DNA from: a virus
Lineage: Duplodnaviria > Caudoviricetes
Strand: one strand, 5' to 3'
DNA length: 64,000 bases
IMG/VR virus record: IMGVR_UViG_2862465376_000001
Coordinates: 1 to 64,000 of that record
The translations under genes and the position numbers were made by a program. Positions within the stretch are counted from its first letter, which is position 1. Each line of letters opens with the position of its first letter. The notes under the pieces were generated by a model that made no database searches, had not been told where the DNA came from, and saw only the letters and a list, made by a program, of their open reading frames with translations. Shown one piece after another: positions 1 to 64,000 of this stretch.

Positions 1-24
1 GACGTCACCACCGAACTGGTCAAC

Positions 25-213
25 ATGACCGTGAGCATCGTGGACGGCTGGTACGCCGACACCCGCATTGACTGGGAGGACGTCTACGACCGGCTGGAGC
101 GCGGCGCCGGACTCGACGACGGCCGCCGCATCGACCTCGGCGAGGACCTCGGCTCGCCCGCCCTCGAAGCCCTCAAGCGCCGCGTGCGCGCCGCCCGCCG
201 CGACCACGGCTGA
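25..213 (+). CDS. Hypothetical protein (may begin upstream of the window)
   Basis: ORF with high GC3 codon usage, open from position 1. Confidence 0.7.
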   Translation: MTVSIVDGWYADTRIDWEDVYDRLERGAGLDDGRRIDLGEDLGSPALEALKRRVRAARRDHG

Positions 214-231
214 TCCCTAGGAGCGCACCAC

Positions 232-648
232 ATGACCTTGTCCACCGCCTACCTCGCCAGCCAGCCCGCCCGGGGCCCGGGACTCGACCAGGCCACCGCC
301 CGCCGCCGCGCCCGGGAACTGGCTGGCATCGCCGCCGCCGCGCACAAGGACAGCAACGGCCGCTGGAACACCGACGGATGGCCGACCGACCAGACCGCGT
401 GGATCGTCACCAGCCTCGCCGGGCGCATCATCCTCGACGACGGTTCGACGCCCGCCGCCGCCGTGCCCGGCTCGTACGTCGCATGGGCCGAGGGTCCGCA
501 GGAACGGACCGAACACGGCTACCTGGCCGCCGAACACGACGGGCAGGCTCTCGTCCTCGGCCTGGACGGCACGTACCGCCAGATGCCCGCCGACATCCCC
601 GAGCCGGAACCCGATCCCGACCGGCCCGGCCACTCCCCGCACCCTTAG
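232..648 (+). CDS. Hypothetical phage protein
   Basis: AGGAG RBS, typical codon usage. Confidence 0.75.
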   Translation: MTLSTAYLASQPARGPGLDQATARRRARELAGIAAAAHKDSNGRWNTDGWPTDQTAWIVTSLAGRIILDDGSTPAAAVPGSYVAWAEGPQERTEHGYLAAEHDGQALVLGLDGTYRQMPADIPEPEPDPDRPGHSPHP

Positions 649-657
649 CCTGGACCC

Positions 658-712
658 GGCCGCGCCCCGCCCGCCGATGCCGGGGCGCGGCCCCTCGACC
701 CGCCACGAGGAG
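658..712 (+). promoter_or_regulatory. Tandem CCGCCA-loop leader hairpins (second occludes RBS)
   Basis: GGCCGCGCCCCG/CGGGGCGCGGCC stem with CCCGCCGA in loop, then CCTCG-ACCCGCCA-CGAGG covering GAGGAG. Confidence 0.75.
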
Positions 713-718
713 ACACCG

Positions 719-1132
719 ATGCCCGACCGCCCTGAACAGCACCTCGCCGACCCCGGCCCGGACGCCTCCGTCCGCATCCTCACCGACGACGGATGGACCA
801 CCGTGCCCCCGACCACGCCTACCGCCACCGTGAAGCTCCCCGGGAGCTTCGTTGACTGGCTCACCACCACGCTCGCCGACCTCGGCCCGGCCCCGTCCCT
901 GGACGACGTCCGTGCCGCCCTGCACCGCGCCCGGCGCACCGAACGCCGGATCGGCTACTTCCTCACCCTCGACGCCACCGCGCCCGTGCTGGAGATGCTC
1001 ACCTCCCTCGCCGCCGACTGCATCAACCTCGGCCGCCCCGTCACCGGCCACAACACCCGCGAGGCCGCCCACCGCGCGCGGCTGCGCCTCATCACCGCCC
1101 GCGCCGCCCTCCACGCCCAGGAGCAGCAGTGA
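719..1132 (+). CDS. Hypothetical phage protein
   Basis: GAGGAG RBS then ATG 719. Confidence 0.75.
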   Translation: MPDRPEQHLADPGPDASVRILTDDGWTTVPPTTPTATVKLPGSFVDWLTTTLADLGPAPSLDDVRAALHRARRTERRIGYFLTLDATAPVLEMLTSLAADCINLGRPVTGHNTREAAHRARLRLITARAALHAQEQQ

Positions 1133-1389
1133 GCCACACCATCACCCCCGGACAGACCTACCGCGCGTGCGCCCCGTACCCGTACGGCCCGACCCGCATC
1201 CGTATCACCGCGTACGAGCCGGGTGCGGCGACCGCCGACGCCGCCGACCGCGACAGCGGCGCCCCGTGCGTCGTCCTCGCCGCCGATCTCCACGCCAGCC
1301 CCGCCCACGACGACGGCACGCCCCGCACCGAGGGCTACGCCCTCACCCGCACCCTGATCGCCCTCGCCGCACCCCAGGAGCGCCCGTGA
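1129..1389 (+). CDS. Hypothetical phage protein
   Basis: GTGA overlap with upstream gene. Confidence 0.7.
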   Translation: MSHTITPGQTYRACAPYPYGPTRIRITAYEPGAATADAADRDSGAPCVVLAADLHASPAHDDGTPRTEGYALTRTLIALAAPQERP

Positions 1390-1667
1390 CCGACGACGAC
1401 GAGACCGTCAACGAACAGGCCGTCGTCGCGTACCTGGCCCGCCTGCCCGACGACCCGGCCGCGCTCGCCGCGAAGGCCGCCGAGCAGGAAGCGCGCCTTG
1501 CCTACTGGCTGGCCCAGGCCCGCACCTACAGCTACCGCATGGACCGCTGTACCACCATCGAGGCCCGGCGCCGCAACGCCCGCCGCGCCGGGGTCAGTCT
1601 TCAGCACGCCCAGACCGCCCGCGAGTGGCTCGAAGCCATCCGCCGCAGGACCGAGGAGCGCTCCTGA
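1386..1667 (+). CDS. Hypothetical phage protein
   Basis: AGGAG RBS, GTGA overlap; 3' part of track ORF 852..1667. Confidence 0.7.
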   Translation: MTDDDETVNEQAVVAYLARLPDDPAALAAKAAEQEARLAYWLAQARTYSYRMDRCTTIEARRRNARRAGVSLQHAQTAREWLEAIRRRTEERS

Positions 1668-2281
1668 TGAGCCGACCGCCAAGCGCCGCCGCCCTGCACC
1701 GCCTCGCCAAGGGAGCGAGGGCGCTGGGGAGCACTGCTGCGCCCGAGCGGTACCGGCAGGCGACCGGACGGCTTCCTGATGCTGATGCGATCATCCGGTG
1801 CAGCCGCGAGGAGCAGCTTTCCGTCTCGGTTCTCGCCCGCGTGTATGAGACCAGCGTGCACGCGGTGTATGCCGTGCTCGATGCGGCCGGGCGGTCTCGC
1901 GAGGAGCTGTGGCGGCGCCCGGTTCAGGAGAGCGGGAGGCGCCCTGCCCCGCCTACTCTGCCCGAGTGGCCGGACGCCGTCCGGGACTACGAGGCGGGGG
2001 ACTCTCCTGGCGTCATCGCTGCCCGCTACGGAATGACCACCCACGCCGTCAACAACTCCGTCAAGGATGCCGTTGGAGGCGCGTGGCGCGAGGCCGCCGA
2101 AGCGCGTGCACTGACCACAGAGCAGAACCGCGAGGCCACCGAGGTCCGCTACCGGGCGCGCACCGGCGCTCTGGACGCCGCCGCCGCCGACCTCGGCGTC
2201 TCCACCGACCAGCTGCGTGCCGTCCTCGACGCGCACGGTCTACTCCTGCATGACCTGCCCACCACCGAGGAGCAACCGTGA
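1667..2281 (+). CDS. Putative DNA-binding protein with repeated HTH-like segments
   Basis: TGATG coupling; segments SVSVLARVYETSVHAVY, SPGVIAARYGMTTHAV, LDAAAADLGVSTDQL. Confidence 0.6.
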   Translation: MSRPPSAAALHRLAKGARALGSTAAPERYRQATGRLPDADAIIRCSREEQLSVSVLARVYETSVHAVYAVLDAAGRSREELWRRPVQESGRRPAPPTLPEWPDAVRDYEAGDSPGVIAARYGMTTHAVNNSVKDAVGGAWREAAEARALTTEQNREATEVRYRARTGALDAAAADLGVSTDQLRAVLDAHGLLLHDLPTTEEQP

Positions 2282-2811
2282 GCACTATCCCCGTCCGCGT
2301 GCCCGCCGACACCATGCCGACTGTCCTGGACGCGCCCCGCGTTCTGCCCGAGGGCCATCCCGGGCGCGGTCTGTCCTGCGCCGCGTGCGTCCTGCCGATC
2401 CTCGGCCGGGCCATGGTCACCGTGTACGTGGGCACCGACCCCGACCAGCGCCGCCCCGGCGGGGCCATGCGCGGCACCGGGGTCCCCGTGCACGCCGACT
2501 GTGCCGGGGTGACCGCCGAGACCGCTTGCGAGCACGTGTGGGTGACCGCCCTCGACGGCGACAACGAAAACGAACCGGCCCGCGACGCCGACGGCCGTAC
2601 CTGGGTGCACTGCGGGGTGTGCGGTACGCCCCGGGGCGCCTCGCCCCGCCTGGTGACTCTCAGTACGCCGTGCGCCCGGCCCGACTGCCACCACCCCTAC
2701 AACTGGCACGTCCCCGGCCCGCGCTGCACCGCCGGGCCGGACAGCGCGCCGTGCCCCTGCGCCGCTTTCCAGGCTCCCGCCGACATTCCCGCAACACCCG
2801 AGGAGCACTGA
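2278..2811 (+). CDS. Cys/His-rich hypothetical protein (possible zinc binding)
   Basis: CAAC, CGVC, CARPDCHH..H, CPC motifs; GTGA overlap. Confidence 0.65.
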   Translation: MSTIPVRVPADTMPTVLDAPRVLPEGHPGRGLSCAACVLPILGRAMVTVYVGTDPDQRRPGGAMRGTGVPVHADCAGVTAETACEHVWVTALDGDNENEPARDADGRTWVHCGVCGTPRGASPRLVTLSTPCARPDCHHPYNWHVPGPRCTAGPDSAPCPCAAFQAPADIPATPEEH

Positions 2812-2815
2812 CGTC

Positions 2816-3223
2816 ATGCCTGTCGACGGGCCGGTGGAGGAGTTGCAGGCGGCGGCTGGTCGGCTGCTGGAGCGGGGGGCGCCGCTGGAGGAGGTGGAGG
2901 CGTTCGCCGCTCTGGTGCGGGCGTTCCCGGCCGGGCCGCTGCCGCTGGTCGCCGATCAGCCTGCGGCCCGGGAGCGGGTGTCGTGTGACCGGTGCGGCGG
3001 GGGTGAGCTGTTTGACCTGCTGGGGCACGATGCGATGGGGCACCGGGTGGCGAACCGCCTTGCGCAGCAGAGGGTTTCGACGCTGGCCGAGCTGACGTCG
3101 CGGTCGGCGGAGTGGCTGCTGGACGAGGCCCGGGTGGGGGCGAAGGGGTTCCAGCGGGTGCGGCTGAAGGTGGGTTTCCAGGCGTGGGACGTGATGGTCG
3201 GGAGGAACGCCGCGACCGGGTAG
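2816..3223 (+). CDS. Protein with RNA polymerase alpha-CTD-like (HhH) domain
   Basis: HRVANRLAQQRVSTLAELTSRSAEWLLDEARVGAKGFQRV matches the alphaCTD pattern R..N.L...gi.T...L......LL....lG.K....i. Confidence 0.6.
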   Translation: MPVDGPVEELQAAAGRLLERGAPLEEVEAFAALVRAFPAGPLPLVADQPAARERVSCDRCGGGELFDLLGHDAMGHRVANRLAQQRVSTLAELTSRSAEWLLDEARVGAKGFQRVRLKVGFQAWDVMVGRNAATG

Positions 3224-3249
3224 ACACGCATATCGATGTGCATTAGTGT
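3221..3249 (+). promoter_or_regulatory. Housekeeping-sigma-type promoter with palindromic spacer
   Basis: TAGACA-17 bp-TAGTGT; spacer contains near-palindrome GCATATCGATGTGC. Confidence 0.6.
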
Positions 3250-3250
3250 G

Positions 3251-3323
3251 AGGGTCCTCGCGCTGCTCCGGCCGCCACGGAGAGCGGGGACCCTTTCTTT
3301 CCGCCTCGACCCGCCACGAGGAG
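3251..3323 (+). promoter_or_regulatory. Leader terminator-like hairpin with GCCGCCA loop plus RBS-occluding CCGCCA hairpin
   Basis: AGGGTCC..CTCCG-GCCGCCA-CGGAG..GGACCCT then TTCTTT; CCTCG-ACCCGCCA-CGAGG at 3304-3321. Confidence 0.8.
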
Positions 3324-3332
3324 AACAAGTCC

Positions 3333-3548
3333 ATGATCCGTCGTACTTTCGGGTGGATACTGCTCGCCCTGCCGCTCGCGACCCCTCTCGTCTGGTTCGT
3401 GCTGGACCGGACGCTGCCAGACACCGTGCAGGCCCGCGCGCTGTGTGACCAGCTCACCTTCGCGTACTTCCTCGGCTGCTTCGTCGTCATCCGGCTGGCC
3501 ATGAGCTTCGTCCCGGTCCGGCGCTCGCAGGACGGGACTGGCCGGTGA
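3333..3548 (+). CDS. Small membrane protein (2 TM)
   Basis: GAGGAG RBS, two hydrophobic segments. Confidence 0.7.
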   Translation: MIRRTFGWILLALPLATPLVWFVLDRTLPDTVQARALCDQLTFAYFLGCFVVIRLAMSFVPVRRSQDGTGR

Positions 3549-3892
3549 ACACTCCGATCACCATGCAGGAGGCCCGGGAGCTGGGCGCGCCGGAGTGCTT
3601 CTCCGAGGAGTTCGCGTTCCTGGAGCGCACCGGGGGGCTGCCGCCGTACGCGGGGCCGGTCGAGCCGGACTGGGGCAGCGACGCCTCCTACCTGTACGAC
3701 GACGAGCCGACCGAGCCGCCCGGCTGGTCGGAGGAGCCCGACCCCGAGTGGGTGCGTGAGCCGGAGCCGGAGCCGTGCCAGGGTCCGGCGCGGACCTTCG
3801 AGTTCCTCGGCATGCCCGAGCGCTGGCGCGCGCACGAGGGCGGCTGCTGGGACCTGCACGTCCCGTCCGAGTCCTGCCCGCCGCCGTTCTGA
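3545..3892 (+). CDS. Acidic Pro-rich hypothetical protein
   Basis: GTGA overlap; EP repeats. Confidence 0.65.
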   Translation: MNTPITMQEARELGAPECFSEEFAFLERTGGLPPYAGPVEPDWGSDASYLYDDEPTEPPGWSEEPDPEWVREPEPEPCQGPARTFEFLGMPERWRAHEGGCWDLHVPSESCPPPF

Positions 3893-4018
3893 TCTTCCTG
3901 AACATCTCGTCCGCCCCTGCCTGTTGTACGGGGCCCCGGGGTCGAACCGGGGGCGGACACCATGCGCACACCGCTACTGTGCGCAGTCGTCACACCACAT
4001 CCCAGGGGGGATCCGACC

Positions 4019-4375
4019 GTGAAGGTCACCAGACTCAGCCGTCTCCTGTTCCCGGCCGCCGCCGTCGGCGCGCTGCTGCTCGCCACGGCGTGCGACAACG
4101 TCACCAAGCCGTCGTCGCAGGGCGCGGCCGTGATGTGCGAGGAGTTCATCAAGAAGGGCGACTACCTGAAGTCGCCCGGCTCGGCGAAGTTCTCCGGTGT
4201 CTCGGACACGACGATCAAGACGCTGCGGGCGAAGAAGCCGTGGAAGTACCGGGTCTCGGGCTGGGTCGACAGCCAGAACTCCTTCGGTGCGCTGGTCCGC
4301 AACAAGTACGTGTGCGAGATCAGCACGAAGGACGCCGACACCTGGCACCTCGACGTCCTGGACCTCGGCAAGTAG
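4019..4375 (+). CDS. Putative lipoprotein
   Basis: Signal peptide with lipobox LATAC; LKSPGSAKFS and VDSQNSFGALVR motifs of a common secreted-protein family. Confidence 0.75.
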   Translation: MKVTRLSRLLFPAAAVGALLLATACDNVTKPSSQGAAVMCEEFIKKGDYLKSPGSAKFSGVSDTTIKTLRAKKPWKYRVSGWVDSQNSFGALVRNKYVCEISTKDADTWHLDVLDLGK

Positions 4376-4421
4376 TCCCTGTCATCTCTCATCAGCTTCA
4401 TCAACACCGTCAAGGACGATT

Positions 4422-4919
4422 ATGAGCAGCATGTACACCCCGCCGCCCGCCGACAAGCCGAAGAAGCCGGTCTACCGGAGGAAGGGCTTCTGGATCGGCA
4501 TCGGCGCCCTCCTCGTGGTCGGCTCGGTCGCGAACGCCGTCAACGGCGGCGACAGCAGCACCGACGCGAAGCCGGAGCCCGCCGTCACCGTCACCAAGAC
4601 GGCCACCCCGGCCGCGCCCGCGACGCCCGCCAAGGAGGAGGAGCCCGCCACTCCGGCCGCCGAGGAGACGGTCGAGGAGGAGACGGCCCCGGCCGCCGAG
4701 CCGGAGCCGGTGCCGGACGTCGTCGGCATGAACCACGCCGACGCGATGACCGTCCTGCACACGGCCGGATTCCTGGTCGACGAGGAGTCCGTCAGCCCCG
4801 GCCACACCTTCATCCTCAACAACAGCAACTGGAAGGTGTGCAGCCAGGACCCGCAGCCCGGCGCCACGGACGTTCTGCGCGTCACGATCAACTCCGTGAA
4901 GCTCGACGAGTCCTGCTGA
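4422..4919 (+). CDS. Membrane-anchored PASTA-domain protein
   Basis: N-terminal TM, Pro/Ala/Glu linker, VPDVVGMNHADA...NWKVCSQDPQPG. Confidence 0.75.
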   Translation: MSSMYTPPPADKPKKPVYRRKGFWIGIGALLVVGSVANAVNGGDSSTDAKPEPAVTVTKTATPAAPATPAKEEEPATPAAEETVEEETAPAAEPEPVPDVVGMNHADAMTVLHTAGFLVDEESVSPGHTFILNNSNWKVCSQDPQPGATDVLRVTINSVKLDESC

Positions 4920-4933
4920 CGCGTTCCTGAACT

Positions 4934-4993
4934 GGCGGCGGCGCCTGTGGGCCGCTCGGCGCCGCCGCCCTCCTTCCTGATCCCGCCAAGGAG
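4934..4993 (+). promoter_or_regulatory. Terminator-like hairpin plus RBS-occluding CCGCCA hairpin
   Basis: 12-bp stem 4934-4969; TTCCT-GATCCCGCCA-AGGAG at 4974-4993. Confidence 0.65.
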
Positions 4994-4997
4994 AACC

Positions 4998-5669
4998 ATG
5001 ACCAGCGAGAACGAGTACGCCATCACCGTCACCCGGGCCGACGAGTCCGTCACCCGAATCGGGCCGATCCCCTACCTGCACGTCGCCGAGGCCATGCACC
5101 GGTACTTCACCGGCGAGGCCCGCACGCACACGGCCGGGGCCGCCGAGGCCCACGTGGAGATCGCCGCCTACGACCCGGACGCCGAGCACCTGCCGCTCGT
5201 CTCCTGCAGCACCGACGCCGTGCTCGTCGCGATGGAGGACCCGGAGCAGAACCCCGACGGCCCGTTCCCGGACCTGTGGTCCCGCTTCCGCGCCCAGCAC
5301 GGGTACGAGGAAGCCGAGAAGGTGTGGAGCACCGCCGTCGCGCTCATCGACCAACCCGCCGACGAGGACGACGGCATGGTCACCGTCCGCGTGCCGCGCG
5401 AGACCGCCGAGGTCCTCGCGGGCATCATCGACGGCCACCTGGAGGAGTACCCCTGCCCCGTCGAGGACATGTGGGGCGTGATCGAGGCCGTCCGGCAGAT
5501 GGACGCCGAGCGCGGCGCGGAAATGTACCGGGAGCACCGGTACCGGGTCAACGGCGGCACGGTGTACGACGTCGTCGACAGGGTCGAGGTGGAGACCGAG
5601 TTCGCCGACAGCGACACCGCCCGCGCCTGGGTGAACAAGCACGGCAAGTCCGCCCCCGGGGAGAAGTGA
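4998..5669 (+). CDS. Hypothetical phage protein
   Basis: AAGGAG RBS, ATG 4998. Confidence 0.8.
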   Translation: MTSENEYAITVTRADESVTRIGPIPYLHVAEAMHRYFTGEARTHTAGAAEAHVEIAAYDPDAEHLPLVSCSTDAVLVAMEDPEQNPDGPFPDLWSRFRAQHGYEEAEKVWSTAVALIDQPADEDDGMVTVRVPRETAEVLAGIIDGHLEEYPCPVEDMWGVIEAVRQMDAERGAEMYREHRYRVNGGTVYDVVDRVEVETEFADSDTARAWVNKHGKSAPGEK

Positions 5670-5671
5670 TC

Positions 5672-6040
5672 ATGGGCTGGAGCACGTTTCCCTCTGTCAA
5701 GGTCGGCGACCCGCTGATCCTGGTCAGGTCGAGCCGTTACCGGGCCGACGAGCGCGTCACTGTCTCCCGGGTCGGCCGGACGTGGCTGTACGTCAAGAAC
5801 GACCAGGGCACCGAGAAGAACGCCCGGTTCTCCAAGACGACCGGCCTGGAGGACACCGGCACCGGGGCCAAGGACGCGTTGCAGACCCAGGAGCAGTACG
5901 ACGAGGCGGCGCAGCGCAGGACGCTGTTCCGCGATCTGCGCGAGGCCGGAATCGAGATCAACAAGTGGTCGGTGCAGGACGACCTGACGACCGAGCAGCT
6001 TCGCCAGCTCCTGGCCGTCGTGAAGCCGGAGGGATCGTGA
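5672..6040 (+). CDS. Hypothetical phage protein (small beta-barrel-like)
   Basis: VKVGDPL...TVSRVGRTWLYV; coupled junction. Confidence 0.7.
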   Translation: MGWSTFPSVKVGDPLILVRSSRYRADERVTVSRVGRTWLYVKNDQGTEKNARFSKTTGLEDTGTGAKDALQTQEQYDEAAQRRTLFRDLREAGIEINKWSVQDDLTTEQLRQLLAVVKPEGS

Positions 6041-6351
6041 AGACCTCCGAGAAGCTCCTGGAGCGCCTGCGCAGTGAGCTGGACCTGGACATCCCGGAGG
6101 GTGCCCGGCTGGAGCGGTCGGCGGGCTCGTACCGGGGCGACAACCGGACGCAGGGCGCGTGGGTGTGGCACGTCGTCTGCGAGGACGGCATCCCTCTGCG
6201 TCAGGACTCCGAGGGGCGGCCGTTGGCGATCGGCTCGCAGTGGACCATGAGCGAGCTGGTGGGGGTGCCGCTGGCCGCGCACCCTGATCTGTACGGCGAC
6301 ATCGTCATCGACCCCGCCGATGAGGCTTATGAGGCGATGCACCGTGGCTGA
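6037..6351 (+). CDS. Hypothetical phage protein
   Basis: GGAGG RBS, GTGA overlap. Confidence 0.7.
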   Translation: MKTSEKLLERLRSELDLDIPEGARLERSAGSYRGDNRTQGAWVWHVVCEDGIPLRQDSEGRPLAIGSQWTMSELVGVPLAAHPDLYGDIVIDPADEAYEAMHRG

Positions 6352-6949
6352 GATCAGGCTGGACGGGCTCCTGAGGGCCATCCTCGACACGGCCGAGAAG
6401 AACCGGCGCCGCAACTCCCCGGAGGCGAAGGCGGCCCGCTCCGCCCGGTCGGCGAAGGCGGCCGAGACGCGCAGGGTCCGGCTGGAGGAGCTGCGGAAGG
6501 CCGAGGAGTGGATCGAGGCCCGCATTCCCGACGGGCCGGTCTGCAACGCCATGAGCATCGTCATGGACGCGCAGGAGGTCTTCTGCGTTCGCCCTCCGCA
6601 CCGGAGCGGCAGCCACGAGGATGTGGACGGAACCACCTGGGACGTACTGGAAGAGGAGTTCGAGGACATGCTGAACGTGACCATCGCTGATCTGAGGAAG
6701 CTGCTGGACGGTCCGAGTGACAGTCCGGTGCTGTACGTCTCCCGGGACGAGGACACCGGGGAGCCGGTCCGCCTCGACGTGTGGGACGACGCCTACGTGC
6801 TGTACGCCGACGTCGTCGCGCGCAAGCACGAGCTGGTCGACGCGCTCGGCGGGCCGGACCACCCGGACGGGATCACCGACGGCGCTCTGAAGAACCTGCT
6901 GCCCCTCTACCAGGGGACCGTGGACGGCATCGTGGGCGGGGAGAAGTGA
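6344..6949 (+). CDS. Hypothetical phage protein
   Basis: Overlapping GTG start, codon usage. Confidence 0.7.
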   Translation: MAEIRLDGLLRAILDTAEKNRRRNSPEAKAARSARSAKAAETRRVRLEELRKAEEWIEARIPDGPVCNAMSIVMDAQEVFCVRPPHRSGSHEDVDGTTWDVLEEEFEDMLNVTIADLRKLLDGPSDSPVLYVSRDEDTGEPVRLDVWDDAYVLYADVVARKHELVDALGGPDHPDGITDGALKNLLPLYQGTVDGIVGGEK

Positions 6950-6951
6950 TC

Positions 6952-7461
6952 ATGAGCGTTGCCGACACGTCGCTCTCACCCGAGCGTGAGGCGTACATCA
7001 AGCAGACCGCCAACGAGAACGCCACGGTGCCCGCCACCTTCGTCAGCGAGCTGCTGTGGGAGATCGAGCGGCTGCGCGTCAACGGCGGCGAGAAGCGCCG
7101 CCTGCTGGCCTGCGGCCTGTGCTTCGAGGAGCACGGCGAGGAGGTCCACCCGCACCCCGAGTGCGGGTGGGGCCGGTACCCCGAGCACGACAAGCTGACT
7201 CTGGTCAAGGACAAGTCGCAGGCCGTGTTCGACTTCCTGGAGTCCGTCGGCGAGAAGGGCATCGCCCTCGGCAGGACCGTGGTGACGCGCGTGGCCGTGT
7301 TCGAGGGGACAGAGGAGTGCACGGCCGTCGAGCCGGTTGAGGAGAGGCGCCTTCAGGAGCTGCTGGCCGGGCACTTCGGGGTCGACCTGGCCAGGCTCGA
7401 CGAGGAGAAGCAGCAGATGCTCGACGACCTGGTCGCCATGAACGCCCCGAAGGGGGGCTGA
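6952..7461 (+). CDS. Hypothetical phage protein (CGLC..HPHPEC motif)
   Basis: Coupled junction, codon usage. Confidence 0.7.
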   Translation: MSVADTSLSPEREAYIKQTANENATVPATFVSELLWEIERLRVNGGEKRRLLACGLCFEEHGEEVHPHPECGWGRYPEHDKLTLVKDKSQAVFDFLESVGEKGIALGRTVVTRVAVFEGTEECTAVEPVEERRLQELLAGHFGVDLARLDEEKQQMLDDLVAMNAPKGG

Positions 7462-7464
7462 GGC

Positions 7465-7749
7465 GTGGGTTCCCTGCTCTCCCGTCTGTTCCGGCGCGGT
7501 CCCCGGCCGTCGCCCGCGCCGGATCTGGCCACGCCGGAGCAGCTGGTCCAGCGCCGACGGGTGGTGGTCTTCCTGCGGAAGAACGGGCGCAGCACGCTGG
7601 AGCAGATCAGCGCAGGTACCGGCATCGCCGTCGAGCGCATGCCGAACGTGCTGGCGTTCATGATGATCGACGGCTACGTGGACCTGGTGGTGCGCTCCCG
7701 GGGAGCTGGTGGTCAGGACCTGTACGAAGCCACGGCAAAGGAGCTGTGA
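7465..7749 (+). CDS. Putative winged-helix DNA-binding protein
   Basis: FLRKNGRSTLEQISAGTGI...VLAFMMIDGYV pattern. Confidence 0.6.
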   Translation: MGSLLSRLFRRGPRPSPAPDLATPEQLVQRRRVVVFLRKNGRSTLEQISAGTGIAVERMPNVLAFMMIDGYVDLVVRSRGAGGQDLYEATAKEL

Positions 7750-7751
7750 TC

Positions 7752-8105
7752 ATGGCCGAGTCGATTCACCCGCTGCCGGTGGGGGCGAAGGTCTTCCACG
7801 CGGGCCAGATGTGGGCGCACAACCTGGTGGGCGGGACGGCGGTGATCGTCGAGGTGGCGGGTCCGTACCGGGACGGGTCGTACGAGTACGTGGTGGACGT
7901 CTGCCGGGAGTTCTCCCGGCGGCCGGGGCCGGACAACCCGATGGACCAGCGGTCGCAGTGGGCGTCGTACATGACGCGGCCCGCGCGCGAGCGGTCGCGG
8001 ATCGAGGACCTCCTGGACCGCTCGCTGCTGATCAGGGACCGGGTGATCCCCACGGACATCGTCGACCGTGACCGGCCCGGGTACGGGGAGGTGCCTGGTG
8101 CCTGA
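7752..8105 (+). CDS. Hypothetical phage protein
   Basis: GGAG RBS, GTGATCATG junction. Confidence 0.7.
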   Translation: MAESIHPLPVGAKVFHAGQMWAHNLVGGTAVIVEVAGPYRDGSYEYVVDVCREFSRRPGPDNPMDQRSQWASYMTRPARERSRIEDLLDRSLLIRDRVIPTDIVDRDRPGYGEVPGA

Positions 8106-8664
8106 GCGGCTGCCGGAGCACGCGGAGCTGTACTTCGTGGAGACGGTCTACTCGGGCACCGTGCACATCGAGGTGCGGGTGCCGGTGTGGTGGCGGGCGA
8201 CCAGCGAGCCTACTGAGACGATCAAGATGGGTGATGGCACTGGTCGTGCGCTGAAGGCGCTGCTGGAAACGCCGACCGTGGTGCAGTGCGGCCGGGAGAC
8301 ATATCCACACGCGGAGACAAAGCACCAGTTCACCACTCGGTTCCATGACGGCCAGCTGTGTGGGCGCTGCTATCGGACGCTGCACTCGGAGGACCAGGCG
8401 CGGGCGTTCGAGCATGAGCAGCCGGGCGATGAGGACGCCGAGTTCGACGAGCTGCTGGAGGTGAGCAGCGTGGGTGCGGCGCAGGTGGAGGCCGCGCGGG
8501 AGGAGGTTCCTCCGGAGGTGCAGGAGGAGCTGCGGACGGCGGCGCGGAAGGCGTCGCTGCGGGTCCGGGGGGCGGAGGCGTTCTTGGGGTTCATGGCGGA
8601 GCGGGATCCGGCGGAGCTGGAGCGGCTGCGTCAGGACGCCTGGGCTAGCACAAAGAGAAAGTAA
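8098..8664 (+). CDS. Hypothetical phage protein (possible zinc binding)
   Basis: GGAGG RBS; H..CG..CGRC. Confidence 0.7.
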   Translation: MPERLPEHAELYFVETVYSGTVHIEVRVPVWWRATSEPTETIKMGDGTGRALKALLETPTVVQCGRETYPHAETKHQFTTRFHDGQLCGRCYRTLHSEDQARAFEHEQPGDEDAEFDELLEVSSVGAAQVEAAREEVPPEVQEELRTAARKASLRVRGAEAFLGFMAERDPAELERLRQDAWASTKRK

Positions 8665-8702
8665 AAAAGCATTGAAATGCTGAACGCCTCCTAGGTTTCT
8701 GG

Positions 8703-8780
8703 CATGATTCGAGCACGGCCGCACCCGACCGCCACGGGTCCGCGTCCGTGCTCGTTCTTTCTTCTGACCGCCACGGGAGG
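8703..8780 (+). promoter_or_regulatory. -10 element, leader terminator with ACCGCCA loop, RBS-occluding ACCGCCA hairpin
   Basis: CATGAT; CGAGCACGG..ACCCG-ACCGCCA-CGGGT..CCGTGCTCG-TTCTTT; CTTCTG-ACCGCCA-CGGGAG (two G-U pairs). Confidence 0.8.
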
Positions 8781-8785
8781 ACGCC

Positions 8786-9064
8786 ATGCCGGAGATGACC
8801 GCGCACGACCTGAAGCTCGTCACGCTGGGCGGCACGATCCGCCTGACCGCCCGGCGCAGCGACGGCTGCACCGTCGAGATCTCCCTGACCGAGGGGGCCG
8901 GGCGGGGCAGCGCGACCCGGGCCGTCACCGACGCCGACGGCCGCCTCATCTCCGCCTCCGTTCGCTCCTGGCCGCTGGCCGGACCCGAGCCGGAGGCGGT
9001 CGCGCGTACGCGGACGGCACTCGACATCGCCCGAAAGGGCCTCGCCGAGGCCTCCGCACGCTAG
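8786..9064 (+). CDS. Hypothetical phage protein
   Basis: GGGAGG RBS. Confidence 0.75.
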   Translation: MPEMTAHDLKLVTLGGTIRLTARRSDGCTVEISLTEGAGRGSATRAVTDADGRLISASVRSWPLAGPEPEAVARTRTALDIARKGLAEASAR

Positions 9065-9069
9065 CCTCA

Positions 9070-9106
9070 GAACGTTCCGCCAGTTCCGCCTCGCCGCCAA
9101 GGAGGC
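9070..9106 (+). promoter_or_regulatory. Tandem CCGCCA-loop hairpins
   Basis: GAAC-GTTCCGCCA-GTTC and GCCTC-GCCGCCAAG-GAGGC covering GGAGG. Confidence 0.7.
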
Positions 9107-9112
9107 AGCCTC

Positions 9113-9472
9113 ATGGCCACTCGCCCCGCGCCCCCGTCCATGCCCGCTCCGATCCGCCAGATGCTGATTCACGCCGACCCGGTCTCCGGGCGGGTCATCG
9201 GCGCGAGCGCCCAGTTCCCGCTGATGATGACCAGGCGGTACGTGACCCAGAGGGGCTCCGGCTACTACCTCACCCGCCACGGCCGCCGGGTGCGCGACCA
9301 AGTGATCGCCACGCGCCGGGAGGTCACCGTCGAGGGCCTGCCGTTCCGGGTGATCGACCACATCACTGAGCTGTACCTGTCCGGCAAGAGCATCCAGGAG
9401 ATCACCCAGCGCACCAGAGCCTCGGAGAAGGCCGTCTTGGCCGCGCTGGAGTTCCGCAAGGTGCTCGCATGA
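9113..9472 (+). CDS. Hypothetical protein with C-terminal HTH-like segment
   Basis: ELYLSGKSIQEITQRTRASEKAV. Confidence 0.65.
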   Translation: MATRPAPPSMPAPIRQMLIHADPVSGRVIGASAQFPLMMTRRYVTQRGSGYYLTRHGRRVRDQVIATRREVTVEGLPFRVIDHITELYLSGKSIQEITQRTRASEKAVLAALEFRKVLA

Positions 9473-9675
9473 ACATCCGGATCGACCTCGACGCCGCCGC
9501 GTTCAACGCCCGGTGGACCGACGAGGAGCCGGACGGCGAGTTCGTCTTCGCCACCCTGAAGGAGGCCAAGGCCCGCGCGCTGAACGGGGCCACCGCCGAA
9601 CGGGACGCCTGGGCCTCCTGCGTCCGCGACATCCGCTCCTTCACCCTGGATGAGGTCTCCCCCGCCTGGGACTGA
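9469..9675 (+). CDS. Hypothetical phage protein
   Basis: ATGA overlap. Confidence 0.7.
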   Translation: MNIRIDLDAAAFNARWTDEEPDGEFVFATLKEAKARALNGATAERDAWASCVRDIRSFTLDEVSPAWD

Positions 9676-9682
9676 CCCTGTC

Positions 9683-9738
9683 CGGCCGGACCGCCAACCG
9701 GCCGCCACCACATCCACCACCTCGACCGCCACGAGGAG
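9683..9738 (+). promoter_or_regulatory. Tandem CCGCCA-loop hairpins
   Basis: CGGCCGG-ACCGCCAA-CCGGCCG and CCTCG-ACCGCCA-CGAGG covering GAGGAG. Confidence 0.8.
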
Positions 9739-9745
9739 AACACCC

Positions 9746-10183
9746 ATGTCCACGTACGCCCTCGCGAAGGCCTCCGCCTACCTCCGCGTCAACCACCGCA
9801 CCAAGCACGCCGAGGTCGTCCACGGCGCCCAGGTGAACTTCGTACTCACCGAGGTCTACGAGGACCAGCAGGTGCGTCAGCAGCCCGGCGGCGGGTTCGT
9901 CGTCACGGCCGACGACTGGACCGTCATCCAGTACACGCCGCTGGCCCCGACCCAGGACCTGCGGCAGCTGGCCGACTCGTACAAGCACTGGACGGCGCCG
10001 GGCAACGGCCAGAAGTTCCACGAGCAGCCGCCCATGGAGGGCAAGGCGCTGCAGGTCCTGCTCCGGCGCCAGCCCGGGACGTTCCACGTCACGCGGCTCG
10101 GCGAGATCGCCCACCTGTACGGCGGGCGGATCCGCAACCAGTACAAGCCGCTGACGGCCGCCGACATGGCGAAGGCCGCCTGA
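9746..10183 (+). CDS. Hypothetical phage protein
   Basis: GAGGAG RBS, ATG 9746. Confidence 0.8.
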   Translation: MSTYALAKASAYLRVNHRTKHAEVVHGAQVNFVLTEVYEDQQVRQQPGGGFVVTADDWTVIQYTPLAPTQDLRQLADSYKHWTAPGNGQKFHEQPPMEGKALQVLLRRQPGTFHVTRLGEIAHLYGGRIRNQYKPLTAADMAKAA

Positions 10184-10187
10184 GAGG

Positions 10188-10601
10188 ATGGGCGGCATGG
10201 CGAAGGACGTGTCTCCCCAGGAGGAGACGACAGGGAAGCTGTCGGCGGCGTACTACGTGTCGGTGTCGGTCGATGAGAAGGGGCAGATCCCCGGGACGGC
10301 CGCCGCGCTGGAGCCGTCGCTGCGCCGGGCTGTCAGAGAGTCGTATCCGGGCGAGGCCGGGTGTGCGGTGCTGCAGGCAGTGATCAACGAGCCGCCGCCC
10401 GCTGGCTCGGGTTACATGGGATGGAACGTGGGCGTGACAGCGGTCATCGACCTGACGGCGTGGCGGCGGGATGTGGGCCCCACGAACGGACAGCATGCGG
10501 CGGCAACGGTGCGGGACCTGCTGGCCGACGCGGACGTGGCAGCAAGCGGGGCGCGGATCGACGCCGTCGAGTTGCAGCTGCTGATGCACGCGCCGTTGTA
10601 G
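10188..10601 (+). CDS. Hypothetical phage protein
   Basis: ORF filling the gap up to the terminator; start may be 10197. Confidence 0.6.
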   Translation: MGGMAKDVSPQEETTGKLSAAYYVSVSVDEKGQIPGTAAALEPSLRRAVRESYPGEAGCAVLQAVINEPPPAGSGYMGWNVGVTAVIDLTAWRRDVGPTNGQHAAATVRDLLADADVAASGARIDAVELQLLMHAPL

Positions 10602-10612
10602 TCCGTACCGTT

Positions 10613-10648
10613 GGAGCCCCGCCCTGCCGTTTCCGGGGGCGGGGCTTC
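10613..10648 (+). terminator. Intrinsic terminator-like hairpin
   Basis: GAGCCCCGCCC / GGGCGGGGCTT inverted repeat after stop. Confidence 0.65.
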
Positions 10649-10726
10649 GCCATGTCGGTCTCTGGCCAGCGGATGACACGCCGTGTCAGTTTTTTGCATA
10701 TGCCTCATCCACCTGTTCGGCGCGTG

Positions 10727-10800
10727 TAGAGTGTGGCGAACAGATCCCGCCAAGTCTGTGCATCTGCTCGTCAGTTCGCCTGTCTCCACCCGCCAGGAGA
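10727..10800 (+). promoter_or_regulatory. -10 element plus tandem CCGCCA-loop leader hairpins
   Basis: TAGAGT; GGCGAAC-AGA-TCCCGCCAAG-TCTGT..GTTCGCC; TCTCC-ACCCGCCA-GGAGA. Confidence 0.75.
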
Positions 10801-10806
10801 TCCACC

Positions 10807-11061
10807 ATGTCTGGACCACGCCCTGCTTCCGAGCGCGCCTCCGTATCCGGGGTCGACATCAGTGCGTGCACCATGCTGCCCGACCAGGCGGCGGAGTGGC
10901 TGGGGTGGAGCACCGAGAAGATGGACGACCTGGTCGAGAAGTCCCGGAAGAACGCCGCGCGGGGCATCGTCGGCCCGCTGGAGCTGATTCCCGGGACGCC
11001 GAGCATCACCCTGACGTCGCTCTTCGCTTACCGCCGCCGCCTGACGGCCTCCACCCTCTGA
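10807..11061 (+). CDS. Small putative DNA-binding (excisionase/HTH-like) protein
   Basis: MLPDQAAEWLGWSTEKM resembles MerR/Xis-type HTH. Confidence 0.55.
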   Translation: MSGPRPASERASVSGVDISACTMLPDQAAEWLGWSTEKMDDLVEKSRKNAARGIVGPLELIPGTPSITLTSLFAYRRRLTASTL

Positions 11062-11073
11062 CTGAACGAAAGG

Positions 11074-11093
11074 GGGGCAACCCGCCATGCCCC
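11074..11093 (+). promoter_or_regulatory. CCGCCA-loop hairpin pairing RBS with start codon
   Basis: GGGGCA-ACCCGCCA-TGCCCC. Confidence 0.7.
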
Positions 11094-11611
11094 ACCCGGA
11101 CATTCACGCAGTCCGCGACAACGTCGGCCTCCGCGACATGGAGGCCCACCGGTTCGTGGCCTGCCTGGCCCTGGACGACTTCTCCAGCCGTCGTCACACC
11201 CGCCTGCAGTGGACCCACCAGAAGGTGGCCCGGACGCTCGGCGTGGTGCCCGCCTTCACGACGCTGGTGACGAACTACCTCGACTACCGCCGTTCCCAGC
11301 GGACCATCGGCCTGACCGACCGTGGCATCCGCGTCTGGGGTGCGCAGGGCGCCCAGCTGTTCCTGTTCGAGGACAACACGCCGCTGGACCTGCTGAACCT
11401 GAACACCAGCGGGGACCGCACCGAGCAGATGGGCGCCGTCCTGCGCGAGGCCCTCCACCGCAAGATCCGCGTCGACCCGGACACCGCCGCCTCGGCCGAG
11501 AAGCTCCTGAGCCGGGCGTGCGGCATGACCTGGGAGACCGTCGTCAACACCTACCAGCGGCAGCTGCGCGCGCAGGCCCCCACCGCCGTGACCGAGGAGA
11601 AGGCAGCATGA
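11087..11611 (+). CDS. Hypothetical phage protein
   Basis: Codon usage, RBS. Confidence 0.8.
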   Translation: MPHPDIHAVRDNVGLRDMEAHRFVACLALDDFSSRRHTRLQWTHQKVARTLGVVPAFTTLVTNYLDYRRSQRTIGLTDRGIRVWGAQGAQLFLFEDNTPLDLLNLNTSGDRTEQMGAVLREALHRKIRVDPDTAASAEKLLSRACGMTWETVVNTYQRQLRAQAPTAVTEEKAA

Positions 11612-12192
11612 GCAGCAAGAATGTGGGCCACGTGTCGCTCGTCTACTACCCGCACGGGCAGTTCTTCCCGCAGGAGCGGGTGTTCGACGCGATGACCGAC
11701 GACGATCTGGCGTTCCTCGTCGCCGGGCTGTACGCCCGCCGGATGCGCACCTCGCAGCGTCACATGGACCTGCAGCAGCTGAAGAAGACCCGCCAGGGGC
11801 AGATCGCCTGGTACGCGGACCGGATGATCGAGGCCCTGTACGACGGGCTCGGCGGCTGGCGGCGGCTGCTGCCGATGCGGGTCCGGGTACGGATCGTTCA
11901 GGCGCAGATGGACTACCTGCGCGACCTCACGGTCGTGTGGACCGACGAGCTGGTCGCCCTGCACGCCGAGGCCACTCGCGCCGGTGGAGGCGTTCCGCTG
12001 GTTTCGCGGCGGATCAGCTCGGCGCCGGAGAACGGGCCCCGGGTCCGCTGCGGCGGCACTCCCACCTCGACGTGCACGGCGGACATGCTCCTCGGCGAAC
12101 CGCTGCCCGAGGGCTGGACCATGGGGGTCGAGGACGTCCCGCACTGCCCCGAGCACCCGGTCGTCGCGCTGGTGAAGGAGACCGTGGCATGA
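11608..12192 (+). CDS. Hypothetical phage protein
   Basis: ATGA overlap, GAGGAG RBS. Confidence 0.75.
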   Translation: MSSKNVGHVSLVYYPHGQFFPQERVFDAMTDDDLAFLVAGLYARRMRTSQRHMDLQQLKKTRQGQIAWYADRMIEALYDGLGGWRRLLPMRVRVRIVQAQMDYLRDLTVVWTDELVALHAEATRAGGGVPLVSRRISSAPENGPRVRCGGTPTSTCTADMLLGEPLPEGWTMGVEDVPHCPEHPVVALVKETVA

Positions 12193-12386
12193 CGCGGTTC
12201 CTGATAGGTCTCGTCGCCGGTGCCGCCTGCGGCGGCATCGCCTACGCCGCCTCGGACAACACCCTGCTGGCCGTCATCGTCGGGGCCGGGGTGGCGCTCG
12301 CGGTGTGGGCCCGGCTCTTCGACCTGATCGCGGACGGCATCGGCGCGGCCATGATCTGGGCGATGAACGGCGGGGAGTCCGACTGA
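12189..12386 (+). CDS. Small membrane protein
   Basis: AAGGAG RBS; MTRFLIGLVAGAAC... hydrophobic. Confidence 0.7.
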   Translation: MTRFLIGLVAGAACGGIAYAASDNTLLAVIVGAGVALAVWARLFDLIADGIGAAMIWAMNGGESD

Positions 12387-12562
12387 TGTGGCGCACCGCA
12401 GGGGGCGCGGCGGCCGGAGTCGCCGCTGGCGCCGCCACCGACTGGTACACCGGCTTCCTCGACAAGGGGATCTTCGTCGGAGGGTTCGTCGCCGTCACGG
12501 TGTGGTTCTGGCCATGGGGGCTGCCCGCGCGCCTGGCCCAGACAGGAGGGCGTCGTGGCTGA
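12386..12562 (+). CDS. Small membrane protein
   Basis: TGATG coupling; hydrophobic. Confidence 0.6.
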   Translation: MWRTAGGAAAGVAAGAATDWYTGFLDKGIFVGGFVAVTVWFWPWGLPARLAQTGGRRG

Positions 12563-13037
12563 CGAGTTGACGGCGGTGTTCTTCTCGCAGGGCGGCCGGA
12601 AGTACCACAGGACGCAGGACTGCCACGCGCTGGAGTCGGCGCAGGTCCTGTGGGACGGCGACAGCCCCGACGACTACCCGCTCGGCGCCCCGTGGTTCGG
12701 CGGGTACGCCGTCCGGCGGGCGCCCGAGCACTACGCGTACTACCTGTCCGGGAAGCGGCCGTGCCTGGTGTGCCTGCCCGGCCGGGGCGTGCCGTTCGCG
12801 TCGGCCGCCGACTTCGGACACCGGCCGGTGTCCGGGTTCATCGACGGCCGGGCGATCGGCCTGATCTGCAGGCGGTGCCGGATCGTGCACCGCAACACCA
12901 CGATCGTCCTCGACGGCGACCTGTGGACGATGGGGAGCGTCAGCACGGTGAGATGGCCGTGCGTGTCCGCGATCGTCCTCGGCGTCGCGGACCAGGAGGC
13001 GTCCTCGCTTCCCCGGCCGCTGCCGAGGGCGGCGTAG
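12555..13037 (+). CDS. Hypothetical protein with Ada-like metal-binding motif
   Basis: GRKYHRTQDC...RPCLVC; second CRRC..WPC. Confidence 0.65.
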   Translation: MADELTAVFFSQGGRKYHRTQDCHALESAQVLWDGDSPDDYPLGAPWFGGYAVRRAPEHYAYYLSGKRPCLVCLPGRGVPFASAADFGHRPVSGFIDGRAIGLICRRCRIVHRNTTIVLDGDLWTMGSVSTVRWPCVSAIVLGVADQEASSLPRPLPRAA

Positions 13038-13047
13038 GACCGGGTGG

Positions 13048-13082
13048 CTGTCCGATGGCTGATCGGCGGGCCTATGGGGTGG
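13048..13082 (+). promoter_or_regulatory. Late-type bipartite promoter motif
   Basis: CTGTC-N20-TATGGGGTGG upstream of dcd. Confidence 0.6.
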
Positions 13083-13099
13083 AGAAAGGAGCCCACCAC

Positions 13100-13645
13100 A
13101 TGCTCGCCGACTGGCAGATCACGGAACGCATCACCCAAGGGGACCTGGACATCTCCCCGTTCGACCCGGAGCGGGTCCAGCCCGCTTCGGTCGACCTGCT
13201 GCTCGACCAGTACGTACGCACCCTCGCCGGACCGAAGCGGGCCGAGATCGACGTCGCGGACGTTCAGCCCCGGCACACGACGCTCGGCCAGATCGGCGAG
13301 GACGGCTGGCTGCTGGAGCCGGGGGACTTCCTCCTGGCCTGCACCGTCGAGCGCGTGACCCTGCCGCCGGACCTGGCGGCCCGGGTCGAAGGCAAGAGTT
13401 CCCTGGGCCGCCTGGGGCTCACCGTCCACGTGACGGCGGGCTTCATCGACCCGGGGTTCACCGGACAGATCACGCTGGAGATCGCCAATCTCTCGGGCAA
13501 GCCGCTCCGGCTGCGGAAGCTGATGCCGATCGCCCAGCTGTGCCTGATCCCGATGTCGGCCGCCCCCTCGCGGCCGTACGGGAGCGCGGGCAACCACTAC
13601 CAGGGCCAGTACGGCCCGACGGAGTCTCGCTACCAGATGCGCTGA
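13100..13645 (+). CDS. dcd: dCTP deaminase
   Basis: QPASVDL, ARVEGKSSLGRLGL, TAGFIDPGFTGQITLE, YQGQYGPTESR. Confidence 0.95.
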   Translation: MLADWQITERITQGDLDISPFDPERVQPASVDLLLDQYVRTLAGPKRAEIDVADVQPRHTTLGQIGEDGWLLEPGDFLLACTVERVTLPPDLAARVEGKSSLGRLGLTVHVTAGFIDPGFTGQITLEIANLSGKPLRLRKLMPIAQLCLIPMSAAPSRPYGSAGNHYQGQYGPTESRYQMR

Positions 13646-13718
13646 TTCTGTGCTTTGGCGGTGGTTGTCAGTGACTCCCGGCACAATCCGATTACCGCCA
13701 CAGCAAAGGGAGAACGCC

Positions 13719-15497
13719 ATGGCGAAGCGCAAGGACCAGTTTCTGCCCCGCCCGGACACGGTCTGGTCGACCCGGGGGCGCTCCCGGGTCCCGAACTTCA
13801 TCCAGTCCATCCAGGCGAGAACAGAGGACCTGCGCCAGCAGTCTCGGATTCTGCAGCTGCGGGAGTTCGATCCCGACGGCGCCGGGGCCTGCCGCGACTG
13901 GTGGTGGGGTTTCGACGCCGCCTGGAGGACCGACGACGGCGCCTGCATCCGGGCCCGGCTGCAGATCTCTCCCGACAAGGCCGAGACGGTCCAGGCGAAG
14001 GCGACCAAGAAGTCGCTGTCCCAGCCCGGCGCGGCACCGGTCGGCATGGGATGGCTGCTGACGGCCGAGGCCGACCAGCCGTGGCAGGAGCAGTGGCCCT
14101 CCCCGCTGGAGATGTTCTTCGACCTGGCGAAGAACTCCTTGAAGGACTCCTTCTTCTCGATGTGCGACTGGGCCTCGGGGCAGTTGACGCTCACCGACTC
14201 CACCTTGTCCAGCCAGGACGTCCCCACCAGAGACACCCTGGCCGAACTGACGTCGTACGCGCCCTACATCACGGTGCTGACACACGACTGGCAGCACATG
14301 GACGACATCCGGGAGGAAAGCGTCCCGGGCGTGGTGAAACTGCTGCCGCCCAGCCTGACCGGCAGGGTCGTGGAGACCCTGCTGTGGGGCGACCAGGACC
14401 AGGAGGTCAACGCGGAGCTGGGAGACCTCAAGGTGCAGGTGCCGTGGGGCGGCGCGGTGATCGTGCCGAACCGGCCCCGGCCCGAGGGGTGGCCGCTCAC
14501 CGACTGCGTCATCCGTCGGCCGCCGGGCGGCGGGATCGAGCAGCTGCAGAAGGAGGTCGCCGAGGCGGTCGTCCGCTACTCCCGGCTGCCGGTGCACTAC
14601 GAGCGGGACGTGCGCGCCGAGATCGAGGACTTCCACGCGAACTGGGCACTGCCCGAGGTCGGTCCGGCGTCCACACGGCTGCTGGTGGAGAAGCAGCGCG
14701 TGGAGGAGGACAACGAGCGGCTGAACCAGGTGATCAACGGGCTGCGGGACGAGCTGTCCGCCGCGCAGCGGCACGGCCAGGAGATGCTGCGGCTCAAGAA
14801 CGCGGCCGAGACGGCGGCCACCAGGCTTCTGGAGGAGGCCCAGGCCAGTGATGCCCGGCAGGCGCAGGAGCAGGCCGAACGGGCGTGGGCGGCGTATGAG
14901 GCGGCCGAAGCCGAGGTGGAGCGGCTGACCAGTGAGGCGGCGTGGCTGCGGCGGGAGCGGGCCCAGAGCCTCGGCAAGAGCTACTCGGACCCGGCGCCAG
15001 AGCCGCTGCCGGGTCCGAAGAGCTGGGACGAGCTGCTGGAGCTGGCGGGAGGACTGCTGACGAAGGTCCGCGTCGGTAACATCGCCAAGGGAGTGGGACT
15101 GCTGCGCGGCCACGAGAAGGAGAAGGTGTGGCTGCAGCGAAGCTGGTCCGCCCTGGAGTCCTACCAGGCGTACGCGGAGGCGAAGGCGGAGCACGGCCCG
15201 GTTGTACTGCCTCACATGCGGTCCTACCTGCAGTGGCAGAGGGCCACGGTCATCTTCCCCACCACGTGGCATGCCCCTAATGACGCATCGGCCCTGTCGC
15301 GCGATCCGAAGTACACCGCCGCGCGGACGTTCACCGTGCCGGATCTCGGCCCGGTGGTCATGGCCGAGCATGTGCGTATCGACCACGGGCGGCCTCCTGC
15401 GCCGCGTATGCACGTGTACGACGACACGTGCGGGCCCACGGGCATGGTGCACATCGGGTACATCGGTCCGCACCTGCCCAACGGACGCGACAGCTGA
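13719..15497 (+). CDS. Coiled-coil protein with putative C-terminal RelE-like domain
   Basis: Central coiled coil; C-terminal HVRI...PRMHVYDDT...VHIGYIGPHLPN. Confidence 0.65.
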   Translation: MAKRKDQFLPRPDTVWSTRGRSRVPNFIQSIQARTEDLRQQSRILQLREFDPDGAGACRDWWWGFDAAWRTDDGACIRARLQISPDKAETVQAKATKKSLSQPGAAPVGMGWLLTAEADQPWQEQWPSPLEMFFDLAKNSLKDSFFSMCDWASGQLTLTDSTLSSQDVPTRDTLAELTSYAPYITVLTHDWQHMDDIREESVPGVVKLLPPSLTGRVVETLLWGDQDQEVNAELGDLKVQVPWGGAVIVPNRPRPEGWPLTDCVIRRPPGGGIEQLQKEVAEAVVRYSRLPVHYERDVRAEIEDFHANWALPEVGPASTRLLVEKQRVEEDNERLNQVINGLRDELSAAQRHGQEMLRLKNAAETAATRLLEEAQASDARQAQEQAERAWAAYEAAEAEVERLTSEAAWLRRERAQSLGKSYSDPAPEPLPGPKSWDELLELAGGLLTKVRVGNIAKGVGLLRGHEKEKVWLQRSWSALESYQAYAEAKAEHGPVVLPHMRSYLQWQRATVIFPTTWHAPNDASALSRDPKYTAARTFTVPDLGPVVMAEHVRIDHGRPPAPRMHVYDDTCGPTGMVHIGYIGPHLPNGRDS

Positions 15498-15512
15498 GCT
15501 GAGGACCTCTTC

Positions 15513-15547
15513 CTGTCTCACCCCTTCTTCGGCCCTCCAAGGGGCGG
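15513..15547 (+). promoter_or_regulatory. Late-type bipartite promoter motif
   Basis: CTGTC-N20-CAAGGGGCGG. Confidence 0.75.
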
Positions 15548-15562
15548 AAGGAGGGGTGACGC

Positions 15563-17770
15563 ATGTACGACACCAGCCGTGACGCGCCGGACGACCTGTG
15601 GGTCAGCGATCCGTGGGCCGACGACGAGTCCGTTCGTGAGCCGATGCGTCCTGCTGCGCGTGGTACGCGCCGCAACCCCTCCCGCGAAGACAAGTCCGTA
15701 CGCCGCCGGATGCGCCGCGCGGGCGCGCAGGAGGAGAACAGCATGCCCAGCACCCAACGCTCCGAGCTGCTGCAGCGGATCGCGAGCGCCACCATGTTCG
15801 ACGAGCAGATGAAGCTCGTCCAGGCACTCGACGAACTGGACCAGGCCGAACGGCGTACCGCCGCTCTGGACCGGGAGATGGACCTGGCGGACACCTCGAT
15901 CCGTGAGGCGATGACGCCGGTCATCTCGCGTACCGCGCGGGGTACGTCCGAGTCGGACTGGCTGAGCACCGAGGTCGCCGACGACGAGTTCGACCACGGC
16001 CGCATGGTCGCGCAGGCGGCCCTGTGGTACGGCCGCGTGCCGGAGATCGTCCTGCGGGACGAGCAGGAGTTCACCGAGCAGGCCCGGGGCATGGCGCGGC
16101 ACGTCGCGGCGAGTCTGGGCACGCAGGCCGCCACGGCGGAGTCGGTGTTCGTGGACTACGCGGCGTTCCTGCGGTCCCGGACGGCGGCGTCCGGGATCGA
16201 CCAGATCCAGCAGACGACCGCGCCGGACGGGGTGACGGAGAAGGCGACGCCGCTGCCGCCGGACGTCTTCGACAACTTCGCGCCGCCGGTCAACGACATG
16301 AACGCGGGCATCGTCGGGACGGAGACCTCCGACCGGGCCCCGGCGATCCAGCAGGCCGTCAACGGCGGCGGGAACTCCAGCCCGGAGGTGCCCGGCGGGC
16401 ACTCGGAGACCGGGAACATGACCGGCCCGGGTGCGGAGCCGTCCCTGGGCGGCAGCACCGGTGGCGGCGAGGGCGGCTCCTCGCTCGCCGGTGAGGGCCC
16501 CGCCGGGGGCAGCTCCTCGCCGGAGCGGGCGGGCGGGCACTCCGACTACGCCGACATCCCGGTCGAGGGCGGCCCCGCCAAGCAGCCGGAGGCGGAGCCC
16601 GCGCAGGAGGAGACCGAGCAGACCCAGCAGGCGGGCCCGGCGTTCCCCGGCCGGAAGAAGGAGGCCGCGTCCGGGCTGCAGCAGGTCCAGCAGACCACCG
16701 ACGTCAACAACCAGACGCACACGACTCCGCTGCCGACCACCGTGGCGTTCCCGTGGCTCCTCGACGAGGGCGAGCAGGCCGACGGCATGACCGGCCAGGC
16801 CCACTACGACCAGGGCGGGGAAGTCTCCGGCGGCCACCAGGCGCACGCCTCGCGGCGGGTGCAGGCCGACCAGTGGACCCAGCCCCACCAGTTCCCGCAG
16901 CCGAACATCGCGAACTCCCCGGCGACCACGCCGCCCCGCAACGTCCAGGAGGCCGGGAGCGGCGCGGCGGATGCGGCCAACCCGGACGCTGCGCCGTCCT
17001 TCGGTGACGCCCACGCCGCCCCGGCTTACACCCAGTCCTACACCAACGCGGCGCCGTCCGCGCCCGCGCAGAACGTGCCGGTGTCCATGGGCGGCGACAA
17101 CGGCACCGGCCGGATGCACCCGGCGTTCGCGTCCCGGAAGGTCGCCTCGAAGCAGGAGATGTCCCACCCGGACTTCCAGCGCGGCTACAAGTACGCGGCC
17201 CGCTGGAAGCCCGGCACCCCGGTCGTGCGGCCCGGCTCGCCCGAGCTGGAGGCCGGTATCTACGCCGCGCTGACCGACCTTCCCTCGCAGCGGCTGGCGT
17301 GGCTGTCCGTGCACGCGTCGCTGTCCGAGGTGGAGCCGGGCCTGGGCGAGCGGATCGCCCGGCACCGCGAGCTGACCCACAAGGTCGCCGCCGCCGAGGT
17401 CCTGCCGACCGACGGCACGTACCTGCACGTCGAGGCCGCCACCGGCATCGACCTGGAGACCACCAACCCGTCCACGTCGCCGTCGCCGACCGGCGACACC
17501 CCGATCAACGGTCCCGGCCGCCCCGGCCCGCTCGCGGGGCAGCAGGACGCGGCGGCCCCGGCCGGGGCCGCCCCCTACAACGGGGCCGAGCCGCTCGGCC
17601 AGCCGGTCGTCCCGCCCTCGGCGACCGCGCCGCAGGGCACGCCGGTGACCATCCCCGACACCGGCATGGCGTCCGCGACCAACACCGGCTCCGGCCTCTC
17701 GCCGACGGCCTCCTCGTTCCGCCGCCGCGTGCAGGCGGGCCTCCTCGCCGAGAAGAAGGGCCAGCGATGA
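15563..17770 (+). CDS. Putative virion head polyprotein (second in-frame start at 15743)
   Basis: Low-complexity protein with internal repeats SGIDQIQQTT/SGLQQVQQTT, VAFPW motif shared with scaffold. Confidence 0.75.
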   Translation: MYDTSRDAPDDLWVSDPWADDESVREPMRPAARGTRRNPSREDKSVRRRMRRAGAQEENSMPSTQRSELLQRIASATMFDEQMKLVQALDELDQAERRTAALDREMDLADTSIREAMTPVISRTARGTSESDWLSTEVADDEFDHGRMVAQAALWYGRVPEIVLRDEQEFTEQARGMARHVAASLGTQAATAESVFVDYAAFLRSRTAASGIDQIQQTTAPDGVTEKATPLPPDVFDNFAPPVNDMNAGIVGTETSDRAPAIQQAVNGGGNSSPEVPGGHSETGNMTGPGAEPSLGGSTGGGEGGSSLAGEGPAGGSSSPERAGGHSDYADIPVEGGPAKQPEAEPAQEETEQTQQAGPAFPGRKKEAASGLQQVQQTTDVNNQTHTTPLPTTVAFPWLLDEGEQADGMTGQAHYDQGGEVSGGHQAHASRRVQADQWTQPHQFPQPNIANSPATTPPRNVQEAGSGAADAANPDAAPSFGDAHAAPAYTQSYTNAAPSAPAQNVPVSMGGDNGTGRMHPAFASRKVASKQEMSHPDFQRGYKYAARWKPGTPVVRPGSPELEAGIYAALTDLPSQRLAWLSVHASLSEVEPGLGERIARHRELTHKVAAAEVLPTDGTYLHVEAATGIDLETTNPSTSPSPTGDTPINGPGRPGPLAGQQDAAAPAGAAPYNGAEPLGQPVVPPSATAPQGTPVTIPDTGMASATNTGSGLSPTASSFRRRVQAGLLAEKKGQR

Positions 17771-18189
17771 GCGATGTCAAAGAACTCGCCGAACTGTGGA
17801 CGCAGTACGCGGCGGCCCAGAACGACATCTCGAAGAAGGAGCCGGTGCGCAACCTCCAGCTCCGCAAGGAAGACGGCGGCGACGAGCTGCTCTTCCTGAC
17901 GGCGGACGGCAGCCTGCTGGACGGAGACGACGCCTGGAGGCAGATCAAGCGTTCCGCCGCCGACGTTGCGTACCAGGTCAAGGCCGTGCAGGACGTCGAG
18001 CGCTGCCGGGCGCTCCTTGACGCTGCCCTGCACTCCTACCAGGAACTCAGCACTGTCGGCCTGCTGATGCCCGAGGCGATCGAGGCCATCGGCAGGCACC
18101 TGGCCTCTGCAGGTCACACGGACACCGCCGCCGTCTCCGCCTGGGAGTCCTACGGGCCGGTGCAGCAGTACGACACGAAGGGCGCCTGA
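17767..18189 (+). CDS. Hypothetical protein
   Basis: ATGA overlap; MSDVKELAELW... Confidence 0.7.
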   Translation: MSDVKELAELWTQYAAAQNDISKKEPVRNLQLRKEDGGDELLFLTADGSLLDGDDAWRQIKRSAADVAYQVKAVQDVERCRALLDAALHSYQELSTVGLLMPEAIEAIGRHLASAGHTDTAAVSAWESYGPVQQYDTKGA

Positions 18190-18192
18190 GCC

Positions 18193-19365
18193 ATGGACAC
18201 CTCCGACCTGATGTGGGACGGCGCGACCGCCGACCTCGACGCGGAGCGGCGCGAGCTGGCCCGCACGGCCGCGCTCGCCGACACCGAGCGCCTGGTGGGC
18301 CAGTTCGTCTACCAGGCGGCCAACGACGTCGACCTCCTCAACCGGCTGGCGCTCGCCGACTCGCAGCTGCAGGCCGTGGCCAGTCTCCGGGGCTACCCGC
18401 TCGACGCGCTGACCGACGACCTGACCCGGCGCTGGCGGCTGCTGTCCACCGCGAAGAAGCAGGCCGCGCAGAAGACGGCCGCGCGGCGGACGGTGACGGC
18501 GGCTCAGGAGCGGGGCATGGACGCGGCCGTCGCGCACCTCGCGTCGCTGGCCGCCCGGGACAACCCGAGCGTGCCGATGGCCGAGTGCCTGAAGCTGGCC
18601 ACCGAAGCCGTGCGCAAGCACGCGGACGCCTACCCGCTGGCGTACGAGTCGTGGGGCGGCGCGGCCGACGGGCCGATCACCGACCGGGCCAAGCACTTCA
18701 AGCCCGGCGGGATGCCGAAGGCCCTCCCGGAGAGCGCCGGGCGTCCGGCGGCCGACCCGGGGGCCGCCGGTGGCTCCGGCACCTTCGACGAGGTCAACCG
18801 GCGCCTGGACGACCTGGAGGGCCGGACCAACCCGGCGGCCGCCACGACCACGACGGCGTCCCTGGAGCCGAGCGTGGCGGGCTTCTACCAGCGACTGAAG
18901 GACTGGTGGCGGCACGGGCCCGACGCAGCGCCGAGCACCTTCGCTCCTTCGACGCACCCGGAGCCCCCGGCGCCCTCGCACGAGCTGCTCCACGGCCTCG
19001 ACGACGCGAAGACCGAGATGGACAAGAAGTGGGACGCCAACGCGGCCTCGCCGGGCGCGTCCCCGGAGTACACCACGCAGCACGCGTCGGACGACCTGCT
19101 GCACGGCTTCGACAAGGCGAGGAGCGAGATGAGCGAGAAGTGGGACGCGAACCTGGCCGGGCCGGGCGCCTCCGAGCACTACCGGCCGCCGGTGCCGTCC
19201 GGGTTCTCCCACGCCGACACCGGCCACGGCACCGGCCAGGCGCCGCTGCCGACCGACCCGGCCGGGCACGGCTTCTCCCACGCCGAGCCCGCCCACACCT
19301 CGCGCGAGCGGCAGGACTGGAACATCCCGACCCACTTCCAGCACGGCGCGAGCCTGTTCGAGTAG
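18193..19365 (+). CDS. Putative virion head protein with internal repeats
   Basis: Duplicated LLHGxDxAxxEMxxKWDANxAxPGAS unit and GFSHA repeat. Confidence 0.75.
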   Translation: MDTSDLMWDGATADLDAERRELARTAALADTERLVGQFVYQAANDVDLLNRLALADSQLQAVASLRGYPLDALTDDLTRRWRLLSTAKKQAAQKTAARRTVTAAQERGMDAAVAHLASLAARDNPSVPMAECLKLATEAVRKHADAYPLAYESWGGAADGPITDRAKHFKPGGMPKALPESAGRPAADPGAAGGSGTFDEVNRRLDDLEGRTNPAAATTTTASLEPSVAGFYQRLKDWWRHGPDAAPSTFAPSTHPEPPAPSHELLHGLDDAKTEMDKKWDANAASPGASPEYTTQHASDDLLHGFDKARSEMSEKWDANLAGPGASEHYRPPVPSGFSHADTGHGTGQAPLPTDPAGHGFSHAEPAHTSRERQDWNIPTHFQHGASLFE

Positions 19366-19373
19366 GAGCAGCC

Positions 19374-19592
19374 ATGGACCTGGACCCGAACGTCGGCTGG
19401 GGCGTCCTCCTGGGCGCCGCGTTCGCCTACGAGATGTACGGGGTGTTCAACAAGGTCGAGGGCGACACGCTCTCCGAGCGCACCCGGGACTGGTTCCGCA
19501 CGAAGTCCACGCCGGGCAAGGTCGTCTTCACGGCGGCCTGGCTCGGGCTGACGGCCTGGTTCATCCCGCACATCATCAACGGCGGCGGCTGA
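19374..19592 (+). CDS. Small 2-TM membrane protein
   Basis: AGGAG RBS; GDTLSE motif between two hydrophobic helices. Confidence 0.75.
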   Translation: MDLDPNVGWGVLLGAAFAYEMYGVFNKVEGDTLSERTRDWFRTKSTPGKVVFTAAWLGLTAWFIPHIINGGG

Positions 19593-19620
19593 TAGGCTGG
19601 GTCCCTGCATTGCACCGCAG

Positions 19621-19651
19621 CGCCCCTCCGGACTAGGTAGCGGGAGGGGCG
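19621..19651 (+). terminator. Terminator-like hairpin
   Basis: CGCCCCTCC / GGAGGGGCG followed by TTGT. Confidence 0.55.
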
Positions 19652-19656
19652 TTGTG

Positions 19657-19691
19657 CTGTCCGGGGCCGGGCCTTCGCCTGTAGGGGGTGG
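19657..19691 (+). promoter_or_regulatory. Late-type bipartite promoter motif
   Basis: CTGTC-N20-TAGGGGGTGG. Confidence 0.7.
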
Positions 19692-19702
19692 AGGTGAGCG
19701 GT

Positions 19703-20206
19703 ATGACGCTGCGGCCCGTAGTGGCGCATCAGTCCGGCGATGGGGTCACCATCGCGCACTGCCCGTTCTGCGGTTCGGGTCAGGTCATCGGCCGCTCGGA
19801 CGGCAACACGGAGTGTTCGTTCTGCAACCAGGCGTTCCTCGTGCGGGTGCAGCCGATGTTCTCGGCGTTCCCGCAGTCGGTCGACGGGATGCCGGTGCAG
19901 ATCCCGGGTATGCCGCCTCCGACGGCGCCGGGCCTGCCGCCCGGCGGTGACCCGAACGATCCGAACGCGATGCCGCCGGGCGCGGAGAGCCAGGAGGACA
20001 GCGGGGCACCGCCGTTCGGCCAGGACAGCGCCGGAGGCGACTCGGACTCCGGGGACGGGCCGCCGGACTCCGGCGGTGACGACGACGATCCCGGCGGCGG
20101 GCCGCCGTTCGGGAAGAAGGAGTCCTCCTACCGTGCGGGCGGCCGACAGCTGGTCCGGGGCGCGTACGTCGACTACCTGGCCGGACTCCTGGGAGGCGCG
20201 CGGTGA
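19703..20206 (+). CDS. Zinc-ribbon protein with acidic low-complexity tail
   Basis: CPFC...CSFC; GGAGG RBS. Confidence 0.75.
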   Translation: MTLRPVVAHQSGDGVTIAHCPFCGSGQVIGRSDGNTECSFCNQAFLVRVQPMFSAFPQSVDGMPVQIPGMPPPTAPGLPPGGDPNDPNAMPPGAESQEDSGAPPFGQDSAGGDSDSGDGPPDSGGDDDDPGGGPPFGKKESSYRAGGRQLVRGAYVDYLAGLLGGAR

Positions 20207-20385
20207 GCTGCTCCGTGAAGGCGCTCGTGCAGCTGTCGCTGGACGGGAAGACGTACCAGCCGGGTGAGTGGGTGACGCTGCCCGACGGGCAGCAGGAGCG
20301 GGCCCGGACGCTGGTCGCCTACGGGATGGCCGAGGAGGCCCCGGCCGCGCCGGTGAAGGCTCCTCGGCGACGCAAGGGCTCCTAG
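20203..20385 (+). CDS. Small phage structural-type protein
   Basis: GTGA overlap; DGKTYQPGEWV..A..LV..G.AE pattern. Confidence 0.7.
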   Translation: MSCSVKALVQLSLDGKTYQPGEWVTLPDGQQERARTLVAYGMAEEAPAAPVKAPRRRKGS

Positions 20386-20963
20386 GGCTGGATCCGGTAG
20401 GCGGAGGTCCAGCGCTCCAGTTGTCCGTCCCTGGCCAGCCACCGATCGGTGATCGCGGGCCAGCCTCCTGCCTTCTGGGCTGCGCTGTGGAGGATGGAGG
20501 CCAGGCCGTCGGCGAGTTCGACCTGGACGGGGCCGGTGGTCCACTTGTAGAGCAGGGCCTGTGCCACCTCCAGGGCCTCCTCGTCCACGCGGGACGTGCT
20601 GATGTCCTCGCCCTTCCAGATGATGCTCCTCAGCAGCGCTGCCTCCCACGAGCCGGGGCGCCCCGCCGTGAAGACGGCAGTGGTGGCGCCGTCGTCCATC
20701 AGATTGCGGGCGGTGCGGTAGAGGGCGACGAGGAGTGTGGCGAAGCCCTTCTTGCCCGCCTTCGCGATCGCCTCGGAGAGCGCCTGGGAGTCCTCTGAGG
20801 TCATGGCTCCCACTGGGCGCAGCGGTCCGCGCTGCTCTTCCAGTTCCTGCCGGGTCAGCTGGCCCAGGCCGACGTCGGGGTACGTCGTGTAGGTGCCGCC
20901 GGGTCCGTTGCGGATCCAGCCTTCGCCCTCGCGGTCGGCGCATCGGTAGAAGTCGTCTGCCAT
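20382..20963 (-). CDS. Hypothetical moron-like protein
   Basis: MADDFYRC... on opposite strand between late operons. Confidence 0.7.
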   Translation of the reverse strand: MADDFYRCADREGEGWIRNGPGGTYTTYPDVGLGQLTRQELEEQRGPLRPVGAMTSEDSQALSEAIAKAGKKGFATLLVALYRTARNLMDDGATTAVFTAGRPGSWEAALLRSIIWKGEDISTSRVDEEALEVAQALLYKWTTGPVQVELADGLASILHSAAQKAGGWPAITDRWLARDGQLERWTSAYRIQP

Positions 20964-20988
20964 GCCCTCATCGTTCCACGTCCGCGCC

Positions 20989-21023
20989 CTGTCTGCGGCG
21001 GTTCCCCCGGGCCCAAGGGGTGA
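20989..21023 (+). promoter_or_regulatory. Late-type bipartite promoter motif
   Basis: CTGTC-N20-CAAGGGGTGA. Confidence 0.8.
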
Positions 21024-21041
21024 GCCACCACAGGAGGACCC

Positions 21042-23198
21042 ATGGCCCAGAAGCCCCGCCCGGCGCAGCCGAAGAACTTCGATGCCGAGCAGTCGCGGAT
21101 CGACCGGCTGTTCCGCCGCTTCTCCTCCTCGCCCGGGGAGTCGGGCGAGGAAGCCGAGATGCGGAAGAACCGGCGGGTCAGCCGGAAGGTGGCGGCCGGG
21201 GGCGGCGGAGGGGTGGGCTCGAACCCGTCGGTGTCTTTTGCGACGGTTCGCCCGCGTGATCCGCTTTTTTACTGGAGACAGAACAACCTCCCGTTCCAGT
21301 TCGACGACCCGGAGCAGATGGCGAAGATGCGGGCGTACTGCCGCCTGCTGTACATCAGCCATCCGATCGTCGGCTCGTGCGTCGACATCTACTCGAAGTA
21401 CCCGCTGCTCGGGCTGAAGATGTCGTGCAAGGACGACCGGCTCACGGAGTTCTACACCGACCACTTCCTCTCGAAGGACGGCCTGGACTACCGCAAGTTC
21501 CTCATCGACCTGGGCCGGGAGTACTGGACGGTCGGCGAGGCGTGGCCGCTGGGCACCTTCAACGAGGACCTCGGCGTCTGGGACGACGAGGAGCTGCTGA
21601 ACCCCGACGACGTCGAGGTCCAGCCGTCCCCGTTCCTGCGCGAGCCCCGGTTCCTGATCCGGCTCCCGAGCACGATGCGCGAGCTGATCCGCACTCGGCA
21701 GCCCGCCTGGGAGTACGAGAAGCTCGTCCAGGCCTACCCGGAGCTGACGTACTACGCCGACGACAACGCGCGGATGCCGGTGTCGAACACCCTGCTGCGG
21801 CAGATGAAGTTCGAGGCCGACACGTTCAACAAGCGGGGCGTTCCGCTCCTGTACCGGGCGATGCGTTCACTCATGCAGGAGGAGATGCTGAACGCGGCGG
21901 TCGACTCGATCGCCGACCGCCTGTACACGCCGCTGATCCATGCCAAGCTCGGCGCGTCCGCCGCCGACCTGGGCACGCAGGTGCCGTGGATCCCGACACT
22001 CGACGACCTCGCGGACTTCGAGGAGGCCGTGGACGCGGCCCTCGCAGGTGACTTCCGGATCATCATGACCCACTTCGCGGTCGAGATGGAGTCCGTGCTG
22101 GGCAAGGAGGACATCCCCGACCTCAGCCCGGACTTCGAGCGGATCGAGGGCCGGGTCCTGCAGACGTTCGGCCTGTCCAAGACCATGCTCGCCGGTGCGT
22201 CCTCCGGTGAGACGTACGCGGCCGACGCCCTCAACCGCGACCTCGTCACGCAGATGCTGACGAACTACCAGGAGATGATCTCTGCTCACTACCGGGAGCG
22301 GGCGCTGGTCGTCGCCGAGGCGCAGGAGCACTTCGACTACGAGGAGCGCGGCGGCAAGCGGTACGTGAAGATGGAGGAGGTCTACGAGATAGACGAAGAG
22401 TCCGGTGAGGGCCGGATCGTCGAGCAGCCCAAGCTCCTCATCCCGGACCTGAAATTCCGGACGATGTCGCTGCAGGACGAGGCGGCGCAGAACGAGTTCT
22501 TCGAGGCCCTGCGCGAGGCCGGGGTGCCGATCTCGATGAAGACGCGCCTGCACAACGTGGCGATCGACTTCGACGACGAGATCGAGAAGTCCCGCGAGGA
22601 GGCCGTCGAGCTGGCGGTCCAGGAGCAGGAGACCCGCAAGGCCATCTACGTCGCCCTCAGGGACAAGGGTCTGCCGATCCCGGACGACCTGAAGAAGGAC
22701 TTCGAGGCGCGCGCGCTGCCGGAGGCCCAGGACCCGAACCAGGTGCCGACCGCGCCGCTGCGGATCCCGCTGCTGGGCATGGACCCGGTCACCTCCCAGC
22801 CGACGCTCGCGCCGACCATGCAGGACCTGCAGAGCACCCCGGCCAACGGCGGCGTCGTCGAGCCGGGCAGCGTGCCGGAGCCGGTCGACGCCGACGGCCA
22901 GCGCCCGCCGGAGTCGGACGAGCAGCGCGAGGACATGCCCAAGCAGTCCTCGCTGTCGCCGTACGCGCAGCGGCCCGCGCCGGACGAGCCGACGGGCCTG
23001 TTCCAGCGGCACGAGCGGATCCGGTCGCTGGCCAACGCGCACAAGCCCAAGGTCCTGGTGCCCGTGGCCGAGGAGGACGCGGAGATCCCGGAGGCGATCC
23101 AGCGCAAGGAGGCCGTCGGCCTCTACCAGGGGCCCCGGCACCTGGGCATGCGCCGCCACCTTCAGGAGGAAGAGATCAACGAGGAGCTGCAGGTATGA
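21042..23198 (+). CDS. Portal protein
   Basis: Helical protein with HPIVGSCVDIYSKYPL, RGVPLLYRAM, RVLQTFGL segments typical of portals; head-module position. Confidence 0.8.
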   Translation: MAQKPRPAQPKNFDAEQSRIDRLFRRFSSSPGESGEEAEMRKNRRVSRKVAAGGGGGVGSNPSVSFATVRPRDPLFYWRQNNLPFQFDDPEQMAKMRAYCRLLYISHPIVGSCVDIYSKYPLLGLKMSCKDDRLTEFYTDHFLSKDGLDYRKFLIDLGREYWTVGEAWPLGTFNEDLGVWDDEELLNPDDVEVQPSPFLREPRFLIRLPSTMRELIRTRQPAWEYEKLVQAYPELTYYADDNARMPVSNTLLRQMKFEADTFNKRGVPLLYRAMRSLMQEEMLNAAVDSIADRLYTPLIHAKLGASAADLGTQVPWIPTLDDLADFEEAVDAALAGDFRIIMTHFAVEMESVLGKEDIPDLSPDFERIEGRVLQTFGLSKTMLAGASSGETYAADALNRDLVTQMLTNYQEMISAHYRERALVVAEAQEHFDYEERGGKRYVKMEEVYEIDEESGEGRIVEQPKLLIPDLKFRTMSLQDEAAQNEFFEALREAGVPISMKTRLHNVAIDFDDEIEKSREEAVELAVQEQETRKAIYVALRDKGLPIPDDLKKDFEARALPEAQDPNQVPTAPLRIPLLGMDPVTSQPTLAPTMQDLQSTPANGGVVEPGSVPEPVDADGQRPPESDEQREDMPKQSSLSPYAQRPAPDEPTGLFQRHERIRSLANAHKPKVLVPVAEEDAEIPEAIQRKEAVGLYQGPRHLGMRRHLQEEEINEELQV

Positions 23199-26100
23199 CG
23201 TTCACCCTGGTTCCGGTCACCCGGACCTACCTCGACGACGCGGGCCTGCCCCGCGCAGGGACGGTCCGGCTGCAGCTCGTCGGCGTGCTGTTCAACGGCA
23301 GCGAGACCGCCGACCGCAAGCCGTACACCGCGACGCTGGACGCGTCCGGCTCCGTGTCGCTGACCGTCCCGGCCACCAACGACCCGGACACGCTGCCTGC
23401 GGGCGGCGGCACGTACGAGGTGACGGAGACCCTGTCGGGTCTGGCGACCTCGACGTACTTCGTCGCGGTACCCTTCGACGCCGGGCCCGTCGACCTGGCC
23501 ACCGCACCCCGGCTGGCCGAAGCGGTCGCGCCGGGCACGTTCTTCCAGCCGGTCAACCAGCGCAACCTGCCCAACGGGTACGCGGGCCTGGACGGCTCCG
23601 GCCGCGTCTCCTACGAGCAGCTGCCCACCGACGTCGGCTCCGGCGGTGAAGGCGGCGGCGCCACCCCGATCAGCGGCGACGACACGGACATCCAGGCCCT
23701 GGGCACCCGGGCGGCCGGGGCCAGCGGCAAGGCCGCCGACGCCCGGCACGTCCACGCCATGCCCGCGCTGAACGAGGTCCGCAAGCCGACGGCCGACGTC
23801 GACCTGAGCGGCAAGCGGATCACGAACGCCGCGAACGGCGTCAACGCGCAGGACTACGCCACCGTCGCCCAGATCGCCCAGTCCGGACTGGGCTGGCTCA
23901 ACGTCAGGAACGCCCCGTACGGCGCCAAGGGCGACGGCCTCACAGACGACTGGGCCGCGATCCAGGGCGCCATCGACGCGGCCCCCGACGGCGGCATCGT
24001 CTACATCCCGGAGGGCACCTACCGGATCTCGCAGACGCTGGCCCCGCGCCCAGGCGTCACGGTGCGCGGCCCCCGCGCGAACATGATGGCCGCCACCGGA
24101 CTGACCGACCCGCGCTGCTACATCCAGCCGACCGACGACTTCACCGGCACCGCGCTCATCACGCTGAAGGACAAGGCCTCCGGCGGCTACCCGGACCTCC
24201 CGGCCGAGCACCGCATCGAGAACCTGATGCTGGACGCCTCCAACCTGGACGGCACCAAGCCGGTCGACGGCATCTACGCGGCCGGGAACATCCAGAACGT
24301 CGTCATGGAGCGGGTCACCCTGCGCCGGATGAGCAACAACGGGCTGGTCACCGGCGGCATCGCCAACGTCTTCCCGTACAGCTGGCGCCTGTACAACGTC
24401 ATGATCGACAACTGCCGGGCCAACGGCATCCTCTTCAACCGGCTGACCGACCTGACCATGGACGACGTCCAGGTCATCGGCTCCTGGGGCCACGGCATGG
24501 TCCTGGAGAACATCGCCAACAGCCAGATGAGCCTGTGCCGCTCCGAGTGGAACGGCAACTACGGCATCCGCATCACCGGCGCGTGGGGCAACGGCACCGG
24601 CTCCGGCGGCATGCAGATGGCCAACTGCAGCACCGACCGCAACGGCTACCACGGCGTCATGATCGACGCCACCGGCAACGCCCCGATCAGCATCACCAAC
24701 CTCAGCACCCGCCGTGACGGCCGCAACGGCGGCACGGGCGGCGGCGGGTACGCGGGCCTGGCGATCGTCAACTGCACCATGCCGGTCCTCGCCAACACGA
24801 TCGCCTGCTACCCCGGGGTCGACGACGACGGCACCAGCGTCAACTCCCCGCAGTACGGCGTCTACGTCTCCGGTTCCTCCAGCGTCCAGCTCGACGGCAT
24901 GCACCTGCACGCCGCGACCGAGGGACTCCACGACGACGGCACCAATGCGATCCTGTCCGTCGGCCCGACCCTGGTCACCAACACCGGCGCGACGACGTCC
25001 ACGGCCCGCACCGTCGACTCCCGCTACGCCGCCGCGCTGCGCCTCACCGGCGCCCCCGGCGTCACCTACGTCGCCTCCGCGCAGGCCGAGCCCGAAGAGC
25101 AGGCCCGCGCGGACTACGTCTGCGACGGCACCGCCGACGACGTGCAGATCCAGGCCGCCCTGGACGCCGTCCTCGCGGCCGGGCGCGGCGAGGTCCTGCT
25201 GTCGGCCGGAACGTTCAACCTGGCCGCCCCCGTCCGCGTCGAGGGCAGCGACGACGTGGACGCCGAGGCCGACGTCCGGCTGCGCGGCATGGGCCCGCGC
25301 AACACCACCCTCGCGGTCGGCACCGGCGTCGCCTCCGGCCTGAGCCTGGGCAAGGTCGTGCGCACGCACATCTCCGACCTCGGACTGACCGTGAAGGGCG
25401 CCAGCCACGGCATCGCCTCCGCGACGACCAACGGCCCCGACTCCGGCCACCGCAGCTTCTGGCACTCCACCTTCAAGAATCTCCAGGTCACCGGACCGTG
25501 GAACGGCACCCACACCGGCTGGGCACTGCACCTGGGCTCCCCCTTCCGGTCCGTCTTCGAAAACGTGGAGATCGGCGGCGTCGGCAGCGGCATCCGCCAG
25601 TTCTCCGAGCACGCCGACTTCAACCCCGGCGACTGCCAGTGGACCCGCGTCTTCATCGAACTCGTCGGTGACAACGGCTGCGCCTACGAGGTCGACTCGC
25701 CCGTCTCCGGAGGTTCGATGAACCAGATCGAATTCTCCATGGTCGAGGCCATCGCCAACGGCACCGGCTGCACCGGCATCCGCCTCAAGGGCGTCTCCCA
25801 GGTCGCGCACTGCCACTTCCGTGGCGTGAACCTGGAGCAGTTCGACAAGCTCCTCGACGTCGCCAACGGCGTCTCCAACACCTTCCGCTTCAACTACATC
25901 GAGCTGCGCGCCGAGACCCCCGGGCTGACCGCGTTCACCTTCGGCGCGACCTCGTACAACAACGCGGTCCTGAGCACCGGCATGCTGTACGCGTCGGCGT
26001 CCTGCCGCCTGTACGCCGACGGCAACACCTCCCAGCCCGGCCAGCCCAACCGCGTCGAGGGCGCCCGGGTCTACGCCGTCCCCGGCGCCGTGGTCACCGG

Positions 26101-27319
26101 CAGCGAGAACCCGGCCTACACCACCGTGCGCCGGGCGATCGGCGGGACGGCCGGTGTGGGCACCCCGCCCGCGCGCGGGATCTACGTCCCGGACGGCTGG
26201 GGGCAGTTCTGGCGGGCCAAGCGGAACGCCGCCGCTTCCGGCGGCAAGGCCCGCGTCGTCGTCGTCGGCGGCACCACCGCCCAGGGCTACTACGCGTCCA
26301 ACCTGGCCACCGGCGGCTGGGTCGGCGCCATGCGGACGTCCCTGCAGGCCCGGTACGGCAACGGCGGCTCCGGCATGTTTTCCTCGTCCCGGTCGGCCGT
26401 GAAGCTGAACGGCGCCGGAGAGGCGGCGGCCGTGGCCGCGTGGACGACCGCCGGGTGCCTGGCCTCGACCACCGGCACCTGGACGCTGGGCGGCAACCCG
26501 ACCGGGCCGGGCTTCACCTACATCTACTCGGACGCCGCTGCCTCGGTCACCTTCAAGGTCACCGGCACCACCGTGAAGATCTACACCGTGTCCGGCAGCA
26601 CCCCCCGGGTCGGCTACTCCTACACCATCGACGGCGGCGCGCCGGTGGCCGTCGCCGACAGCGGCATCTCGACCACGAACATCCAGGTCACCACCGTCAC
26701 CGGCCTGGCCAGCGCCGAGCACACCGTCACCGTCAGCCGGGACGCCACGGCGGGCACCCTGAGCGTGTGCGGCGTGGCGGGCGAGAACACCTCCGGCATC
26801 GTCGTCGACAACAACGCCCGGGGCGGTGCCGGATCCGGGAACTTCGTCACCGGTGCCGTCACCGGCGCCAGCACCGCGCTGGGCGCCGGGTGGAACGGCG
26901 GCGAGTCCAACCCGTGCGACCTGCTCGTCTACACGGTCAGCCCGAGCGACGCCGCCGCGAACATCACGGCCGACGCCTGGTCGGCGAACGTCGCCAAGTA
27001 CCTGAAGGCCGTCAAGGACACCGGCGCACAGGCCGGGGACACGGACGTCCTGATCGTGCTGCCCCACCTGGGCACGCTCGACGTGACGAACTTCGTCTAC
27101 CAGGAGTATGCCAACCGGGCCCGTGCCCTCGCCGACACCTACGGCGCGGCCGTGATCAACCTGTGGGCGCTCGGCAGGAACTCCTGGAAGTACTGGGACG
27201 GCCTCGGCTACTGGGGCGACGTGAACGCTGTCGGAGCCGGTGGCCACGACGTCGTCAACCTCAGCAACGCCGGACACGCTCTCGTTGCAGGGCACGTCCT
27301 GTCCGTCGTCGACTCCTGA
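23195..27319 (+). CDS. Tailspike/fibre: two pectate-lyase-like beta-helices plus C-terminal SGNH-like domain
   Basis: NVRNAPYGAKGDGLTDDWAAIQ; second ADYVCDGTADDVQIQAAL; SGNH-like blocks near C-terminus. Confidence 0.8.
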   Translation: MTFTLVPVTRTYLDDAGLPRAGTVRLQLVGVLFNGSETADRKPYTATLDASGSVSLTVPATNDPDTLPAGGGTYEVTETLSGLATSTYFVAVPFDAGPVDLATAPRLAEAVAPGTFFQPVNQRNLPNGYAGLDGSGRVSYEQLPTDVGSGGEGGGATPISGDDTDIQALGTRAAGASGKAADARHVHAMPALNEVRKPTADVDLSGKRITNAANGVNAQDYATVAQIAQSGLGWLNVRNAPYGAKGDGLTDDWAAIQGAIDAAPDGGIVYIPEGTYRISQTLAPRPGVTVRGPRANMMAATGLTDPRCYIQPTDDFTGTALITLKDKASGGYPDLPAEHRIENLMLDASNLDGTKPVDGIYAAGNIQNVVMERVTLRRMSNNGLVTGGIANVFPYSWRLYNVMIDNCRANGILFNRLTDLTMDDVQVIGSWGHGMVLENIANSQMSLCRSEWNGNYGIRITGAWGNGTGSGGMQMANCSTDRNGYHGVMIDATGNAPISITNLSTRRDGRNGGTGGGGYAGLAIVNCTMPVLANTIACYPGVDDDGTSVNSPQYGVYVSGSSSVQLDGMHLHAATEGLHDDGTNAILSVGPTLVTNTGATTSTARTVDSRYAAALRLTGAPGVTYVASAQAEPEEQARADYVCDGTADDVQIQAALDAVLAAGRGEVLLSAGTFNLAAPVRVEGSDDVDAEADVRLRGMGPRNTTLAVGTGVASGLSLGKVVRTHISDLGLTVKGASHGIASATTNGPDSGHRSFWHSTFKNLQVTGPWNGTHTGWALHLGSPFRSVFENVEIGGVGSGIRQFSEHADFNPGDCQWTRVFIELVGDNGCAYEVDSPVSGGSMNQIEFSMVEAIANGTGCTGIRLKGVSQVAHCHFRGVNLEQFDKLLDVANGVSNTFRFNYIELRAETPGLTAFTFGATSYNNAVLSTGMLYASASCRLYADGNTSQPGQPNRVEGARVYAVPGAVVTGSENPAYTTVRRAIGGTAGVGTPPARGIYVPDGWGQFWRAKRNAAASGGKARVVVVGGTTAQGYYASNLATGGWVGAMRTSLQARYGNGGSGMFSSSRSAVKLNGAGEAAAVAAWTTAGCLASTTGTWTLGGNPTGPGFTYIYSDAAASVTFKVTGTTVKIYTVSGSTPRVGYSYTIDGGAPVAVADSGISTTNIQVTTVTGLASAEHTVTVSRDATAGTLSVCGVAGENTSGIVVDNNARGGAGSGNFVTGAVTGASTALGAGWNGGESNPCDLLVYTVSPSDAAANITADAWSANVAKYLKAVKDTGAQAGDTDVLIVLPHLGTLDVTNFVYQEYANRARALADTYGAAVINLWALGRNSWKYWDGLGYWGDVNAVGAGGHDVVNLSNAGHALVAGHVLSVVDS

Positions 27320-27324
27320 CCCTG

Positions 27325-27359
27325 CTGTCGGCACGTCTTTGACCCTCCCCAAGGGGTGA
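27325..27359 (+). promoter_or_regulatory. Late-type bipartite promoter motif
   Basis: CTGTC-N20-CAAGGGGTGA. Confidence 0.8.
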
Positions 27360-27385
27360 GAATTCCGACCCCTGGGGAGGGACCC

Positions 27386-28237
27386 ATGACTACGCCCGAC
27401 TGGCGCCGCCTGACCGACATCGTGATGGCCGTGCCCGAGAAGGTCTACGAGGGCTACAACTCCCACGTCGGCTACAACAACCTGACGATCTTCGGCAAGC
27501 AGTACGGCTGGGACGGCGTCGCCTGGTGCGTCATGTTCGACTGGTGCATGTACGACGACGCCGGGCTGGAGAAGATCGTCCCCAAGGTCGCCTCCGTCTC
27601 CGTCTTCACCGAGTGGGCGAAGAAGCACGGCCAGTGGTCCGAGTACCCCTCGGTCGGCTCCTGGGTGAACTTCTCCAACGGCGGCCACACCGAGCTGGTC
27701 GTCGGCTTCGACGAGACGTACGTCTACACCAAGGGCGGCAACTCGATCAAGGCCGGGGCCACCGACAGCGGCCAGGGCAACGGCGTGTGGCAGCACAAGA
27801 CCGAGCGGCGGGCCGCCAAGGTCGTCGGCTACTTCGCGCCCCACTTCCCGGACGGTGTATGCCCGCCCACGGCCGACCCGAAGGACCCGCGCGGAGGCAA
27901 GGCCGTCAAGTCCTGGCGGTACAGCAAGCCGACCACGGCCGCCCCGTCCACCGGCCCGGCCGACAAGCCGAAGTGCCCGCCCTTCCCCGGCCGCTCGTAC
28001 TTCCTGCTCGGCGCGAAGAACAAGTACGCCAAGCAGCTGCAGACCTGGCTCCACAAGGGCAACTGGGGCCCGAAGTACAAGGTCGGCCCGTCGGAGACCA
28101 TGACCCAGATGGACTTCGACAAGGTCAAGGCTCTGCAGCGGCACTACCTCTCGGCGCTCGGCCCGGCCGACGGCCTCACCGGCCCGAAGACCTGGCAGTA
28201 CGCCTTCGAAGTCGCCAACGGTCTGCGCAAGAAGTAG
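27386..28237 (+). CDS. Endolysin (CHAP domain plus C-terminal peptidoglycan-binding domain)
   Basis: AWCVMF (Cys), GGHTELV (His), GGN; ADGLTGPKTW. Confidence 0.85.
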   Translation: MTTPDWRRLTDIVMAVPEKVYEGYNSHVGYNNLTIFGKQYGWDGVAWCVMFDWCMYDDAGLEKIVPKVASVSVFTEWAKKHGQWSEYPSVGSWVNFSNGGHTELVVGFDETYVYTKGGNSIKAGATDSGQGNGVWQHKTERRAAKVVGYFAPHFPDGVCPPTADPKDPRGGKAVKSWRYSKPTTAAPSTGPADKPKCPPFPGRSYFLLGAKNKYAKQLQTWLHKGNWGPKYKVGPSETMTQMDFDKVKALQRHYLSALGPADGLTGPKTWQYAFEVANGLRKK

Positions 28238-28247
28238 CACCCTGAGT

Positions 28248-28284
28248 GAAGGCCCGGATTGTGATCTCCACGATCCGGGCCTTC
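28248..28284 (+). terminator. Terminator-like hairpin
   Basis: GAAGGCCCGGAT / ATCCGGGCCTTC. Confidence 0.65.
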
Positions 28285-28287
28285 GCC

Positions 28288-28323
28288 CTGTCTGGCATGT
28301 GCGCGCCCGCTGCCAAGAGGTGA
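28288..28323 (+). promoter_or_regulatory. Late-type bipartite promoter motif
   Basis: CTGTC-N21-CAAGAGGTGA. Confidence 0.7.
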
Positions 28324-28351
28324 AGACCACCCCCACCTAGGAGTTACGCGC

Positions 28352-28648
28352 ATGGCCAGTGAGAGCCCCGAGAACGTCGGGCAGCTGTGGCGCCTGATTG
28401 AGCGCGAACTCACCGACGTGAAGAGCCGCCTCGACAGCTACGTCACCAAGGACCAGTTCGACGCGGAGAAGCGCCTCCTGGAAGCCCGGATCCGCACGGC
28501 CGAGGAGAAGCTGGACGAACTGGGCCGTGCCGCCCGGGAGGATCGTTCCACCAGAGCCCAGGGCCTGCGCGAGTTCATCTACAAGGGCATCATCCCGACC
28601 CTCGCTCTCGTCGTCGCCGTGGTGTCCGTCGTCCTCGCCTCCCGCTGA
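28352..28648 (+). CDS. Lysis-associated coiled-coil protein with C-terminal TM
   Basis: Follows endolysin; coiled coil then one TM. Confidence 0.7.
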   Translation: MASESPENVGQLWRLIERELTDVKSRLDSYVTKDQFDAEKRLLEARIRTAEEKLDELGRAAREDRSTRAQGLREFIYKGIIPTLALVVAVVSVVLASR

Positions 28649-28656
28649 GCCCTTTG

Positions 28657-28691
28657 CTGTCGCCGCACCGGCGGTCACCCCCAAGGGCTGA
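28657..28691 (+). promoter_or_regulatory. Late-type bipartite promoter motif
   Basis: CTGTC-N20-CAAGGGCTGA. Confidence 0.7.
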
Positions 28692-28719
28692 GAAGGCTCG
28701 GTCGTTGAGGGAGGCGCCG

Positions 28720-30837
28720 GTGGGCGGCAGGTTTGAGCGCGTCGAGCGCCTGGAGCACCAGACACTGGGCGCGCAGAAGCTGGCCGTGCGCTCCGAGGAC
28801 TACTGGGAGTACAAGCCCGAGCAGCGGGTGCACACCACGGACGGCCTGCCCGGCGTGGTCAGCCACGTTGAGGACGGCCCTTTCCCGGGCTCGGAGGCGT
28901 ACCACGTCGTCCTGGACCGGGGCATGGGCGGTGGCCAGTACACGGCCTCCCAGCTCCGCCCGGCGCCGATCACCACCGAGGCCATGGAGCAGACGGCGGC
29001 GGCCGACTACCCCGAGCTGGCCGAGGTCCTCGTCGCCCGGCCCGACCCGGCGATGCAGCAGGTGTTCGCGGCGAAGAAGGACAACCCCTTCGCGGACGAC
29101 GACAGCGACGACGACTCCGACGACGACCAGGGCGACTCCCAAGACGACGCCCATGACGACTCCCATGACGAGGACGACGACTCCGACGAGGGCGACTCCG
29201 AGGACTCGGACGACGACGACTCCGACGACGCGCCGCCGTGGGTGAAGAAGGCGTCCTCGCTGTTCTCCGACCTGGTCGTGACGGCCGCCACGAACACGGA
29301 CTTCCGGTTCCACGTCACGGCCGCCTGGCGCGACGTCGTCGCCAAGGCCAAGCGGATCCGCACCGAGGGCCGCCTGCGCGTCACCATGGCCTCTGACGGC
29401 CTGGTCTACGCCGAGGTCAGGGGCGACCACGAGGTCTACGAGACCGGCCTGCAGCGCATGCCCGGCAAGATGGCCGCGCACGCCTGGTCCTGCGGCTGCA
29501 AGTGGGGCGCCTACCACTGGGGCGCCAGCGACGACTTCAGCCGGTTCGCCGGGCGCATGTGCTCCCACGCGCTCGCCCTGCAGTACGAGGCCCAGTCCCG
29601 GGGCATGTTCGGCCGCGACGTCCACGTGGACGAGCACAAGCCGTCCTGGGTGCCGCGCAAGGTCGTCGTCCGCTACGACATCGACGCCGACCAGCACCGG
29701 CTCGCACCCTCGACCGCCGCAGCCCGGCCGGATGACTCGGGCGCCCCGCTTGCCGTCGTCGCGCGCGCGGCCGTGGCCGCCGGTGAGAACCGCGCCGAGG
29801 TCGAGCTGGCGCTGCGTACGGTCAACGCGTCCTGGGACTCCTGGGATGACGACGAGGGGGAGGACAACACCCACCGCACGGACTGGGACCGGGTGCACCC
29901 GCACCTCAACGGCGTGCACCGGGGCATGAACATCGCACTGCCGGACGATGTCCACTCCCACGTGCACGACCCCACCAAGCCGACGGCCGAACGGGCGCAC
30001 GCTCTGGTGAAGGAGGTCACCGGCAGCGACAAGGGCCTCGGCATGCACTGGTCAGGTAACCCGGAGCAGGCCAACCACTACGCACACGTCTCCCACCCCA
30101 CGCCCACGAGCAGCGGTTCGGGCCGCGCGGGTACGCACGTGATCCTGCACGCCAAGACCCCGGACCGGGCGTCGATCGAGACCGACGACGACACCCTGCG
30201 CGACCGCCAGGTCATCGGCTACGACCACCATGAAGACCAGGAGGTGCCGATCTCCGAGGGCGAGCCGGTGCACATCGCCGGTGTGTCGTGGAAGGAGCCG
30301 CACAAGCACGAGTGGACGCGGCACGACTTCGAGAAGCCGCTGCAGCACACCGCGAACGCCAACGCGCCGTTCGGGGAGCCGTCGGGCACCTCGTACCAGC
30401 TGCCGAAGGCTCCGGGGTCTACGTCGCCGATGCGGCCGTGGGAGAACCCGGCGTCGGCCGGGCCGCTGGCGGGCGCGGACCCGGTGGGCTGGAACCGGCA
30501 GCTGCCGCTGCAGTCGTACGCGACGGCCGAGCACTCGCTGTTCGAGCCGGGCGGTACGGAGGCGCTGCTGCACGACGAGCCGGAGGCCGCGCTGCCGTCC
30601 ACGGACGGGGTGCAGCTGCCGTCGGCCGACGACAGCCTGTCGCCGACGTACATGACGGCGGGCCTTCGTCGTCAGGCGCTGAAGGACTTCACCCTCGCCG
30701 AGCAGCAGGCGCTGATCAACGAGGGCGAGGGCGTGCGGGCGGCCAACCTGGACCGCCTGGACATCAAGGGGACCCACTACGCCGACCTGGAGCAGGTTCT
30801 GGCAGGGCAGGAGGACGACATCACATGGCTGGCCTGA
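28720..30837 (+). CDS. Multidomain virion protein: SH3-like, poly-Asp tract, SWIM-type Zn finger, ART-like domain
   Basis: WSCGCKW...MCSHALA (CxC..CxH); VHRG / GMHWS / EDQEV. Confidence 0.75.
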   Translation: MGGRFERVERLEHQTLGAQKLAVRSEDYWEYKPEQRVHTTDGLPGVVSHVEDGPFPGSEAYHVVLDRGMGGGQYTASQLRPAPITTEAMEQTAAADYPELAEVLVARPDPAMQQVFAAKKDNPFADDDSDDDSDDDQGDSQDDAHDDSHDEDDDSDEGDSEDSDDDDSDDAPPWVKKASSLFSDLVVTAATNTDFRFHVTAAWRDVVAKAKRIRTEGRLRVTMASDGLVYAEVRGDHEVYETGLQRMPGKMAAHAWSCGCKWGAYHWGASDDFSRFAGRMCSHALALQYEAQSRGMFGRDVHVDEHKPSWVPRKVVVRYDIDADQHRLAPSTAAARPDDSGAPLAVVARAAVAAGENRAEVELALRTVNASWDSWDDDEGEDNTHRTDWDRVHPHLNGVHRGMNIALPDDVHSHVHDPTKPTAERAHALVKEVTGSDKGLGMHWSGNPEQANHYAHVSHPTPTSSGSGRAGTHVILHAKTPDRASIETDDDTLRDRQVIGYDHHEDQEVPISEGEPVHIAGVSWKEPHKHEWTRHDFEKPLQHTANANAPFGEPSGTSYQLPKAPGSTSPMRPWENPASAGPLAGADPVGWNRQLPLQSYATAEHSLFEPGGTEALLHDEPEAALPSTDGVQLPSADDSLSPTYMTAGLRRQALKDFTLAEQQALINEGEGVRAANLDRLDIKGTHYADLEQVLAGQEDDITWLA

Positions 30838-31247
30838 GCAAGGACATGGAGCCGACGCCGGAGGCGGACGGCAGCAGTGACCCGGTGGACCCCTTCCGGG
30901 GGGACAGCTACCGCTTCACCTGGACCCGCCAGGTCGAGGTCGGTCAGCTGCAGGCGGAGGTGACCGAGACGCTCGGCCCGTCCGTCCAGGTGGCCGCCGT
31001 CATCCCGATCGACGAGGACGGGATGCCGGGGCCGGTGAGCGCCGAGGACCCGATCACCTTCTACGTCACGCCGTCGTCGGTCGACCTGGCGGCGGTGCGC
31101 CGGGTGCTGGCTGAGCACCGGCCGGACCCGTACTACGGGATGTCGGACGAGGAGCGTGCGCAGGCCCAGCTGCGGGAGAAGATCGCGGCTGGCGGTCAGC
31201 TGACGCCGGACGAGATGCAGATGGCGCTGCGCATGCTGGTCGCCTGA
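30825..31247 (+). CDS. Hypothetical protein
   Basis: GGAGG RBS, overlaps previous stop. Confidence 0.75.
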   Translation: MAGLSKDMEPTPEADGSSDPVDPFRGDSYRFTWTRQVEVGQLQAEVTETLGPSVQVAAVIPIDEDGMPGPVSAEDPITFYVTPSSVDLAAVRRVLAEHRPDPYYGMSDEERAQAQLREKIAAGGQLTPDEMQMALRMLVA

Positions 31248-31269
31248 AAAAGCATCGAACTGCCGAAGT

Positions 31270-31295
31270 GCCGGGCCCCTTTCGAGGGGCCCGGC
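31270..31295. terminator. Bidirectional terminator-like hairpin
   Basis: GCCGGGCCCCT-TTCG-AGGGGCCCGGC between convergent genes. Confidence 0.7.
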
Positions 31296-31299
31296 GTCG

Positions 31300-31872
31300 T
31301 TACAGGCCGAGGAGGAAGACCGGCCCGGCGACGACGGCGCCGAGGACTGCTCCGGCCACGGTCTGGGCCGGGGTGTGGTCCTTGAGCTGCGCGCGGGACC
31401 AGGCGACCAGCGGCACGAGGGTGGCGGAGAAGATCCACCAGGGGCCGTAGAGCAGGCCGAGCATGGCCAGGGCGCCGGTGAGGACGGCCGTGTGGAAGCT
31501 GATCTTGGTGTACTTCGTGACGGGCCACAGGACGGCCAGCGTGGCCAGCATGGCGCCGACCATGGACAGGATCGGCGCCGGGGCTCCGCCGACGACCATG
31601 AGGGTCAGGCAGGTCAGCACCGACAGCACGATGACGGGGATGACGATCATCCGCCGGGCCCGGTCGGGGACGTGCCGGTTGGCCCAGGTCCTCTCCTTCT
31701 CGGTGAGGATGATGAACGCGATCGGTATGGCCGCGCAGAAGACGATGGCGGCCAGTCCCCAGCCGACGCCCGTCCAGCCGTAGTGGGCTCCTATGAGCAG
31801 GCACAGGGCGGTGATGACGTTCTTGGGGTCGACGAGGTCTGTGAGGAGCCGGGCCGTCTTGATGCGGGTCAC
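31300..31872 (-). CDS. PAP2-like integral membrane protein
   Basis: KISFH, WSRAQLKDHTPAQ motifs; about 6 TM. Confidence 0.8.
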   Translation of the reverse strand: MTRIKTARLLTDLVDPKNVITALCLLIGAHYGWTGVGWGLAAIVFCAAIPIAFIILTEKERTWANRHVPDRARRMIVIPVIVLSVLTCLTLMVVGGAPAPILSMVGAMLATLAVLWPVTKYTKISFHTAVLTGALAMLGLLYGPWWIFSATLVPLVAWSRAQLKDHTPAQTVAGAVLGAVVAGPVFLLGL

Positions 31873-33152
31873 GCGTTCACTCCGGCCTTGATGCTGCGGT
31901 CCAGACGGTTCATCAGGTCGTTGTCCCTCATGGCCTTGCCGACGGGAAGGAACTTGGCTGTGGTGCCGAAGAGGTCCTTGTCGGCCACGAGGATGGCCGC
32001 GTCCGGCCGCTCGGCGAACGGCGGCTCCCCGGCAGCCTTGCGCTTCATGGCGGTACGCAGAAGGTAGGCGGGAACCGTGTGCCGGGGCAGGCCGAGGTCC
32101 TGCACGACCGTTCCGGCACGCTCGTGCAGGTGCGGGGGGACGTACGGGCTCAGGTGCATGGAGACGTCGCAGATCTCGGTGATCCGCCTGCTGAGGCGCA
32201 CGTCGAGGCGCTTCCAGTTCCAGAAGTCACGCAGGCGCCCGGCCAGCGGGACGAGGGGCGCGGGGAGCGTGCGCTGGCGGGGCTTGGTGTCGGCGTCCTC
32301 GTAGATGACCGAGGGGACGGCGGTGGTCAGCCGGTTCCACATGGGCCAGAGGTCGTTGACGGCGCCGTGGGCCTTCACCCGCTGCTCCATGCGCTCCCAC
32401 TTCGGTGCATTGGCGCCGCCGAGGACGAGGAGGAGGCACCCTGCGAGGCAGAAGTTGGAGGCCATGTCCACGAAGCCTTCGCCGCCGAGGAAGGGCCTGT
32501 TGAACAAGCGGGCGATCAGGTAGCCGGAGCGGACGAAGCCGTACATCGAGCCGACGACGCACCCGAGGGACAGGACCTGCATGCCGTACCTGAAGGCTCC
32601 CCCGGAGGAGGGCTCACGGGAGGCCGCCGCGCACATCATGGAGGCGCAGAGCAGGCCGAAGATCAGGTACGTGTAGAAGAGGAGGAGGTGCAGGCTCCCC
32701 CAGAAGTGCCCTGCCTGGACGAAGATGAAGTCGCCGTCCTCGGCGCTGCCCTGGCGGCGCTGGGACTGCCAGAACGTGAAGAAGATGACGGCGACGGCGA
32801 CCCAGGTGACGATGCGCCGGGGCCTGCTGCTGATGGCGCGCCGGTAGCTGGGTTCGCGCCTGCCGTCCTCTCGGCCGGGGACGACGCTGGTGACCCAGCG
32901 CAGGAGTCCGGCGACGGCGGCCACGCCCATGAGGTGCTTGACGAGGGTGGCGATGTCGTTCCAGCCGGTGAGGTGGTGGAGGAAGTCGCCGACCCCCTGG
33001 ATCTTCTGGGCCATGGACACGTCGAGGGCGAAGAAGACCAGCCACAGGGTCCGGCCGCGCGGGTTGCGGATCGCGGCGGGGGCCCGTCGCAGGACCTCCA
33101 GCGTGAGGGCGATGACGATGGCCCAGGCGAACAGATCAGGTGTGGCGGTCAC
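31869..33152 (-). CDS. MAB_1171c/DUF6545-type multi-TM protein
   Basis: About 7 TM then LWPMW..LTTAVPSV and LSRRITEICD cytoplasmic domain. Confidence 0.8.
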   Translation of the reverse strand: MTATPDLFAWAIVIALTLEVLRRAPAAIRNPRGRTLWLVFFALDVSMAQKIQGVGDFLHHLTGWNDIATLVKHLMGVAAVAGLLRWVTSVVPGREDGRREPSYRRAISSRPRRIVTWVAVAVIFFTFWQSQRRQGSAEDGDFIFVQAGHFWGSLHLLLFYTYLIFGLLCASMMCAAASREPSSGGAFRYGMQVLSLGCVVGSMYGFVRSGYLIARLFNRPFLGGEGFVDMASNFCLAGCLLLVLGGANAPKWERMEQRVKAHGAVNDLWPMWNRLTTAVPSVIYEDADTKPRQRTLPAPLVPLAGRLRDFWNWKRLDVRLSRRITEICDVSMHLSPYVPPHLHERAGTVVQDLGLPRHTVPAYLLRTAMKRKAAGEPPFAERPDAAILVADKDLFGTTAKFLPVGKAMRDNDLMNRLDRSIKAGVNA

Positions 33153-33164
33153 CGGTACTCCAGG

Positions 33165-33704
33165 TCAGGGTTCGAGGCTCTGCCTCATGTTCGATACGAG
33201 CAGCGTGGCTCCGCGCGGGCTGTGGCGGGCTACCCAGCGTTCGGTGAAGTAGCCGAAGTCCTCGGCCTTCTGCTCGCGCTTGTCGGTGCTGGTGCTGTCG
33301 GCGCGGCACCGCCAGCCTCCCAGAGCGGCACGGGCGAGGCCGGATGTGTGGCTCAGCTGGAGGAGACGCACGGCGTCGCGGAGGTCGCGCTTCTCGGGCT
33401 CGTCTCCGTTCACCATGTGCCCGAGTTCGTGCCCCAGCACGTGGTCGAGCTGGACGCCTGTCGCGGCGGGGTGAGCCCAGACGATGTCCGTTTTGAGGCT
33501 GTCGAGGGGGATCCATGCTCCGCTCGGTCCCTCCGGTGAGGCCATGAAGGACTCACGACTCAGGACGAGTTGGTGCCCCCGGACCTGTTCCACGTACGCC
33601 CGCAGCAGCGCTTCCACGGTCCAAGGGGACGCGGGGAGCACCAGGGCCGACAGGGCCTGGTCCCACACATCCTTCAGACCGCCCCGGCGCAGCCTCATTC
33701 TCAT
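33165..33704 (-). CDS. ImmA/IrrE-like metallopeptidase-fold protein
   Basis: PSGAW, HVLGHELGHM (HExxH), EQKAE. Confidence 0.8.
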   Translation of the reverse strand: MRMRLRRGGLKDVWDQALSALVLPASPWTVEALLRAYVEQVRGHQLVLSRESFMASPEGPSGAWIPLDSLKTDIVWAHPAATGVQLDHVLGHELGHMVNGDEPEKRDLRDAVRLLQLSHTSGLARAALGGWRCRADSTSTDKREQKAEDFGYFTERWVARHSPRGATLLVSNMRQSLEP

Positions 33705-33775
33705 CTACTGCCCCCTGTGATCACTAACCTGTTCGAGTACGCCACTCAGCGTAATGCAAGGGGCTGACAACCGGA

Positions 33776-34291
33776 CTACGAGGACCGGTCTTTCCTGGGG
33801 TTCATCTTCATCGCGGCCAGGGTCATGCGGAGTACACCCATCACTGCCTGGGGGTCTTCCTCCTTCGCCCCTCGAAAGATGGCGGCGAGCAACTCGGTAC
33901 CCTCCTCACTCGCTTCGTCACCCTCTGTGTCTAGTTTTTCCTTCAACTCCCGCAAATCTGCGATGAGTTGTACCTCATTCTCCGCTGCACGGGTCTCTTC
34001 CGTCACCTCCGCACCGATGGCGAAGTACGCGGGAGACACCTCGAAGAAGAGGCTCAGCGCCTCGATCTTGTCGAAAGGAGGGTTCGTCCTCTTCCCGCTC
34101 AGCAGCTCACTGAGGAACTGGCGGTTGAGGACGTCCTTCTCCTCTCCGCCGCCCTCATCGTTCGCCAGAAGATTCTTCTTGGCCCGGTACAACCTTGAGG
34201 CCTCCCGAGCGATCTCAGCTAGGGGGTACTCACTCCCGTCGGGCTGGCGCTTCAGGTCGATCAGCCGCCGGATCTTGGTGGCGAGCGGCAT
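33776..34291 (-). CDS. XRE-family transcriptional regulator
   Basis: LSELLSGKRTNPPFDKIEALSLFFEVSPAYF; AGGAGGAGG RBS before ATG 34291. Confidence 0.85.
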   Translation of the reverse strand: MPLATKIRRLIDLKRQPDGSEYPLAEIAREASRLYRAKKNLLANDEGGGEEKDVLNRQFLSELLSGKRTNPPFDKIEALSLFFEVSPAYFAIGAEVTEETRAAENEVQLIADLRELKEKLDTEGDEASEEGTELLAAIFRGAKEEDPQAVMGVLRMTLAAMKMNPRKDRSS

Positions 34292-34355
34292 GGGGTCACC
34301 TCCTCCTGGATGTGATGTTGAAAAATCTTCGCTCATGCAGGGCATCCTAACGCGA

Positions 34356-34440
34356 GCGTCGACAATGTAGACGCGCGGAACCTTAAATCGGTCTCAAGCG
34401 TCGATTAAGTTGACACCATGGGTACTGAGCGTCATACGAT
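34356..34440. promoter_or_regulatory. Two 19-bp imperfect palindromic operators and rightward promoter
   Basis: GCGTCGACAATGTAGACGC (34356-34374), GCGTCGATTAAGTTGACAC (34398-34416); TTGACA-19-TACGAT. Confidence 0.6.
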
Positions 34441-34483
34441 CGGCGTAGCAACGTAACCAGGGTGACGACGGGAGGTGACCGGC

Positions 34484-34894
34484 ATGACTGCAGCCCAGGC
34501 GGCAGTGGTGCTGTCGGCCCGCGCGGAGTCACTGTCCAGGGCGGGAGTTCCGGCGGCAAGGGGCGAGAAGTCCCCGGCCCTAGGAGTCCAGGTGCCCAGT
34601 CCCGCTCTTCCCCGTACGGTCGTCCCGGCCGTCGTCGGTTACATCCTCGCGGCGCTCGCGTCGCACGGCGTCCAGGTGGACGGCACGGCGGAGAACCTTC
34701 TGACCGCTGGCCTCACCGGCATCCTGGGCGGTACGTACTACATCGTCGTCACGGCCGTGCAGTCGCGCTGGCCGCTGGCGGGAGTCCTCCTCGGCTCCAC
34801 CGCCGTCCCGACCTACGAAGGTCGGCATCGCAAGAAGACCATCCCCGGTCCGGCGACCGCCACGTCGGACTCCCCTCCGGAGGACCGGCTGTAG
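34484..34894 (+). CDS. Actinophage-type holin-like protein
   Basis: RTVVPAVVG..., TYYIVV...RWPLAGVLLG...PTY; 2-3 TM. Confidence 0.7.
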   Translation: MTAAQAAVVLSARAESLSRAGVPAARGEKSPALGVQVPSPALPRTVVPAVVGYILAALASHGVQVDGTAENLLTAGLTGILGGTYYIVVTAVQSRWPLAGVLLGSTAVPTYEGRHRKKTIPGPATATSDSPPEDRL

Positions 34895-34909
34895 ACCGCC
34901 AACTGCAGC
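34888..34909 (+). promoter_or_regulatory. CCGCCA-loop hairpin at the holin stop codon
   Basis: GCTGTAG-ACCGCCAA-CTGCAGC (one G-U pair). Confidence 0.6.
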
Positions 34910-34925
34910 TGACGTAGACCGGAGC

Positions 34926-34974
34926 AGACCCCGGCCGACCCACTTCCCTACCACAGGAAGGTCGGCCGGGGTCT
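34926..34974. terminator. Long terminator hairpin
   Basis: 15-bp AGACCCCGGCCGACC inverted repeat. Confidence 0.75.
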
Positions 34975-35023
34975 CTGTGTTATGCGGTCTCAGGAACGCC
35001 CCCGCCTCTACAACGACGTTCTG
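34926..35023 (-). ncRNA. Candidate small RNA convergent with holin-like gene
   Basis: TAGACT-17-TACCGT promoter at 35057-35029; hairpin GAACGTC-GTTGTAGAGGCGGG-GGCGTTC; shared terminator; no ORF. Confidence 0.4.
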
Positions 35024-35220
35024 CCTGAACGGTAGCGGCAAAATCTTTTCAAGTCTATTTGTCGGCAAAGGGAGAAACGCACTCCGGTTCAGAGCGCCCC
35101 CGCCGCCGGGATTCTGCCTCACCTTCACCACCCTGCTGCCCTCCTTCATCAGCTCCACACATCCCTGACGCCCAACCGTTGCCACCGCACCCTGAAAGGT
35201 TGCCGCCCACCCCTCCCTTC

Positions 35221-35256
35221 CTGTTCACCGCACCCCCTCCCTGCCCCAAGAGGCGA
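35221..35256 (+). promoter_or_regulatory. Late-type bipartite promoter motif
   Basis: CTGTT-N21-CAAGAGGCGA. Confidence 0.6.
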
Positions 35257-35295
35257 GGGCGCACCACGCGCCGCCGCCCGACAGGAGGACCCGGT

Positions 35296-37470
35296 GTGCT
35301 GAAGTTCGCCACGGCCCAGATCATCGCCGCGTCGCTCGGCGACCAGCAGCAGCGCTTCTCCAAGGCGGCCCACCGCGCGGTCTTCCAGTACGAGGCGCGC
35401 CCCGGCTACCTGTACGTGCGCAGCAGGGCCATCAGCTCACGCACGAACGACAACCACGACGAGTTCCCCTCCGCCGAGATCGAGGCCGCGTACAAGACCT
35501 TCGTCGGCAAGCCGGTCTTCGTGAACCACGTCAACGACAACCACCGGCGCGCGCGCGGAGTCATCATCGACGCCGCCCTCCACCAGGACAAGAACCCCGA
35601 CGGCACCCCGGACACCTGGGCCGAAGTCCTCATGGAGATCGACGCCGTCCGCTTCCCGAAGCTGGCCAAGGCCATCCTCGCAGGCGAAGTCGACCGGACC
35701 TCCATGGGCTGCGACGTCGAGCGCTCCGTATGCTCCGCCTGCGGCAACGAGGCCCGCACCCCCGCCGAGTACTGCGCCCACATCCCCACCCTCAAGGGCA
35801 AGCGCATCTACCGGCGCACCGCGTCCGGCAAGAAGATCGGCGAGCTGGTCCGCGAGACCTGCTACGGCCTGTCCTTCTTCGAGAACAGCGTCCTCGTCGA
35901 ACCCCCGGCGGACCCGACGGCTCATTTTCTTGGCGTGGACGCCACCGGCATCGGCAAGGCCGCCTCCCAGCAGAAGGTGACCGTCGACCTCACCCCCAGC
36001 GCGCGCGACCTCCTGAACGTGGCCGCCGCGAAGACCGCCGAGTTCAACCCTGCCGACTTCGACTCCGACGACCCCGAAGCGGACGACGACGAGGACGGCA
36101 AGGACGGCGCCGCGCCCAAGCTCGCCGAGCCCGCCCGGCACCAGGCCCCGGCCGCACCCGCCGTACCCAAGGACGGCGCCCCCGCCGACCGCCAGCGCCG
36201 CCAGGACGCCGTCACCAAGACCAAGCCCTACACGCCGCTCAAGCCCAGCCTCAACAGCCTCCAGACCACGGCCAACGGCGACCTGCCCGTCGGCAGCCCC
36301 TTCTGCCGCACCTGCAACCAGGACCTGGAGCTGGTCCGCAACGGCCACAACGCGGCCTGGCAGCACGCGGGCGGTACCGCCACCGGTCACGAGCCGGTCC
36401 CGCACGACGGCCGCACCTTCAACCAGGAGGCGCACCGGCAGGACGAGGCGGCCATGTGGACGCGGCAGTACCCGATGTCCAGCACCGCGCAGCCGCCGCA
36501 CACGGCCAGCCTCATCGACTCCGTGCTCATCAACGCCGACGGCACGATCAGCGCCGTCGCCTACGGCGAGATCAAGGCACCCGCCGACGTTGACACTCTC
36601 CGCGAGCCGAACTGCCCCGTCTGCGGCGACATGGACACCTTCGACGGGCTCGCCTGCCAGGTCTGCGGCTTCATCTCCCCGCCCGAGCAGTTCCGCGACC
36701 CCGACCTCGACAAGGCCAAGACCAACGACCTGCGCAAGCAGATCGTCGACCCCACCCTGATCGACGACAACGGCGAACTCCAGCGCGTCGACCAGGACGG
36801 CACGGCCATGCCGCAGGACGGCCAGCCCGGCGACCCGGCACAGGACCCGAACGCGCCGCAGGACCCGTCCCAGCAGATGGTCGATCCCGACCAGCTCGAC
36901 GACAACGGGCTCCCCCCGTCCCCGTACGGCGACCAGGCCCTCGACGGCACCCAGACCGACGGCCCGGCCGTGTCCGACCGCAACGGCGACGGCATGATCC
37001 AGCCCAACGAGATCGACCCCGAGGGCAACGTCCCCGTCCAGCAGCAGGACATGGCCGACCCCGAACAGGGCGGCCAGGTCGGCCCGCGCGAACTGCCCGG
37101 CTGGGGCAAGGACCGTACCGGCGACCCGTTCACCCCCGGCCCCGACATGCCCTACCGGCCCGACCAGCCCGACGGCCCGGAAGAAAAGCTCGACCAGGAC
37201 GACGCCGACTCTCCCTACGGCATGGCCCCCGCCCCGATGCAGGGCCAGCCCGGCGACGGCCTCCCCGACCTGTTCTGCCCGTCCTGCGGCTACGGCGCCG
37301 ACGCCACACCGCCCCAGACCCAGGACATGGGCAACCCGGACGGCGCCACCGACGGCATCGTCTCCGGCGACGTCTGCCCCAGCTGCCAGCGCGCCCAGCT
37401 CCTCACCCCGGGCGAGATCAACTCCAACTACTCCAAGGCACCTGCTGTCGAAAAGCCCGCCTGGAGCTGA
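35296..37470 (+). CDS. Capsid maturation (prohead) protease with Zn-ribbon and low-complexity extensions
   Basis: FVGKPVFVNH, TSMGC, FFENSVLVEPPADPTA; several CxxC pairs; AGGAGG RBS, GTG 35296. Confidence 0.75.
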   Translation: MLKFATAQIIAASLGDQQQRFSKAAHRAVFQYEARPGYLYVRSRAISSRTNDNHDEFPSAEIEAAYKTFVGKPVFVNHVNDNHRRARGVIIDAALHQDKNPDGTPDTWAEVLMEIDAVRFPKLAKAILAGEVDRTSMGCDVERSVCSACGNEARTPAEYCAHIPTLKGKRIYRRTASGKKIGELVRETCYGLSFFENSVLVEPPADPTAHFLGVDATGIGKAASQQKVTVDLTPSARDLLNVAAAKTAEFNPADFDSDDPEADDDEDGKDGAAPKLAEPARHQAPAAPAVPKDGAPADRQRRQDAVTKTKPYTPLKPSLNSLQTTANGDLPVGSPFCRTCNQDLELVRNGHNAAWQHAGGTATGHEPVPHDGRTFNQEAHRQDEAAMWTRQYPMSSTAQPPHTASLIDSVLINADGTISAVAYGEIKAPADVDTLREPNCPVCGDMDTFDGLACQVCGFISPPEQFRDPDLDKAKTNDLRKQIVDPTLIDDNGELQRVDQDGTAMPQDGQPGDPAQDPNAPQDPSQQMVDPDQLDDNGLPPSPYGDQALDGTQTDGPAVSDRNGDGMIQPNEIDPEGNVPVQQQDMADPEQGGQVGPRELPGWGKDRTGDPFTPGPDMPYRPDQPDGPEEKLDQDDADSPYGMAPAPMQGQPGDGLPDLFCPSCGYGADATPPQTQDMGNPDGATDGIVSGDVCPSCQRAQLLTPGEINSNYSKAPAVEKPAWS

Positions 37471-37533
37471 CAAGAGACGAACACCGCCCACGGCAACCGT
37501 CGTGAGCGCCGAGGCTTTGAAGGAGTGCCCAGT

Positions 37534-38430
37534 ATGAGCCGACCGCTCATGACCGCCATGGCCGCGCAGCAGGCCGTCATCAACGACCAGCGCGAACAGC
37601 TGGCAAAGCAGGCCACCCAGCTGAAGGTGCAGGGCGAGCAGATCGCCCTGATCGCCCGCCTGGCCGGTGTCACCGACGAAGTCGCCGCCCTCGCCAAGAC
37701 CGCCGACATCGCCAACCCGGCCCAGCCCATCCCGGACCCCGCCCCGCAGGCCCCGTCCGAGACCACCGAGCAGGCCGCCACCCCCGAGACCAACGACGAC
37801 CCCCGCTCCCCGGGCCAGACTGGCAACTCCACCGCCGGAGTCCCGGCGGCCGCCACCGACACCGCCCTCACCCCGGGCGCCACCATCCCCACCCCGCCCT
37901 ACAACAACCTCGCCGACGTCACCGCGCCGGTCTCCGGCCACCTCGACGAGGCCCACACCCCGCCGGAGTCCCTCCGCATCGAGACCGACGTCCGCGTCGG
38001 CGACCCGATGCAGCCCGAGGTCGCCTTCCCCTGGACCATCAGCGACAACCAGTCCAACTCGGCCCCGCCGAAGGACGGCGAGATGTCCCAGACCGGCGGC
38101 GGCTCCGCTCCCAGCCCCAGCCGCACCCACGCCTGCCTGCGCCTGGCCCGCCTCCAGGTCCAGGCCGGACTGGCCAAGGGCGACGACCTCACCGTCGCCG
38201 CCAGCCTGGAGGCCGACACCAAGCTCAGCGACGCCATGATCAACTACGAGATCGGCGTCCTGGAGCGCGTCAAGACCGCCTCCCGCACCACCGCACCCAC
38301 CGGCAACGCCCGCGTCGCCTCGCGCGGCACCGAGCGCGTCGCCCCGTCCCTGGCCTCCCAGGTCACCGCCTCCGCCGCCTCCACGGCACCGGCGGGCAGC
38401 GAGCAGGAACTGACCGACCTGTTCGACTGA
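37534..38430 (+). CDS. Putative scaffolding protein
   Basis: Between protease and capsid genes; coiled coil, Pro/Thr-rich, C-terminal LTDLFD. Confidence 0.65.
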   Translation: MSRPLMTAMAAQQAVINDQREQLAKQATQLKVQGEQIALIARLAGVTDEVAALAKTADIANPAQPIPDPAPQAPSETTEQAATPETNDDPRSPGQTGNSTAGVPAAATDTALTPGATIPTPPYNNLADVTAPVSGHLDEAHTPPESLRIETDVRVGDPMQPEVAFPWTISDNQSNSAPPKDGEMSQTGGGSAPSPSRTHACLRLARLQVQAGLAKGDDLTVAASLEADTKLSDAMINYEIGVLERVKTASRTTAPTGNARVASRGTERVAPSLASQVTASAASTAPAGSEQELTDLFD

Positions 38431-38442
38431 CACACCCCCGCA

Positions 38443-38479
38443 GACGAAGGGCCCGGACCTCCCCGCCGGGCCCTTCGTC
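38443..38479 (+). terminator. Terminator-like hairpin
   Basis: GACGAAGGGCCCGG / CCGGGCCCTTCGTC. Confidence 0.7.
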
Positions 38480-38512
38480 ACACCCACCAGAAAAATTCCT
38501 TGCCACCAGTCC

Positions 38513-38548
38513 CTGTCCCACTACCAGTTGCCCGCTCCTAGGGGGTGA
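38513..38548 (+). promoter_or_regulatory. Late-type bipartite promoter motif
   Basis: CTGTC-N21-TAGGGGGTGA. Confidence 0.7.
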
Positions 38549-38602
38549 AGAAGGCCCGCCGGGATCGGCGGCCAGCCGAGACCCCAATGGAGGGCGGAAC
38601 AC

Positions 38603-39115
38603 ATGATCCGCGTGCGGGCCAACCTGGCGCACATCAAGAGGACCCTCCGTCCTCTCTACGCATGGACTCAGGCGACGCCCAAGTCCGTGTTCCTCGACCC
38701 GTCCTGGAACCGCAGCGTCCCGATCTACCCGGGCATGGTCCTCGCCCGTACCAGCGGCGAGCTGGTCACCCTCATCGGCCCCAACCAGGTCCCCTACGGC
38801 TTCGCGGCCGACTACGTCGGCGGCGACGGCTTCGACCCGCTCCTCGACGTCGGCGTCAACGCCACCGCCGTCTGGGTCCCCGGCGCCGACGCCGAGTTCG
38901 AGGTCCTCGCCCCCGCCTTCGACGACACCCAGGCCTGGGTCGACCCGGGCGACGGCACCGAGAAGCTCGTCTACGCAATCACCGCCGGAACCGGCCGGGG
39001 CAAGCTCGCCCTCGCCACCAACGGCTCCGTCGCCACCGCCATCTCCACCCAGGCTGTCGGCCGCCTGCTCAAGGTCAACAGCGCTTCCAAGATCACCGTC
39101 GGCGGCCTGCGCTAA
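38603..39115 (+). CDS. Capsid decoration/cement protein
   Basis: Beta-rich 170 aa directly upstream of the major capsid gene. Confidence 0.65.
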   Translation: MIRVRANLAHIKRTLRPLYAWTQATPKSVFLDPSWNRSVPIYPGMVLARTSGELVTLIGPNQVPYGFAADYVGGDGFDPLLDVGVNATAVWVPGADAEFEVLAPAFDDTQAWVDPGDGTEKLVYAITAGTGRGKLALATNGSVATAISTQAVGRLLKVNSASKITVGGLR

Positions 39116-39154
39116 GCGCGCCCGAGCCGAGCGAGAGGAACAAGGACCCACACC

Positions 39155-40144
39155 ATGACCGCAACGCTCACCACCGGGCACAAGGGCGGCGTCACCGCGA
39201 AGAAGTCGGACGACTACGTCTCCGAGATCCTCGCCCGCCGCGAGGCCCGTGGCGGCCAGCCGCTGACCTTCGAAGCCAAGCAGCAGCGCCTCCAGGCCGT
39301 CGCCTCCGACCAGGTCAACGGCATCAAGCGCCTCGGCGTCGGCATGATCGGCCCGATCCAGCTGAAGCTGCGCTACCAGGGCATCACCCGCAACGTCCTC
39401 GTCGAGGACCCCTGCACCCCCGGCACGCCGGTCGAGTACGACGTCTGGGACGACCTCGGACAGGCGTACATCATGTCCGGGACCGACGGCGAGGTCCGCA
39501 TCACCCCCTTCGAGGGCAAGCGGATCCAGGTGCGGTTCTTCCGCATCGCCTCCCGCCCGGCCATCCGCAAGGAAGACTTGCTCTACCTGCGGATCAACGC
39601 GGTCGAGCAGGCCCAGGACGAGACCAAGCAGGCCATCCTCAAGCAGGAGGACTCCCGCCTCGTCACCATCCTGCAGGCCGCGATCTCCGACTACGCGGGC
39701 CGCGCCGACCACACGGTCACCCCGAACCACGTGATCACGGAAGCGAGCGGCTACCTCACCCCGGGCTCGCTCTACAGCGCGGTCTCCATGACCGACATGC
39801 ACGAGCTGCAGTCCAGCCGGATCCTCATCAACCCGATGGACTACCGGGACATGTACAGGTGGGACATCAACCAAACCGGTTGGGCGTTCAAGGACCGCGT
39901 CGTCGCCGGTGAGACCATCACCAGCTTCGGCGAGTTCCAGCTGCAGCGCTCCATCGTCATCCCGCAGGGCCAGACCTTCCTGACGCCGGACCCGCAGTTC
40001 CTCGGCGTCTTCCCCGTCCTGTACAGCCTCGACGTGGAAGAGAACCACCGCGTCGAGAGCTTCTGGAAGGGCTGGGTCTTCGACGAGATGATCAGCATGC
40101 TGATCCTCAACCCGCGTGGGCTCGCACGGATCGACAAGTCGTAG
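39155..40144 (+). CDS. Major capsid protein (HK97 fold)
   Basis: 329 aa, strong codon bias, AILKQEDSRLV spine helix, C-terminal MLILNPRGLARI. Confidence 0.85.
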   Translation: MTATLTTGHKGGVTAKKSDDYVSEILARREARGGQPLTFEAKQQRLQAVASDQVNGIKRLGVGMIGPIQLKLRYQGITRNVLVEDPCTPGTPVEYDVWDDLGQAYIMSGTDGEVRITPFEGKRIQVRFFRIASRPAIRKEDLLYLRINAVEQAQDETKQAILKQEDSRLVTILQAAISDYAGRADHTVTPNHVITEASGYLTPGSLYSAVSMTDMHELQSSRILINPMDYRDMYRWDINQTGWAFKDRVVAGETITSFGEFQLQRSIVIPQGQTFLTPDPQFLGVFPVLYSLDVEENHRVESFWKGWVFDEMISMLILNPRGLARIDKS

Positions 40145-40189
40145 GGCGTGGCTGGGGATACCCCAGCCCTTCCCTTCTGGCATGATCGT

Positions 40190-40226
40190 CGAAGGCCCTC
40201 CCCATGTCGTCTGGGGAGGGCCTTCG
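40190..40226 (+). terminator. Terminator hairpin after capsid gene
   Basis: CGAAGGCCCTCCCCA / TGGGGAGGGCCTTCG. Confidence 0.75.
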
Positions 40227-40229
40227 CGC

Positions 40230-40440
40230 TGCCCACGCTTCGGGAACTACCGCCAGGCGGCTCATGGCCTCGCTCGGTCGCGTGGGCTGGCGACCGGGGC
40301 CTGCGTGAGCCCTCGCCCCCGAAGGGGAACGAGGGTCACTGCCGCTGGCGTTCTCGGGTCATCTTGGCGGGTGACATATTCTCACCTTGGCAGAGTCTCA
40401 GCCCGGTGTGAAGTCGGTTCGGTGATTTTCCGGGTGCGGA
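40230..40440. ncRNA. Candidate structured RNA with several TGGC(G)/(C)GCCA motifs
   Basis: Several hairpins, e.g. GTCATC-TTGGCG-GGTGAC; no credible ORF; strand uncertain. Confidence 0.35.
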
Positions 40441-40461
40441 GAGTAAATTCGGCCACTGCTG

Positions 40462-40496
40462 CTGTCCCCTGTCCCCACCCCGCCTGTAGGGGGTGA
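40462..40496 (+). promoter_or_regulatory. Late-type bipartite promoter motif with no downstream ORF
   Basis: CTGTC-N20-TAGGGGGTGA. Confidence 0.7.
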
Positions 40497-40577
40497 GGGT
40501 TTGTGGTGGGCCCTCGTGCGGCTCCGTTCTCCGGCCGCCAGCTCGACCCCCGGGTTCCCCTTCCCGGGGGTCGAGTG
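40495..40577 (+). ncRNA. Candidate ~80-nt late small RNA
   Basis: Own late promoter, 5' hairpin GAGGGTT-TGTGGTG-GGCCCTC, terminal 14-bp hairpin 40541-40576, next promoter starts at 40578. Confidence 0.55.
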
Positions 40578-40612
40578 CTGTCTGGGGTGCGCCTGGCCTC
40601 CTCAAGGGGTGA
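40578..40612 (+). promoter_or_regulatory. Late-type bipartite promoter motif
   Basis: CTGTC-N20-CAAGGGGTGA. Confidence 0.8.
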
Positions 40613-40645
40613 CGGAAGCTCCGTCCCCCTTTCTGAGGAGGCATC

Positions 40646-41029
40646 ATGCCGGTCCAGCAGCTCCAGGTTTCCAACCCGTCGAGCGGTGTCGTGGTCGTCA
40701 CTCCGGACGCCGACCGTCCGAAGTCGTACCTGCGCTTCGAGGCGAAGGGCGACGCGACGGGCGAGGACGTCAAGATCATCTCCCGCGAGACCGCGTTCCA
40801 GGCTCCGCTGGTCAAGGCGGTCAAGCGCGGCGTGCTGGTGATCGACGACGACATCTCGGGCGACGAGGAGCTGCAGCGCGTTCTGGGGACCGTGCAGAAG
40901 CGGCAGCCGGTCGGCGAGAAGCCGCTGACGGCGGTGCGGGTGGACTACGTGTACGACGAGGAGTCGAACTCCTACAACAAGGTGGACCGCGACGTGCGCG
41001 TGGTCATCGACCCGCTGCAGAAGGGCTGA
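40646..41029 (+). CDS. Hypothetical virion-associated protein
   Basis: GAGGAGG RBS, follows capsid gene. Confidence 0.8.
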   Translation: MPVQQLQVSNPSSGVVVVTPDADRPKSYLRFEAKGDATGEDVKIISRETAFQAPLVKAVKRGVLVIDDDISGDEELQRVLGTVQKRQPVGEKPLTAVRVDYVYDEESNSYNKVDRDVRVVIDPLQKG

Positions 41030-41042
41030 TTCTCCAGTGTCC

Positions 41043-41318
41043 ATGAGCGAGCACGAGCGGCGTCTGCTGCTCACCGGGACCCTCGACACCTCGGGTGTCG
41101 GCGGCAGCCCGTACGAGAGCCTCCACAACGTGGCGGTGGCCTTCGGGGCGCCGGTGGCGGAGGCCGTCGAGCCCGAGCCGGTTCCGGAGCCCGAGCCGGA
41201 GCCGGAGAAGGTGGCCGAAACCGATCCCTCGGTGGCCGAACAGGCGCCCGAGGAGAAGGCACCCCCGCGTAAGCGCGCGGCGAAGAAGACGCAGGCGTCC
41301 GCGCCTGCCGAGAAGTAG
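41043..41318 (+). CDS. Small PE-repeat protein
   Basis: EPEPVPEPEPEPE, basic tail. Confidence 0.7.
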   Translation: MSEHERRLLLTGTLDTSGVGGSPYESLHNVAVAFGAPVAEAVEPEPVPEPEPEPEKVAETDPSVAEQAPEEKAPPRKRAAKKTQASAPAEK

Positions 41319-41332
41319 GGAGACGGGCTGCG

Positions 41333-42337
41333 ATGGCCGCTACGGATGTGACCGGCACGTACGAGACCGACGCGGCGGTCGGCACCAAGGGTGAGCCGGG
41401 TTCGGGACCCGTGGCGGTCACGCAGCCCGACACCAGCGGTGCGGGCCTGGTGGACGCTCAGGGGTGGGAGCCGACGCCGACGCCGATCCTGGGGACGCGG
41501 GACACGCTGGCGGGCACCGTCAACGACGTGTACCCGGCGTACAAGCCGCCGTCGGGGCCGCCCCCGGCGAGCAACAAGGACACGACACTGACGGACTCGC
41601 CGGTCGGCAACGGCCTGGAAGAGCTGATCAACCCGGACCTGTGGATGGACGGCACGCTGGACACGTCGAACCTCGGCGCGGAGCCGGTCGGCAACACGGC
41701 CGTGCCGCTGAAGCCTGCCGCTCCGACGGCGGCGGCGGGCGACCGGTACATCCTGGTGTCCTGGACGCCGGTGCCGGATCCGTCCGACGCGGAAGTCCTC
41801 CAGTACGTGGTCGAGTCGGACACGGGCGGCCACTTCTACGCGGGGGCGGACAAGACCAGCCTGCGCTTCGAGAACGTGACGGGCGGCCTGGGCTACAGGT
41901 TCCGTGTGCGGGCGGGCAACGAGAACGGCACGGGGCCGTACTCGGACTGGTCGGCGGCCGTCAAGCCGTCGAACGAGGACCTGATCCGTCCGACGTCGCT
42001 GGCGCCGGACAACGCCGTCAACCCGATCTACCGGCAGGACGGCACGCTCGTGCCGGGCTCGTACGGTGCGCCGACGGCGCCGGGGAAGCCGACGGTGGCC
42101 GCCGAGGGGACGGCGGGGACGGCGAAGGTCACCTGGACGGCCCCTTCGTCGGGTCAGCCGTCGGGCGGCTATGACGTCAAGGCGTCGTCCGGGCAGAAGG
42201 TCCACGTCGGTCCGGCCGTGCTCACCGCGAACGTGCCGGGCCTGACGGTCGGTGCGAACGTGACCTTCACGGTCACCGCGATCGGCCAGCTGCAGAACGC
42301 CACTTCGCCCGCGTCCAACGCGTACACCGTGGTCTGA
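41333..42337 (+). CDS. Virion protein with two fibronectin type III domains
   Basis: PAAPTA..ILVSW..YRFRVRAGNENGTGPYS; second PGKPTV..VTWTAP..FTVTAI. Confidence 0.85.
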   Translation: MAATDVTGTYETDAAVGTKGEPGSGPVAVTQPDTSGAGLVDAQGWEPTPTPILGTRDTLAGTVNDVYPAYKPPSGPPPASNKDTTLTDSPVGNGLEELINPDLWMDGTLDTSNLGAEPVGNTAVPLKPAAPTAAAGDRYILVSWTPVPDPSDAEVLQYVVESDTGGHFYAGADKTSLRFENVTGGLGYRFRVRAGNENGTGPYSDWSAAVKPSNEDLIRPTSLAPDNAVNPIYRQDGTLVPGSYGAPTAPGKPTVAAEGTAGTAKVTWTAPSSGQPSGGYDVKASSGQKVHVGPAVLTANVPGLTVGANVTFTVTAIGQLQNATSPASNAYTVV

Positions 42338-42350
42338 GTTCAGCTGGTCC

Positions 42351-42386
42351 AGCAGCCCCGTCCCGCGACTTCGGGACGGGGCTGCT
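42351..42386 (+). terminator. Terminator hairpin
   Basis: AGCAGCCCCGTCCCG / CGGGACGGGGCTGCT. Confidence 0.75.
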
Positions 42387-42388
42387 TG

Positions 42389-42423
42389 CTGTTCGTGCCC
42401 GGTCATCGGCCGCCAAGGGGCGA
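42389..42423 (+). promoter_or_regulatory. Late-type bipartite promoter motif
   Basis: CTGTT-N20-CAAGGGGCGA. Confidence 0.7.
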
Positions 42424-42447
42424 AGGCGACCGAGGAGAGGGCATCCG

Positions 42448-43107
42448 ATGAGCGGTACGACACCACGGCTGGGGCTGAAGACTTTCGACCAGTCCGACCC
42501 CTTCCTGCGTGGCGACTTCAACGACAACAACGCGCGTCTGGACGCCTATCCGGGGCACTTCATCTGCACGTCGCAGTCGCGGCCCGCGTGGGGTCCGGCG
42601 CAGTCCGGGATGCGGATCTACGAGACGGACACGCGGCGGGAGCTGGAGTGGCGGGGGACGCAGTGGCGTGAGGTGCTGAGTGCGCCGCCGGTGTTCCCGG
42701 GGTACGCGCGGCCGAACATCACGCTGGGCCTGGACTCCCACGTCTACTACAAGCTGGGCACGTTCAACCTGAACCGGCCGGGGTCGCTGATGGTGAACCT
42801 GGCGGTCGAGGTCGCCGTCCAGTCGCTGTACACGATGAACCTCTACTTCCGCACGCAGATCGACGGCGCGGACGCGCTGCTGGGTGACGGCGGCTCCTAC
42901 ATCCGCGTGGAGCAGGTGCACACGTCGGGGTCCGGCTGGCAGAGGACGTACATGGTGCCGGTGATGGGCATGCGCTCGGTCAGCGCGGGCTCCCACAACT
43001 TCGGCATCCACATGTGGACCCAGCTGGGGTCGACGACGAAGACGGGGTCCGCGCGACTGGTGACGGCGCGCGGCACGGCGCTGCTCGTGAACTCGACGGA
43101 CACCTGA
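42448..43107 (+). CDS. Minor tail/fibre-like protein
   Basis: TTPRLGL N-terminus, GMRIYETDT..W.G..W motif. Confidence 0.7.
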   Translation: MSGTTPRLGLKTFDQSDPFLRGDFNDNNARLDAYPGHFICTSQSRPAWGPAQSGMRIYETDTRRELEWRGTQWREVLSAPPVFPGYARPNITLGLDSHVYYKLGTFNLNRPGSLMVNLAVEVAVQSLYTMNLYFRTQIDGADALLGDGGSYIRVEQVHTSGSGWQRTYMVPVMGMRSVSAGSHNFGIHMWTQLGSTTKTGSARLVTARGTALLVNSTDT

Positions 43108-43982
43108 TGGCGGCCGACGAGTACACGGACCGGGCCTACGTTTCCCGGTACGGGGCGGCGGAGTTCGGGCTGCAGGTCATGCGTCAGGGCTCGCCGGGGG
43201 ATGCGGACGGCCCGGTCACGGCGGCGCTGCTGCACGACGACGACGCGGCCACGCAGGTGTTCTCGCGGGCTGCGGACCATCCGGGGGCCGGGAAGTACTC
43301 GGTGCGTCTGTCGTCGAAGGAGACGGCCACTCCGGGCCCGTACGTGCTGGTGTGGACGTACACCGTGGGCGGGTCGGACGAGGAGTGGCGGGTCTGGCTG
43401 GAGGTCGGGAAGACCGCGCCGGAGTACGACGTCCTGGCGGACCCGATGAAGGGGATCATCGAGCAGACGTGGAACCGGTTCTCGGACCTGTTCGACTACG
43501 CCACCGAGGGCCCTCACCTACAGACCTACATCCAGTCGAACTTCGGGCGGAACCGGCTGGCGCAGCTGCTCAGGATCGCTGTCGGCCGCCTGAACACGAT
43601 GGCGCAGCCGTACCAGACCTACACGATCGACGGTGACGGCGGGGCTTCTTTCCCGGTGGCCAAGTGGGGGTCGCTGCTGGAGTCGGCGCTGTACGTGGAG
43701 TGCCTGCGGCACCTGATCCGCTCGTACGTCGAGCAGCCGGAAGTGCAGTCGGGCTCGGGTGTGTCGCGGCTGGACCGGCGGGACTACAAGGACCGCTGGG
43801 AGGAGGTCCTGGCGGTCGAGGAGCCGGTGCTGAAGCAGCAGCTCGACGTTTTCAAGATCTCTCACCTGGGCCTGGGGACCGCCCGGGTTCTGGTGAGTGG
43901 GGGCGCCTATGGCAGATACGGCCCAACTCGCCTACCTTTGTCCGAAGCTGCGCGACCTAGGTGGCTTACTCGTTTCCATTGA
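43107..43982 (+). CDS. Head-to-tail adaptor-like protein
   Basis: TGATG coupling; N-terminal beta domain then helical domain; neck-module position. Confidence 0.6.
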   Translation: MAADEYTDRAYVSRYGAAEFGLQVMRQGSPGDADGPVTAALLHDDDAATQVFSRAADHPGAGKYSVRLSSKETATPGPYVLVWTYTVGGSDEEWRVWLEVGKTAPEYDVLADPMKGIIEQTWNRFSDLFDYATEGPHLQTYIQSNFGRNRLAQLLRIAVGRLNTMAQPYQTYTIDGDGGASFPVAKWGSLLESALYVECLRHLIRSYVEQPEVQSGSGVSRLDRRDYKDRWEEVLAVEEPVLKQQLDVFKISHLGLGTARVLVSGGAYGRYGPTRLPLSEAARPRWLTRFH

Positions 43983-44014
43983 TTACTAGCCTGACCAGTG
44001 GATACCATTCCTCT

Positions 44015-44719
44015 GTGGCAGACAAGAAGATCAAAGGCGGGCGTCCTCCAGTCGAAGATCCAGTGGCCCACTTCTGGGCCCACGTGGACTCGTCGGGGGG
44101 CGCCGACGCATGCTGGCCGTGGACTCTCTCCGTCGTCAAGACGACTGGGTACGGCCAGTTCAACAACAGGGCGGCCGGACGCAATTCGTGCCACGTCTTC
44201 GCCTTCAAACTCGCCTATGGCCCTGTCCCTGACGGGCACGTCGTAGACCACACCTGCCACAACCGAGACACGACATGCCCTGGCGGCAAGACGTGTCTCC
44301 ACCGGCGGTGTTGCAACCCCGCTCATCTTGAGGCCGTGGACTCGCATCGCGAGAACGCCCGTAGGGCCAATGAGCCCCGCAAGCGGGCGGAGTTCGCTGA
44401 GTGCTGCGCGAATGGCCACCCCTGGAAGCCGGACAACGAGAAGTGGGTGACCAGCACCAGCGGCTACCGGACTCGCCAGTGCCGGGCGTGCAATCGCGAC
44501 CGGATGTACAAGAAGAGGACCGGTAGGGACCGCCCCGCACCCACTGACGTGTCGCTCTCCAGAGCAGGGTGCGAAACGTGCCGCCGGGGCCATAAGTACA
44601 CGCCCGAGAACACGAAGTACGACTCGACCACAGGGAAGCGTCGCTGCCGCGCCTGCGAGCGGATCAACGACCAGAACGCCAAGGCTCGCGCAAGAGCAAG
44701 AAAGGCTGCTGCCAAGTAG
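44015..44719 (+). CDS. HNH homing endonuclease (His-Cys type) with two C-terminal Zn-binding repeats
   Basis: CWPW..GYG, HVFAF, DHTCHN..CCNPAHLEAV..EN; C..GH...N....R.CRAC twice; probable leaderless promoter TTGATT-18-TACCAT. Confidence 0.9.
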   Translation: MADKKIKGGRPPVEDPVAHFWAHVDSSGGADACWPWTLSVVKTTGYGQFNNRAAGRNSCHVFAFKLAYGPVPDGHVVDHTCHNRDTTCPGGKTCLHRRCCNPAHLEAVDSHRENARRANEPRKRAEFAECCANGHPWKPDNEKWVTSTSGYRTRQCRACNRDRMYKKRTGRDRPAPTDVSLSRAGCETCRRGHKYTPENTKYDSTTGKRRCRACERINDQNAKARARARKAAAK

Positions 44720-44743
44720 CGGTTCAGCAACGCCAAGGGGTGA
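44709..44743 (+). promoter_or_regulatory. Late-type bipartite promoter motif overlapping HNH 3' end
   Basis: CTGCC-N20-CAAGGGGTGA. Confidence 0.65.
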
Positions 44744-44760
44744 CCGGAAGGAGCCCCCCT

Positions 44761-46590
44761 TTGGCTGCGAACAAGATGCCGCTGGGCAGTGCGGGCCAGA
44801 CCCTCGCAGCGGGCCCCGTGTCGACGCTGATGCCAGGGGTGACCTACCAGGAACTCACCCAGGGGTACGCGTCGAACGTGTGGTCCGTGTGGGCCTGGCG
44901 TGTCGGCGGTCCTGAGACGTACGGCAATCAGGCGACCGCCCAGGCCCTGGTGACGGAGCTGAGCGGCCTGGGATTCGCCAGCCGTCTGGATACCCTCACC
45001 GCGTTCGCGGCTGCGGACACGGCGGGCGGCGTGATCGGCTACGCCGTCCGGGTGGGCAGTTTCGCCCCTCAGCAGATGAACGAGGCGGTCACGCTTCAGG
45101 CGTCGCTGGTCAGTGCGGGATACCAGGGCCGGGTGATCTACACGGCCGAGGACGGCGTTCCGTCGGAAGGACCCTGGGAGGTCCGGGTCGTACGTGTGGA
45201 CGCCGACGCTAAGGTGCGGCTCAAGGCGGTCCACGGCGCGCAGGTCAGCACGTCGAAGACGGTGCGTTCCATGGCCGTCGCGAGCAGGGCTCTGGTCGCG
45301 GTCAACGGCGGCGAGTTCGACATCAAGACCATGGCCGGGCACTCCGGCTACGAGGTCCCGCAGGGCCTGTACGTGCAGGACAACACGCTGCTCAGCGCCG
45401 CCAACAACGGGCGGACCGCCTTGCTGCTGGAGGGCGTCGGGCAGCGGGTCCGGGTCACAGAGGCGTCCTCGTCCTTGCGTATCAAGACCGTTGACGGGGC
45501 CGAGAGGGCCGTGGACGGTATCAACCGGGTGCCCAGCCGTGTCCTGGGCTGCGGCGGCGTCGGCGGCGACACGCTTGTGGTCGACGGTGTTGCCACTCCC
45601 ACGCTGAAGCCGTGGCGCAACCTGATCTGTACGGACCCCGACGAGGTCGTCATCTTCCGCCCGGAGTGGGGCGCCGCGACTCCTGCCCCCTGGCAGGGGG
45701 TGACCAACAGCGTCGATGTCGTCATGAACGGCAACTGGGTGGTGCAGGAGCTGCGTTCTCCGGCTGGCGGAGCCATCCCCACGGGCGGCCGGGTTCTGCA
45801 GGGGATCGGGACGGGCGCGGACTGGCTGCGGACGCACGCCAAGGTCGGGGAGATGGTCACGCCTACGGCGAGCATCACCGACGCGGCGGGGGCGGCGGTC
45901 ACAAGTCCCACGCTGTCGGGTGTGGCCGGAGGCGGCCCGGCTCTGGTCCGGGGAGGAGCGAAGTCGGTCAACATCGGTGCGAACGGCATGACGTCCTTCA
46001 CCGGTGCCCCAAACCTGTCGTCTGTCCAGCGGCATCCGCGCACTCTGGCCGGGGTGACCGCGTCCGGTCAGTTCCTGCTGGTGACGGTCGACGGCCGCAA
46101 TCCAGGGCGCAGTGTGGGGCTCACCTGGTCGGAGGCTGCCGACCTGATGCTCTGGCTCGGCGCGACGGAGGCTGTCGGGCTGGGCAGCGGCGGGGACACC
46201 GCCATGGTCGTCAGTAACGCGCTGAGCAACAGCCCCAGAGACACCTGGAACACGCAGGACACGATCCCGTACGAGCGGTCGGTGGCCACGGCTGTCGTCG
46301 TCGTCCCTGACGATGTGCAGCCCGCCCCGGTCTCCACGATCCCGGCCGGAATCTCGGGCTGGGACGCACCGCTCAACGAAGCCCTGGTCGGCCTGCAGAC
46401 GCAGATCAGCTACCTGACGGCGGCAACGGCTGCTGTGGTCGAGCAGCTCGGTGACGGGACCGGGCTGCCGCTGCAGAACGTCGCGGCCACCCCGGCCACC
46501 ACGCCCACGGGCGGGGTCCTGTACGTCGAGGCCGGGGTGCTGAAGTACCGGGGCGGCAAGGGAACCGTCACAACTCTGGGACCAGCGTAA
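44761..46590 (+). CDS. Phosphodiester glycosidase (NAGPA/DUF2233) family protein with SPOR-like segment
   Basis: AVNGGEF, GGGPALV, RHPRTLAGV, VTVDGR; AAGGAG RBS then TTG. Confidence 0.8.
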   Translation: MAANKMPLGSAGQTLAAGPVSTLMPGVTYQELTQGYASNVWSVWAWRVGGPETYGNQATAQALVTELSGLGFASRLDTLTAFAAADTAGGVIGYAVRVGSFAPQQMNEAVTLQASLVSAGYQGRVIYTAEDGVPSEGPWEVRVVRVDADAKVRLKAVHGAQVSTSKTVRSMAVASRALVAVNGGEFDIKTMAGHSGYEVPQGLYVQDNTLLSAANNGRTALLLEGVGQRVRVTEASSSLRIKTVDGAERAVDGINRVPSRVLGCGGVGGDTLVVDGVATPTLKPWRNLICTDPDEVVIFRPEWGAATPAPWQGVTNSVDVVMNGNWVVQELRSPAGGAIPTGGRVLQGIGTGADWLRTHAKVGEMVTPTASITDAAGAAVTSPTLSGVAGGGPALVRGGAKSVNIGANGMTSFTGAPNLSSVQRHPRTLAGVTASGQFLLVTVDGRNPGRSVGLTWSEAADLMLWLGATEAVGLGSGGDTAMVVSNALSNSPRDTWNTQDTIPYERSVATAVVVVPDDVQPAPVSTIPAGISGWDAPLNEALVGLQTQISYLTAATAAVVEQLGDGTGLPLQNVAATPATTPTGGVLYVEAGVLKYRGGKGTVTTLGPA

Positions 46591-46599
46591 GGAGGAGCC

Positions 46600-46770
46600 A
46601 TGTCCGGTTGCGCCCACGAAGGCCCTGCACCATCCCGGGAGTTCGACCTGACGAACATCGAGGCGAACCAGGTGGTCTGCACGCATCGCGTCTGCAGCCA
46701 CGGCCAGACCGTCGTCTCCCTCTACGAGGCCGAGAAGTTCCGCATCCTGCACATCTGCCCCACCACCTGA
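46600..46770 (+). CDS. Small hypothetical protein (56 aa, not in ORF track)
   Basis: AAGGAGGAG RBS; MSGCAHEGPAPSREFDL...HICPTT. Confidence 0.65.
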   Translation: MSGCAHEGPAPSREFDLTNIEANQVVCTHRVCSHGQTVVSLYEAEKFRILHICPTT

Positions 46771-46783
46771 CAAGGAGTCACCC

Positions 46784-46966
46784 ATGGCGTACACCGTCAC
46801 ACTCAAGGCCGGTCTGCAGGACGTCGTACTGCCGAACGGCAGCCGATACCAGGGAGAGGACGTCGTCGTGCTCAGCGACGAGCACTACGGCGTCATCCCG
46901 GCCTCCACCCGGGCGGCCGTCTTCTCCGCCGAGGCTGTCGTCCCGGTCCCGGCTCCGGCGGCCTGA
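46784..46966 (+). CDS. Small structural-type protein
   Basis: AAGGAG RBS. Confidence 0.75.
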   Translation: MAYTVTLKAGLQDVVLPNGSRYQGEDVVVLSDEHYGVIPASTRAAVFSAEAVVPVPAPAA

Positions 46967-47631
46967 TGAGCACCGTCCGGGGCGAGTACGTCCGCTCGAA
47001 GCAGTCCTGGGCCGTCGACCAGGAACGGCTCAGGCACAGCCAGGCCCTGCACATGCTGGGTGAGAACGTCATGTTCTGCCTGCTGTGGACGGCGCGGGAC
47101 TACGAGAACCAGTTGGTCGGTCTGTGCACGGTGTGCGCCAGCGACCGTATCTCGAAGGCGTACGGGCAGGCGTCGCGGAACAAGTGCCCGTCCTGCTTCG
47201 GCACCCGCTTCGAGGGCGGCTACCGGGCGCTGATCGTGCGCCCGGCCATCTTCACGGACGCCGACGACTCCCAGTCCTTCACCGCGCGCGGCGTCGTCAC
47301 CCCGCAGGAGGTCCACCTGGAGACGACCAGCGACTTCCGGGTGCACAGCGGCGACTACGCGATGCGCGCCACGGGCGAGCGCCTGCAGCTGCGCGTGCCG
47401 CAGCGGACCACGCTGCGCACCGGCTTCGGTACGCCGTACCAGCGTGAGGCCGCCACGGCGTACAACCTGGCGCGCGCGGCCGTCGAGGACGAGGACTCGG
47501 TGGCCTACCTGATTCCTCCGGCCACTGAGCCGCTGATCGAGATCCTGTCCCGGACCGGGCACACGCCGCCGTCGTTCGATGACGTGGAAATAATTCGCGC
47601 TCCGCTGATCCCGCTGTACGAGCAAGACTGA
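46966..47631 (+). CDS. Head closure / neck protein with Zn ribbon
   Basis: CTVC...CPSCFGTRFEGGY. Confidence 0.65.
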   Translation: MSTVRGEYVRSKQSWAVDQERLRHSQALHMLGENVMFCLLWTARDYENQLVGLCTVCASDRISKAYGQASRNKCPSCFGTRFEGGYRALIVRPAIFTDADDSQSFTARGVVTPQEVHLETTSDFRVHSGDYAMRATGERLQLRVPQRTTLRTGFGTPYQREAATAYNLARAAVEDEDSVAYLIPPATEPLIEILSRTGHTPPSFDDVEIIRAPLIPLYEQD

Positions 47632-47634
47632 CCT

Positions 47635-47673
47635 CGCCCGCCAAGACCACCACCCAGGGGTACCGCCATGCCC
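47635..47673 (+). promoter_or_regulatory. Two CCGCCA motifs, second in hairpin pairing RBS with thyX start
   Basis: CCCGCCAA at 47637; GGGTA-CCGCCA-TGCCC at 47658-47673. Confidence 0.6.
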
Positions 47674-48411
47674 GATAAGATCCTGCCACCCGACGAGACC
47701 ACGCCGTTCACCATCCGTAACGACGTCACTGTCGAGCTGGTCAAGCACGACGCGGCCGACTCCGACGTGGCCACTGCCGCCCGTGTATCCACCGTCGGAG
47801 AGAGCCACGAGCGGATCGTTGACCTGGCCAAGGACTCCGGCCTGATCAACTACCTCATGCGGGACCGGCACGGCAGCCCGTTCGAGCACAACTCGATGAC
47901 CTTCTTCGTCAGCGCCCCGATCTTCGTCTTCCGCGAGATGATGCGCCACAGGGTCGGCTGGTCGTACAACGAGGAGTCCGGCCGATACAAGGAGCTGGAG
48001 CCGGTCTTCTACGTGCCCGCATCGGACCGCAAGCTGGTCCAACAAGGGCGCCCTGGAAAGTACGAGTTCGTCGAGGGCACCGACGAGCAGATGAACCTCA
48101 CCAGGAACCTACTGGCGAGGAGCGCGCTGGAGTCATACGAGGTCTACCAGACCCTCCTGGAACAGGGCATCGCCCGCGAGGTGGCCCGCACGGTCCTGCC
48201 GCTGAACATCTACTCGTCGCTGTACGCCACCTGCAACGCGCGCTCGCTGATGCACTTCCTCGGGCTGCGCACGACGCACCCGGACGCCAAGGTGCCCTCC
48301 TTCCCGCAGCGGGAGATCGAGATGGTCGGCGAGAAGATGGAGGCGGAGTGGGCCCGGCTCATGCCGCTCACCTACGCTGCCTTCAACGCCAACGGCCGCG
48401 TCGCACCGTAG
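47668..48411 (+). CDS. thyX: FAD-dependent thymidylate synthase
   Basis: AARVS, HGSPFEH, RHRVGWSYNEESGRY, AREVARTVLP, NARSLMHFLGLR. Confidence 0.95.
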   Translation: MPDKILPPDETTPFTIRNDVTVELVKHDAADSDVATAARVSTVGESHERIVDLAKDSGLINYLMRDRHGSPFEHNSMTFFVSAPIFVFREMMRHRVGWSYNEESGRYKELEPVFYVPASDRKLVQQGRPGKYEFVEGTDEQMNLTRNLLARSALESYEVYQTLLEQGIAREVARTVLPLNIYSSLYATCNARSLMHFLGLRTTHPDAKVPSFPQREIEMVGEKMEAEWARLMPLTYAAFNANGRVAP

Positions 48412-48419
48412 CCAGGCGC

Positions 48420-48459
48420 ACAGCAGCCCGCCACCAGTCCAGACGGTGGCGGGCTGCTG
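48420..48459. terminator. Bidirectional terminator hairpin
   Basis: ACAGCAGCCCGCCACC / GGTGGCGGGCTGCTGT. Confidence 0.75.
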
Positions 48460-48464
48460 TGCGC

Positions 48465-48782
48465 TCAGGCGGGCCCAGGGACGAAGATCTCGTGCCCGCC
48501 GACCCGGCGCCAGACGACGTGCGGCTCACCTTCCCGGACCATCGGCCCGAACTGCCAGGTGGCCCGGCCGTCGGGGGCCCAGGTCATTTCCATGATGGGA
48601 CTCTCGCCCGCAGGGATGTTGACTCCCTGTACGGGCTTGACCCGGAGGCCGGGCCGGAACTGCCCTACCGCAACATCCGGAACGAACTTGTTCTGAATGA
48701 TGTCCTCGAAGCGCTTCTTGTCCTCGGGGCTGAGCCTCTTGAAGTCGCGCTTGAAGTGGGCAGCGGTCTCGAACGTTGGCAA
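48465..48782 (-). CDS. RelE/ParE-fold toxin-like protein
   Basis: FKRDFKRL, LRVKPVQG, MEMTWAPDGRATW, VWRRVGGHEIF. Confidence 0.7.
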   Translation of the reverse strand: MPTFETAAHFKRDFKRLSPEDKKRFEDIIQNKFVPDVAVGQFRPGLRVKPVQGVNIPAGESPIMEMTWAPDGRATWQFGPMVREGEPHVVWRRVGGHEIFVPGPA

Positions 48783-48804
48783 TAGGGCCTCCGGATGCTA
48801 GGGG

Positions 48805-49098
48805 TCAGTCGTCTGCGTTGAGGTGCGCGAACATGTCGTCGGCACTCTCGTGGACGGTGGTGCGTCCGGCCGCGATGTCCTCGCTTGCCTGGCGCTCCCC
48901 CTCCTGCCACTCCTTGGTCCAGAACCAGGTCTGGTCGGAGCGGATCTTCTTCAGTCCGTGGACCTCGACGACACCTGCGTCGCTGACCTCGAACTCAAGC
49001 TCATCTCCTGGGGAGACCCCCAGTGCCTCACGCACGCGTACAGGCAGCGTCAGCTGGCCCTTTTCACGCACGCGAGTCCTGGACGTAGCCGTAGCCAT
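48805..49098 (-). CDS. AbrB/MazE-family antitoxin
   Basis: KGQLTLPVRVREALGVSPGDEL; DQTWFWTKEWQEGE; GGGAGG RBS. Confidence 0.85.
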   Translation of the reverse strand: MATATSRTRVREKGQLTLPVRVREALGVSPGDELEFEVSDAGVVEVHGLKKIRSDQTWFWTKEWQEGERQASEDIAAGRTTVHESADDMFAHLNADD

Positions 49099-49224
49099 GG
49101 ATGTCCTCCCACTGTCACCTTCCATGTTTCCGTGCTACCAAGCTACCCCAGAACTAGTAACTATCAAACTCTCCTACATTCCAACTTTCTCACATTCTAC
49201 CATCGTCCTTAGTAGTCACCGGGG

Positions 49225-49259
49225 CTGTCCGCGCCTCCTCCGCCGCCCTCAAGGGGTGA
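49225..49259 (+). promoter_or_regulatory. Late-type bipartite promoter motif
   Basis: CTGTC-N20-CAAGGGGTGA. Confidence 0.8.
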
Positions 49260-49274
49260 ACAGAGGAGGCACGC

Positions 49275-50000
49275 GTGCAGGCCGAGGTCCCCGAGGTCCA
49301 CCTGGTCGCCACCCCCGACCGGATGATCATGATCGAGAAGGGCCTGTCCCCGAAGCGGGCCCAGGCCGCCGCCCGGGAGGCGGTGCGGCAGGCCCGGCGC
49401 CGGATGCCGAAGATGAGCGGCGCGGCGGCGCGCGGGATGCAGCCGATCTACGGCAAGGGGTACTTCGGGATCTCGTGGGCGACGCAGGTGGTCTGGTACC
49501 AGGACCACGGCACGAAGGCCTTCACCATGCGGAACCTGGCTGGCAAGACGATCCCCATGTGGATCGACGACCCGACGGGCCAGGAGCGGCGGGACAACCC
49601 GAAGGCGAAGACCCGGGTCACGGAGTCCGGCAAGGTGCAGGTGCTGATCTTCCGGCGGGCGGCGAAGATCGGGCAGCGCAAGAAGGTCTACCGGCGGGAC
49701 CCGAAGACGGGCCTGAAGGTCGTCGTCTCCGACACCCCCGCGCACTACCCGGGCGCCCCGGGCCGGATCGGGTGGCGTGAGGCGAAGCAGCCGTGGACGC
49801 GGCCGGGCAAGCGCCCTGGAGCCATCCACCCCGGGAACATCGGCGTCTGGTGGCGGCACCCGGGCCTGAAGCCGCGCTCGTTCCTGAACACCTCCATGAC
49901 CCTGGCAGCGCAGAAGCACGGCCTGCTGGCCGGGCGGGTCTACGTGGCAGACAAGGGGTGGAGAAACTACGTACGCTTGCACGGCGAGGAGTTCAAATGA
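49275..50000 (+). CDS. Basic neck/tail-completion protein (HK97 gp10-like)
   Basis: ARRRMPKMSG, YQDHGT, HPGLKPRSFL. Confidence 0.65.
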   Translation: MQAEVPEVHLVATPDRMIMIEKGLSPKRAQAAAREAVRQARRRMPKMSGAAARGMQPIYGKGYFGISWATQVVWYQDHGTKAFTMRNLAGKTIPMWIDDPTGQERRDNPKAKTRVTESGKVQVLIFRRAAKIGQRKKVYRRDPKTGLKVVVSDTPAHYPGAPGRIGWREAKQPWTRPGKRPGAIHPGNIGVWWRHPGLKPRSFLNTSMTLAAQKHGLLAGRVYVADKGWRNYVRLHGEEFK

Positions 50001-50707
50001 CACTGGTCTGGTCGGAGATCAACAAGTTGGGTAAGTGGGCGCCGGTCGACTCCGAGGAGCACATCGACCCCTCGGAACTGAATGTGGGTCACGCGTATGA
50101 CCGGCTGGACGACAGGCACGTGCGCAGGCTGACCGACTCGATCAGCCAGCACGGCTACAGTCCGGAGCAGCACGGCCAGCTTGGGCTGAACATCACCGAC
50201 CACGGCGAGAACATCTACCACCACGCCGACGGCTCGGAGACGCATCCCGAGGACCATCTGCACCATGCCCACTTGCTGAAGGCGTTGCAGAACATGGGTC
50301 ACGGCCCGGTGCCGGTGCACCTCCACGACCAGGCGTCCGACCCCGAGGGTGAGCCCGCGCCGAGGTACTGGCATGGCACCACGGTCAAGGACTTGGAGCA
50401 GGTACATCCGAACCACGGGACCAAGGGCAACTTCGGCAACAACCTCGGCGTCCACGAGCCCGGCTACGCGTACGCCACCAGCCGGAGAAGCGCGGAGCAC
50501 TACGCCGACCAGGCCGCGTTGACCCACGGCGGGCGCCCTCGCGTCTACGAAGTCCACCCCAACGGCCCGGTCGAGAAGGACCCGCAGTACGACGGCAACG
50601 GCAACCACCGGGGCAACAACGACGACGACGTCCGGTCCCGGCACGGCTTCACCGTGGTCGGTGAAGAGGACCTCGGACATCATGACAAAGACGACGACTG
50701 GCACTGA
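49997..50707 (+). CDS. Protein with Arr-like ADP-ribosyltransferase domain
   Basis: YWHGT, YAYAT, RPRVYEVHPNGPVEKDP, VRSRHGFTVVGE. Confidence 0.8.
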   Translation: MTLVWSEINKLGKWAPVDSEEHIDPSELNVGHAYDRLDDRHVRRLTDSISQHGYSPEQHGQLGLNITDHGENIYHHADGSETHPEDHLHHAHLLKALQNMGHGPVPVHLHDQASDPEGEPAPRYWHGTTVKDLEQVHPNHGTKGNFGNNLGVHEPGYAYATSRRSAEHYADQAALTHGGRPRVYEVHPNGPVEKDPQYDGNGNHRGNNDDDVRSRHGFTVVGEEDLGHHDKDDDWH

Positions 50708-50870
50708 CTCCGGGACAGCGGTCCATGCAGCCCTTCATCAGTGACTCTTTGCCCGGAGCCTGATGTCGAACTGCATGGACCATTTGTGAGAGAGCGCCTC
50801 ACACTTATAGGACGGCTGTCGGGGCGAAAGTACTTACTCTCTCCCCGGATCTTCTTCTGACACAGAGGGC

Positions 50871-50905
50871 CTGTCCGCCCCTCCTGCCGCGCCCTCAAGG
50901 GGTGA
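50871..50905 (+). promoter_or_regulatory. Late-type bipartite promoter motif
   Basis: CTGTC-N20-CAAGGGGTGA. Confidence 0.8.
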
Positions 50906-50921
50906 CGGAGGAGGGGCGTAC

Positions 50922-51557
50922 GTGTACATCACCAGGGTCAAGGCGCTCGCGGTCGAGGCGCTGCAGGCGGTGTTCGACGACCAGTACCCCGTGACGGAGT
51001 TCCGGGGGCTGCGGTGCTCGCTGGAGTACCCGGTCGAGCAGATCCGGCTGCCGCAGGTGTGGGTGCGCTACTCGGACACGGGCCCGCTGAAGCAGGCCGG
51101 TGTGAAGCACACTGAGGACGTCGACCCGGTGACCGGCGGCCGGACGCACCCGTACACGCGCTTCAAATTCGAGGGGTCCTGGGAGTTCGTCATCGTCGCG
51201 CTGTCGAGCGTCGAGCGGGACCGGGTCTACGACGAGCTGATCGCGACGATCGCGTTCTCCGGGTTCGACACGGTGCGCAGCCGGTTCAGGGTCTACCTGG
51301 AGGCCAACGACCTGATCGACCTGACGCTGCGCACGGACGAGATCGAGTCGACCGGGGAGTCGGCCGAGCCGGGGACGCCGTGGGGCACGGACGAGGTGCT
51401 GTACGAGCGGACGCTGGCCGTGGACCTGATTGGGGACTTCGCGGCCGACCCGGAGACCGGTGTCATCGTGCCGCTGTCGAAGATCCAGATCACGCCCACG
51501 GTCGACCTCACCCTGGACAACGAGGCGCGCGGCGAGGGCTTCGACGTCTGGCACTAG
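50922..51557 (+). CDS. Tail terminator-like protein
   Basis: Last plus-strand gene before sheath; YP....LP..V, ALSSVERDRVYD pattern. Confidence 0.6.
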   Translation: MYITRVKALAVEALQAVFDDQYPVTEFRGLRCSLEYPVEQIRLPQVWVRYSDTGPLKQAGVKHTEDVDPVTGGRTHPYTRFKFEGSWEFVIVALSSVERDRVYDELIATIAFSGFDTVRSRFRVYLEANDLIDLTLRTDEIESTGESAEPGTPWGTDEVLYERTLAVDLIGDFAADPETGVIVPLSKIQITPTVDLTLDNEARGEGFDVWH

Positions 51558-52078
51558 GGCCAGAAAGTGCGCACGTTGTCGGCCAGTTCGCGCTTGAGGG
51601 CCGGGTTGACGATGGAGACGATCATCTCGACGTCCAGCTGGCCGACGGCGGGCCAGAGGAGTTCCCGGGCCTTGGAGTACTTCTCGGCGAGGCGCTGTCG
51701 CTTGTCCTCGGGAAGCTGGGCGGCACGGTCGGGACGGCTGTTGTGCGCGTTGTCGGCGACCTTGACCAGGGCGGCGGAGCGCTGCTTGGTGATGCGCCGG
51801 ATCTTCTCCTCGTAGGGCACGCCGGGCTGGTTGGTGACGGCCTCGACGATGCGGACGACATGCTCGGGAACTCCGGCCTTCACGAGGGCCTCGGCCGTCC
51901 AGTCCGTGTCCTCAATGATGTCGTGGAGCAGTCCTGCCCGCTCCAGGTCCTTGCCGAACGGCGCGAGCCCTTCGGCCACGGCCTCGACGTGCTCGATGTA
52001 CGGGACGCCGATCTTGTCGGCCTGGCCTGCGTGGGCGTCTCGGGCGAGGCGGTAGGTCTGAATGACGGTCAGCTCCAT
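51554..52078 (-). CDS. HD-domain protein, RelA/SpoT hydrolase (Mesh1/SAH)-like
   Basis: AHAGQ.DK.G.PYIEH, LLHDIIEDT, VKVADNAHN. Confidence 0.85.
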   Translation of the reverse strand: MELTVIQTYRLARDAHAGQADKIGVPYIEHVEAVAEGLAPFGKDLERAGLLHDIIEDTDWTAEALVKAGVPEHVVRIVEAVTNQPGVPYEEKIRRITKQRSAALVKVADNAHNSRPDRAAQLPEDKRQRLAEKYSKARELLWPAVGQLDVEMIVSIVNPALKRELADNVRTFWP

Positions 52079-52161
52079 GGGGCCAATCCCACCACGAACT
52101 CCTACTGGAACTACTAGTTGACCTACTAATTTCTCCCAGATTAGTAGTTCGTGCGGTCTCG

Positions 52162-52196
52162 CTGTCCGTCGGCCTGCTGTCGCCCTCAAGGGGTGA
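52162..52196 (+). promoter_or_regulatory. Late-type bipartite promoter motif
   Basis: CTGTC-N20-CAAGGGGTGA. Confidence 0.8.
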
Positions 52197-52224
52197 CAAC
52201 TGGCCGACGCGACTGGTGGGTGGC

Positions 52225-53754
52225 ATGCCCGATATCTCTTCTGCGACGTACACGCCGCCTGGCGTCTACGTCTCCGACGAATCGACTCCTACGGTCACCC
52301 CGCGTTCGGTGTCGACCTCGACCGTGACGCTGATCGGGCCCGCGCTGGGCTACGAGACGTTCTCCGAGGTGGTGACGGTCTACTCCGGCTCGGCGACGCC
52401 GCTGACGCAGAAGGGCGTCTACACGACGGCGGTGGTGGGGCCGCCCGCGATCGCGGCGCCGGTCGTCACGTCCCTGGCGGGCGTGGTGATGGAGTACAGC
52501 ACCGACTACACCTTCGAGGTCGTGGCCGGGTCCGGCGGCGCGCCGACGGCGATCACGCAGATCCGGCGACTGTCTGCGGACGAGGGCGACCTGACGCAGC
52601 CCAGTCCGAAGGGGCTGAAGGACGGCGACCAGGTCCGGGTCACGTACGCCTTCACGTCGGCGACGTACTACGAGCCGACGGTCTTCGAGGACTTCGACCA
52701 GGTGGTGGCCACGTACGGCCCATCGCTGGTATCGGTCGCGCCGACGGACCCGACGGCCTCGCAGGTGGCGTCGCCGCTGACGCTGGCGGCGAAGATCGCC
52801 CTGGAGAACGGCGCGTCGAGCGTGCTGTGCGTGGCGACGGACCCGACGGCCGGGGACTTCCAGGCGCAGCTGAAGGCGGCGTACAAGAAGCTGGAGACGG
52901 ACTACCGGGCTCAGCTCCTGGTGCCGCTGCTCGTGGACGGTGCGTACGACGCCCACACGCCGACGAACGTGGCGAACCTGCTGACGGACGTGAAGCTGCA
53001 TTGCGAGACGGCGGCGGCCGAGGGCTACGGCCGGATCGCCTTCACGGGCGTGGCGACCACGTACGACAACACGACCGGGCACGACCAGCTGGCGGTCCAG
53101 CAGAGCAGCAAGCGTCTCGCGCTGGTGTATCCGAACCGGCTGCTGGCGTTCAACTCGGCGGTCAACGCCTCCACCGAGATCGACGGGTTCTACCTGGCGG
53201 CCGCGATGGCCGGACGGCTGGCCCGCAACCCCGTCGCGCGCGGGCTGACGAACCAGTCGCTGACGTCGTTCACCGGCCTGCCCGCGACGATCGCCCAGGG
53301 CATGACCCGGACGTTCAAGAACAACCTGTCGAAGTCCGGCGTGGCGGTGGCGGAGATCAACCAGGCGTCGCAGCTGATCGTGCGGCACGGGGTGTCGACG
53401 CTGATGACGTCGGTGCTCACGCAGGAGATCTCGATGACCCGGGTCGGCGACACCCTGCTGCAGATGCTGCAGACGGGCATGCAGAACTCGGGGCTGATCG
53501 GTGAGCCGATCACGACGGAGATGACAATCAGCGTGAAGTCGTCGCTGATCGGTCTGCTGGAGCAGGCGGTGTCGGACGAGGTGATCGTCTCGTACGCCAA
53601 CGTGCAGGTGCGGCAGCTGTCGGCGGACCCGTCGATCATCGAGGGGACGTTCTCGTACAAGCCGCCGATCCCGATGAACTACATCGTGATCAAGTTCGCG
53701 GTCGACCTGTCGACCGGCGACACGACCACGGAGGCGACGGAGGAGGCGGCCTGA
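52225..53754 (+). CDS. Contractile tail sheath protein
   Basis: YTPPGVYV N-terminus, AAAMAG, VRHGVST..EIS..R..D, YKPPIPMNYI. Confidence 0.9.
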   Translation: MPDISSATYTPPGVYVSDESTPTVTPRSVSTSTVTLIGPALGYETFSEVVTVYSGSATPLTQKGVYTTAVVGPPAIAAPVVTSLAGVVMEYSTDYTFEVVAGSGGAPTAITQIRRLSADEGDLTQPSPKGLKDGDQVRVTYAFTSATYYEPTVFEDFDQVVATYGPSLVSVAPTDPTASQVASPLTLAAKIALENGASSVLCVATDPTAGDFQAQLKAAYKKLETDYRAQLLVPLLVDGAYDAHTPTNVANLLTDVKLHCETAAAEGYGRIAFTGVATTYDNTTGHDQLAVQQSSKRLALVYPNRLLAFNSAVNASTEIDGFYLAAAMAGRLARNPVARGLTNQSLTSFTGLPATIAQGMTRTFKNNLSKSGVAVAEINQASQLIVRHGVSTLMTSVLTQEISMTRVGDTLLQMLQTGMQNSGLIGEPITTEMTISVKSSLIGLLEQAVSDEVIVSYANVQVRQLSADPSIIEGTFSYKPPIPMNYIVIKFAVDLSTGDTTTEATEEAA

Positions 53755-53758
53755 GCCC

Positions 53759-53833
53759 GCGCGGCAGGCGTCGTGACGGGCCCCTGCCGCGCTTTATGGA
53801 GGACCCCTGGTGTGAGGGCGCCGGGGGTCCTCT
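53759..53833. terminator. Two hairpins between convergent genes
   Basis: GCGCGGCAGG/CCTGCCGCGC then TTT; GAGGACCCC/GGGGTCCTC. Confidence 0.6.
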
Positions 53834-53837
53834 GCTG

Positions 53838-54125
53838 TCAGTCCTTCAGGAGTCCGATCCGGGTGAACAGCTCGCGGTCGGCCAGGACCGCCGCACGGTC
53901 GGCGTAGTTCGCCGGGCGGCTGCGGGACCGCTTCCTGGCGACGTCGGCGAGGATGGCGAGGATGGCAGCACTGCCCTCGTCTGGAGCCTCGTCGTGCACC
54001 GCCTTGGCACGTTGATAGGCCGCTTCCAGACGTCTGCCTTCTTCCGACGGGACTCCTGGAAAGTGCTCGACGGCGCCCCAGGACCTCGCTGCCAGGTCTT
54101 GTGCTCTGACCATGGTTGTACGCAT
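53838..54125 (-). CDS. Small hypothetical moron-like protein
   Basis: Only credible ORF between sheath and tube; terminators downstream. Confidence 0.55.
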   Translation of the reverse strand: MRTTMVRAQDLAARSWGAVEHFPGVPSEEGRRLEAAYQRAKAVHDEAPDEGSAAILAILADVARKRSRSRPANYADRAAVLADRELFTRIGLLKD

Positions 54126-54150
54126 GGCCTCACGGTAGCGCGGCCCGCTG

Positions 54151-54185
54151 CTGTCCGTCGCCGCCCATCCCGCCCCAGTGGGTGA
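54151..54185 (+). promoter_or_regulatory. Late-type bipartite promoter motif
   Basis: CTGTC-N20-CAGTGGGTGA. Confidence 0.65.
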
Positions 54186-54208
54186 GACCTACGGATGGGG
54201 TGGTGAGC

Positions 54209-54712
54209 GTGCCTGCAGGAAAGGTCCGCGTAACTGGAAGTGGATATTCCACTTTCGTCTATGCCGGTAAGCCGATCGCGTTCCTCAACTCGGTGGAGGA
54301 CGCCGGGCAGCGCGCCTGGTCGGACAAGGGCCAGCCCTACGCATTCATCCAGCCCCTCGGCGCGCGGACGCCGGTGGAGATCGCGACGTCCCGGGTTCTC
54401 GGTGGCGCCACCCTGCAGCTCACGATCCAGGAGCTGTGGAACCAGGCGCACTGGGAGCAGATGGCCGGGATGGCCGGGACCAACAACATCGTCGAGATTT
54501 TCGACCGGCTGTCCCGGACGGCGAACTACGTCACCGCGCAGACGATCATCAAGCCGCCGGGCACCGAGTCCAACCCCTCGCGCTGGCGCGGCAAGATCTA
54601 CCACAACGTCACGATCGTCGACATCATGGACGGCGACACCCTGACGGTCGGCGGCCTGGACGTCGCCAAGCCCGTGGTCTGCGCGTACACCCACTCCACC
54701 CGCCTGCGCTGA
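54209..54712 (+). CDS. Tail tube protein
   Basis: 167 aa beta-rich, between sheath and chaperone. Confidence 0.75.
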   Translation: MPAGKVRVTGSGYSTFVYAGKPIAFLNSVEDAGQRAWSDKGQPYAFIQPLGARTPVEIATSRVLGGATLQLTIQELWNQAHWEQMAGMAGTNNIVEIFDRLSRTANYVTAQTIIKPPGTESNPSRWRGKIYHNVTIVDIMDGDTLTVGGLDVAKPVVCAYTHSTRLR

Positions 54713-54726
54713 CCAGGAGCACGACG

Positions 54727-55245
54727 ATGACGGACACCACCTACGGCACCTACGACCCCGCCGACCGGCCGGGCCGCAAGGCCACCACGCCGGAGCCGTC
54801 GGCCCCGCTGAAGGGCGCGGACGGCACGGACCTGCCGTCCTTCGACCAGGGCTACGCCGAGCCCTTCAAGGGCCTCACCTACCTGGGCGCGCTGACCAAG
54901 GAGTTCTCCTGGCTCGGCCACACCTTCGTCATCCGCACCCTGGGCCTGGACGACCAGCTCGCGATCGCCCAGGTCGCGGCGAAGTACAAGGACGGCGGCG
55001 AGCAGCTCGCGTACACCACGGCGGTCGTCGCGATGTGCGTGGACTCGGTCGACGGCGAGTCGCTGCCGTCCCCGTACGGCGAGGACCAGGACCTGGCCGA
55101 GTGGGCGCACCGGCGGTTCGGGTACGTCAAGGCGAACTGGTACCAGCCGACGATCAACCGCGTCTGGCAGGAGTACCTGGAGCTGGAGGACAAGGTGGCC
55201 GAGGTCGTCGAGGCCATGGGAAAAGCCTTCGGCCCGGCCGCGTAG
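54727..55245 (+). CDS. Tail assembly chaperone (gpG-like)
   Basis: Position before tape measure; ends near slippery G GGA AAA. Confidence 0.8.
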   Translation: MTDTTYGTYDPADRPGRKATTPEPSAPLKGADGTDLPSFDQGYAEPFKGLTYLGALTKEFSWLGHTFVIRTLGLDDQLAIAQVAAKYKDGGEQLAYTTAVVAMCVDSVDGESLPSPYGEDQDLAEWAHRRFGYVKANWYQPTINRVWQEYLELEDKVAEVVEAMGKAFGPAA

Positions 55246-55664
55246 ACCCGTGGCTGGAACGCCATCTGCGGATCGCTGAGCGGCGGGGCCTGCTCTCGGG
55301 GCGGCGCCTGTCCAGGGTGCAGCAGTTCGGCCTGGAGCTGCTCATCCTCGCGGACGGCTGGGCCGCCGGTGAGGACCAGGAGGAGCGGCTGCGGCTGGCG
55401 CTCGTCTCGGCCGGTCGCGACCCGCTGGAGGTTATCGAGCGGGAGCCGGACTCCGACGACGACTTCGATCCGGCGGCCGACGAGGACAGGGACTTCGACT
55501 ACTCCGCCGTCGACTGGCAGAGCGATGCGTCTGCAGACGACTGGGAGCGCATGCAGGAGGTCCTGTCCTCCTCGCGGGTCACGGTGTCTGGGGCCGGGCG
55601 CGCGGGTGCTGACGCCCCGCCGGTGCCGGACATGAGCGACGGATTCGATCGGGAGTGGCAGTAA
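55218..55664 (+). CDS. -1 frameshift extension of tail assembly chaperone (gpGT-like)
   Basis: GGGAAAA at 55218-55224; open -1 frame to TAA overlapping the tape-measure ATG. Confidence 0.8.
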   Translation, partial: GKSLRPGRVDPWLERHLRIAERRGLLSGRRLSRVQQFGLELLILADGWAAGEDQEERLRLALVSAGRDPLEVIEREPDSDDDFDPAADEDRDFDYSAVDWQSDASADDWERMQEVLSSSRVTVSGAGRAGADAPPVPDMSDGFDREWQ

Positions 55665-57907
55665 TGGCGACGCCTCCGCCGCCCTCTGGGGACGGCAGCG
55701 CACCGCAGGGGCTCACGGGCTCCCTGCAGCGGCTGGTCATGCAGCTGCAGGCGCTCATGCACCAGAACCAGAGCCAGCAGAACCTGCCGTCGAGCGCGGC
55801 GACCGCGTTGCGTCAGGCCCGCCAGAACATCCTGAGCCCGCAGGCGCTCCTGGGCGGTCAGGTGCCGCCTGCGGTGGCCCCGACCGGGCAGTGGCTGCAG
55901 CAGCAGGCGGCGTCCTTCCTGAGCCAGGTCATCCTCGGCCAGCCCCAGCACCGGAGCGGCAACCCCGCTGGCCAGCCTCCGGCGCCGTCCGGGCCGACCT
56001 CTCCAGCCCCCGCGCCGGGTCCTCCGGCTGTTCCGCCGCCCGTTCCCGGCATGCCGTATCCGTACCCGTACGGCATGCCCTATGGCTCTCCCTACGGCAC
56101 CCCGTACGGGCCCACGCCGTACAACGGTCCCCAGCCCGGCCCGTACCCGGGGCCGATCGTCGCGCCCTCGCACCCTGGCGGAGGCGGAGGTGGCTCATCG
56201 ACCGGCGCGGGGTCCTGGACGCGGGCCATGCTGCCCGCCGTCGGCAGGCTGGCGTTCGGTCCGTGGGGCGCTGTGGCGGGCACCGCGCTGTCGGCCGCGA
56301 CCCAGATCCCGGCCGAGATCCGTTCCCAGCGCGATAAGAACGCCTACTACCAGTCCATCGAGGGCGGCTCGAACGTTGACGGCTTCGCCGAGCGGGCTCA
56401 CGAGGAGCTGTACCGCTGGTCGACGCCGATGGTGTTCTCGTCGGAGGAGGCCCGGAAGGCGTTCAAGGGCGTGACCAAGCTGGGCTACAACTCCAAGGTC
56501 GAGGACGGCATCGGCCGCCAGGACGCGCTGAACTTCCTGTACCACGGCAAGACCCGGCGCGGGCAGACTGTGGACGAGGGCCTGCAGCAGCTCCAGGTCA
56601 ACTCGAAGAACGCCCTGGGCAGCCTCAACGACCTCAACGACGCCCTGAACGCAGTCTCCGACAGCGCGGGCAAGGCCGGGATCAACGCTCAGATGCAGCG
56701 CGCCGAGTTCACCCAGCTCATGAACACGGCCATCAAGAACGGCTACGGCTCCTCCGCGACCGACGTGGCCTCGGCCGAGCAGCAGATCAAGATCGGGTAC
56801 GGGCGGTCGTTCCAGGACGTGGATGTCTCCCAGCGTCTGGGCCTGAACCGGGCCTATATGGCCTCCTCCACGACCGGCATGAGCGTGTCCGACTACCTGA
56901 CGGCCGGGGTGACGGGGAAGCTCGCGGCCGACGCGAAGCTGGACCAGACGATCGCCCGGACCGTGCTGAAGGCGGGCGTCGAGGCGTGGATCAAGGAGGA
57001 GATCTCCAAGGCGGGCGGCGCGGGCAACCTCTCCGAGGACGTTGTCCAGCAGATCGCCGAGGAGATGATCCGGAAGTTCTACCCGAACGACTCTCCGGCG
57101 CTCGCGCAGGCCGTCGCGACGCTCTCCGGTCTCCCGGACCTGGGCAGCGACCCGGTGAAGGCGGCCATGTGGCTGGTGCAGCAGTACAACGAGAAGGGCG
57201 CCGCCGCACAGTCGGAGAAGACGTCGGCCGAGGACAAGAAGAAGCAGAAGGAGACCAGCAAGAAGAACCAGGTCGCCACCGGCGTCGGCGAGCTGATGCG
57301 GGCGCCGCAGAACGACCGGGGGCCGGGCGCTGGCAAGAACGCGCTCGGCGGCGACCTGGACCGCGAGCACGAGGGCGGCTTCCTCGGCTTCGGCGGCCAC
57401 AACTCCGACGCCTACAACGCCTACCAGGCCTGGCACGACAAGAAGGGTGGCCAGGAGGACCCGGTCATCTACCACCTGCTGAACAAGATCAAGGGCGACA
57501 ACGACTCGAAGGTCGCTGTGTCGACAAAGGACGGCAAGAAGGTCATCCCGCTGGCCGACGCGATCAAGCGACACCGCAACGAGCTGGCGTCCGGCAAGGC
57601 CGTCGTCGTCGAGGGCGACCAGGCGGGCAAGACCGTCGAGGAGATCGTCGGTAAGGACAAGGTCGACCCGCTGCGGGACTTCTCCAAGGAGGCCAAGGCC
57701 ACGGAGAAGGAGGGCGAGTCGTACGCCCAGTGGGAGAAGAAGCACACCGAGAAGGACAAGAAGGGCCGGGAGAAGCTGGAGATCACGCTGTCGGCGGAGG
57801 CCCGGCGTCTGCTGACCGTCATGGACTCCACGGGTGTCAGCGGCTCGGCCGCGACCGCGCAGCCTCCGCTGAGCCCGTGGCCGTCGAACCCCAGCTACCA
57901 GGAGTAG
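55664..57907 (+). CDS. Tape measure protein
   Basis: Helical Ala/Gln/Lys-rich 747 aa after G/GT; Pro-Tyr-Gly repeat N-terminal region. Confidence 0.75.
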   Translation: MATPPPPSGDGSAPQGLTGSLQRLVMQLQALMHQNQSQQNLPSSAATALRQARQNILSPQALLGGQVPPAVAPTGQWLQQQAASFLSQVILGQPQHRSGNPAGQPPAPSGPTSPAPAPGPPAVPPPVPGMPYPYPYGMPYGSPYGTPYGPTPYNGPQPGPYPGPIVAPSHPGGGGGGSSTGAGSWTRAMLPAVGRLAFGPWGAVAGTALSAATQIPAEIRSQRDKNAYYQSIEGGSNVDGFAERAHEELYRWSTPMVFSSEEARKAFKGVTKLGYNSKVEDGIGRQDALNFLYHGKTRRGQTVDEGLQQLQVNSKNALGSLNDLNDALNAVSDSAGKAGINAQMQRAEFTQLMNTAIKNGYGSSATDVASAEQQIKIGYGRSFQDVDVSQRLGLNRAYMASSTTGMSVSDYLTAGVTGKLAADAKLDQTIARTVLKAGVEAWIKEEISKAGGAGNLSEDVVQQIAEEMIRKFYPNDSPALAQAVATLSGLPDLGSDPVKAAMWLVQQYNEKGAAAQSEKTSAEDKKKQKETSKKNQVATGVGELMRAPQNDRGPGAGKNALGGDLDREHEGGFLGFGGHNSDAYNAYQAWHDKKGGQEDPVIYHLLNKIKGDNDSKVAVSTKDGKKVIPLADAIKRHRNELASGKAVVVEGDQAGKTVEEIVGKDKVDPLRDFSKEAKATEKEGESYAQWEKKHTEKDKKGREKLEITLSAEARRLLTVMDSTGVSGSAATAQPPLSPWPSNPSYQE

Positions 57908-57910
57908 GCC

Positions 57911-58564
57911 ATGGCGCTGGCATCCCTGGGCTTCGCCGGAGGCCCCCAGGTGACCTTCCGGATCAACCCCGACTCGATCGACTGGGGATTCGACATCCAC
58001 ACCACCGTCACGCAGACGGTCGGCGGCCGGGTCGTGCACGTCACCGGTGCGACCCTGCGCGACATCACGGTGGCCGGGCACCTCGGCGAGAACCGCAAGG
58101 CGGGACCGTCTCCCGACGGGAACACGGACCACGCCGGGGTCAGCTGGCGCCTGCACGAGGCGTTCGTCGCCAAGTGCCGGGCCATCATGGACTACCAGTC
58201 CAGGGACTCCCGGACCCTGGGGAAGATGCACGCCCCGGCCGTCTTCAACTACCCGCCGCACAACTGGCGCTGGAAGGTCTACCTGACCGAGGTCGCCGAC
58301 CTCGACGGCCAGGCCAGCATCGAGCACCGGACGGGCAAGTTCTCCCACGGCTACCGCATCCAGCTGTTCATCGTGCAGGCCGGAAGCGACTCGCTGGTCA
58401 AGGCGGGCTCGTCGAACAATGCGGTCGACGCCGCGCAGGAGAAGGCGATCTCCTCGTACATCGCCCGCATCAGCGAGGGCATCGGCTGGAAGCAGACCGA
58501 GTACAACGGCGGCCTCATCGACGGAAAGCCCGGCGAGGAGACCGACAAGGGGCAGGAGGAGTAG
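57911..58564 (+). CDS. Baseplate / tube initiator protein
   Basis: FRINPDSI motif, follows tape measure. Confidence 0.65.
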   Translation: MALASLGFAGGPQVTFRINPDSIDWGFDIHTTVTQTVGGRVVHVTGATLRDITVAGHLGENRKAGPSPDGNTDHAGVSWRLHEAFVAKCRAIMDYQSRDSRTLGKMHAPAVFNYPPHNWRWKVYLTEVADLDGQASIEHRTGKFSHGYRIQLFIVQAGSDSLVKAGSSNNAVDAAQEKAISSYIARISEGIGWKQTEYNGGLIDGKPGEETDKGQEE

Positions 58565-58813
58565 ATGGCGAACCAGTGGGGCTCCGACGTACCCGTGTCC
58601 ATGCCGCAGCCGCTCCCAGGCGACCTGAAGGGCATCGTGGACATGGGCGGCTTCACCATGACCGTGGACGGCCTCTTCCCGGACCTGTCGGCCGCCGACC
58701 ACGAGCGGCTGGCCACGCCCACCTACGCGCCCTTCAACCCGCTGGACCGGCGCGTGGAGACCGTCCCCGACCCCGAGGAGGACGAGTCGTGGCAGACGGA
58801 CGCAAGGGCCTGA
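58565..58813 (+). CDS. Small hypothetical protein
   Basis: GGAGGAG RBS. Confidence 0.7.
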   Translation: MANQWGSDVPVSMPQPLPGDLKGIVDMGGFTMTVDGLFPDLSAADHERLATPTYAPFNPLDRRVETVPDPEEDESWQTDARA

Positions 58814-59439
58814 ACTGCACCCTCACCTACCCCCGGGGCGGCGCCAACCAGGTCTTCCGGGCCCGGGTCGACGCCGTCGGCCACGGCATGGTGATGGTCG
58901 CCGACAGCTCCAGCGGCCGGAACTCCCGCGCCTACTACCCGCACCGCGCGACCCCGTCCCGCTTCTACCTGCGGGTCCTGCTCAAGGGGTACAGCGAGCG
59001 GAAGGCGTTCGCCGACTGGATGCAGCGCTACGCCGACTACGTCATGGACCCGGGCCTGCCCGCAGGAGACCGGTTCCCCGACATGCGAGTCCTGATCCCG
59101 GCGCGGAACTTCGACCGCGAGGGCGTGCCGCTGACGGGCTTCGAGTGGGGCGACCAGATCGGCGCGATGCTCTGGACGCCGACCATCACCTTCGAGACCA
59201 CCCGCGAGCCGCAGGACACCGAGAAGTGGGCCGCCAGCTCGTTCGTGGCGGCCGAGGACCCCGACATGAAGTACTTCTGGCCGATGGGCACCCAGCTCGG
59301 CGGCAACGCGGTGCCCTCCGGGAACTACCAGAACATCATCGATGGCAGCGACGGCGGCTCCGACCCGGGCCAGACACCGCCGAACATCGGGATGAACGAG
59401 GGCACCCTGCCGAGCGAGCGGTACGACTACGGGGAATGA
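58789..59439 (+). CDS. Baseplate / minor tail protein
   Basis: GAGGAGG RBS, GTG 58789. Confidence 0.7.
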   Translation: MADGRKGLNCTLTYPRGGANQVFRARVDAVGHGMVMVADSSSGRNSRAYYPHRATPSRFYLRVLLKGYSERKAFADWMQRYADYVMDPGLPAGDRFPDMRVLIPARNFDREGVPLTGFEWGDQIGAMLWTPTITFETTREPQDTEKWAASSFVAAEDPDMKYFWPMGTQLGGNAVPSGNYQNIIDGSDGGSDPGQTPPNIGMNEGTLPSERYDYGE

Positions 59440-59741
59440 GCGAAGCCGCCCCCTGAGTCTCTGGCCGGAGCGCGGGAGCGGCTTCTCTTCCAACAACGCG
59501 ACCAGCTGGGCCGGTCCTGGGGGCAAGGCTACGGGGTCTCGTACTGGTCTGTCAGCAGAATGACGCGGGGCCAGGCTCCCGGTCTGCCCCGGGTCACCTG
59601 GCCCCACTTGCAGCCGCCCACGGCAGCTGCCTCTGCTCTCATGGTAGCGGCCCGCCCTACGTTCTTCGGCACGGGCGGGCCGCTCAGCCGGACGAAGGCC
59701 GACTCCCAACGACGGGAAGCGCCCTCAGCGTAGCGGGGCTC

Positions 59742-59776
59742 GTGTCTCCTCGTCCGCCATTCGCCCCAAGGGGCGG
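59742..59776 (+). promoter_or_regulatory. Late-type bipartite promoter motif
   Basis: GTGTC-N20-CAAGGGGCGG. Confidence 0.65.
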
Positions 59777-59778
59777 AG

Positions 59779-62259
59779 GTGGTCCTGATTCCGAACTTCG
59801 TGAGTGCGCCGGGCGTGAAGGTCTACATCGCGACGGAGAAGCACGGGATCATCGACGTCTCCGACGACCTGGTCGACGGTGAGCTGGTCCGTCGCTCCGA
59901 CGGCGTCTCCACGTTCCGGTTCGCCCTGCAGAACGCGCGCCGGAAGTACGACGGGGTGCTCACGCCGAACGACCGCATCAGCGTGCAGATGAAGCGGCTG
60001 AAGTGGGTCCAGGTCTTCACCGGCTACCTCAACAAAGTGCCGCTGGTGACCGCGTGGCCGCGCGTCGTCCACGTGACCGCCTCGTGCAGCCTCAAGCGCC
60101 TGCAGTACTGGTTCTGGGACTCTCACGCCGAGGCCTCGCAGGCCATGGTCCGCCAGGCCCTCTCGGACGCGGCCAAGGACAACACCATCTCCGACGGCGG
60201 CATGACCAACGTCGTCCTGACGATCCTGAAGAAGGTCGTCGGCTGGCCGGAGTCGAAGGTGCACATCGCCCGGATCCCCGGGAACTGGTACTCGGTCATC
60301 GAGGCCCTGGCCAAGCAGATCAACGCCGAGCTGGACGAGGCCGACGAGGTCGCGCGGACCCTCCTCGAATCGCTGGGCACCGCGTCCGTGGGAGCGGGGG
60401 GCGCCGACGCGTCCGCCCTGACGGGGACGTACGGCGGGTTCAACAGCTCCGAGCAGAAGTCGAACGCGGCGACGATCTACTCCGTCGGCAAGCAGCGCGG
60501 GGCGTCGACCCGGGACTGCATCATCGCGATCATGACGGCGATGCAGGAGTCCGGCCTGAACAACCTCACCCACGGCGACCGGGACTCCGTCGGCCTGTTC
60601 CAGCAGCGCCCGAGCCAGGGCTGGGGCACCCGGGAGCAGATCATGAACCCCGAGTACGCGGCGGGGAAGTTCTACGAGACACTCTTCAAGCTCAAGGGCC
60701 GCGACCGGCTGGAGATGTGGGAGGTCTGCCAGAAGGTCCAGCGCTCTGCCTTCCCCCGCGCGTACGAGAAGCATGAGAAGCCCGCGACCGCGATGGTCCG
60801 CGACCTGGAGAAGGGCGGCGGGTCGAAGGACGCCCTTGACTCGAAGCCGCAGGGCACCATCAGCGGTGTGGCCCTCGCGCAGCTCGCGGTGAACTTCTGC
60901 AAGAAGTACCCGTCGATCCCGTACACCCAGCAGTACGGCGGCACCCAGATGAGCATCCTGAAGGCCGAGCCGCCGCCCGGCCTGGACTGCTCCAGCTTCA
61001 TCCAGGCCATGTACCTGCGCGGGCTGGGGGCGCTGTACAACGTGCCGCGCGTCGCCTCCGCCCAGTACGCCTTCTGCAAAAAAATCTCGGTCAAGACGGC
61101 TCTGGACACGCCGGGCGCGCTCCTCTTCAAGGGCTCCAGCCCGAGCGGGATCCACCACGTCGAGATGAGCCTGGGCAACGGCAAGGACACGATCGGCGCG
61201 CACAGCAGGCGGGCCAACCCGAACGTCGGTGTCGGTCCGACCCTGCCTGCCTCGTACTGGGACTACGGCGGCTTCCTGCCGCGCATCTCCTACACCACCG
61301 GCGCGGGCGGGGTCATCTTCGGGGAGAACGACGGCGGCACCGAGATCCCGGAGCCGACCGACCCGGGCGTCGAGCTGGTCACCGGCGCCGACGCGCCCGG
61401 CTACAACCCGGACGACCCCTTCGACAAGATGTTCGGCGACAACGCGTGGCTGCCGATCAGCACCGCCGAGAACGACCCGAACTACTTCATCGCGCAGGCC
61501 CTGGTCGGTCCGCGCGCGCTCCTCAACGACCAGCCGCTGCTGCCGTACCTGAAGAACCTCTTCAACTCGACGATGCGCTCGTTCTGCTCGGCCCCGAACG
61601 GCGACCTGATCGCCTGGTACCCGGACTACTACGGGATGTGGGGCACGGCCGCGAAGATGGTGATCGAGCCGATCGAGGTCCAGGACTTCGAGGTGTCCTG
61701 GAGCGACGACTACATGGTCACGCACCAGTTCGCCGTGACGGCACCGCTGGGCGGCAACCTCTTCGACCCGGCGACCGGCACGGTGCAGAGTTCCGTCGGC
61801 GAGAGCTACCTGGCCCAGGCCGCCATCCTCACCAGCGGTGTGGTGACGATCGACTTCCCGGGCGTGTGGAAGGCCCTCTTCGGGATGGACATGTCCGAGA
61901 AGGAGGCGGAGGAGTACGCGAACTGGATCAAGCAGCGGTTCGGCGCCCGGCCGGACTACCAGCAGCTGCCCGGCCTGGTCGGCCCGAAGGCCCAGTTCTT
62001 CTCCGCCATCTTCCTGTTCCTGCGCCAGTTCGCCTACCAGTACAGCGCGTCGATCCCGCTGACGTGGATGCCGGAGGTGTGGCCGGGGATGCTGCTGCAG
62101 TTCCCCGCCTTCAACTTCCAGGCGTACGTGACGACGGTGACGCACTCCTTCAAGTTCGGCGAGAGCGGCTACTTCAACACCTCGGTCCAGGTGGCCGCTC
62201 CGGCCCGGCTCACGGGCGGCAAGAAGCTCCTCGGCCTGCCGATGGCGGGAGGCAACTGA
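59779..62259 (+). CDS. Baseplate hub with inserted lysozyme-like and NlpC/P60 domains
   Basis: TAMQESGL..DRDSVGLFQQRPSQGWG..VQRSAFP; LDCSSFIQ..HHVEM. Confidence 0.85.
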   Translation: MVLIPNFVSAPGVKVYIATEKHGIIDVSDDLVDGELVRRSDGVSTFRFALQNARRKYDGVLTPNDRISVQMKRLKWVQVFTGYLNKVPLVTAWPRVVHVTASCSLKRLQYWFWDSHAEASQAMVRQALSDAAKDNTISDGGMTNVVLTILKKVVGWPESKVHIARIPGNWYSVIEALAKQINAELDEADEVARTLLESLGTASVGAGGADASALTGTYGGFNSSEQKSNAATIYSVGKQRGASTRDCIIAIMTAMQESGLNNLTHGDRDSVGLFQQRPSQGWGTREQIMNPEYAAGKFYETLFKLKGRDRLEMWEVCQKVQRSAFPRAYEKHEKPATAMVRDLEKGGGSKDALDSKPQGTISGVALAQLAVNFCKKYPSIPYTQQYGGTQMSILKAEPPPGLDCSSFIQAMYLRGLGALYNVPRVASAQYAFCKKISVKTALDTPGALLFKGSSPSGIHHVEMSLGNGKDTIGAHSRRANPNVGVGPTLPASYWDYGGFLPRISYTTGAGGVIFGENDGGTEIPEPTDPGVELVTGADAPGYNPDDPFDKMFGDNAWLPISTAENDPNYFIAQALVGPRALLNDQPLLPYLKNLFNSTMRSFCSAPNGDLIAWYPDYYGMWGTAAKMVIEPIEVQDFEVSWSDDYMVTHQFAVTAPLGGNLFDPATGTVQSSVGESYLAQAAILTSGVVTIDFPGVWKALFGMDMSEKEAEEYANWIKQRFGARPDYQQLPGLVGPKAQFFSAIFLFLRQFAYQYSASIPLTWMPEVWPGMLLQFPAFNFQAYVTTVTHSFKFGESGYFNTSVQVAAPARLTGGKKLLGLPMAGGN

Positions 62260-62507
62260 TGATGCCGATGCGCGGCCCCGGCAACGCGGCCTCCTACGGC
62301 CTGGGCTGGACCATCAAGCAGGTCAAGGTGAAGGAGATCCTCCCCGAGAAGCGGATGGCCATCTGCATCGACACCGAGGGCCAGTACCTGGAGGCCACCA
62401 CGGCCATCCACCGCACCGGCATCGAGCTGGAGGTCGGCCAGACCTGGGTCGTCGACCGGACCTACGGGGTCTGGTCCTTCGCCGCGAGGCTGGAGTTCGG
62501 GGCATAA
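62259..62507 (+). CDS. Small OB-fold-like baseplate protein
   Basis: TGATG coupling; EVGQTWVV. Confidence 0.6.
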   Translation: MMPMRGPGNAASYGLGWTIKQVKVKEILPEKRMAICIDTEGQYLEATTAIHRTGIELEVGQTWVVDRTYGVWSFAARLEFGA

Positions 62508-62524
62508 GGAGGGGCGGCCGAATT

Positions 62525-62582
62525 CTGTGACATGCATGTCACAGTTTCCGACCGCCCCAGATCTGTGACATGCATGTCACAG
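62525..62582. repeat. Two identical 20-bp perfect palindromes (parS-like)
   Basis: CTGTGACATGCATGTCACAG at 62525-62544 and 62563-62582. Confidence 0.85.
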
Positions 62583-62589
62583 AATCAGG

Positions 62590-63477
62590 TCAGCCTCCGA
62601 GCAGCCCTTCGGCCTCGGCCACCCGCTTCTTCATCTCGTCCACGTACTCCTGCGCGGACTGCCGGTCGCCGACCTTCACCAGCTCCTTGAGCAGCCCCAA
62701 GTCGATCTTTCCTGCGGCGCGGGCCTCCCTGAGGCGTTCCGAGACGGGGCGCGGCTGGCGTCCTTCAATCGCCTTTGGCTCCTGAGCAGCGAGAGCAGTA
62801 GCGTCCATGAGGCGACGCAGGCTCTTCACGGCTCCCACGGTCACTGGCCCCTTGGCTGCCAACTCGACGTATTTCTCCCGCAGGAGGGCCGGGTCGTCCT
62901 TGCCCAGGGTGTAGAGCTGCTCCACGACCAGCTGGGCCAGAGGAGACTCAACAAGGCCTTCGAGTGCCGAGTAGACGACGTGATGCCGAATCGCGCGGTA
63001 GTAGATGTGCCGCTCGAACCCGATGGACTTGGCGAACTTCTCGACGGACTTGTGACCGCCCGCCTTGTAGCTCCCCTTCTTCTGGACCTCGGAGAACCAG
63101 CGCCCCGTGATGATCCAGTAGTTGGCCTCCAGCCGGGCAAACCTGTCTCCGGCTGCCTCACCGACCTTGCGGATCTGACGTTCCGCATAGGCAAGGTGCT
63201 GAAGGTCACTGATGTCCTTCGGCGCCGGAACGTACGTGAAGGGGTCCTCCGGCTCGGGATCGTGCACGATACCTTCGATCGGCGCCGGAGCAGCCGGGTT
63301 GGGCACCTGGGGCTCCTCGGCCGTGGCACCTGTTCCGGCGGTTTCGGAAGGCGCCTCTTCTCCACGCCGGGCGACCGGCTTTCCTGCGGCTCTGCGGGCG
63401 GCTGCGGCCTGGGCTCCCCGGCCGCCGAACTTGGCTGCGGCGGGACTCTTCCCGCCGCTCTTGGCTGCGGTACTCAC
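62590..63477 (-). CDS. ParA partner protein (putative centromere-binding protein)
   Basis: GTGA-coupled to parA; basic disordered N-terminus, helical/HTH-like core. Confidence 0.7.
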   Translation of the reverse strand: MSTAAKSGGKSPAAAKFGGRGAQAAAARRAAGKPVARRGEEAPSETAGTGATAEEPQVPNPAAPAPIEGIVHDPEPEDPFTYVPAPKDISDLQHLAYAERQIRKVGEAAGDRFARLEANYWIITGRWFSEVQKKGSYKAGGHKSVEKFAKSIGFERHIYYRAIRHHVVYSALEGLVESPLAQLVVEQLYTLGKDDPALLREKYVELAAKGPVTVGAVKSLRRLMDATALAAQEPKAIEGRQPRPVSERLREARAAGKIDLGLLKELVKVGDRQSAQEYVDEMKKRVAEAEGLLGG

Positions 63478-64000
63478 GCGACCTCGTCCTCCTCTTCGAT
63501 GATGCCCTTCATGGCGTGACGGACCAGAAGTCCCCACTCCTCCAGATCGCCCCTCTTCGGCATAACGTTCCAGGACCGACCGTGGTGGGGGGCCTTGCTG
63601 ATGTCGAAGTAGGGGTCGAGGAAGGGCGGAGGCACGAAGTCCTCGTCCTCGTCACTGAGGTCCTCCGCCATCGCCTCACGCTCCTCCTCGGCGAGGGTGG
63701 AGGTGAAATCACACCTCGTGAAGAAGTTGTAGACCGAGAGGCCCTCCTGGTTGAGGATCGCCGCGCTGGCGGCCGTCTGCAGGGTCGCCTGAATGCGGTC
63801 GGTCTCCCACCCAGACGGCGCGCTGGGCATGAGCAGCAGGCGTGCCTGCGCGCACAGGTCGATGAAGGTCTCCTTGTCGCCTCCTCCGAGGTCGACAATG
63901 ACCACGTCGTGCTTCTCCCGGAGCGGCCGGAGTCGCTTCTTCAGGGAGATGGCATCCGGCCCCGTGGAAGGGTGCACCACCAGCTTGAACGGGATCTTGT
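63474..64000 (-). CDS. parA: ParA-family ATPase (5' end outside window)
   Basis: HDVVIVDLGGG (Walker B), LLMPSAPSGWET, FFTR. Confidence 0.75.
   Translation of the reverse strand, partial: KIPFKLVVHPSTGPDAISLKKRLRPLREKHDVVIVDLGGGDKETFIDLCAQARLLLMPSAPSGWETDRIQATLQTAASAAILNQEGLSVYNFFTRCDFTSTLAEEEREAMAEDLSDEDEDFVPPPFLDPYFDISKAPHHGRSWNVMPKRGDLEEWGLLVRHAMKGIIEEEDEVA

Follow-up and report, generated by a model that had tools for sequence, protein, structure and literature searches.

A CCGCCA-loop RNA hairpin dispersed through the early and middle leaders of a Streptomyces phage-plasmid

Hairpins in the early leaders

The window considered here, a stretch of 64,000 nucleotides, belongs to a ~155-kb Streptomyces phage-plasmid whose early leaders carry, on the + strand, hairpins with the hexamer CCGCCA in the loop. 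An initial annotation of this DNA had described eight such hairpins next to ribosome-binding sites, and sequence reading combined with folding recovers 8/8 of them where they had been placed, with the stem sequences listed at the time. In each, the Shine-Dalgarno (SD) sequence forms the 3′ arm or the start codon lies inside the stem. The hairpin at 693–710 has a 5-bp stem and the loop ACCCGCCA, and the SD of ATG 719 includes its 3′ arm. An identical 20-nt cassette forms the hairpin at 3304–3321 before ATG 3333, and ATG 9746 is preceded by a version that differs in missing one C, the SD hairpin there spanning 9720–9736; the 20-mer is found in 9/9 related IMG/VR contigs. Orthologues of the 9720–9736 hairpin have a longer, bulged stem that tracks an altered SD. 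The hairpin at 4970–4993 (ATG 4998), whose loop contains CCGCCA, is kept in the related element G001, and orthologues of the one at 8759–8781 (ATG 8786) have a 7-bp stem with altered letters. The hairpin at 9088–9106 (ATG 9113) shows a compensatory change, with A-T in four other lineages for a stem pair that is C-G in the window. Finally, the hairpin at 10782–10801 precedes ATG 10807, and the one at 11072–11094 ends its loop on the A that opens ATG 11087, with its 3′ arm in coding sequence.

A further hairpin with the same or a variant loop had been proposed upstream in most leaders, leading to a model of two loops per leader. Only some leaders fit this model, and roughly half of all leader CCGCCA copies have no clear hairpin. 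A 7-bp hairpin with the loop ACCGCCAA lies at 9683–9704 (fold z −3.2 for 9680–9748), and its stem is wholly different in pRLB1-9.1 (hereafter pRLB), G002, L028 and L031, with the loop retained. The hairpin at 9070–9086 is weak, with CCGCCA above 4 bp, and its orthologues use a different 4-bp stem. As to loop variants, a strong hairpin in the minimum-free-energy (MFE) fold of the leader of gene 719–1132 (658–692; z −4.1 for the fold of 655–721) does carry CCGCCG, while the variant proposed at 4946 is unsupported, the hairpin there (4934–4969) having an unrelated loop.

Other upstream hairpins are associated with promoter-like sequences or terminator-like tails. At 3222–3250, TAGACA and TAGTGT are separated by a 17-nt spacer containing an imperfect palindrome. 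About 20 promoter-like sites in the plasmid pRLB share this architecture; their palindrome is separate and distinct from CCGCCA, and looks like a DNA operator. G001 leaders are enriched in the hexamer TGCATT/CATTAG. The site is followed by a long hairpin (3250–3295) with CCGCCA in the apical loop and a U-rich run extending to 3300; in the G001 orthologue, loop and inner 5-bp stem are both retained. A second long, terminator-like hairpin (8706–8757), with ACCGCCA as its apical loop and a U-rich tail, is conserved in seven lineages with altered inner stems and, in two of them, the loop CCTCCA. Both had been called attenuators (3251–3300 and 8710–8760). The hairpins and their tails stand, and the functional reading is uncertain: the stem at 3250 starts immediately past the −10 box, so a transcript begun there would miss part of the 5′ arm. 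This hairpin is either an attenuator or a terminator of upstream transcription, and by analogy with the PeSL elements discussed below it may be the latter. A comparable composite of promoter and hairpin occurs at 10726–10760, where the −10-like box TAGAGT (10726–10731), conserved in all lineages, lies 8 nt upstream of a CCGCCA-loop hairpin at 10740–10760. The MFE fold of this whole leader favours an alternative structure, and in orthologues of the hairpin, stem pairs change from A-T and from G-T to G-C. Much further downstream, two CCGCCA-loop hairpins (34850–34908) lie at the 3′ end of gene 34592–34894, ahead of a strong terminator, and are present in pRLB with different stem letters.

Enrichment, strand bias and stem covariation

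CCGCCA is about 4-fold over-represented in non-coding DNA, exclusively on the transcribed strand, in the window as well as three independent relatives (two IMG/VR contigs and plasmid pRLB), where coding and leader DNA were split by approximate gene calls made in this analysis. The non-coding + strand of the window holds 25 copies against 5.8 expected at the coding rate (Poisson P 3e-9), with no excess on the non-coding − strand; across the four elements, P ranges from 3e-9 to 4e-24. The hexamer is among the most over-represented in leaders of 4/4 elements, with z of 6–11 against an order-2 model built from those same leaders. Orientation follows transcription, with 178 sense copies against 18 others in three lineages. 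Approximately 75 copies mark some 50 genes within the ~100-kb early/middle arm, and the motif is nearly missing from the late arm. In G001, for example, CCGCCA copies lie at 10–110 kb and a late motif at 110–156 kb. Distances to the start codon peak at CCGCC-ATG, where motif and codon are joined, and at 10–25 nt upstream. Some copies lie ~7 nt past a −10 box (the distance varies from 7 to 22 nt), while many others are far from any promoter and adjoin the SD or AUG. Adjacent pairs number ~25–30 per full genome, many spaced 17–55 nt apart.

Hairpin-loop placement distinguishes this hexamer. In 41% of 200 leader copies, at least 5 bp close a tight CCGCCA loop, compared with 12–14% of coding copies (Fisher P about 1e-12 to 1e-14). 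Among twelve other C-rich hexamers of leaders, 2–24% of copies lie in hairpins of at least 5 bp, and the hexamers with the highest values overlap CCGCCA. When 122 distinct leader sites are aligned without selection, pairing is 50.1%, against 36.1 ± 1.5% when shuffled (0 of 500 shuffles reached the observed value) and 31–40% when the alignment is slid. A covariance model gives no single-site significance: the leader hairpins of the window score E 0.1–8, intermixed with chance coding matches. The leader-hairpin observation is real, and the evidence for it is aggregate over sites.

Comparison of homologues agrees with the initial annotation. Across seven lineages, in which the early proteins flanking orthologous hairpins are just 35–60% identical, the loop is unchanged and stem letters are exchanged as matched pairs. 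Most copies have only the 6-nt loop in common, on unrelated stems, and the bases flanking this core use all four letters. Because the loop is kept while the stems covary, an RNA element is favoured over a duplex-DNA operator; co-orientation with transcription and adjacency to the SD or AUG point the same way. These comparisons support a dispersed RNA-level element.

A putative RNA-binding regulator and its alternatives

We give a probability of about 0.4 to the reading that CCGCCA is the docking site at which a diffusible protein, binding RNA in a sequence-specific way, controls ~50 early and middle messages together. The key feature would be an unpaired CCGCCA, presented mostly in a 6–8-nt loop atop a stem of arbitrary sequence and, in copies outside hairpins, lying immediately 5′ of the SD or joined to the AUG. 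Where the site adjoins or pairs with the SD or AUG, binding would set translation initiation; at promoter-proximal or terminator-like hairpins it would instead affect the stability of the RNA 5′ end or termination. The ~50 genes would be switched jointly, much as under CsrA-type or T4 RegA-type control. The marked genes go far beyond the eight leaders of the earlier proposal; the trans factor itself is putative. Free use of all four bases at the loop flanks suggests that recognition is confined to the 6-nt core, which is easier to reconcile with a protein than with extended antisense pairing. Such a protein would probably be encoded by the element. A weak candidate is the 122-aa product of an early gene (5672–6040, + strand), whose RNA-chaperone-related Phage_ProQ_C_like domain (Pfam PF24203, E 9e-22; phrog_3032) is the sole RNA-associated domain found. 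The gene occurs in every lineage with sequence over that region, and the protein is modelled as a small beta-barrel with helices that gave no significant match in a PDB comparison. In ProQ itself, RNA is bound mainly by a different domain (PMC9977716), and Mycobacterium phage Typha encodes a homologue yet has no CCGCCA motif in the 45.7 kb of its genome examined.

Possible, if unlikely, is a small antisense RNA bearing UGGCGG(G) that, like P1 C4 or P4 CI, targets the loops by kissing or linear pairing and thereby hides the SD or changes termination in many leaders at once. TGGCGG is conserved at three non-coding places on the + strand, which keeps an RNA partner in play and counts against the protein reading. 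In the leader of gene 13719, a long-range helix (13656–13701, + strand) pairs an upstream TGGCGG stretch with the SD-proximal CCGCCA, a cis arrangement suggesting that TGGCGG/CCGCCA pairing is used. Its consensus pairs are retained in nearly all of seven sequences, most of them invariant; the apical loop is CCGCCA or CCTCCA in four of the seven lineages, and L031 has a perfect 10-bp complement. TGGCGG is likewise present in a 260–310-nt gap between two large early genes in G001 and pRLB, and a terminator hairpin carrying a compensatory change follows it. The conserved TGGCGG at 40363–40372 (+ strand), in a non-coding island past the capsid gene, is a candidate antisense partner or, if the − strand is read, an ordinary motif copy beside a hairpin. 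In G001 this island has two copies 19 nt apart. The island reads CTTGGCGG in the window and G001 and TCTGGCGG in pRLB and G002, paralleling the 3′ flank AG after CCGCCA, which is commonest in the first two elements and rarer in the others. Weighing against an antisense RNA, the core of complementarity is just 6 nt with otherwise free loop flanks, and the conserved late ncRNA candidate at 40494–40582 itself contains CCGCCA, and its loop would pair only by admitting a G-U wobble.

The hairpins may also need no dedicated regulator, serving in cis as 5′-end stabilizers, SD masks or operon punctuation, with a loop favoured by general host machinery, for instance a ribonuclease or the ribosome. Many copies do lie at predicted transcript 5′ ends, 7–15 nt past a −10 box, SD-containing stem arms would alone mask ribosome binding, and two hairpins sit at a gene 3′ end ahead of a terminator. 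This is nevertheless doubtful: structure alone explains neither an invariant 6-nt loop on ~75 stems nor the unstructured AUG-joined copies, and phiC31, the single control phage, which also infects Streptomyces, has zero non-coding + strand copies. An asymmetric protein site in DNA, duplex or extruded as a single strand, is improbable. Like the stoperators of Cluster A mycobacteriophages, to which PMC3203893 refers, the motif is asymmetric and intergenic, has a locked orientation and recurs many times per genome; many copies are shortly downstream of promoters. Stoperators, however, are 13–14-bp duplex-DNA sites of the immunity repressor without flanking covarying stems. Here, the conserved core is merely 6 bp, the flanking inverted repeats of arbitrary sequence carry compensatory changes unexpected for a duplex site, the distance to the −10 box is variable, many copies abut the SD or AUG remote from promoters, and promoter spacers already hold their own palindrome. 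Quite improbable is the spread by recombination of PeSL-like promoter/stem-loop/SD modules, with no selection for a binding site, as suggested by the repeated 20-nt cassette, the two promoter-hairpin composites and the reshuffling of early genes between lineages. Copying predicts shared stems, the reverse of what is seen in most copies and at orthologous sites. Scarcely credible, finally, is chance or the composition of C-rich leaders in 69% G+C DNA. The hexamer is indeed common, as the initial annotation cautioned (65 copies on the + strand and 60 on the − strand of the window), and single hairpins are non-significant by the covariance model; the non-coding excess, the leader z scores, the strand asymmetry, the loop placement and the pairing above shuffles refute this explanation as far as such statistics reach.

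Comparison with known systems

No Rfam family matches the CCGCCA hairpin and no description of it was found in the literature, consistent with the initial report of an unrecognized motif. The nearest known analogues are the SAS/ESAS repeats, PeSL cassettes and CsrA-type regulons. The logic is that of CsrA/RsmA, a dimeric protein that reads a short GGA motif in the loops of small hairpins with arbitrary stems, at several sites per leader; one site overlaps the SD, blocking ribosome binding on many mRNAs. A loop-presented motif on arbitrary stems near the SD is common to both, with CCGCCA in place of GGA. None of 115 early/middle proteins has a CsrA domain, and to our knowledge Actinobacteria lack CsrA. 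The antisense RNAs P1 C4 and P4 CI, also from phage-plasmids, act through short complementarity, one stretch of which covers the RBS, on the same transcript as their target, as in the leader of gene 13719. They control one operon rather than ~50 genes, and here the complementarity is ~6–10 nt and the antisense RNA only a candidate. Phage factors that read a hairpin loop or initiation regions to control early expression are exemplified by lambda N, bound to the boxB loop, and by T4 RegA and RegB, which target the translation starts of numerous early mRNAs, RegB cutting GGAG within the SD. Lambda nut sites, in contrast to the ~75 CCGCCA copies, number one or two per genome and bear boxA. Pfam detected no N, RegA or RegB homologue in the proteins scanned.

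The PeSLs (promoter-early stem-loops) of the T4-type phages RB49 and phi1 are repeated intergenic modules that combine an early sigma-70-like promoter, a stem-loop able to terminate transcription arriving from upstream and the SD of the gene that follows. They are concentrated, as here, in the plastic, non-structural part of the genome (PMC2839356, Arbiol et al. 2010). In PeSLs it is the stem that is conserved (runs of G and of C), with no defined loop motif, and the cassettes are proposed as recombination linkers, not factor-binding sites (PMC2839356); most CCGCCA copies, moreover, have no promoter. The start-associated sequences (SAS) and extended SAS (ESAS) of Cluster K mycobacteriophages, whose function is unknown and for which an RNA or a protein of host or phage origin has been proposed as partner (PMC3203893, Pope et al. 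2011), are likewise dispersed and orientation-locked at the translation starts of some non-structural genes of temperate actinophages, and about half of SAS have an upstream inverted repeat (PMC3203893). SAS comprises a conserved 13-bp block, SD included, in 11–19 copies per genome, and ESAS combines conserved 17-bp arms with a variable spacer (PMC3203893). The element described here has a 6-nt core excluding the SD in ~75 copies, with variable arms around a constant loop.

A conserved leader hairpin in one family of phage-plasmids

Judged from comparison of sequences, the CCGCCA hairpin is genuine and conserved, a leader element at the RNA level that belongs to one family of Streptomyces phage-plasmids. 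The window has a G+C content of 69% and its genes lie almost all on the + strand. Small early-type genes fill bases 1 to about 13,700, including those for a PASTA-domain protein and a dCTP deaminase (4422-4919 and 13100-13645). Virion genes occupy the remainder, among them one with a weak match to tail sheath, under the Pfam cut-off, and one for an NlpC/P60 protein; a relative encodes a baseplate J protein and a capsid protein of the HK97 fold. The plasmid pRLB1-9.1, a 154-kb circular relative carried by Streptomyces sp. RLB1-9 (on record as an isolated strain), encodes ParA, a ParB-family protein, DnaB and a DNA polymerase III alpha subunit alongside virion genes, and this coexistence marks it as a phage-plasmid. 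A sigma-70 region 4 protein is also encoded. Other relatives are G001, a 156-kb IMG/VR contig 88-92% identical to the window, the 53-kb contig G002 and at least three further lineages (L024, L028, L031). Early and middle genes of G001 include an Arr-type rifampin ADP-ribosyltransferase domain, a JmjC/cupin protein, an RNase H and a WhiB. The early proteins of the window and pRLB1-9.1 share only 35-60% identity. No additional relatives emerged from searches of genome or metagenome contigs, and none from a megablast against phages. The exact 20-nt cassette is found in only nine IMG/VR contigs, which all appear to belong to this phage-plasmid family, three of them being identified only by the cassette match or by a ProQ-C-like homologue.

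All eight hairpins named in the initial annotation between 658 and 11093 exist with the stems it listed and present CCGCCA in the loop of their minimum-free-energy folds. Its upstream partner hairpins are present at 3250-3295, 8706-8757, 9683-9704 and 10740-10760, and that at 9070-9086 is weak (4 bp). Of its two proposed variants, the hairpin at 658-692 is there with the loop CCGCCG, and that at 4946 is no variant, its loop being unrelated. Beyond that span, a late-region gene has two CCGCCA hairpins at its 3′ end (34850-34908), the leader of gene 13719 carries one copy, and two more precede the ATG at 47668.

The hexamer by itself is common in the window, as had been cautioned (65 copies on the + strand, 60 on the - strand). 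Its non-coding + strand holds 25 copies in 7.0 kb against 5.8 expected from the coding rate (P 3e-9), and its non-coding - strand stands at background, with no excess. The relatives show the same pattern, with observed and expected non-coding counts of 69 and 18 in G001, 24 and 5 in G002, and 67 and 14 in pRLB1-9.1. An unbiased scan, with an order-2 model of the same leaders as background, places CCGCCA among the top leader hexamers in all four elements (z 6-11). Copies oriented with the neighbouring gene outnumber the others in each of the four elements, by 24:7, 77:11 (G001), 27:2 and 74:5. The single control, the Streptomyces phage phiC31, has 0 copies in 4.3 kb of non-coding + strand. Within coding DNA of G001 and pRLB1-9.1, sense copies are about twice as frequent as antisense copies (about 1.5 vs 0.5-0.7 per kb), which could reflect codon usage or internal sites; coding DNA of the window has no such bias.

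Copies in leaders are also preferentially looped out. Of 200 leader copies, 41% have a closing stem of 5 bp or more and no more than 3 extra loop bases per side, compared with 14% of sense and 12% of antisense coding copies. For twelve further C-rich hexamers of these leaders the share is 2-24%, and the highest two, CCCGCC and CGCCAC, overlap CCGCCA. When all 122 distinct sites from leaders of the window, pRLB1-9.1 and G002 are aligned without gaps and without stem selection, symmetric-register pairing reaches 50.1% of cells against 36.1 +/- 1.5% in shuffles (attained by 0 of 500), slid registers give 31-40%, and the covariation score is 0.344 against 0.170. The initial annotation had looked to a covariance model and to Rfam. 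A model trained on 12 hairpins of pRLB1-9.1 and run over the window with filters off recovered the leader hairpins only at E 0.1-8, amid chance matches in coding DNA, because a 20-nt hairpin holds too little information; it was dropped as a detector of single sites, and the case is therefore one of aggregate evidence. No Rfam family matched: with Rfam 15, nothing in the window as a whole reached the gathering score, and a search by E-value over 1-14000 and 40100-40700 gave chance-level matches only (E above 0.1).

Stem arms are unrelated between copies and of arbitrary sequence around an invariant loop, and the conserved core is the 6-mer, since flanking positions take all four bases. Orthologous leaders repeat this pattern. 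The upstream hairpin of gene 9746 mounts the same loop on four or five unrelated stems of 5 to 8 bp across seven lineages. One C-G pair of the gene 9113 SD hairpin becomes A-T in four lineages, and the promoter-proximal hairpin of gene 10807 undergoes A-T to G-C and G-T to G-C changes between orthologues. Before gene 8786, a terminator-like hairpin keeps its long outer stem and U-rich tail in all lineages as its inner stem varies in matched pairs; its loop is CCTCCA in two lineages, so the loop is not absolutely fixed.

Placement relative to starts, promoters and terminators

Distances to the start codon peak at two spots: direct CCGCC-ATG fusions (8-9 per full genome) and 10-25 nt upstream, immediately 5′ of the SD. 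Almost no copies lie 0-9 nt from the start, and some lie more than 50 nt upstream. About 50 of some 180 genes carry the motif no more than 60 nt from their start codon. Approximately 20 leaders of pRLB1-9.1 share one promoter design, composed of TAGACA or TTGACA, a palindromic spacer, TAGAGT and GGG, with the palindrome GCAAC-N4/5-GTTGC placed between -35 and -10. The same design with another palindrome occurs at 3222-3250 of the window, and G001 leaders are enriched for the right half of the window's palindrome joined to the -10 box. This palindrome is probably the DNA operator of the phage-plasmid's repressor, for which it is the natural candidate. At promoters of this type CCGCCA lies 7-22 nt 3′ of the -10 box, within the transcript; half of them have the exact hexamer downstream and several others CCGCCG or CCGCCT. 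Promoter and stem-loop are combined at 3222-3295, at 10726-10760 and at about 10 of the 20 promoters of pRLB1-9.1. Most CCGCCA copies lack a recognisable promoter, a consensus scan finding none on the + strand.

These features bear on whether the hexamer acts as RNA or as DNA. Action in RNA is favoured because the stems vary with compensatory changes around a core of only 6 nt, and because the distance to promoters varies and copies sit at the SD or the AUG. A site in duplex DNA is disfavoured by the presence of a separate operator palindrome. A site on extruded single-stranded DNA may be envisaged as well. A related choice concerns the long hairpins at 3250-3295 and 8706-8757, both stable, each followed by a U-rich run, and the only two of this kind in the window. 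The initial annotation took them for attenuators; they could be either that or terminators of upstream transcription. The stem of the first begins straight after a -10 box, and a transcript begun at 3250 would probably miss some of the 5′ arm and so avoid being terminated, with upstream read-through being stopped. The promoter-early stem-loops (PeSL) of T4-type phages have a similar arrangement, in which a promoter's own transcript escapes and upstream read-through is stopped (PMC2839356).

In G001, CCGCCA copies extend across 10-110 kb, and late-arm leaders carry another motif, CAAGGGGTGA, with TGCTGTC 5′ of it. In the window the late motif CAAGGGG(T/C)GA lies 15-35 nt upstream of the starts at 15563, 21042, 27386, 28352, 28720, 34592, 42448, 44761, 49275, 50922, 52225 and 59779, and probably functions as a late promoter served by a sigma factor or activator that the phage specifies. 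TGCTGTC is often found about 17-20 nt further 5′. TGGCA(T/C)GAT, which may represent a further promoter class, recurs just 5′ of strong hairpins or of a candidate small-RNA locus (window 8697-8709 and 40177-40190; L016:8640-8901 of G001, - strand).

Candidate readers of the loop

The farthest-reaching reading, at a probability of roughly one in three (0.35), is that a global post-transcriptional regulator of the phage-plasmid's own, either an RNA-binding protein or a small RNA, reads the CCGCCA loop in about 50 leaders and thereby times the entire early/middle programme, and that it is unrelated to CsrA, Hfq or the FinO domain of ProQ. A protein is the most likely kind of reader, a preference held at somewhat under even odds. 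The Pfam scan covered 30 window proteins and 115 early/middle proteins of G001. None of these has a CsrA domain (PF02599), and the single RNA-associated domain is PF24203 (Phage_ProQ_C_like; gene 5672-6040, E 9e-22), which is encoded in every lineage with sequence over that region. This domain forms a separate 122-aa protein in the window (4998-6040 region) and is fused in pRLB1-9.1 (L003:3977-4624) to a homologue of the C-terminal half of window gene 4998-5669, which suggests that the two parts work together. The predicted structure is a small beta-barrel with three helices (pLDDT 81). It is only a weak candidate, because no match of the model to the PDB reaches E 0.1 and because Mycobacterium phage Typha, which has a homologue, lacks motif enrichment in the 45.7 kb examined.

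An antisense RNA ranks after a protein and seems an unlikely reader. The complement of the motif, TGGCGG, has three conserved non-coding locations on the + strand. One is the leader of gene 13719, where in 7 of 7 lineages it makes a long-range helix with the CCGCCA next to the SD. The second is 40363, in an island after the capsid gene (two copies in G001). The third, outside the window, is the gap between two large early genes of G001 (L016:8640-8901, - strand) and pRLB1-9.1 (L006:8472-8783), where a conserved TGGCGGG and a conserved 12-nt block precede a terminator with a compensatory change; this gap is a candidate small RNA. The island itself (40230-40460) is a conserved non-coding stretch downstream of the capsid-gene terminator and holds an invariant 17-nt hairpin (stem GGTGA/TCACC) with TGGCGG directly 5′; consensus folding favoured neither strand.

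A candidate late small RNA occupies 40494-40582, a nearly invariant segment of about 85 nt flanked by two late-type promoters. Its fold comprises three hairpins (z -3.5), with a late-type promoter upstream and a covarying terminator downstream (stem change G-C to A-U), and has no Rfam match. The segment itself contains CCGCCA, and its first loop could pair with the motif only via a G-U wobble. Its loop 2 was considered as an anti-SD for GGAGAAC-type sites and rejected: GGAGAAC lies within 25 nt of just 4-10 starts per element and is therefore not a regulon feature. An AdpA box, complementarity to 16S rRNA and mimicry of tRNA 3′ ends were considered and dropped for lack of support.

Significance and relation to known systems

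Should the loop prove to be a docking site, one post-transcriptional switch would govern roughly a quarter of the genes in a temperate element of 155 kb. No such layer of control is known from actinophages or phage-plasmids, and the host phylum is not known to have CsrA or Hfq. For Streptomyces engineering, the element would provide a compact, portable RNA tag of about 20 nt whose reader is presumably orthogonal. The motif also aids the placement of gene starts and the separation of early/middle from late arms in related genomes.

Several systems share parts of this design. CsrA/RsmA regulons are alike in having a loop motif and several sites per leader, one of them at the SD; the motif there is GGA rather than CCGCCA. 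The C4 RNA of P1 and the CI RNA of P4 are antisense RNAs with exposed sequences complementary to targets that cover an RBS, a role for which the conserved TGGCGG complements are candidates here. Lambda nut sites (boxA, boxB, N) have a purine-rich pentaloop, one per early operon, in contrast to a C-rich loop of 6-8 nt in about 75 copies. The Cluster A stoperator is a 13-14-bp duplex site bound by repressor, from which a 6-nt core with covarying stems and a separate promoter palindrome would appear distinct. PeSL may share with some of the present leaders a module of sigma-70-like early promoter, stem-loop and SD, and differ in having a conserved terminator stem of a G-run and a C-run, where the stems here are arbitrary (PMC2839356).

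We file the CCGCCA element under none of SAS/ESAS, PeSL or CsrA regulons. The SAS and ESAS repeats of Cluster K mycobacteriophages are conceptually closest. SAS is a 13-bp asymmetric conserved block that includes the SD, just 5′ of starts, and ESAS consists of imperfect 17-bp inverted repeats with conserved arms and a variable spacer (PMC3203893). SAS and the CCGCCA element are alike in their restriction to non-structural genes and in having nearly all copies in one orientation (77 sense vs 11 other copies in G001). The 13-bp SD block is not matched, the core here being a 6-mer whose placement runs from direct fusion with the ATG to distances beyond 50 nt upstream. Conservation is inverted between the two: SAS/ESAS hold the arms and the SD block constant and let the spacer vary, whereas the CCGCCA element keeps its loop and lets the stems vary.

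Follow-up and report, generated by a model that had tools for sequence, protein, structure and literature searches.

Exposed RNA loops that pair in trans with short repeated leader sites are known from the c4 antisense RNA of P1/P7 and the CI RNA of P4, where the pairing blocks the ribosome-binding site or transcription. Both RNAs are processed from the transcripts they control, and they pair with one to three sites by perfect Watson-Crick base pairing. In T4, many early mRNAs are shut off at or beside their Shine-Dalgarno (SD) sequences by late or middle proteins, RegA and RegB. Lambdoid phages produce a short late transcript between PR' and tR' (the lambda '6S' RNA; StxS in Stx phages), and StxS has gained the function of a trans-acting sRNA (PMC7547250). 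In actinophages, the SAS/ESAS elements of cluster K mycobacteriophages are a short conserved motif dispersed 5′ of many starts, with no known trans factor (PMC3203893).

The locus described here lies in 64,000 nt of phage DNA (positions 1 to 64,000 of IMG/VR record IMGVR_UViG_2862465376_000001; the whole stretch is called the window) and shares features with several of these systems. As in the PR'-tR' RNAs, a phage late promoter is followed by an ORF-less RNA of 70-190 nt that ends at a strong hairpin upstream of late genes. Unlike them, it has a second promoter right after the hairpin, the late genes would need no antitermination, the actinomycete host has no Hfq, and there is no sequence or Rfam relationship. 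The two adjacent stem-loops just 3′ of the promoter and 5′ of terminators recall HK022 put in their layout. The comparison with T4 RegA/RegB is a functional analogy only, the candidate effector here being an RNA and not a protein. The actinobacterial 6C/B11 sRNA (RF01066) is a small multi-hairpin RNA whose C-rich loops pair with G-rich or SD-like sequences in Hfq-less hosts. Loop 2 and the terminator loop of our RNA are likewise C/U-rich, but its key conserved loop is G/U-rich, not C-rich, and the covariance model of 6C gave no match even at E = 10.

The phage, its host and its relatives

The window belongs to a Bxz1-like myophage or phage-plasmid of Streptomyces of ~155 kb. Its G+C content is 69% and nearly all genes are on the + strand. 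Among sequenced phages, cluster C (Bxz1/Myrna-like) mycobacteriophages and myophages of Rhodococcus and Gordonia come nearest, with capsid proteins only 59% identical to the major capsid protein encoded in the window; by this measure the lineage is one without a closer sequenced isolate. A megablast search with 4 kb against GenBank phages gave no match. IMG/VR holds about 240 relatives. One of them (L002, genome G001), a 156-kb contig, has 99.7% capsid identity, and a clade (L003-L020) has 89-95%.

A genome scan found the unit described below on phage-sized contigs in three Streptomyces assemblies, of 151 kb (in a record labelled plasmid), 155.7 kb and 152.5 kb, and the host is therefore taken to be Streptomyces. 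In these isolate assemblies whole relatives stand as separate contigs (L165 = G006:C2, L171 = G007:C20 and L181 = G008:C16). Separate contigs of 151-156 kb, one of them deposited as a plasmid, suggest a phage-plasmid or carrier state, and an extrachromosomal lifestyle of these phages is likely. No credible tRNAs were found to be carried by them. We also noticed a degenerate type I-E CRISPR array with a 61-bp period and at least 17 repeats on a contig of Streptomyces griseorubiginosus DSM 40469. One of its spacers (32 nt, L197:383-414) corresponds to hairpin 1 plus the beginning of hairpin 2 in the RNA described below and has two mismatches to the L014-type sequence. Such a spacer is evidence from nature that Streptomyces meets these phages, and the protospacer is the invariant RNA gene.

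A unit without an open reading frame between two late-promoter motifs

The major capsid protein gene (39155-40144, + strand; phrog_2522, E = 7e-105) follows the cement protein gene (38603-39115) and is the upstream neighbour of the unit. On its 3′ side are two conserved GC hairpins on the + strand (40191-40225 and 40305-40339), whose stems are kept with compensatory changes in the alignment. They probably terminate capsid transcription, and a promoter of its own would therefore be needed for expression of the RNA. Such a promoter, P1, is suggested by a late-promoter-type motif at 40462-40496 (+), CTGTC-N20-TAGGGGGTGA, with CTGTC at 40462-40466 and TAGGGGGTGA at 40487-40496. The general pattern CTGTC-N20-24-GGGGTGA would be expected 0.14 times in the window and was found 9 times, always on the + strand. 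In the relatives both blocks of P1 are kept and the spacer has diverged completely, a pattern from which we infer promoter activity. P1 is of the same TAGGGGG variant as the copy 5′ of the cement and capsid genes (38513-38548), which suggests high late expression of the RNA.

The next copy of the motif, P2 (40578-40612, +), starts 116 nt after the first, overlaps the tail of the terminal hairpin and is kept in all relatives, including the distant phage G003. The earlier note had placed late promoter motifs at both sites, the second one for the next gene, and we recovered them there. This next gene (40646-41029, +; 127 aa) lies directly 3′ of the RNA and P2 in every relative and has no Pfam, PHROG or Atlas lead. 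In the window (40613-40630) and in relatives, a small hairpin with a variable loop, ACGG-loop-CCGU, would stand at the start of the P2 mRNA; late transcripts may share it as a stabiliser of their 5′ ends.

The interval between the promoters comprises ~85 nt without an ORF, which form, on the + strand, two hairpins of 21 nt and a GC hairpin of 13 bp. In 200 shuffles no fold was as good as the predicted one, which has -52.8 kcal/mol (z = -4.1). Hairpin 1 (40495-40515, +) consists of the stem GAGGG/CCCUC closing an 11-nt loop, UUUGUGGUGGG (40500-40510), in which UUU and GGG can form three weak U-G pairs atop the stem, on the + strand only. In hairpin 2 (40518-40538, +) the stem GCGGCU/GGCCGC closes the CU-rich loop GUUCUCC (40526-40532), which resembles an anti-SD sequence. 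The earlier note had described an ORF-less RNA with the hairpin GAGGGTT-TGTGGTG-GGCCCTC, a second stem and an internal GCCGCCA, and all of these are present, the last at 40534-40540. No credible ORF was found in the RNA, and a 39-codon frame (40493-40612) is broken in relatives by indels of 1-3 nt.

The terminal hairpin (40542-40575, +; arms 40542-40554 and 40563-40575, loop UUCCCCUU) is present as previously described, but with 13 bp instead of the 14 bp claimed. It is followed by the tail UGCUGUCU, which is not a canonical U-tract, and for this reason the terminator scan made no call: the GC stem is present, but the unit has no canonical intrinsic terminator (GC stem plus U-tract). U-poor terminators are common in actinomycetes. 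The hairpin probably acts as an intrinsic terminator of non-canonical type or stabilises the 3′ end.

The order of promoter, two adjacent 5′ hairpins, strong hairpin and late genes would also suit a cis-acting antitermination or attenuation leader of the HK022 put, lambda nut or PR'-tR' kind, with the short RNA as a by-product and the short PR'-tR' transcript of lambdoid phages as a precedent (PMC7547250). The unit always stands directly 5′ of the same gene, and terminator-like hairpins abutting the next promoter separate the late units. In this explanation the P1 RNA would modify the polymerase, alone or with a phage factor, and bring about read-through of 40542-40575 and of later terminators in the virion module. 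However, a full P2 begins 2 nt past the terminal hairpin and is followed by other late promoters at intervals of 1.5-5 kb, so that the downstream genes are independent of read-through. Moreover, the element has no clear promoter on its 5′ side in G003 and no similarity to any curated RNA family. We regard a cis-acting leader of this kind as rather improbable.

The neighbourhood of the capsid gene, the capsid-type promoter and the position of the element directly after the capsid stop codon in G003 could also speak for a structural virion or DNA-packaging RNA similar to the phi29 pRNA. That RNA belongs to a podovirus, has 120-174 nt and relies on loop-loop complementarity. Here the phage is a large terminase-type myovirus, with a myovirus-type capsid relative, and the RNA, with ~85 nt, is half the pRNA size. 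From the fold and inspection of the sequence, its loops have no mutual Watson-Crick complementarity of 4 nt by which a ring could form, and Rfam gave no match to it. A packaging role is thus very unlikely. A search of the window against Rfam recovered no family at gathering score, and at E <= 10 the best hit was a 19.6-bit match to the terminator-like part of ftsZ-DE. ARAGORN found neither a tRNA nor a tmRNA.

The slot between the capsid gene and the RNA is an insertion hot spot. The capsid gene and the next gene lie 482-511 nt apart in ten relatives and ~1.9-2.4 kb apart in five others, which have an insertion. The loci at which the hot spot was noticed are L007:5189-6169, L017:5126-6859 and, 3′ of the capsid gene, L040 and L023. 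Some clade members carry there a protein with several tandem HTH domains. In G009 and G010 the slot contains a small HTH gene on the minus strand and also a different ORF-less promoter-to-terminator unit, and in L042, a relative of lower GC, an apparent tRNA gene, judged by eye. In the window, the slot holds a near-invariant block at 40355-40390, UCUUGGCGG-GGTGACATATTCTCACC, with an inverted repeat at 40370-40386. Its + strand contains a perfect complement of CCGCCA(AG). Its - strand offers a -10-like box, GAGAAT, followed by CCCGCCAAG and then by the 40339-40305 hairpin; a second, divergent small RNA is possible at this place.

Conservation of the RNA

The unit is present in about 20 relatives, in one copy per genome. 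Fifteen distinct sequences agree in all 45 nt of hairpins 1 and 2, with diverged promoter spacer, linkers and flanks. Despite this invariant core, the protein encoded downstream is only 46-69% identical among the relatives, with the exception of the closest one (90%). A single change was seen in hairpin 2 within the clade, a C-to-U that converts a C-G pair to U-G and keeps the pairing; on covariation, helix 2 is uninformative. Both linkers and the last loop carry indels of 1-3 nt, so that no reading frame can be conserved and coding is excluded. The terminal helix behaves differently from the two 5′ hairpins: four of its pairs show compensatory changes, ~97-98.8% of the alignment cells are paired, and none of 500 shuffles reached its covariation score. 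The strand is fixed by the three U-G pairs of helix 1 and the C-G to U-G change in helix 2, which are meaningful only in an RNA of the + strand.

A distant homologue was recovered with a covariance model in the 155-kb phage G003 (capsid identity 81%; E = 1.6e-8). The 11-nt loop is kept there and the closing pair of helix 1 is flipped from G-C to C-G; the terminator is different. In this search of 1.1 Mb of relatives G003 held the only true homologue, and the other matches were generic 'terminator + UGCUGUC' junctions. A scan of viral contigs with the loop pattern returned only members of the same clade, G003, and chance or coding matches. The earlier note had proposed looking for the loop in related genomes, and its invariance in the clade together with its retention in G003 bears out that expectation. 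Likewise, the view that P1 serves only an ORF-less RNA agrees with what we see, an independent unit of the + strand that runs from promoter to hairpin and is under very strong purifying selection.

An invariant sequence with 5-bp inverted repeats could instead act as DNA, as an operator, iteron or recombination site with spacers of 11 bp to which a DNA-binding protein of the phage would bind, the RNA fold being incidental. Each hairpin measures 21 bp and has inverted arms of 5 bp, the sequence is invariant throughout, the capsid-unit slot repeatedly gains genes for HTH proteins in relatives, and TGGCGG/CCGCCA repeats are clustered in non-coding DNA. Against this stand the strand-specific U-G pairs of both helices, the framing of the unit by a promoter and a covarying terminator-like hairpin, and the presence of only one copy per genome. 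A site acting at the DNA level therefore appears quite unlikely to us. The sequence from 40495 to 40584 (+) is, with high probability, a genuine RNA gene of a new family. Its predicted product, an RNA of 80-90 nt, has two 5′ hairpins of invariant sequence and, at the 3′ end, a hairpin rich in GC. The unit is best explained as an autonomous promoter-sRNA-terminator gene that has been inserted 3′ of the capsid gene, ahead of the next virion gene. We read it as an sRNA gene whose transcription we infer to be late and probably of high level.

The stems and the loops of hairpins 1 and 2 are both invariant and the terminator stem covaries freely, which would also be expected if the sRNA bound a protein or RNA polymerase that recognises the hairpins by shape and sequence. 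The partner would be a conserved factor of the host or the phage, such as RNA polymerase itself, a ribosomal or RNA-binding protein, or a factor of defence or counter-defence, and late in infection the RNA would act as its sponge, as a cofactor or as a modulator. G003 has kept the loop of hairpin 1 unaltered despite the different leader motif of that phage (see below), which fits this explanation; hairpin 2, on the other hand, is not conserved in G003, and the downstream gene with its conserved synteny belongs to no recognisable RNA-binding family. We found no host copy, mimic or target for hairpin 2 or for the conserved loop: a search of four Streptomyces genomes for hairpin 2 with up to three mismatches (<=3) recovered only phage contigs and chance-level matches, and neither GUGGUGG nor GUUCUCC occurs in 16S rRNA. 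A candidate pairing with tRNA 3′ ends (UGGUGGGCCCU against AGGGCCCACCA-3′) was rejected, as its counts in the four host genomes equalled those of the reversed control and the phages themselves have no credible tRNAs.

The CCGCCA motif in leaders

CCGCCA is present in 28-33 of the ~135-140 leaders of G001 and of G002, against 6.5-7.7 expected. In G006p and G008p the top 7-mer of the leaders is CCCGCCA, and GGAGAAC is among the top 10 in G008p. The pattern CCRCCACR is 4-5 fold enriched in the leaders of the four complete clade genomes that bear the sRNA (16/3.7, 18/3.9, 16/2.9 and 14/3.0, observed/expected), and no such enrichment was found in four relatives without the sRNA. The over-representation is specific to 5′ leaders; in the window taken as a whole, the 9-mer CCCGCCACG is not over-represented.

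Many of the copies are displayed in hairpins of the type CUCG-ACCCGCCA-CGAG|GAG, in which the stems covary and the loop is invariant. The family as a whole has the loop (A)CC(C)GCCA(A) and freely covarying stems of 4-7 bp, and the 3′ arm often includes the SD. Examples are found at 699-709, 3310-3320 and 9726-9735 in the window and genome-wide in G001, G002, G006p and G008p. Stems of at least 4 bp accompany 44-50% of the leader copies (in four of five genomes) versus 19-26% of copies elsewhere. The cluster K SAS is an actinophage analogue of the candidate target, the leader motif. SAS, however, reads GGGATAGGAGCCC and includes the SD, whereas here (A)CC(C)GCCA is displayed in a loop on variable stems. 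The motifs here also come in clade-specific variants. The leaders of G003 have CCUGCCA instead and show no enrichment; start-associated motifs of the related clades are CCUGCCAA in G003 and GACUCC-N2-AGGAGG plus GCCAGAGA in G009 and G010.

Two or three close TGGCGG repeats were noticed in apparently non-coding DNA of G006p (80354-80381 and 120635-120655) and G008p (18240-18466), so the CCGCCA/TGGCGG word may also be a binding site at the DNA level. A perfect complement of the G003 leader motif at G003:656 was considered as an antisense RNA and rejected, since it is a leader on the minus strand.

Possible pairing between the sRNA loops and the leaders

The earlier note had proposed that UGUGGUGGG (40502-40510) pairs with the leader sequence CCCGCCACG. 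This pairing is possible and extends to 11 bp, as each of the 11 nt of the leader element CCCGCCACGAG finds a possible partner in loop 1, three of the pairs being G-U. With the leaders at 699-709 and 3310-3320 the 11-bp duplex has a loop-only energy of -18.1 kcal/mol. Loop-only values were used for the duplex energies; duplexfold with the full-length sRNA and leaders was uninformative because intramolecular structure is ignored. Further along in the same leaders stands GGAGAAC, to which loop 2 (GUUCUCC) is exactly complementary. In a blind scan covering every 7-mer of the sRNA, both loops ranked first for complements enriched in leaders (in G001, G002 and the window).

The controls showed that G/U-rich loops in general pair with these C-rich leaders. 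The score of the best window was reached in 5-36% of trials with dinucleotide shuffles of the 47-nt core, and that of both windows in 0.3-20%; permutations of the G6U5 loop were as good in 1-39%. In G003 the pairing statistics are at chance level with the loop kept, and G010 has CCGCCA(GAGA) leaders (20 versus 4.2 expected) yet lacks the sRNA. Pairing of CCGCCA with loop 1 needs a central G-U. Perfect UGGCGG complements are conserved at 40364-40369, 130 nt upstream, and in another intergenic region (G001, G002 and G008p). Furthermore, the two loops are in the wrong order for one continuous duplex on adjacent sites. The earlier idea of trans-acting loop-loop feedback on the CCGCCA leaders is thus possible: the 11-bp complementarity and the display of the motif in loops speak for it, and the comparison with shuffled cores and permuted loops, together with G010 and G003, speaks against it. 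The decoy idea, by which the RNA would act through its own GCCGCCA, fails because this word is not conserved and varies to CCGCTG, CCGCCG or CCGCCC in relatives. In comparison with c4 and CI, the candidate sites form a dispersed regulon of dozens of leaders, G-U wobbles are needed for the pairing, and controls equal it in the proportion given above.

A separate match was noticed in the window at 21025-21034, where CCACCACAGG is complementary to UGUGGUGG of the sRNA loop over 8 bp, all of them Watson-Crick pairs. It abuts the SD of a 718-aa late gene at 21042. G001, G002 and G006p share the sequence, G008p has it with one base changed, and G003 lacks it.

Proposed function

A late sRNA gene acting by base pairing against leaders is the single most likely, if weakly supported, reading, and we put it forward tentatively. 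The sRNA would be a trans base-pairing riboregulator. Its breathing 11-nt G/U loop would dock on loop-displayed (C)CCGCCAC(GAG) or CCACCACA in 5′ leaders of the phage, and its CU-rich loop 2 on GGAGAAC SD sequences. Both dockings would occlude ribosome binding on a set of early or middle mRNAs once late transcription starts. The wider version, in which one abundant 85-nt RNA timed with the capsid shuts off an early/middle regulon through (A)CCCGCCA(CGAG) and GGAGAAC in an Hfq-less host, is more doubtful. The leader-pairing statistics, being no better than the controls, also favour the binding of a protein or RNA polymerase. We rank this second, as a possible but doubtful explanation, and the cis-acting antitermination leader third.

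Significance

Very few phage regulatory RNAs are known outside the temperate phages of enterobacteria, and we found none described for an actinophage in the literature searched. Here a cleanly delimited and strongly constrained RNA gene was found in an uncultivated lineage of large Streptomyces phage-plasmids, and it accompanies a dispersed regulon of leader hairpins. The question is experimentally accessible, as there are three Streptomyces isolates whose assemblies carry such a contig. Should the sRNA and the leaders prove unconnected, a core of 45 invariant nt would still indicate that the RNA has a specific partner, either a protein or RNA polymerase. If they are linked, these phages would possess an RNA-based temporal switch acting on dozens of mRNAs.
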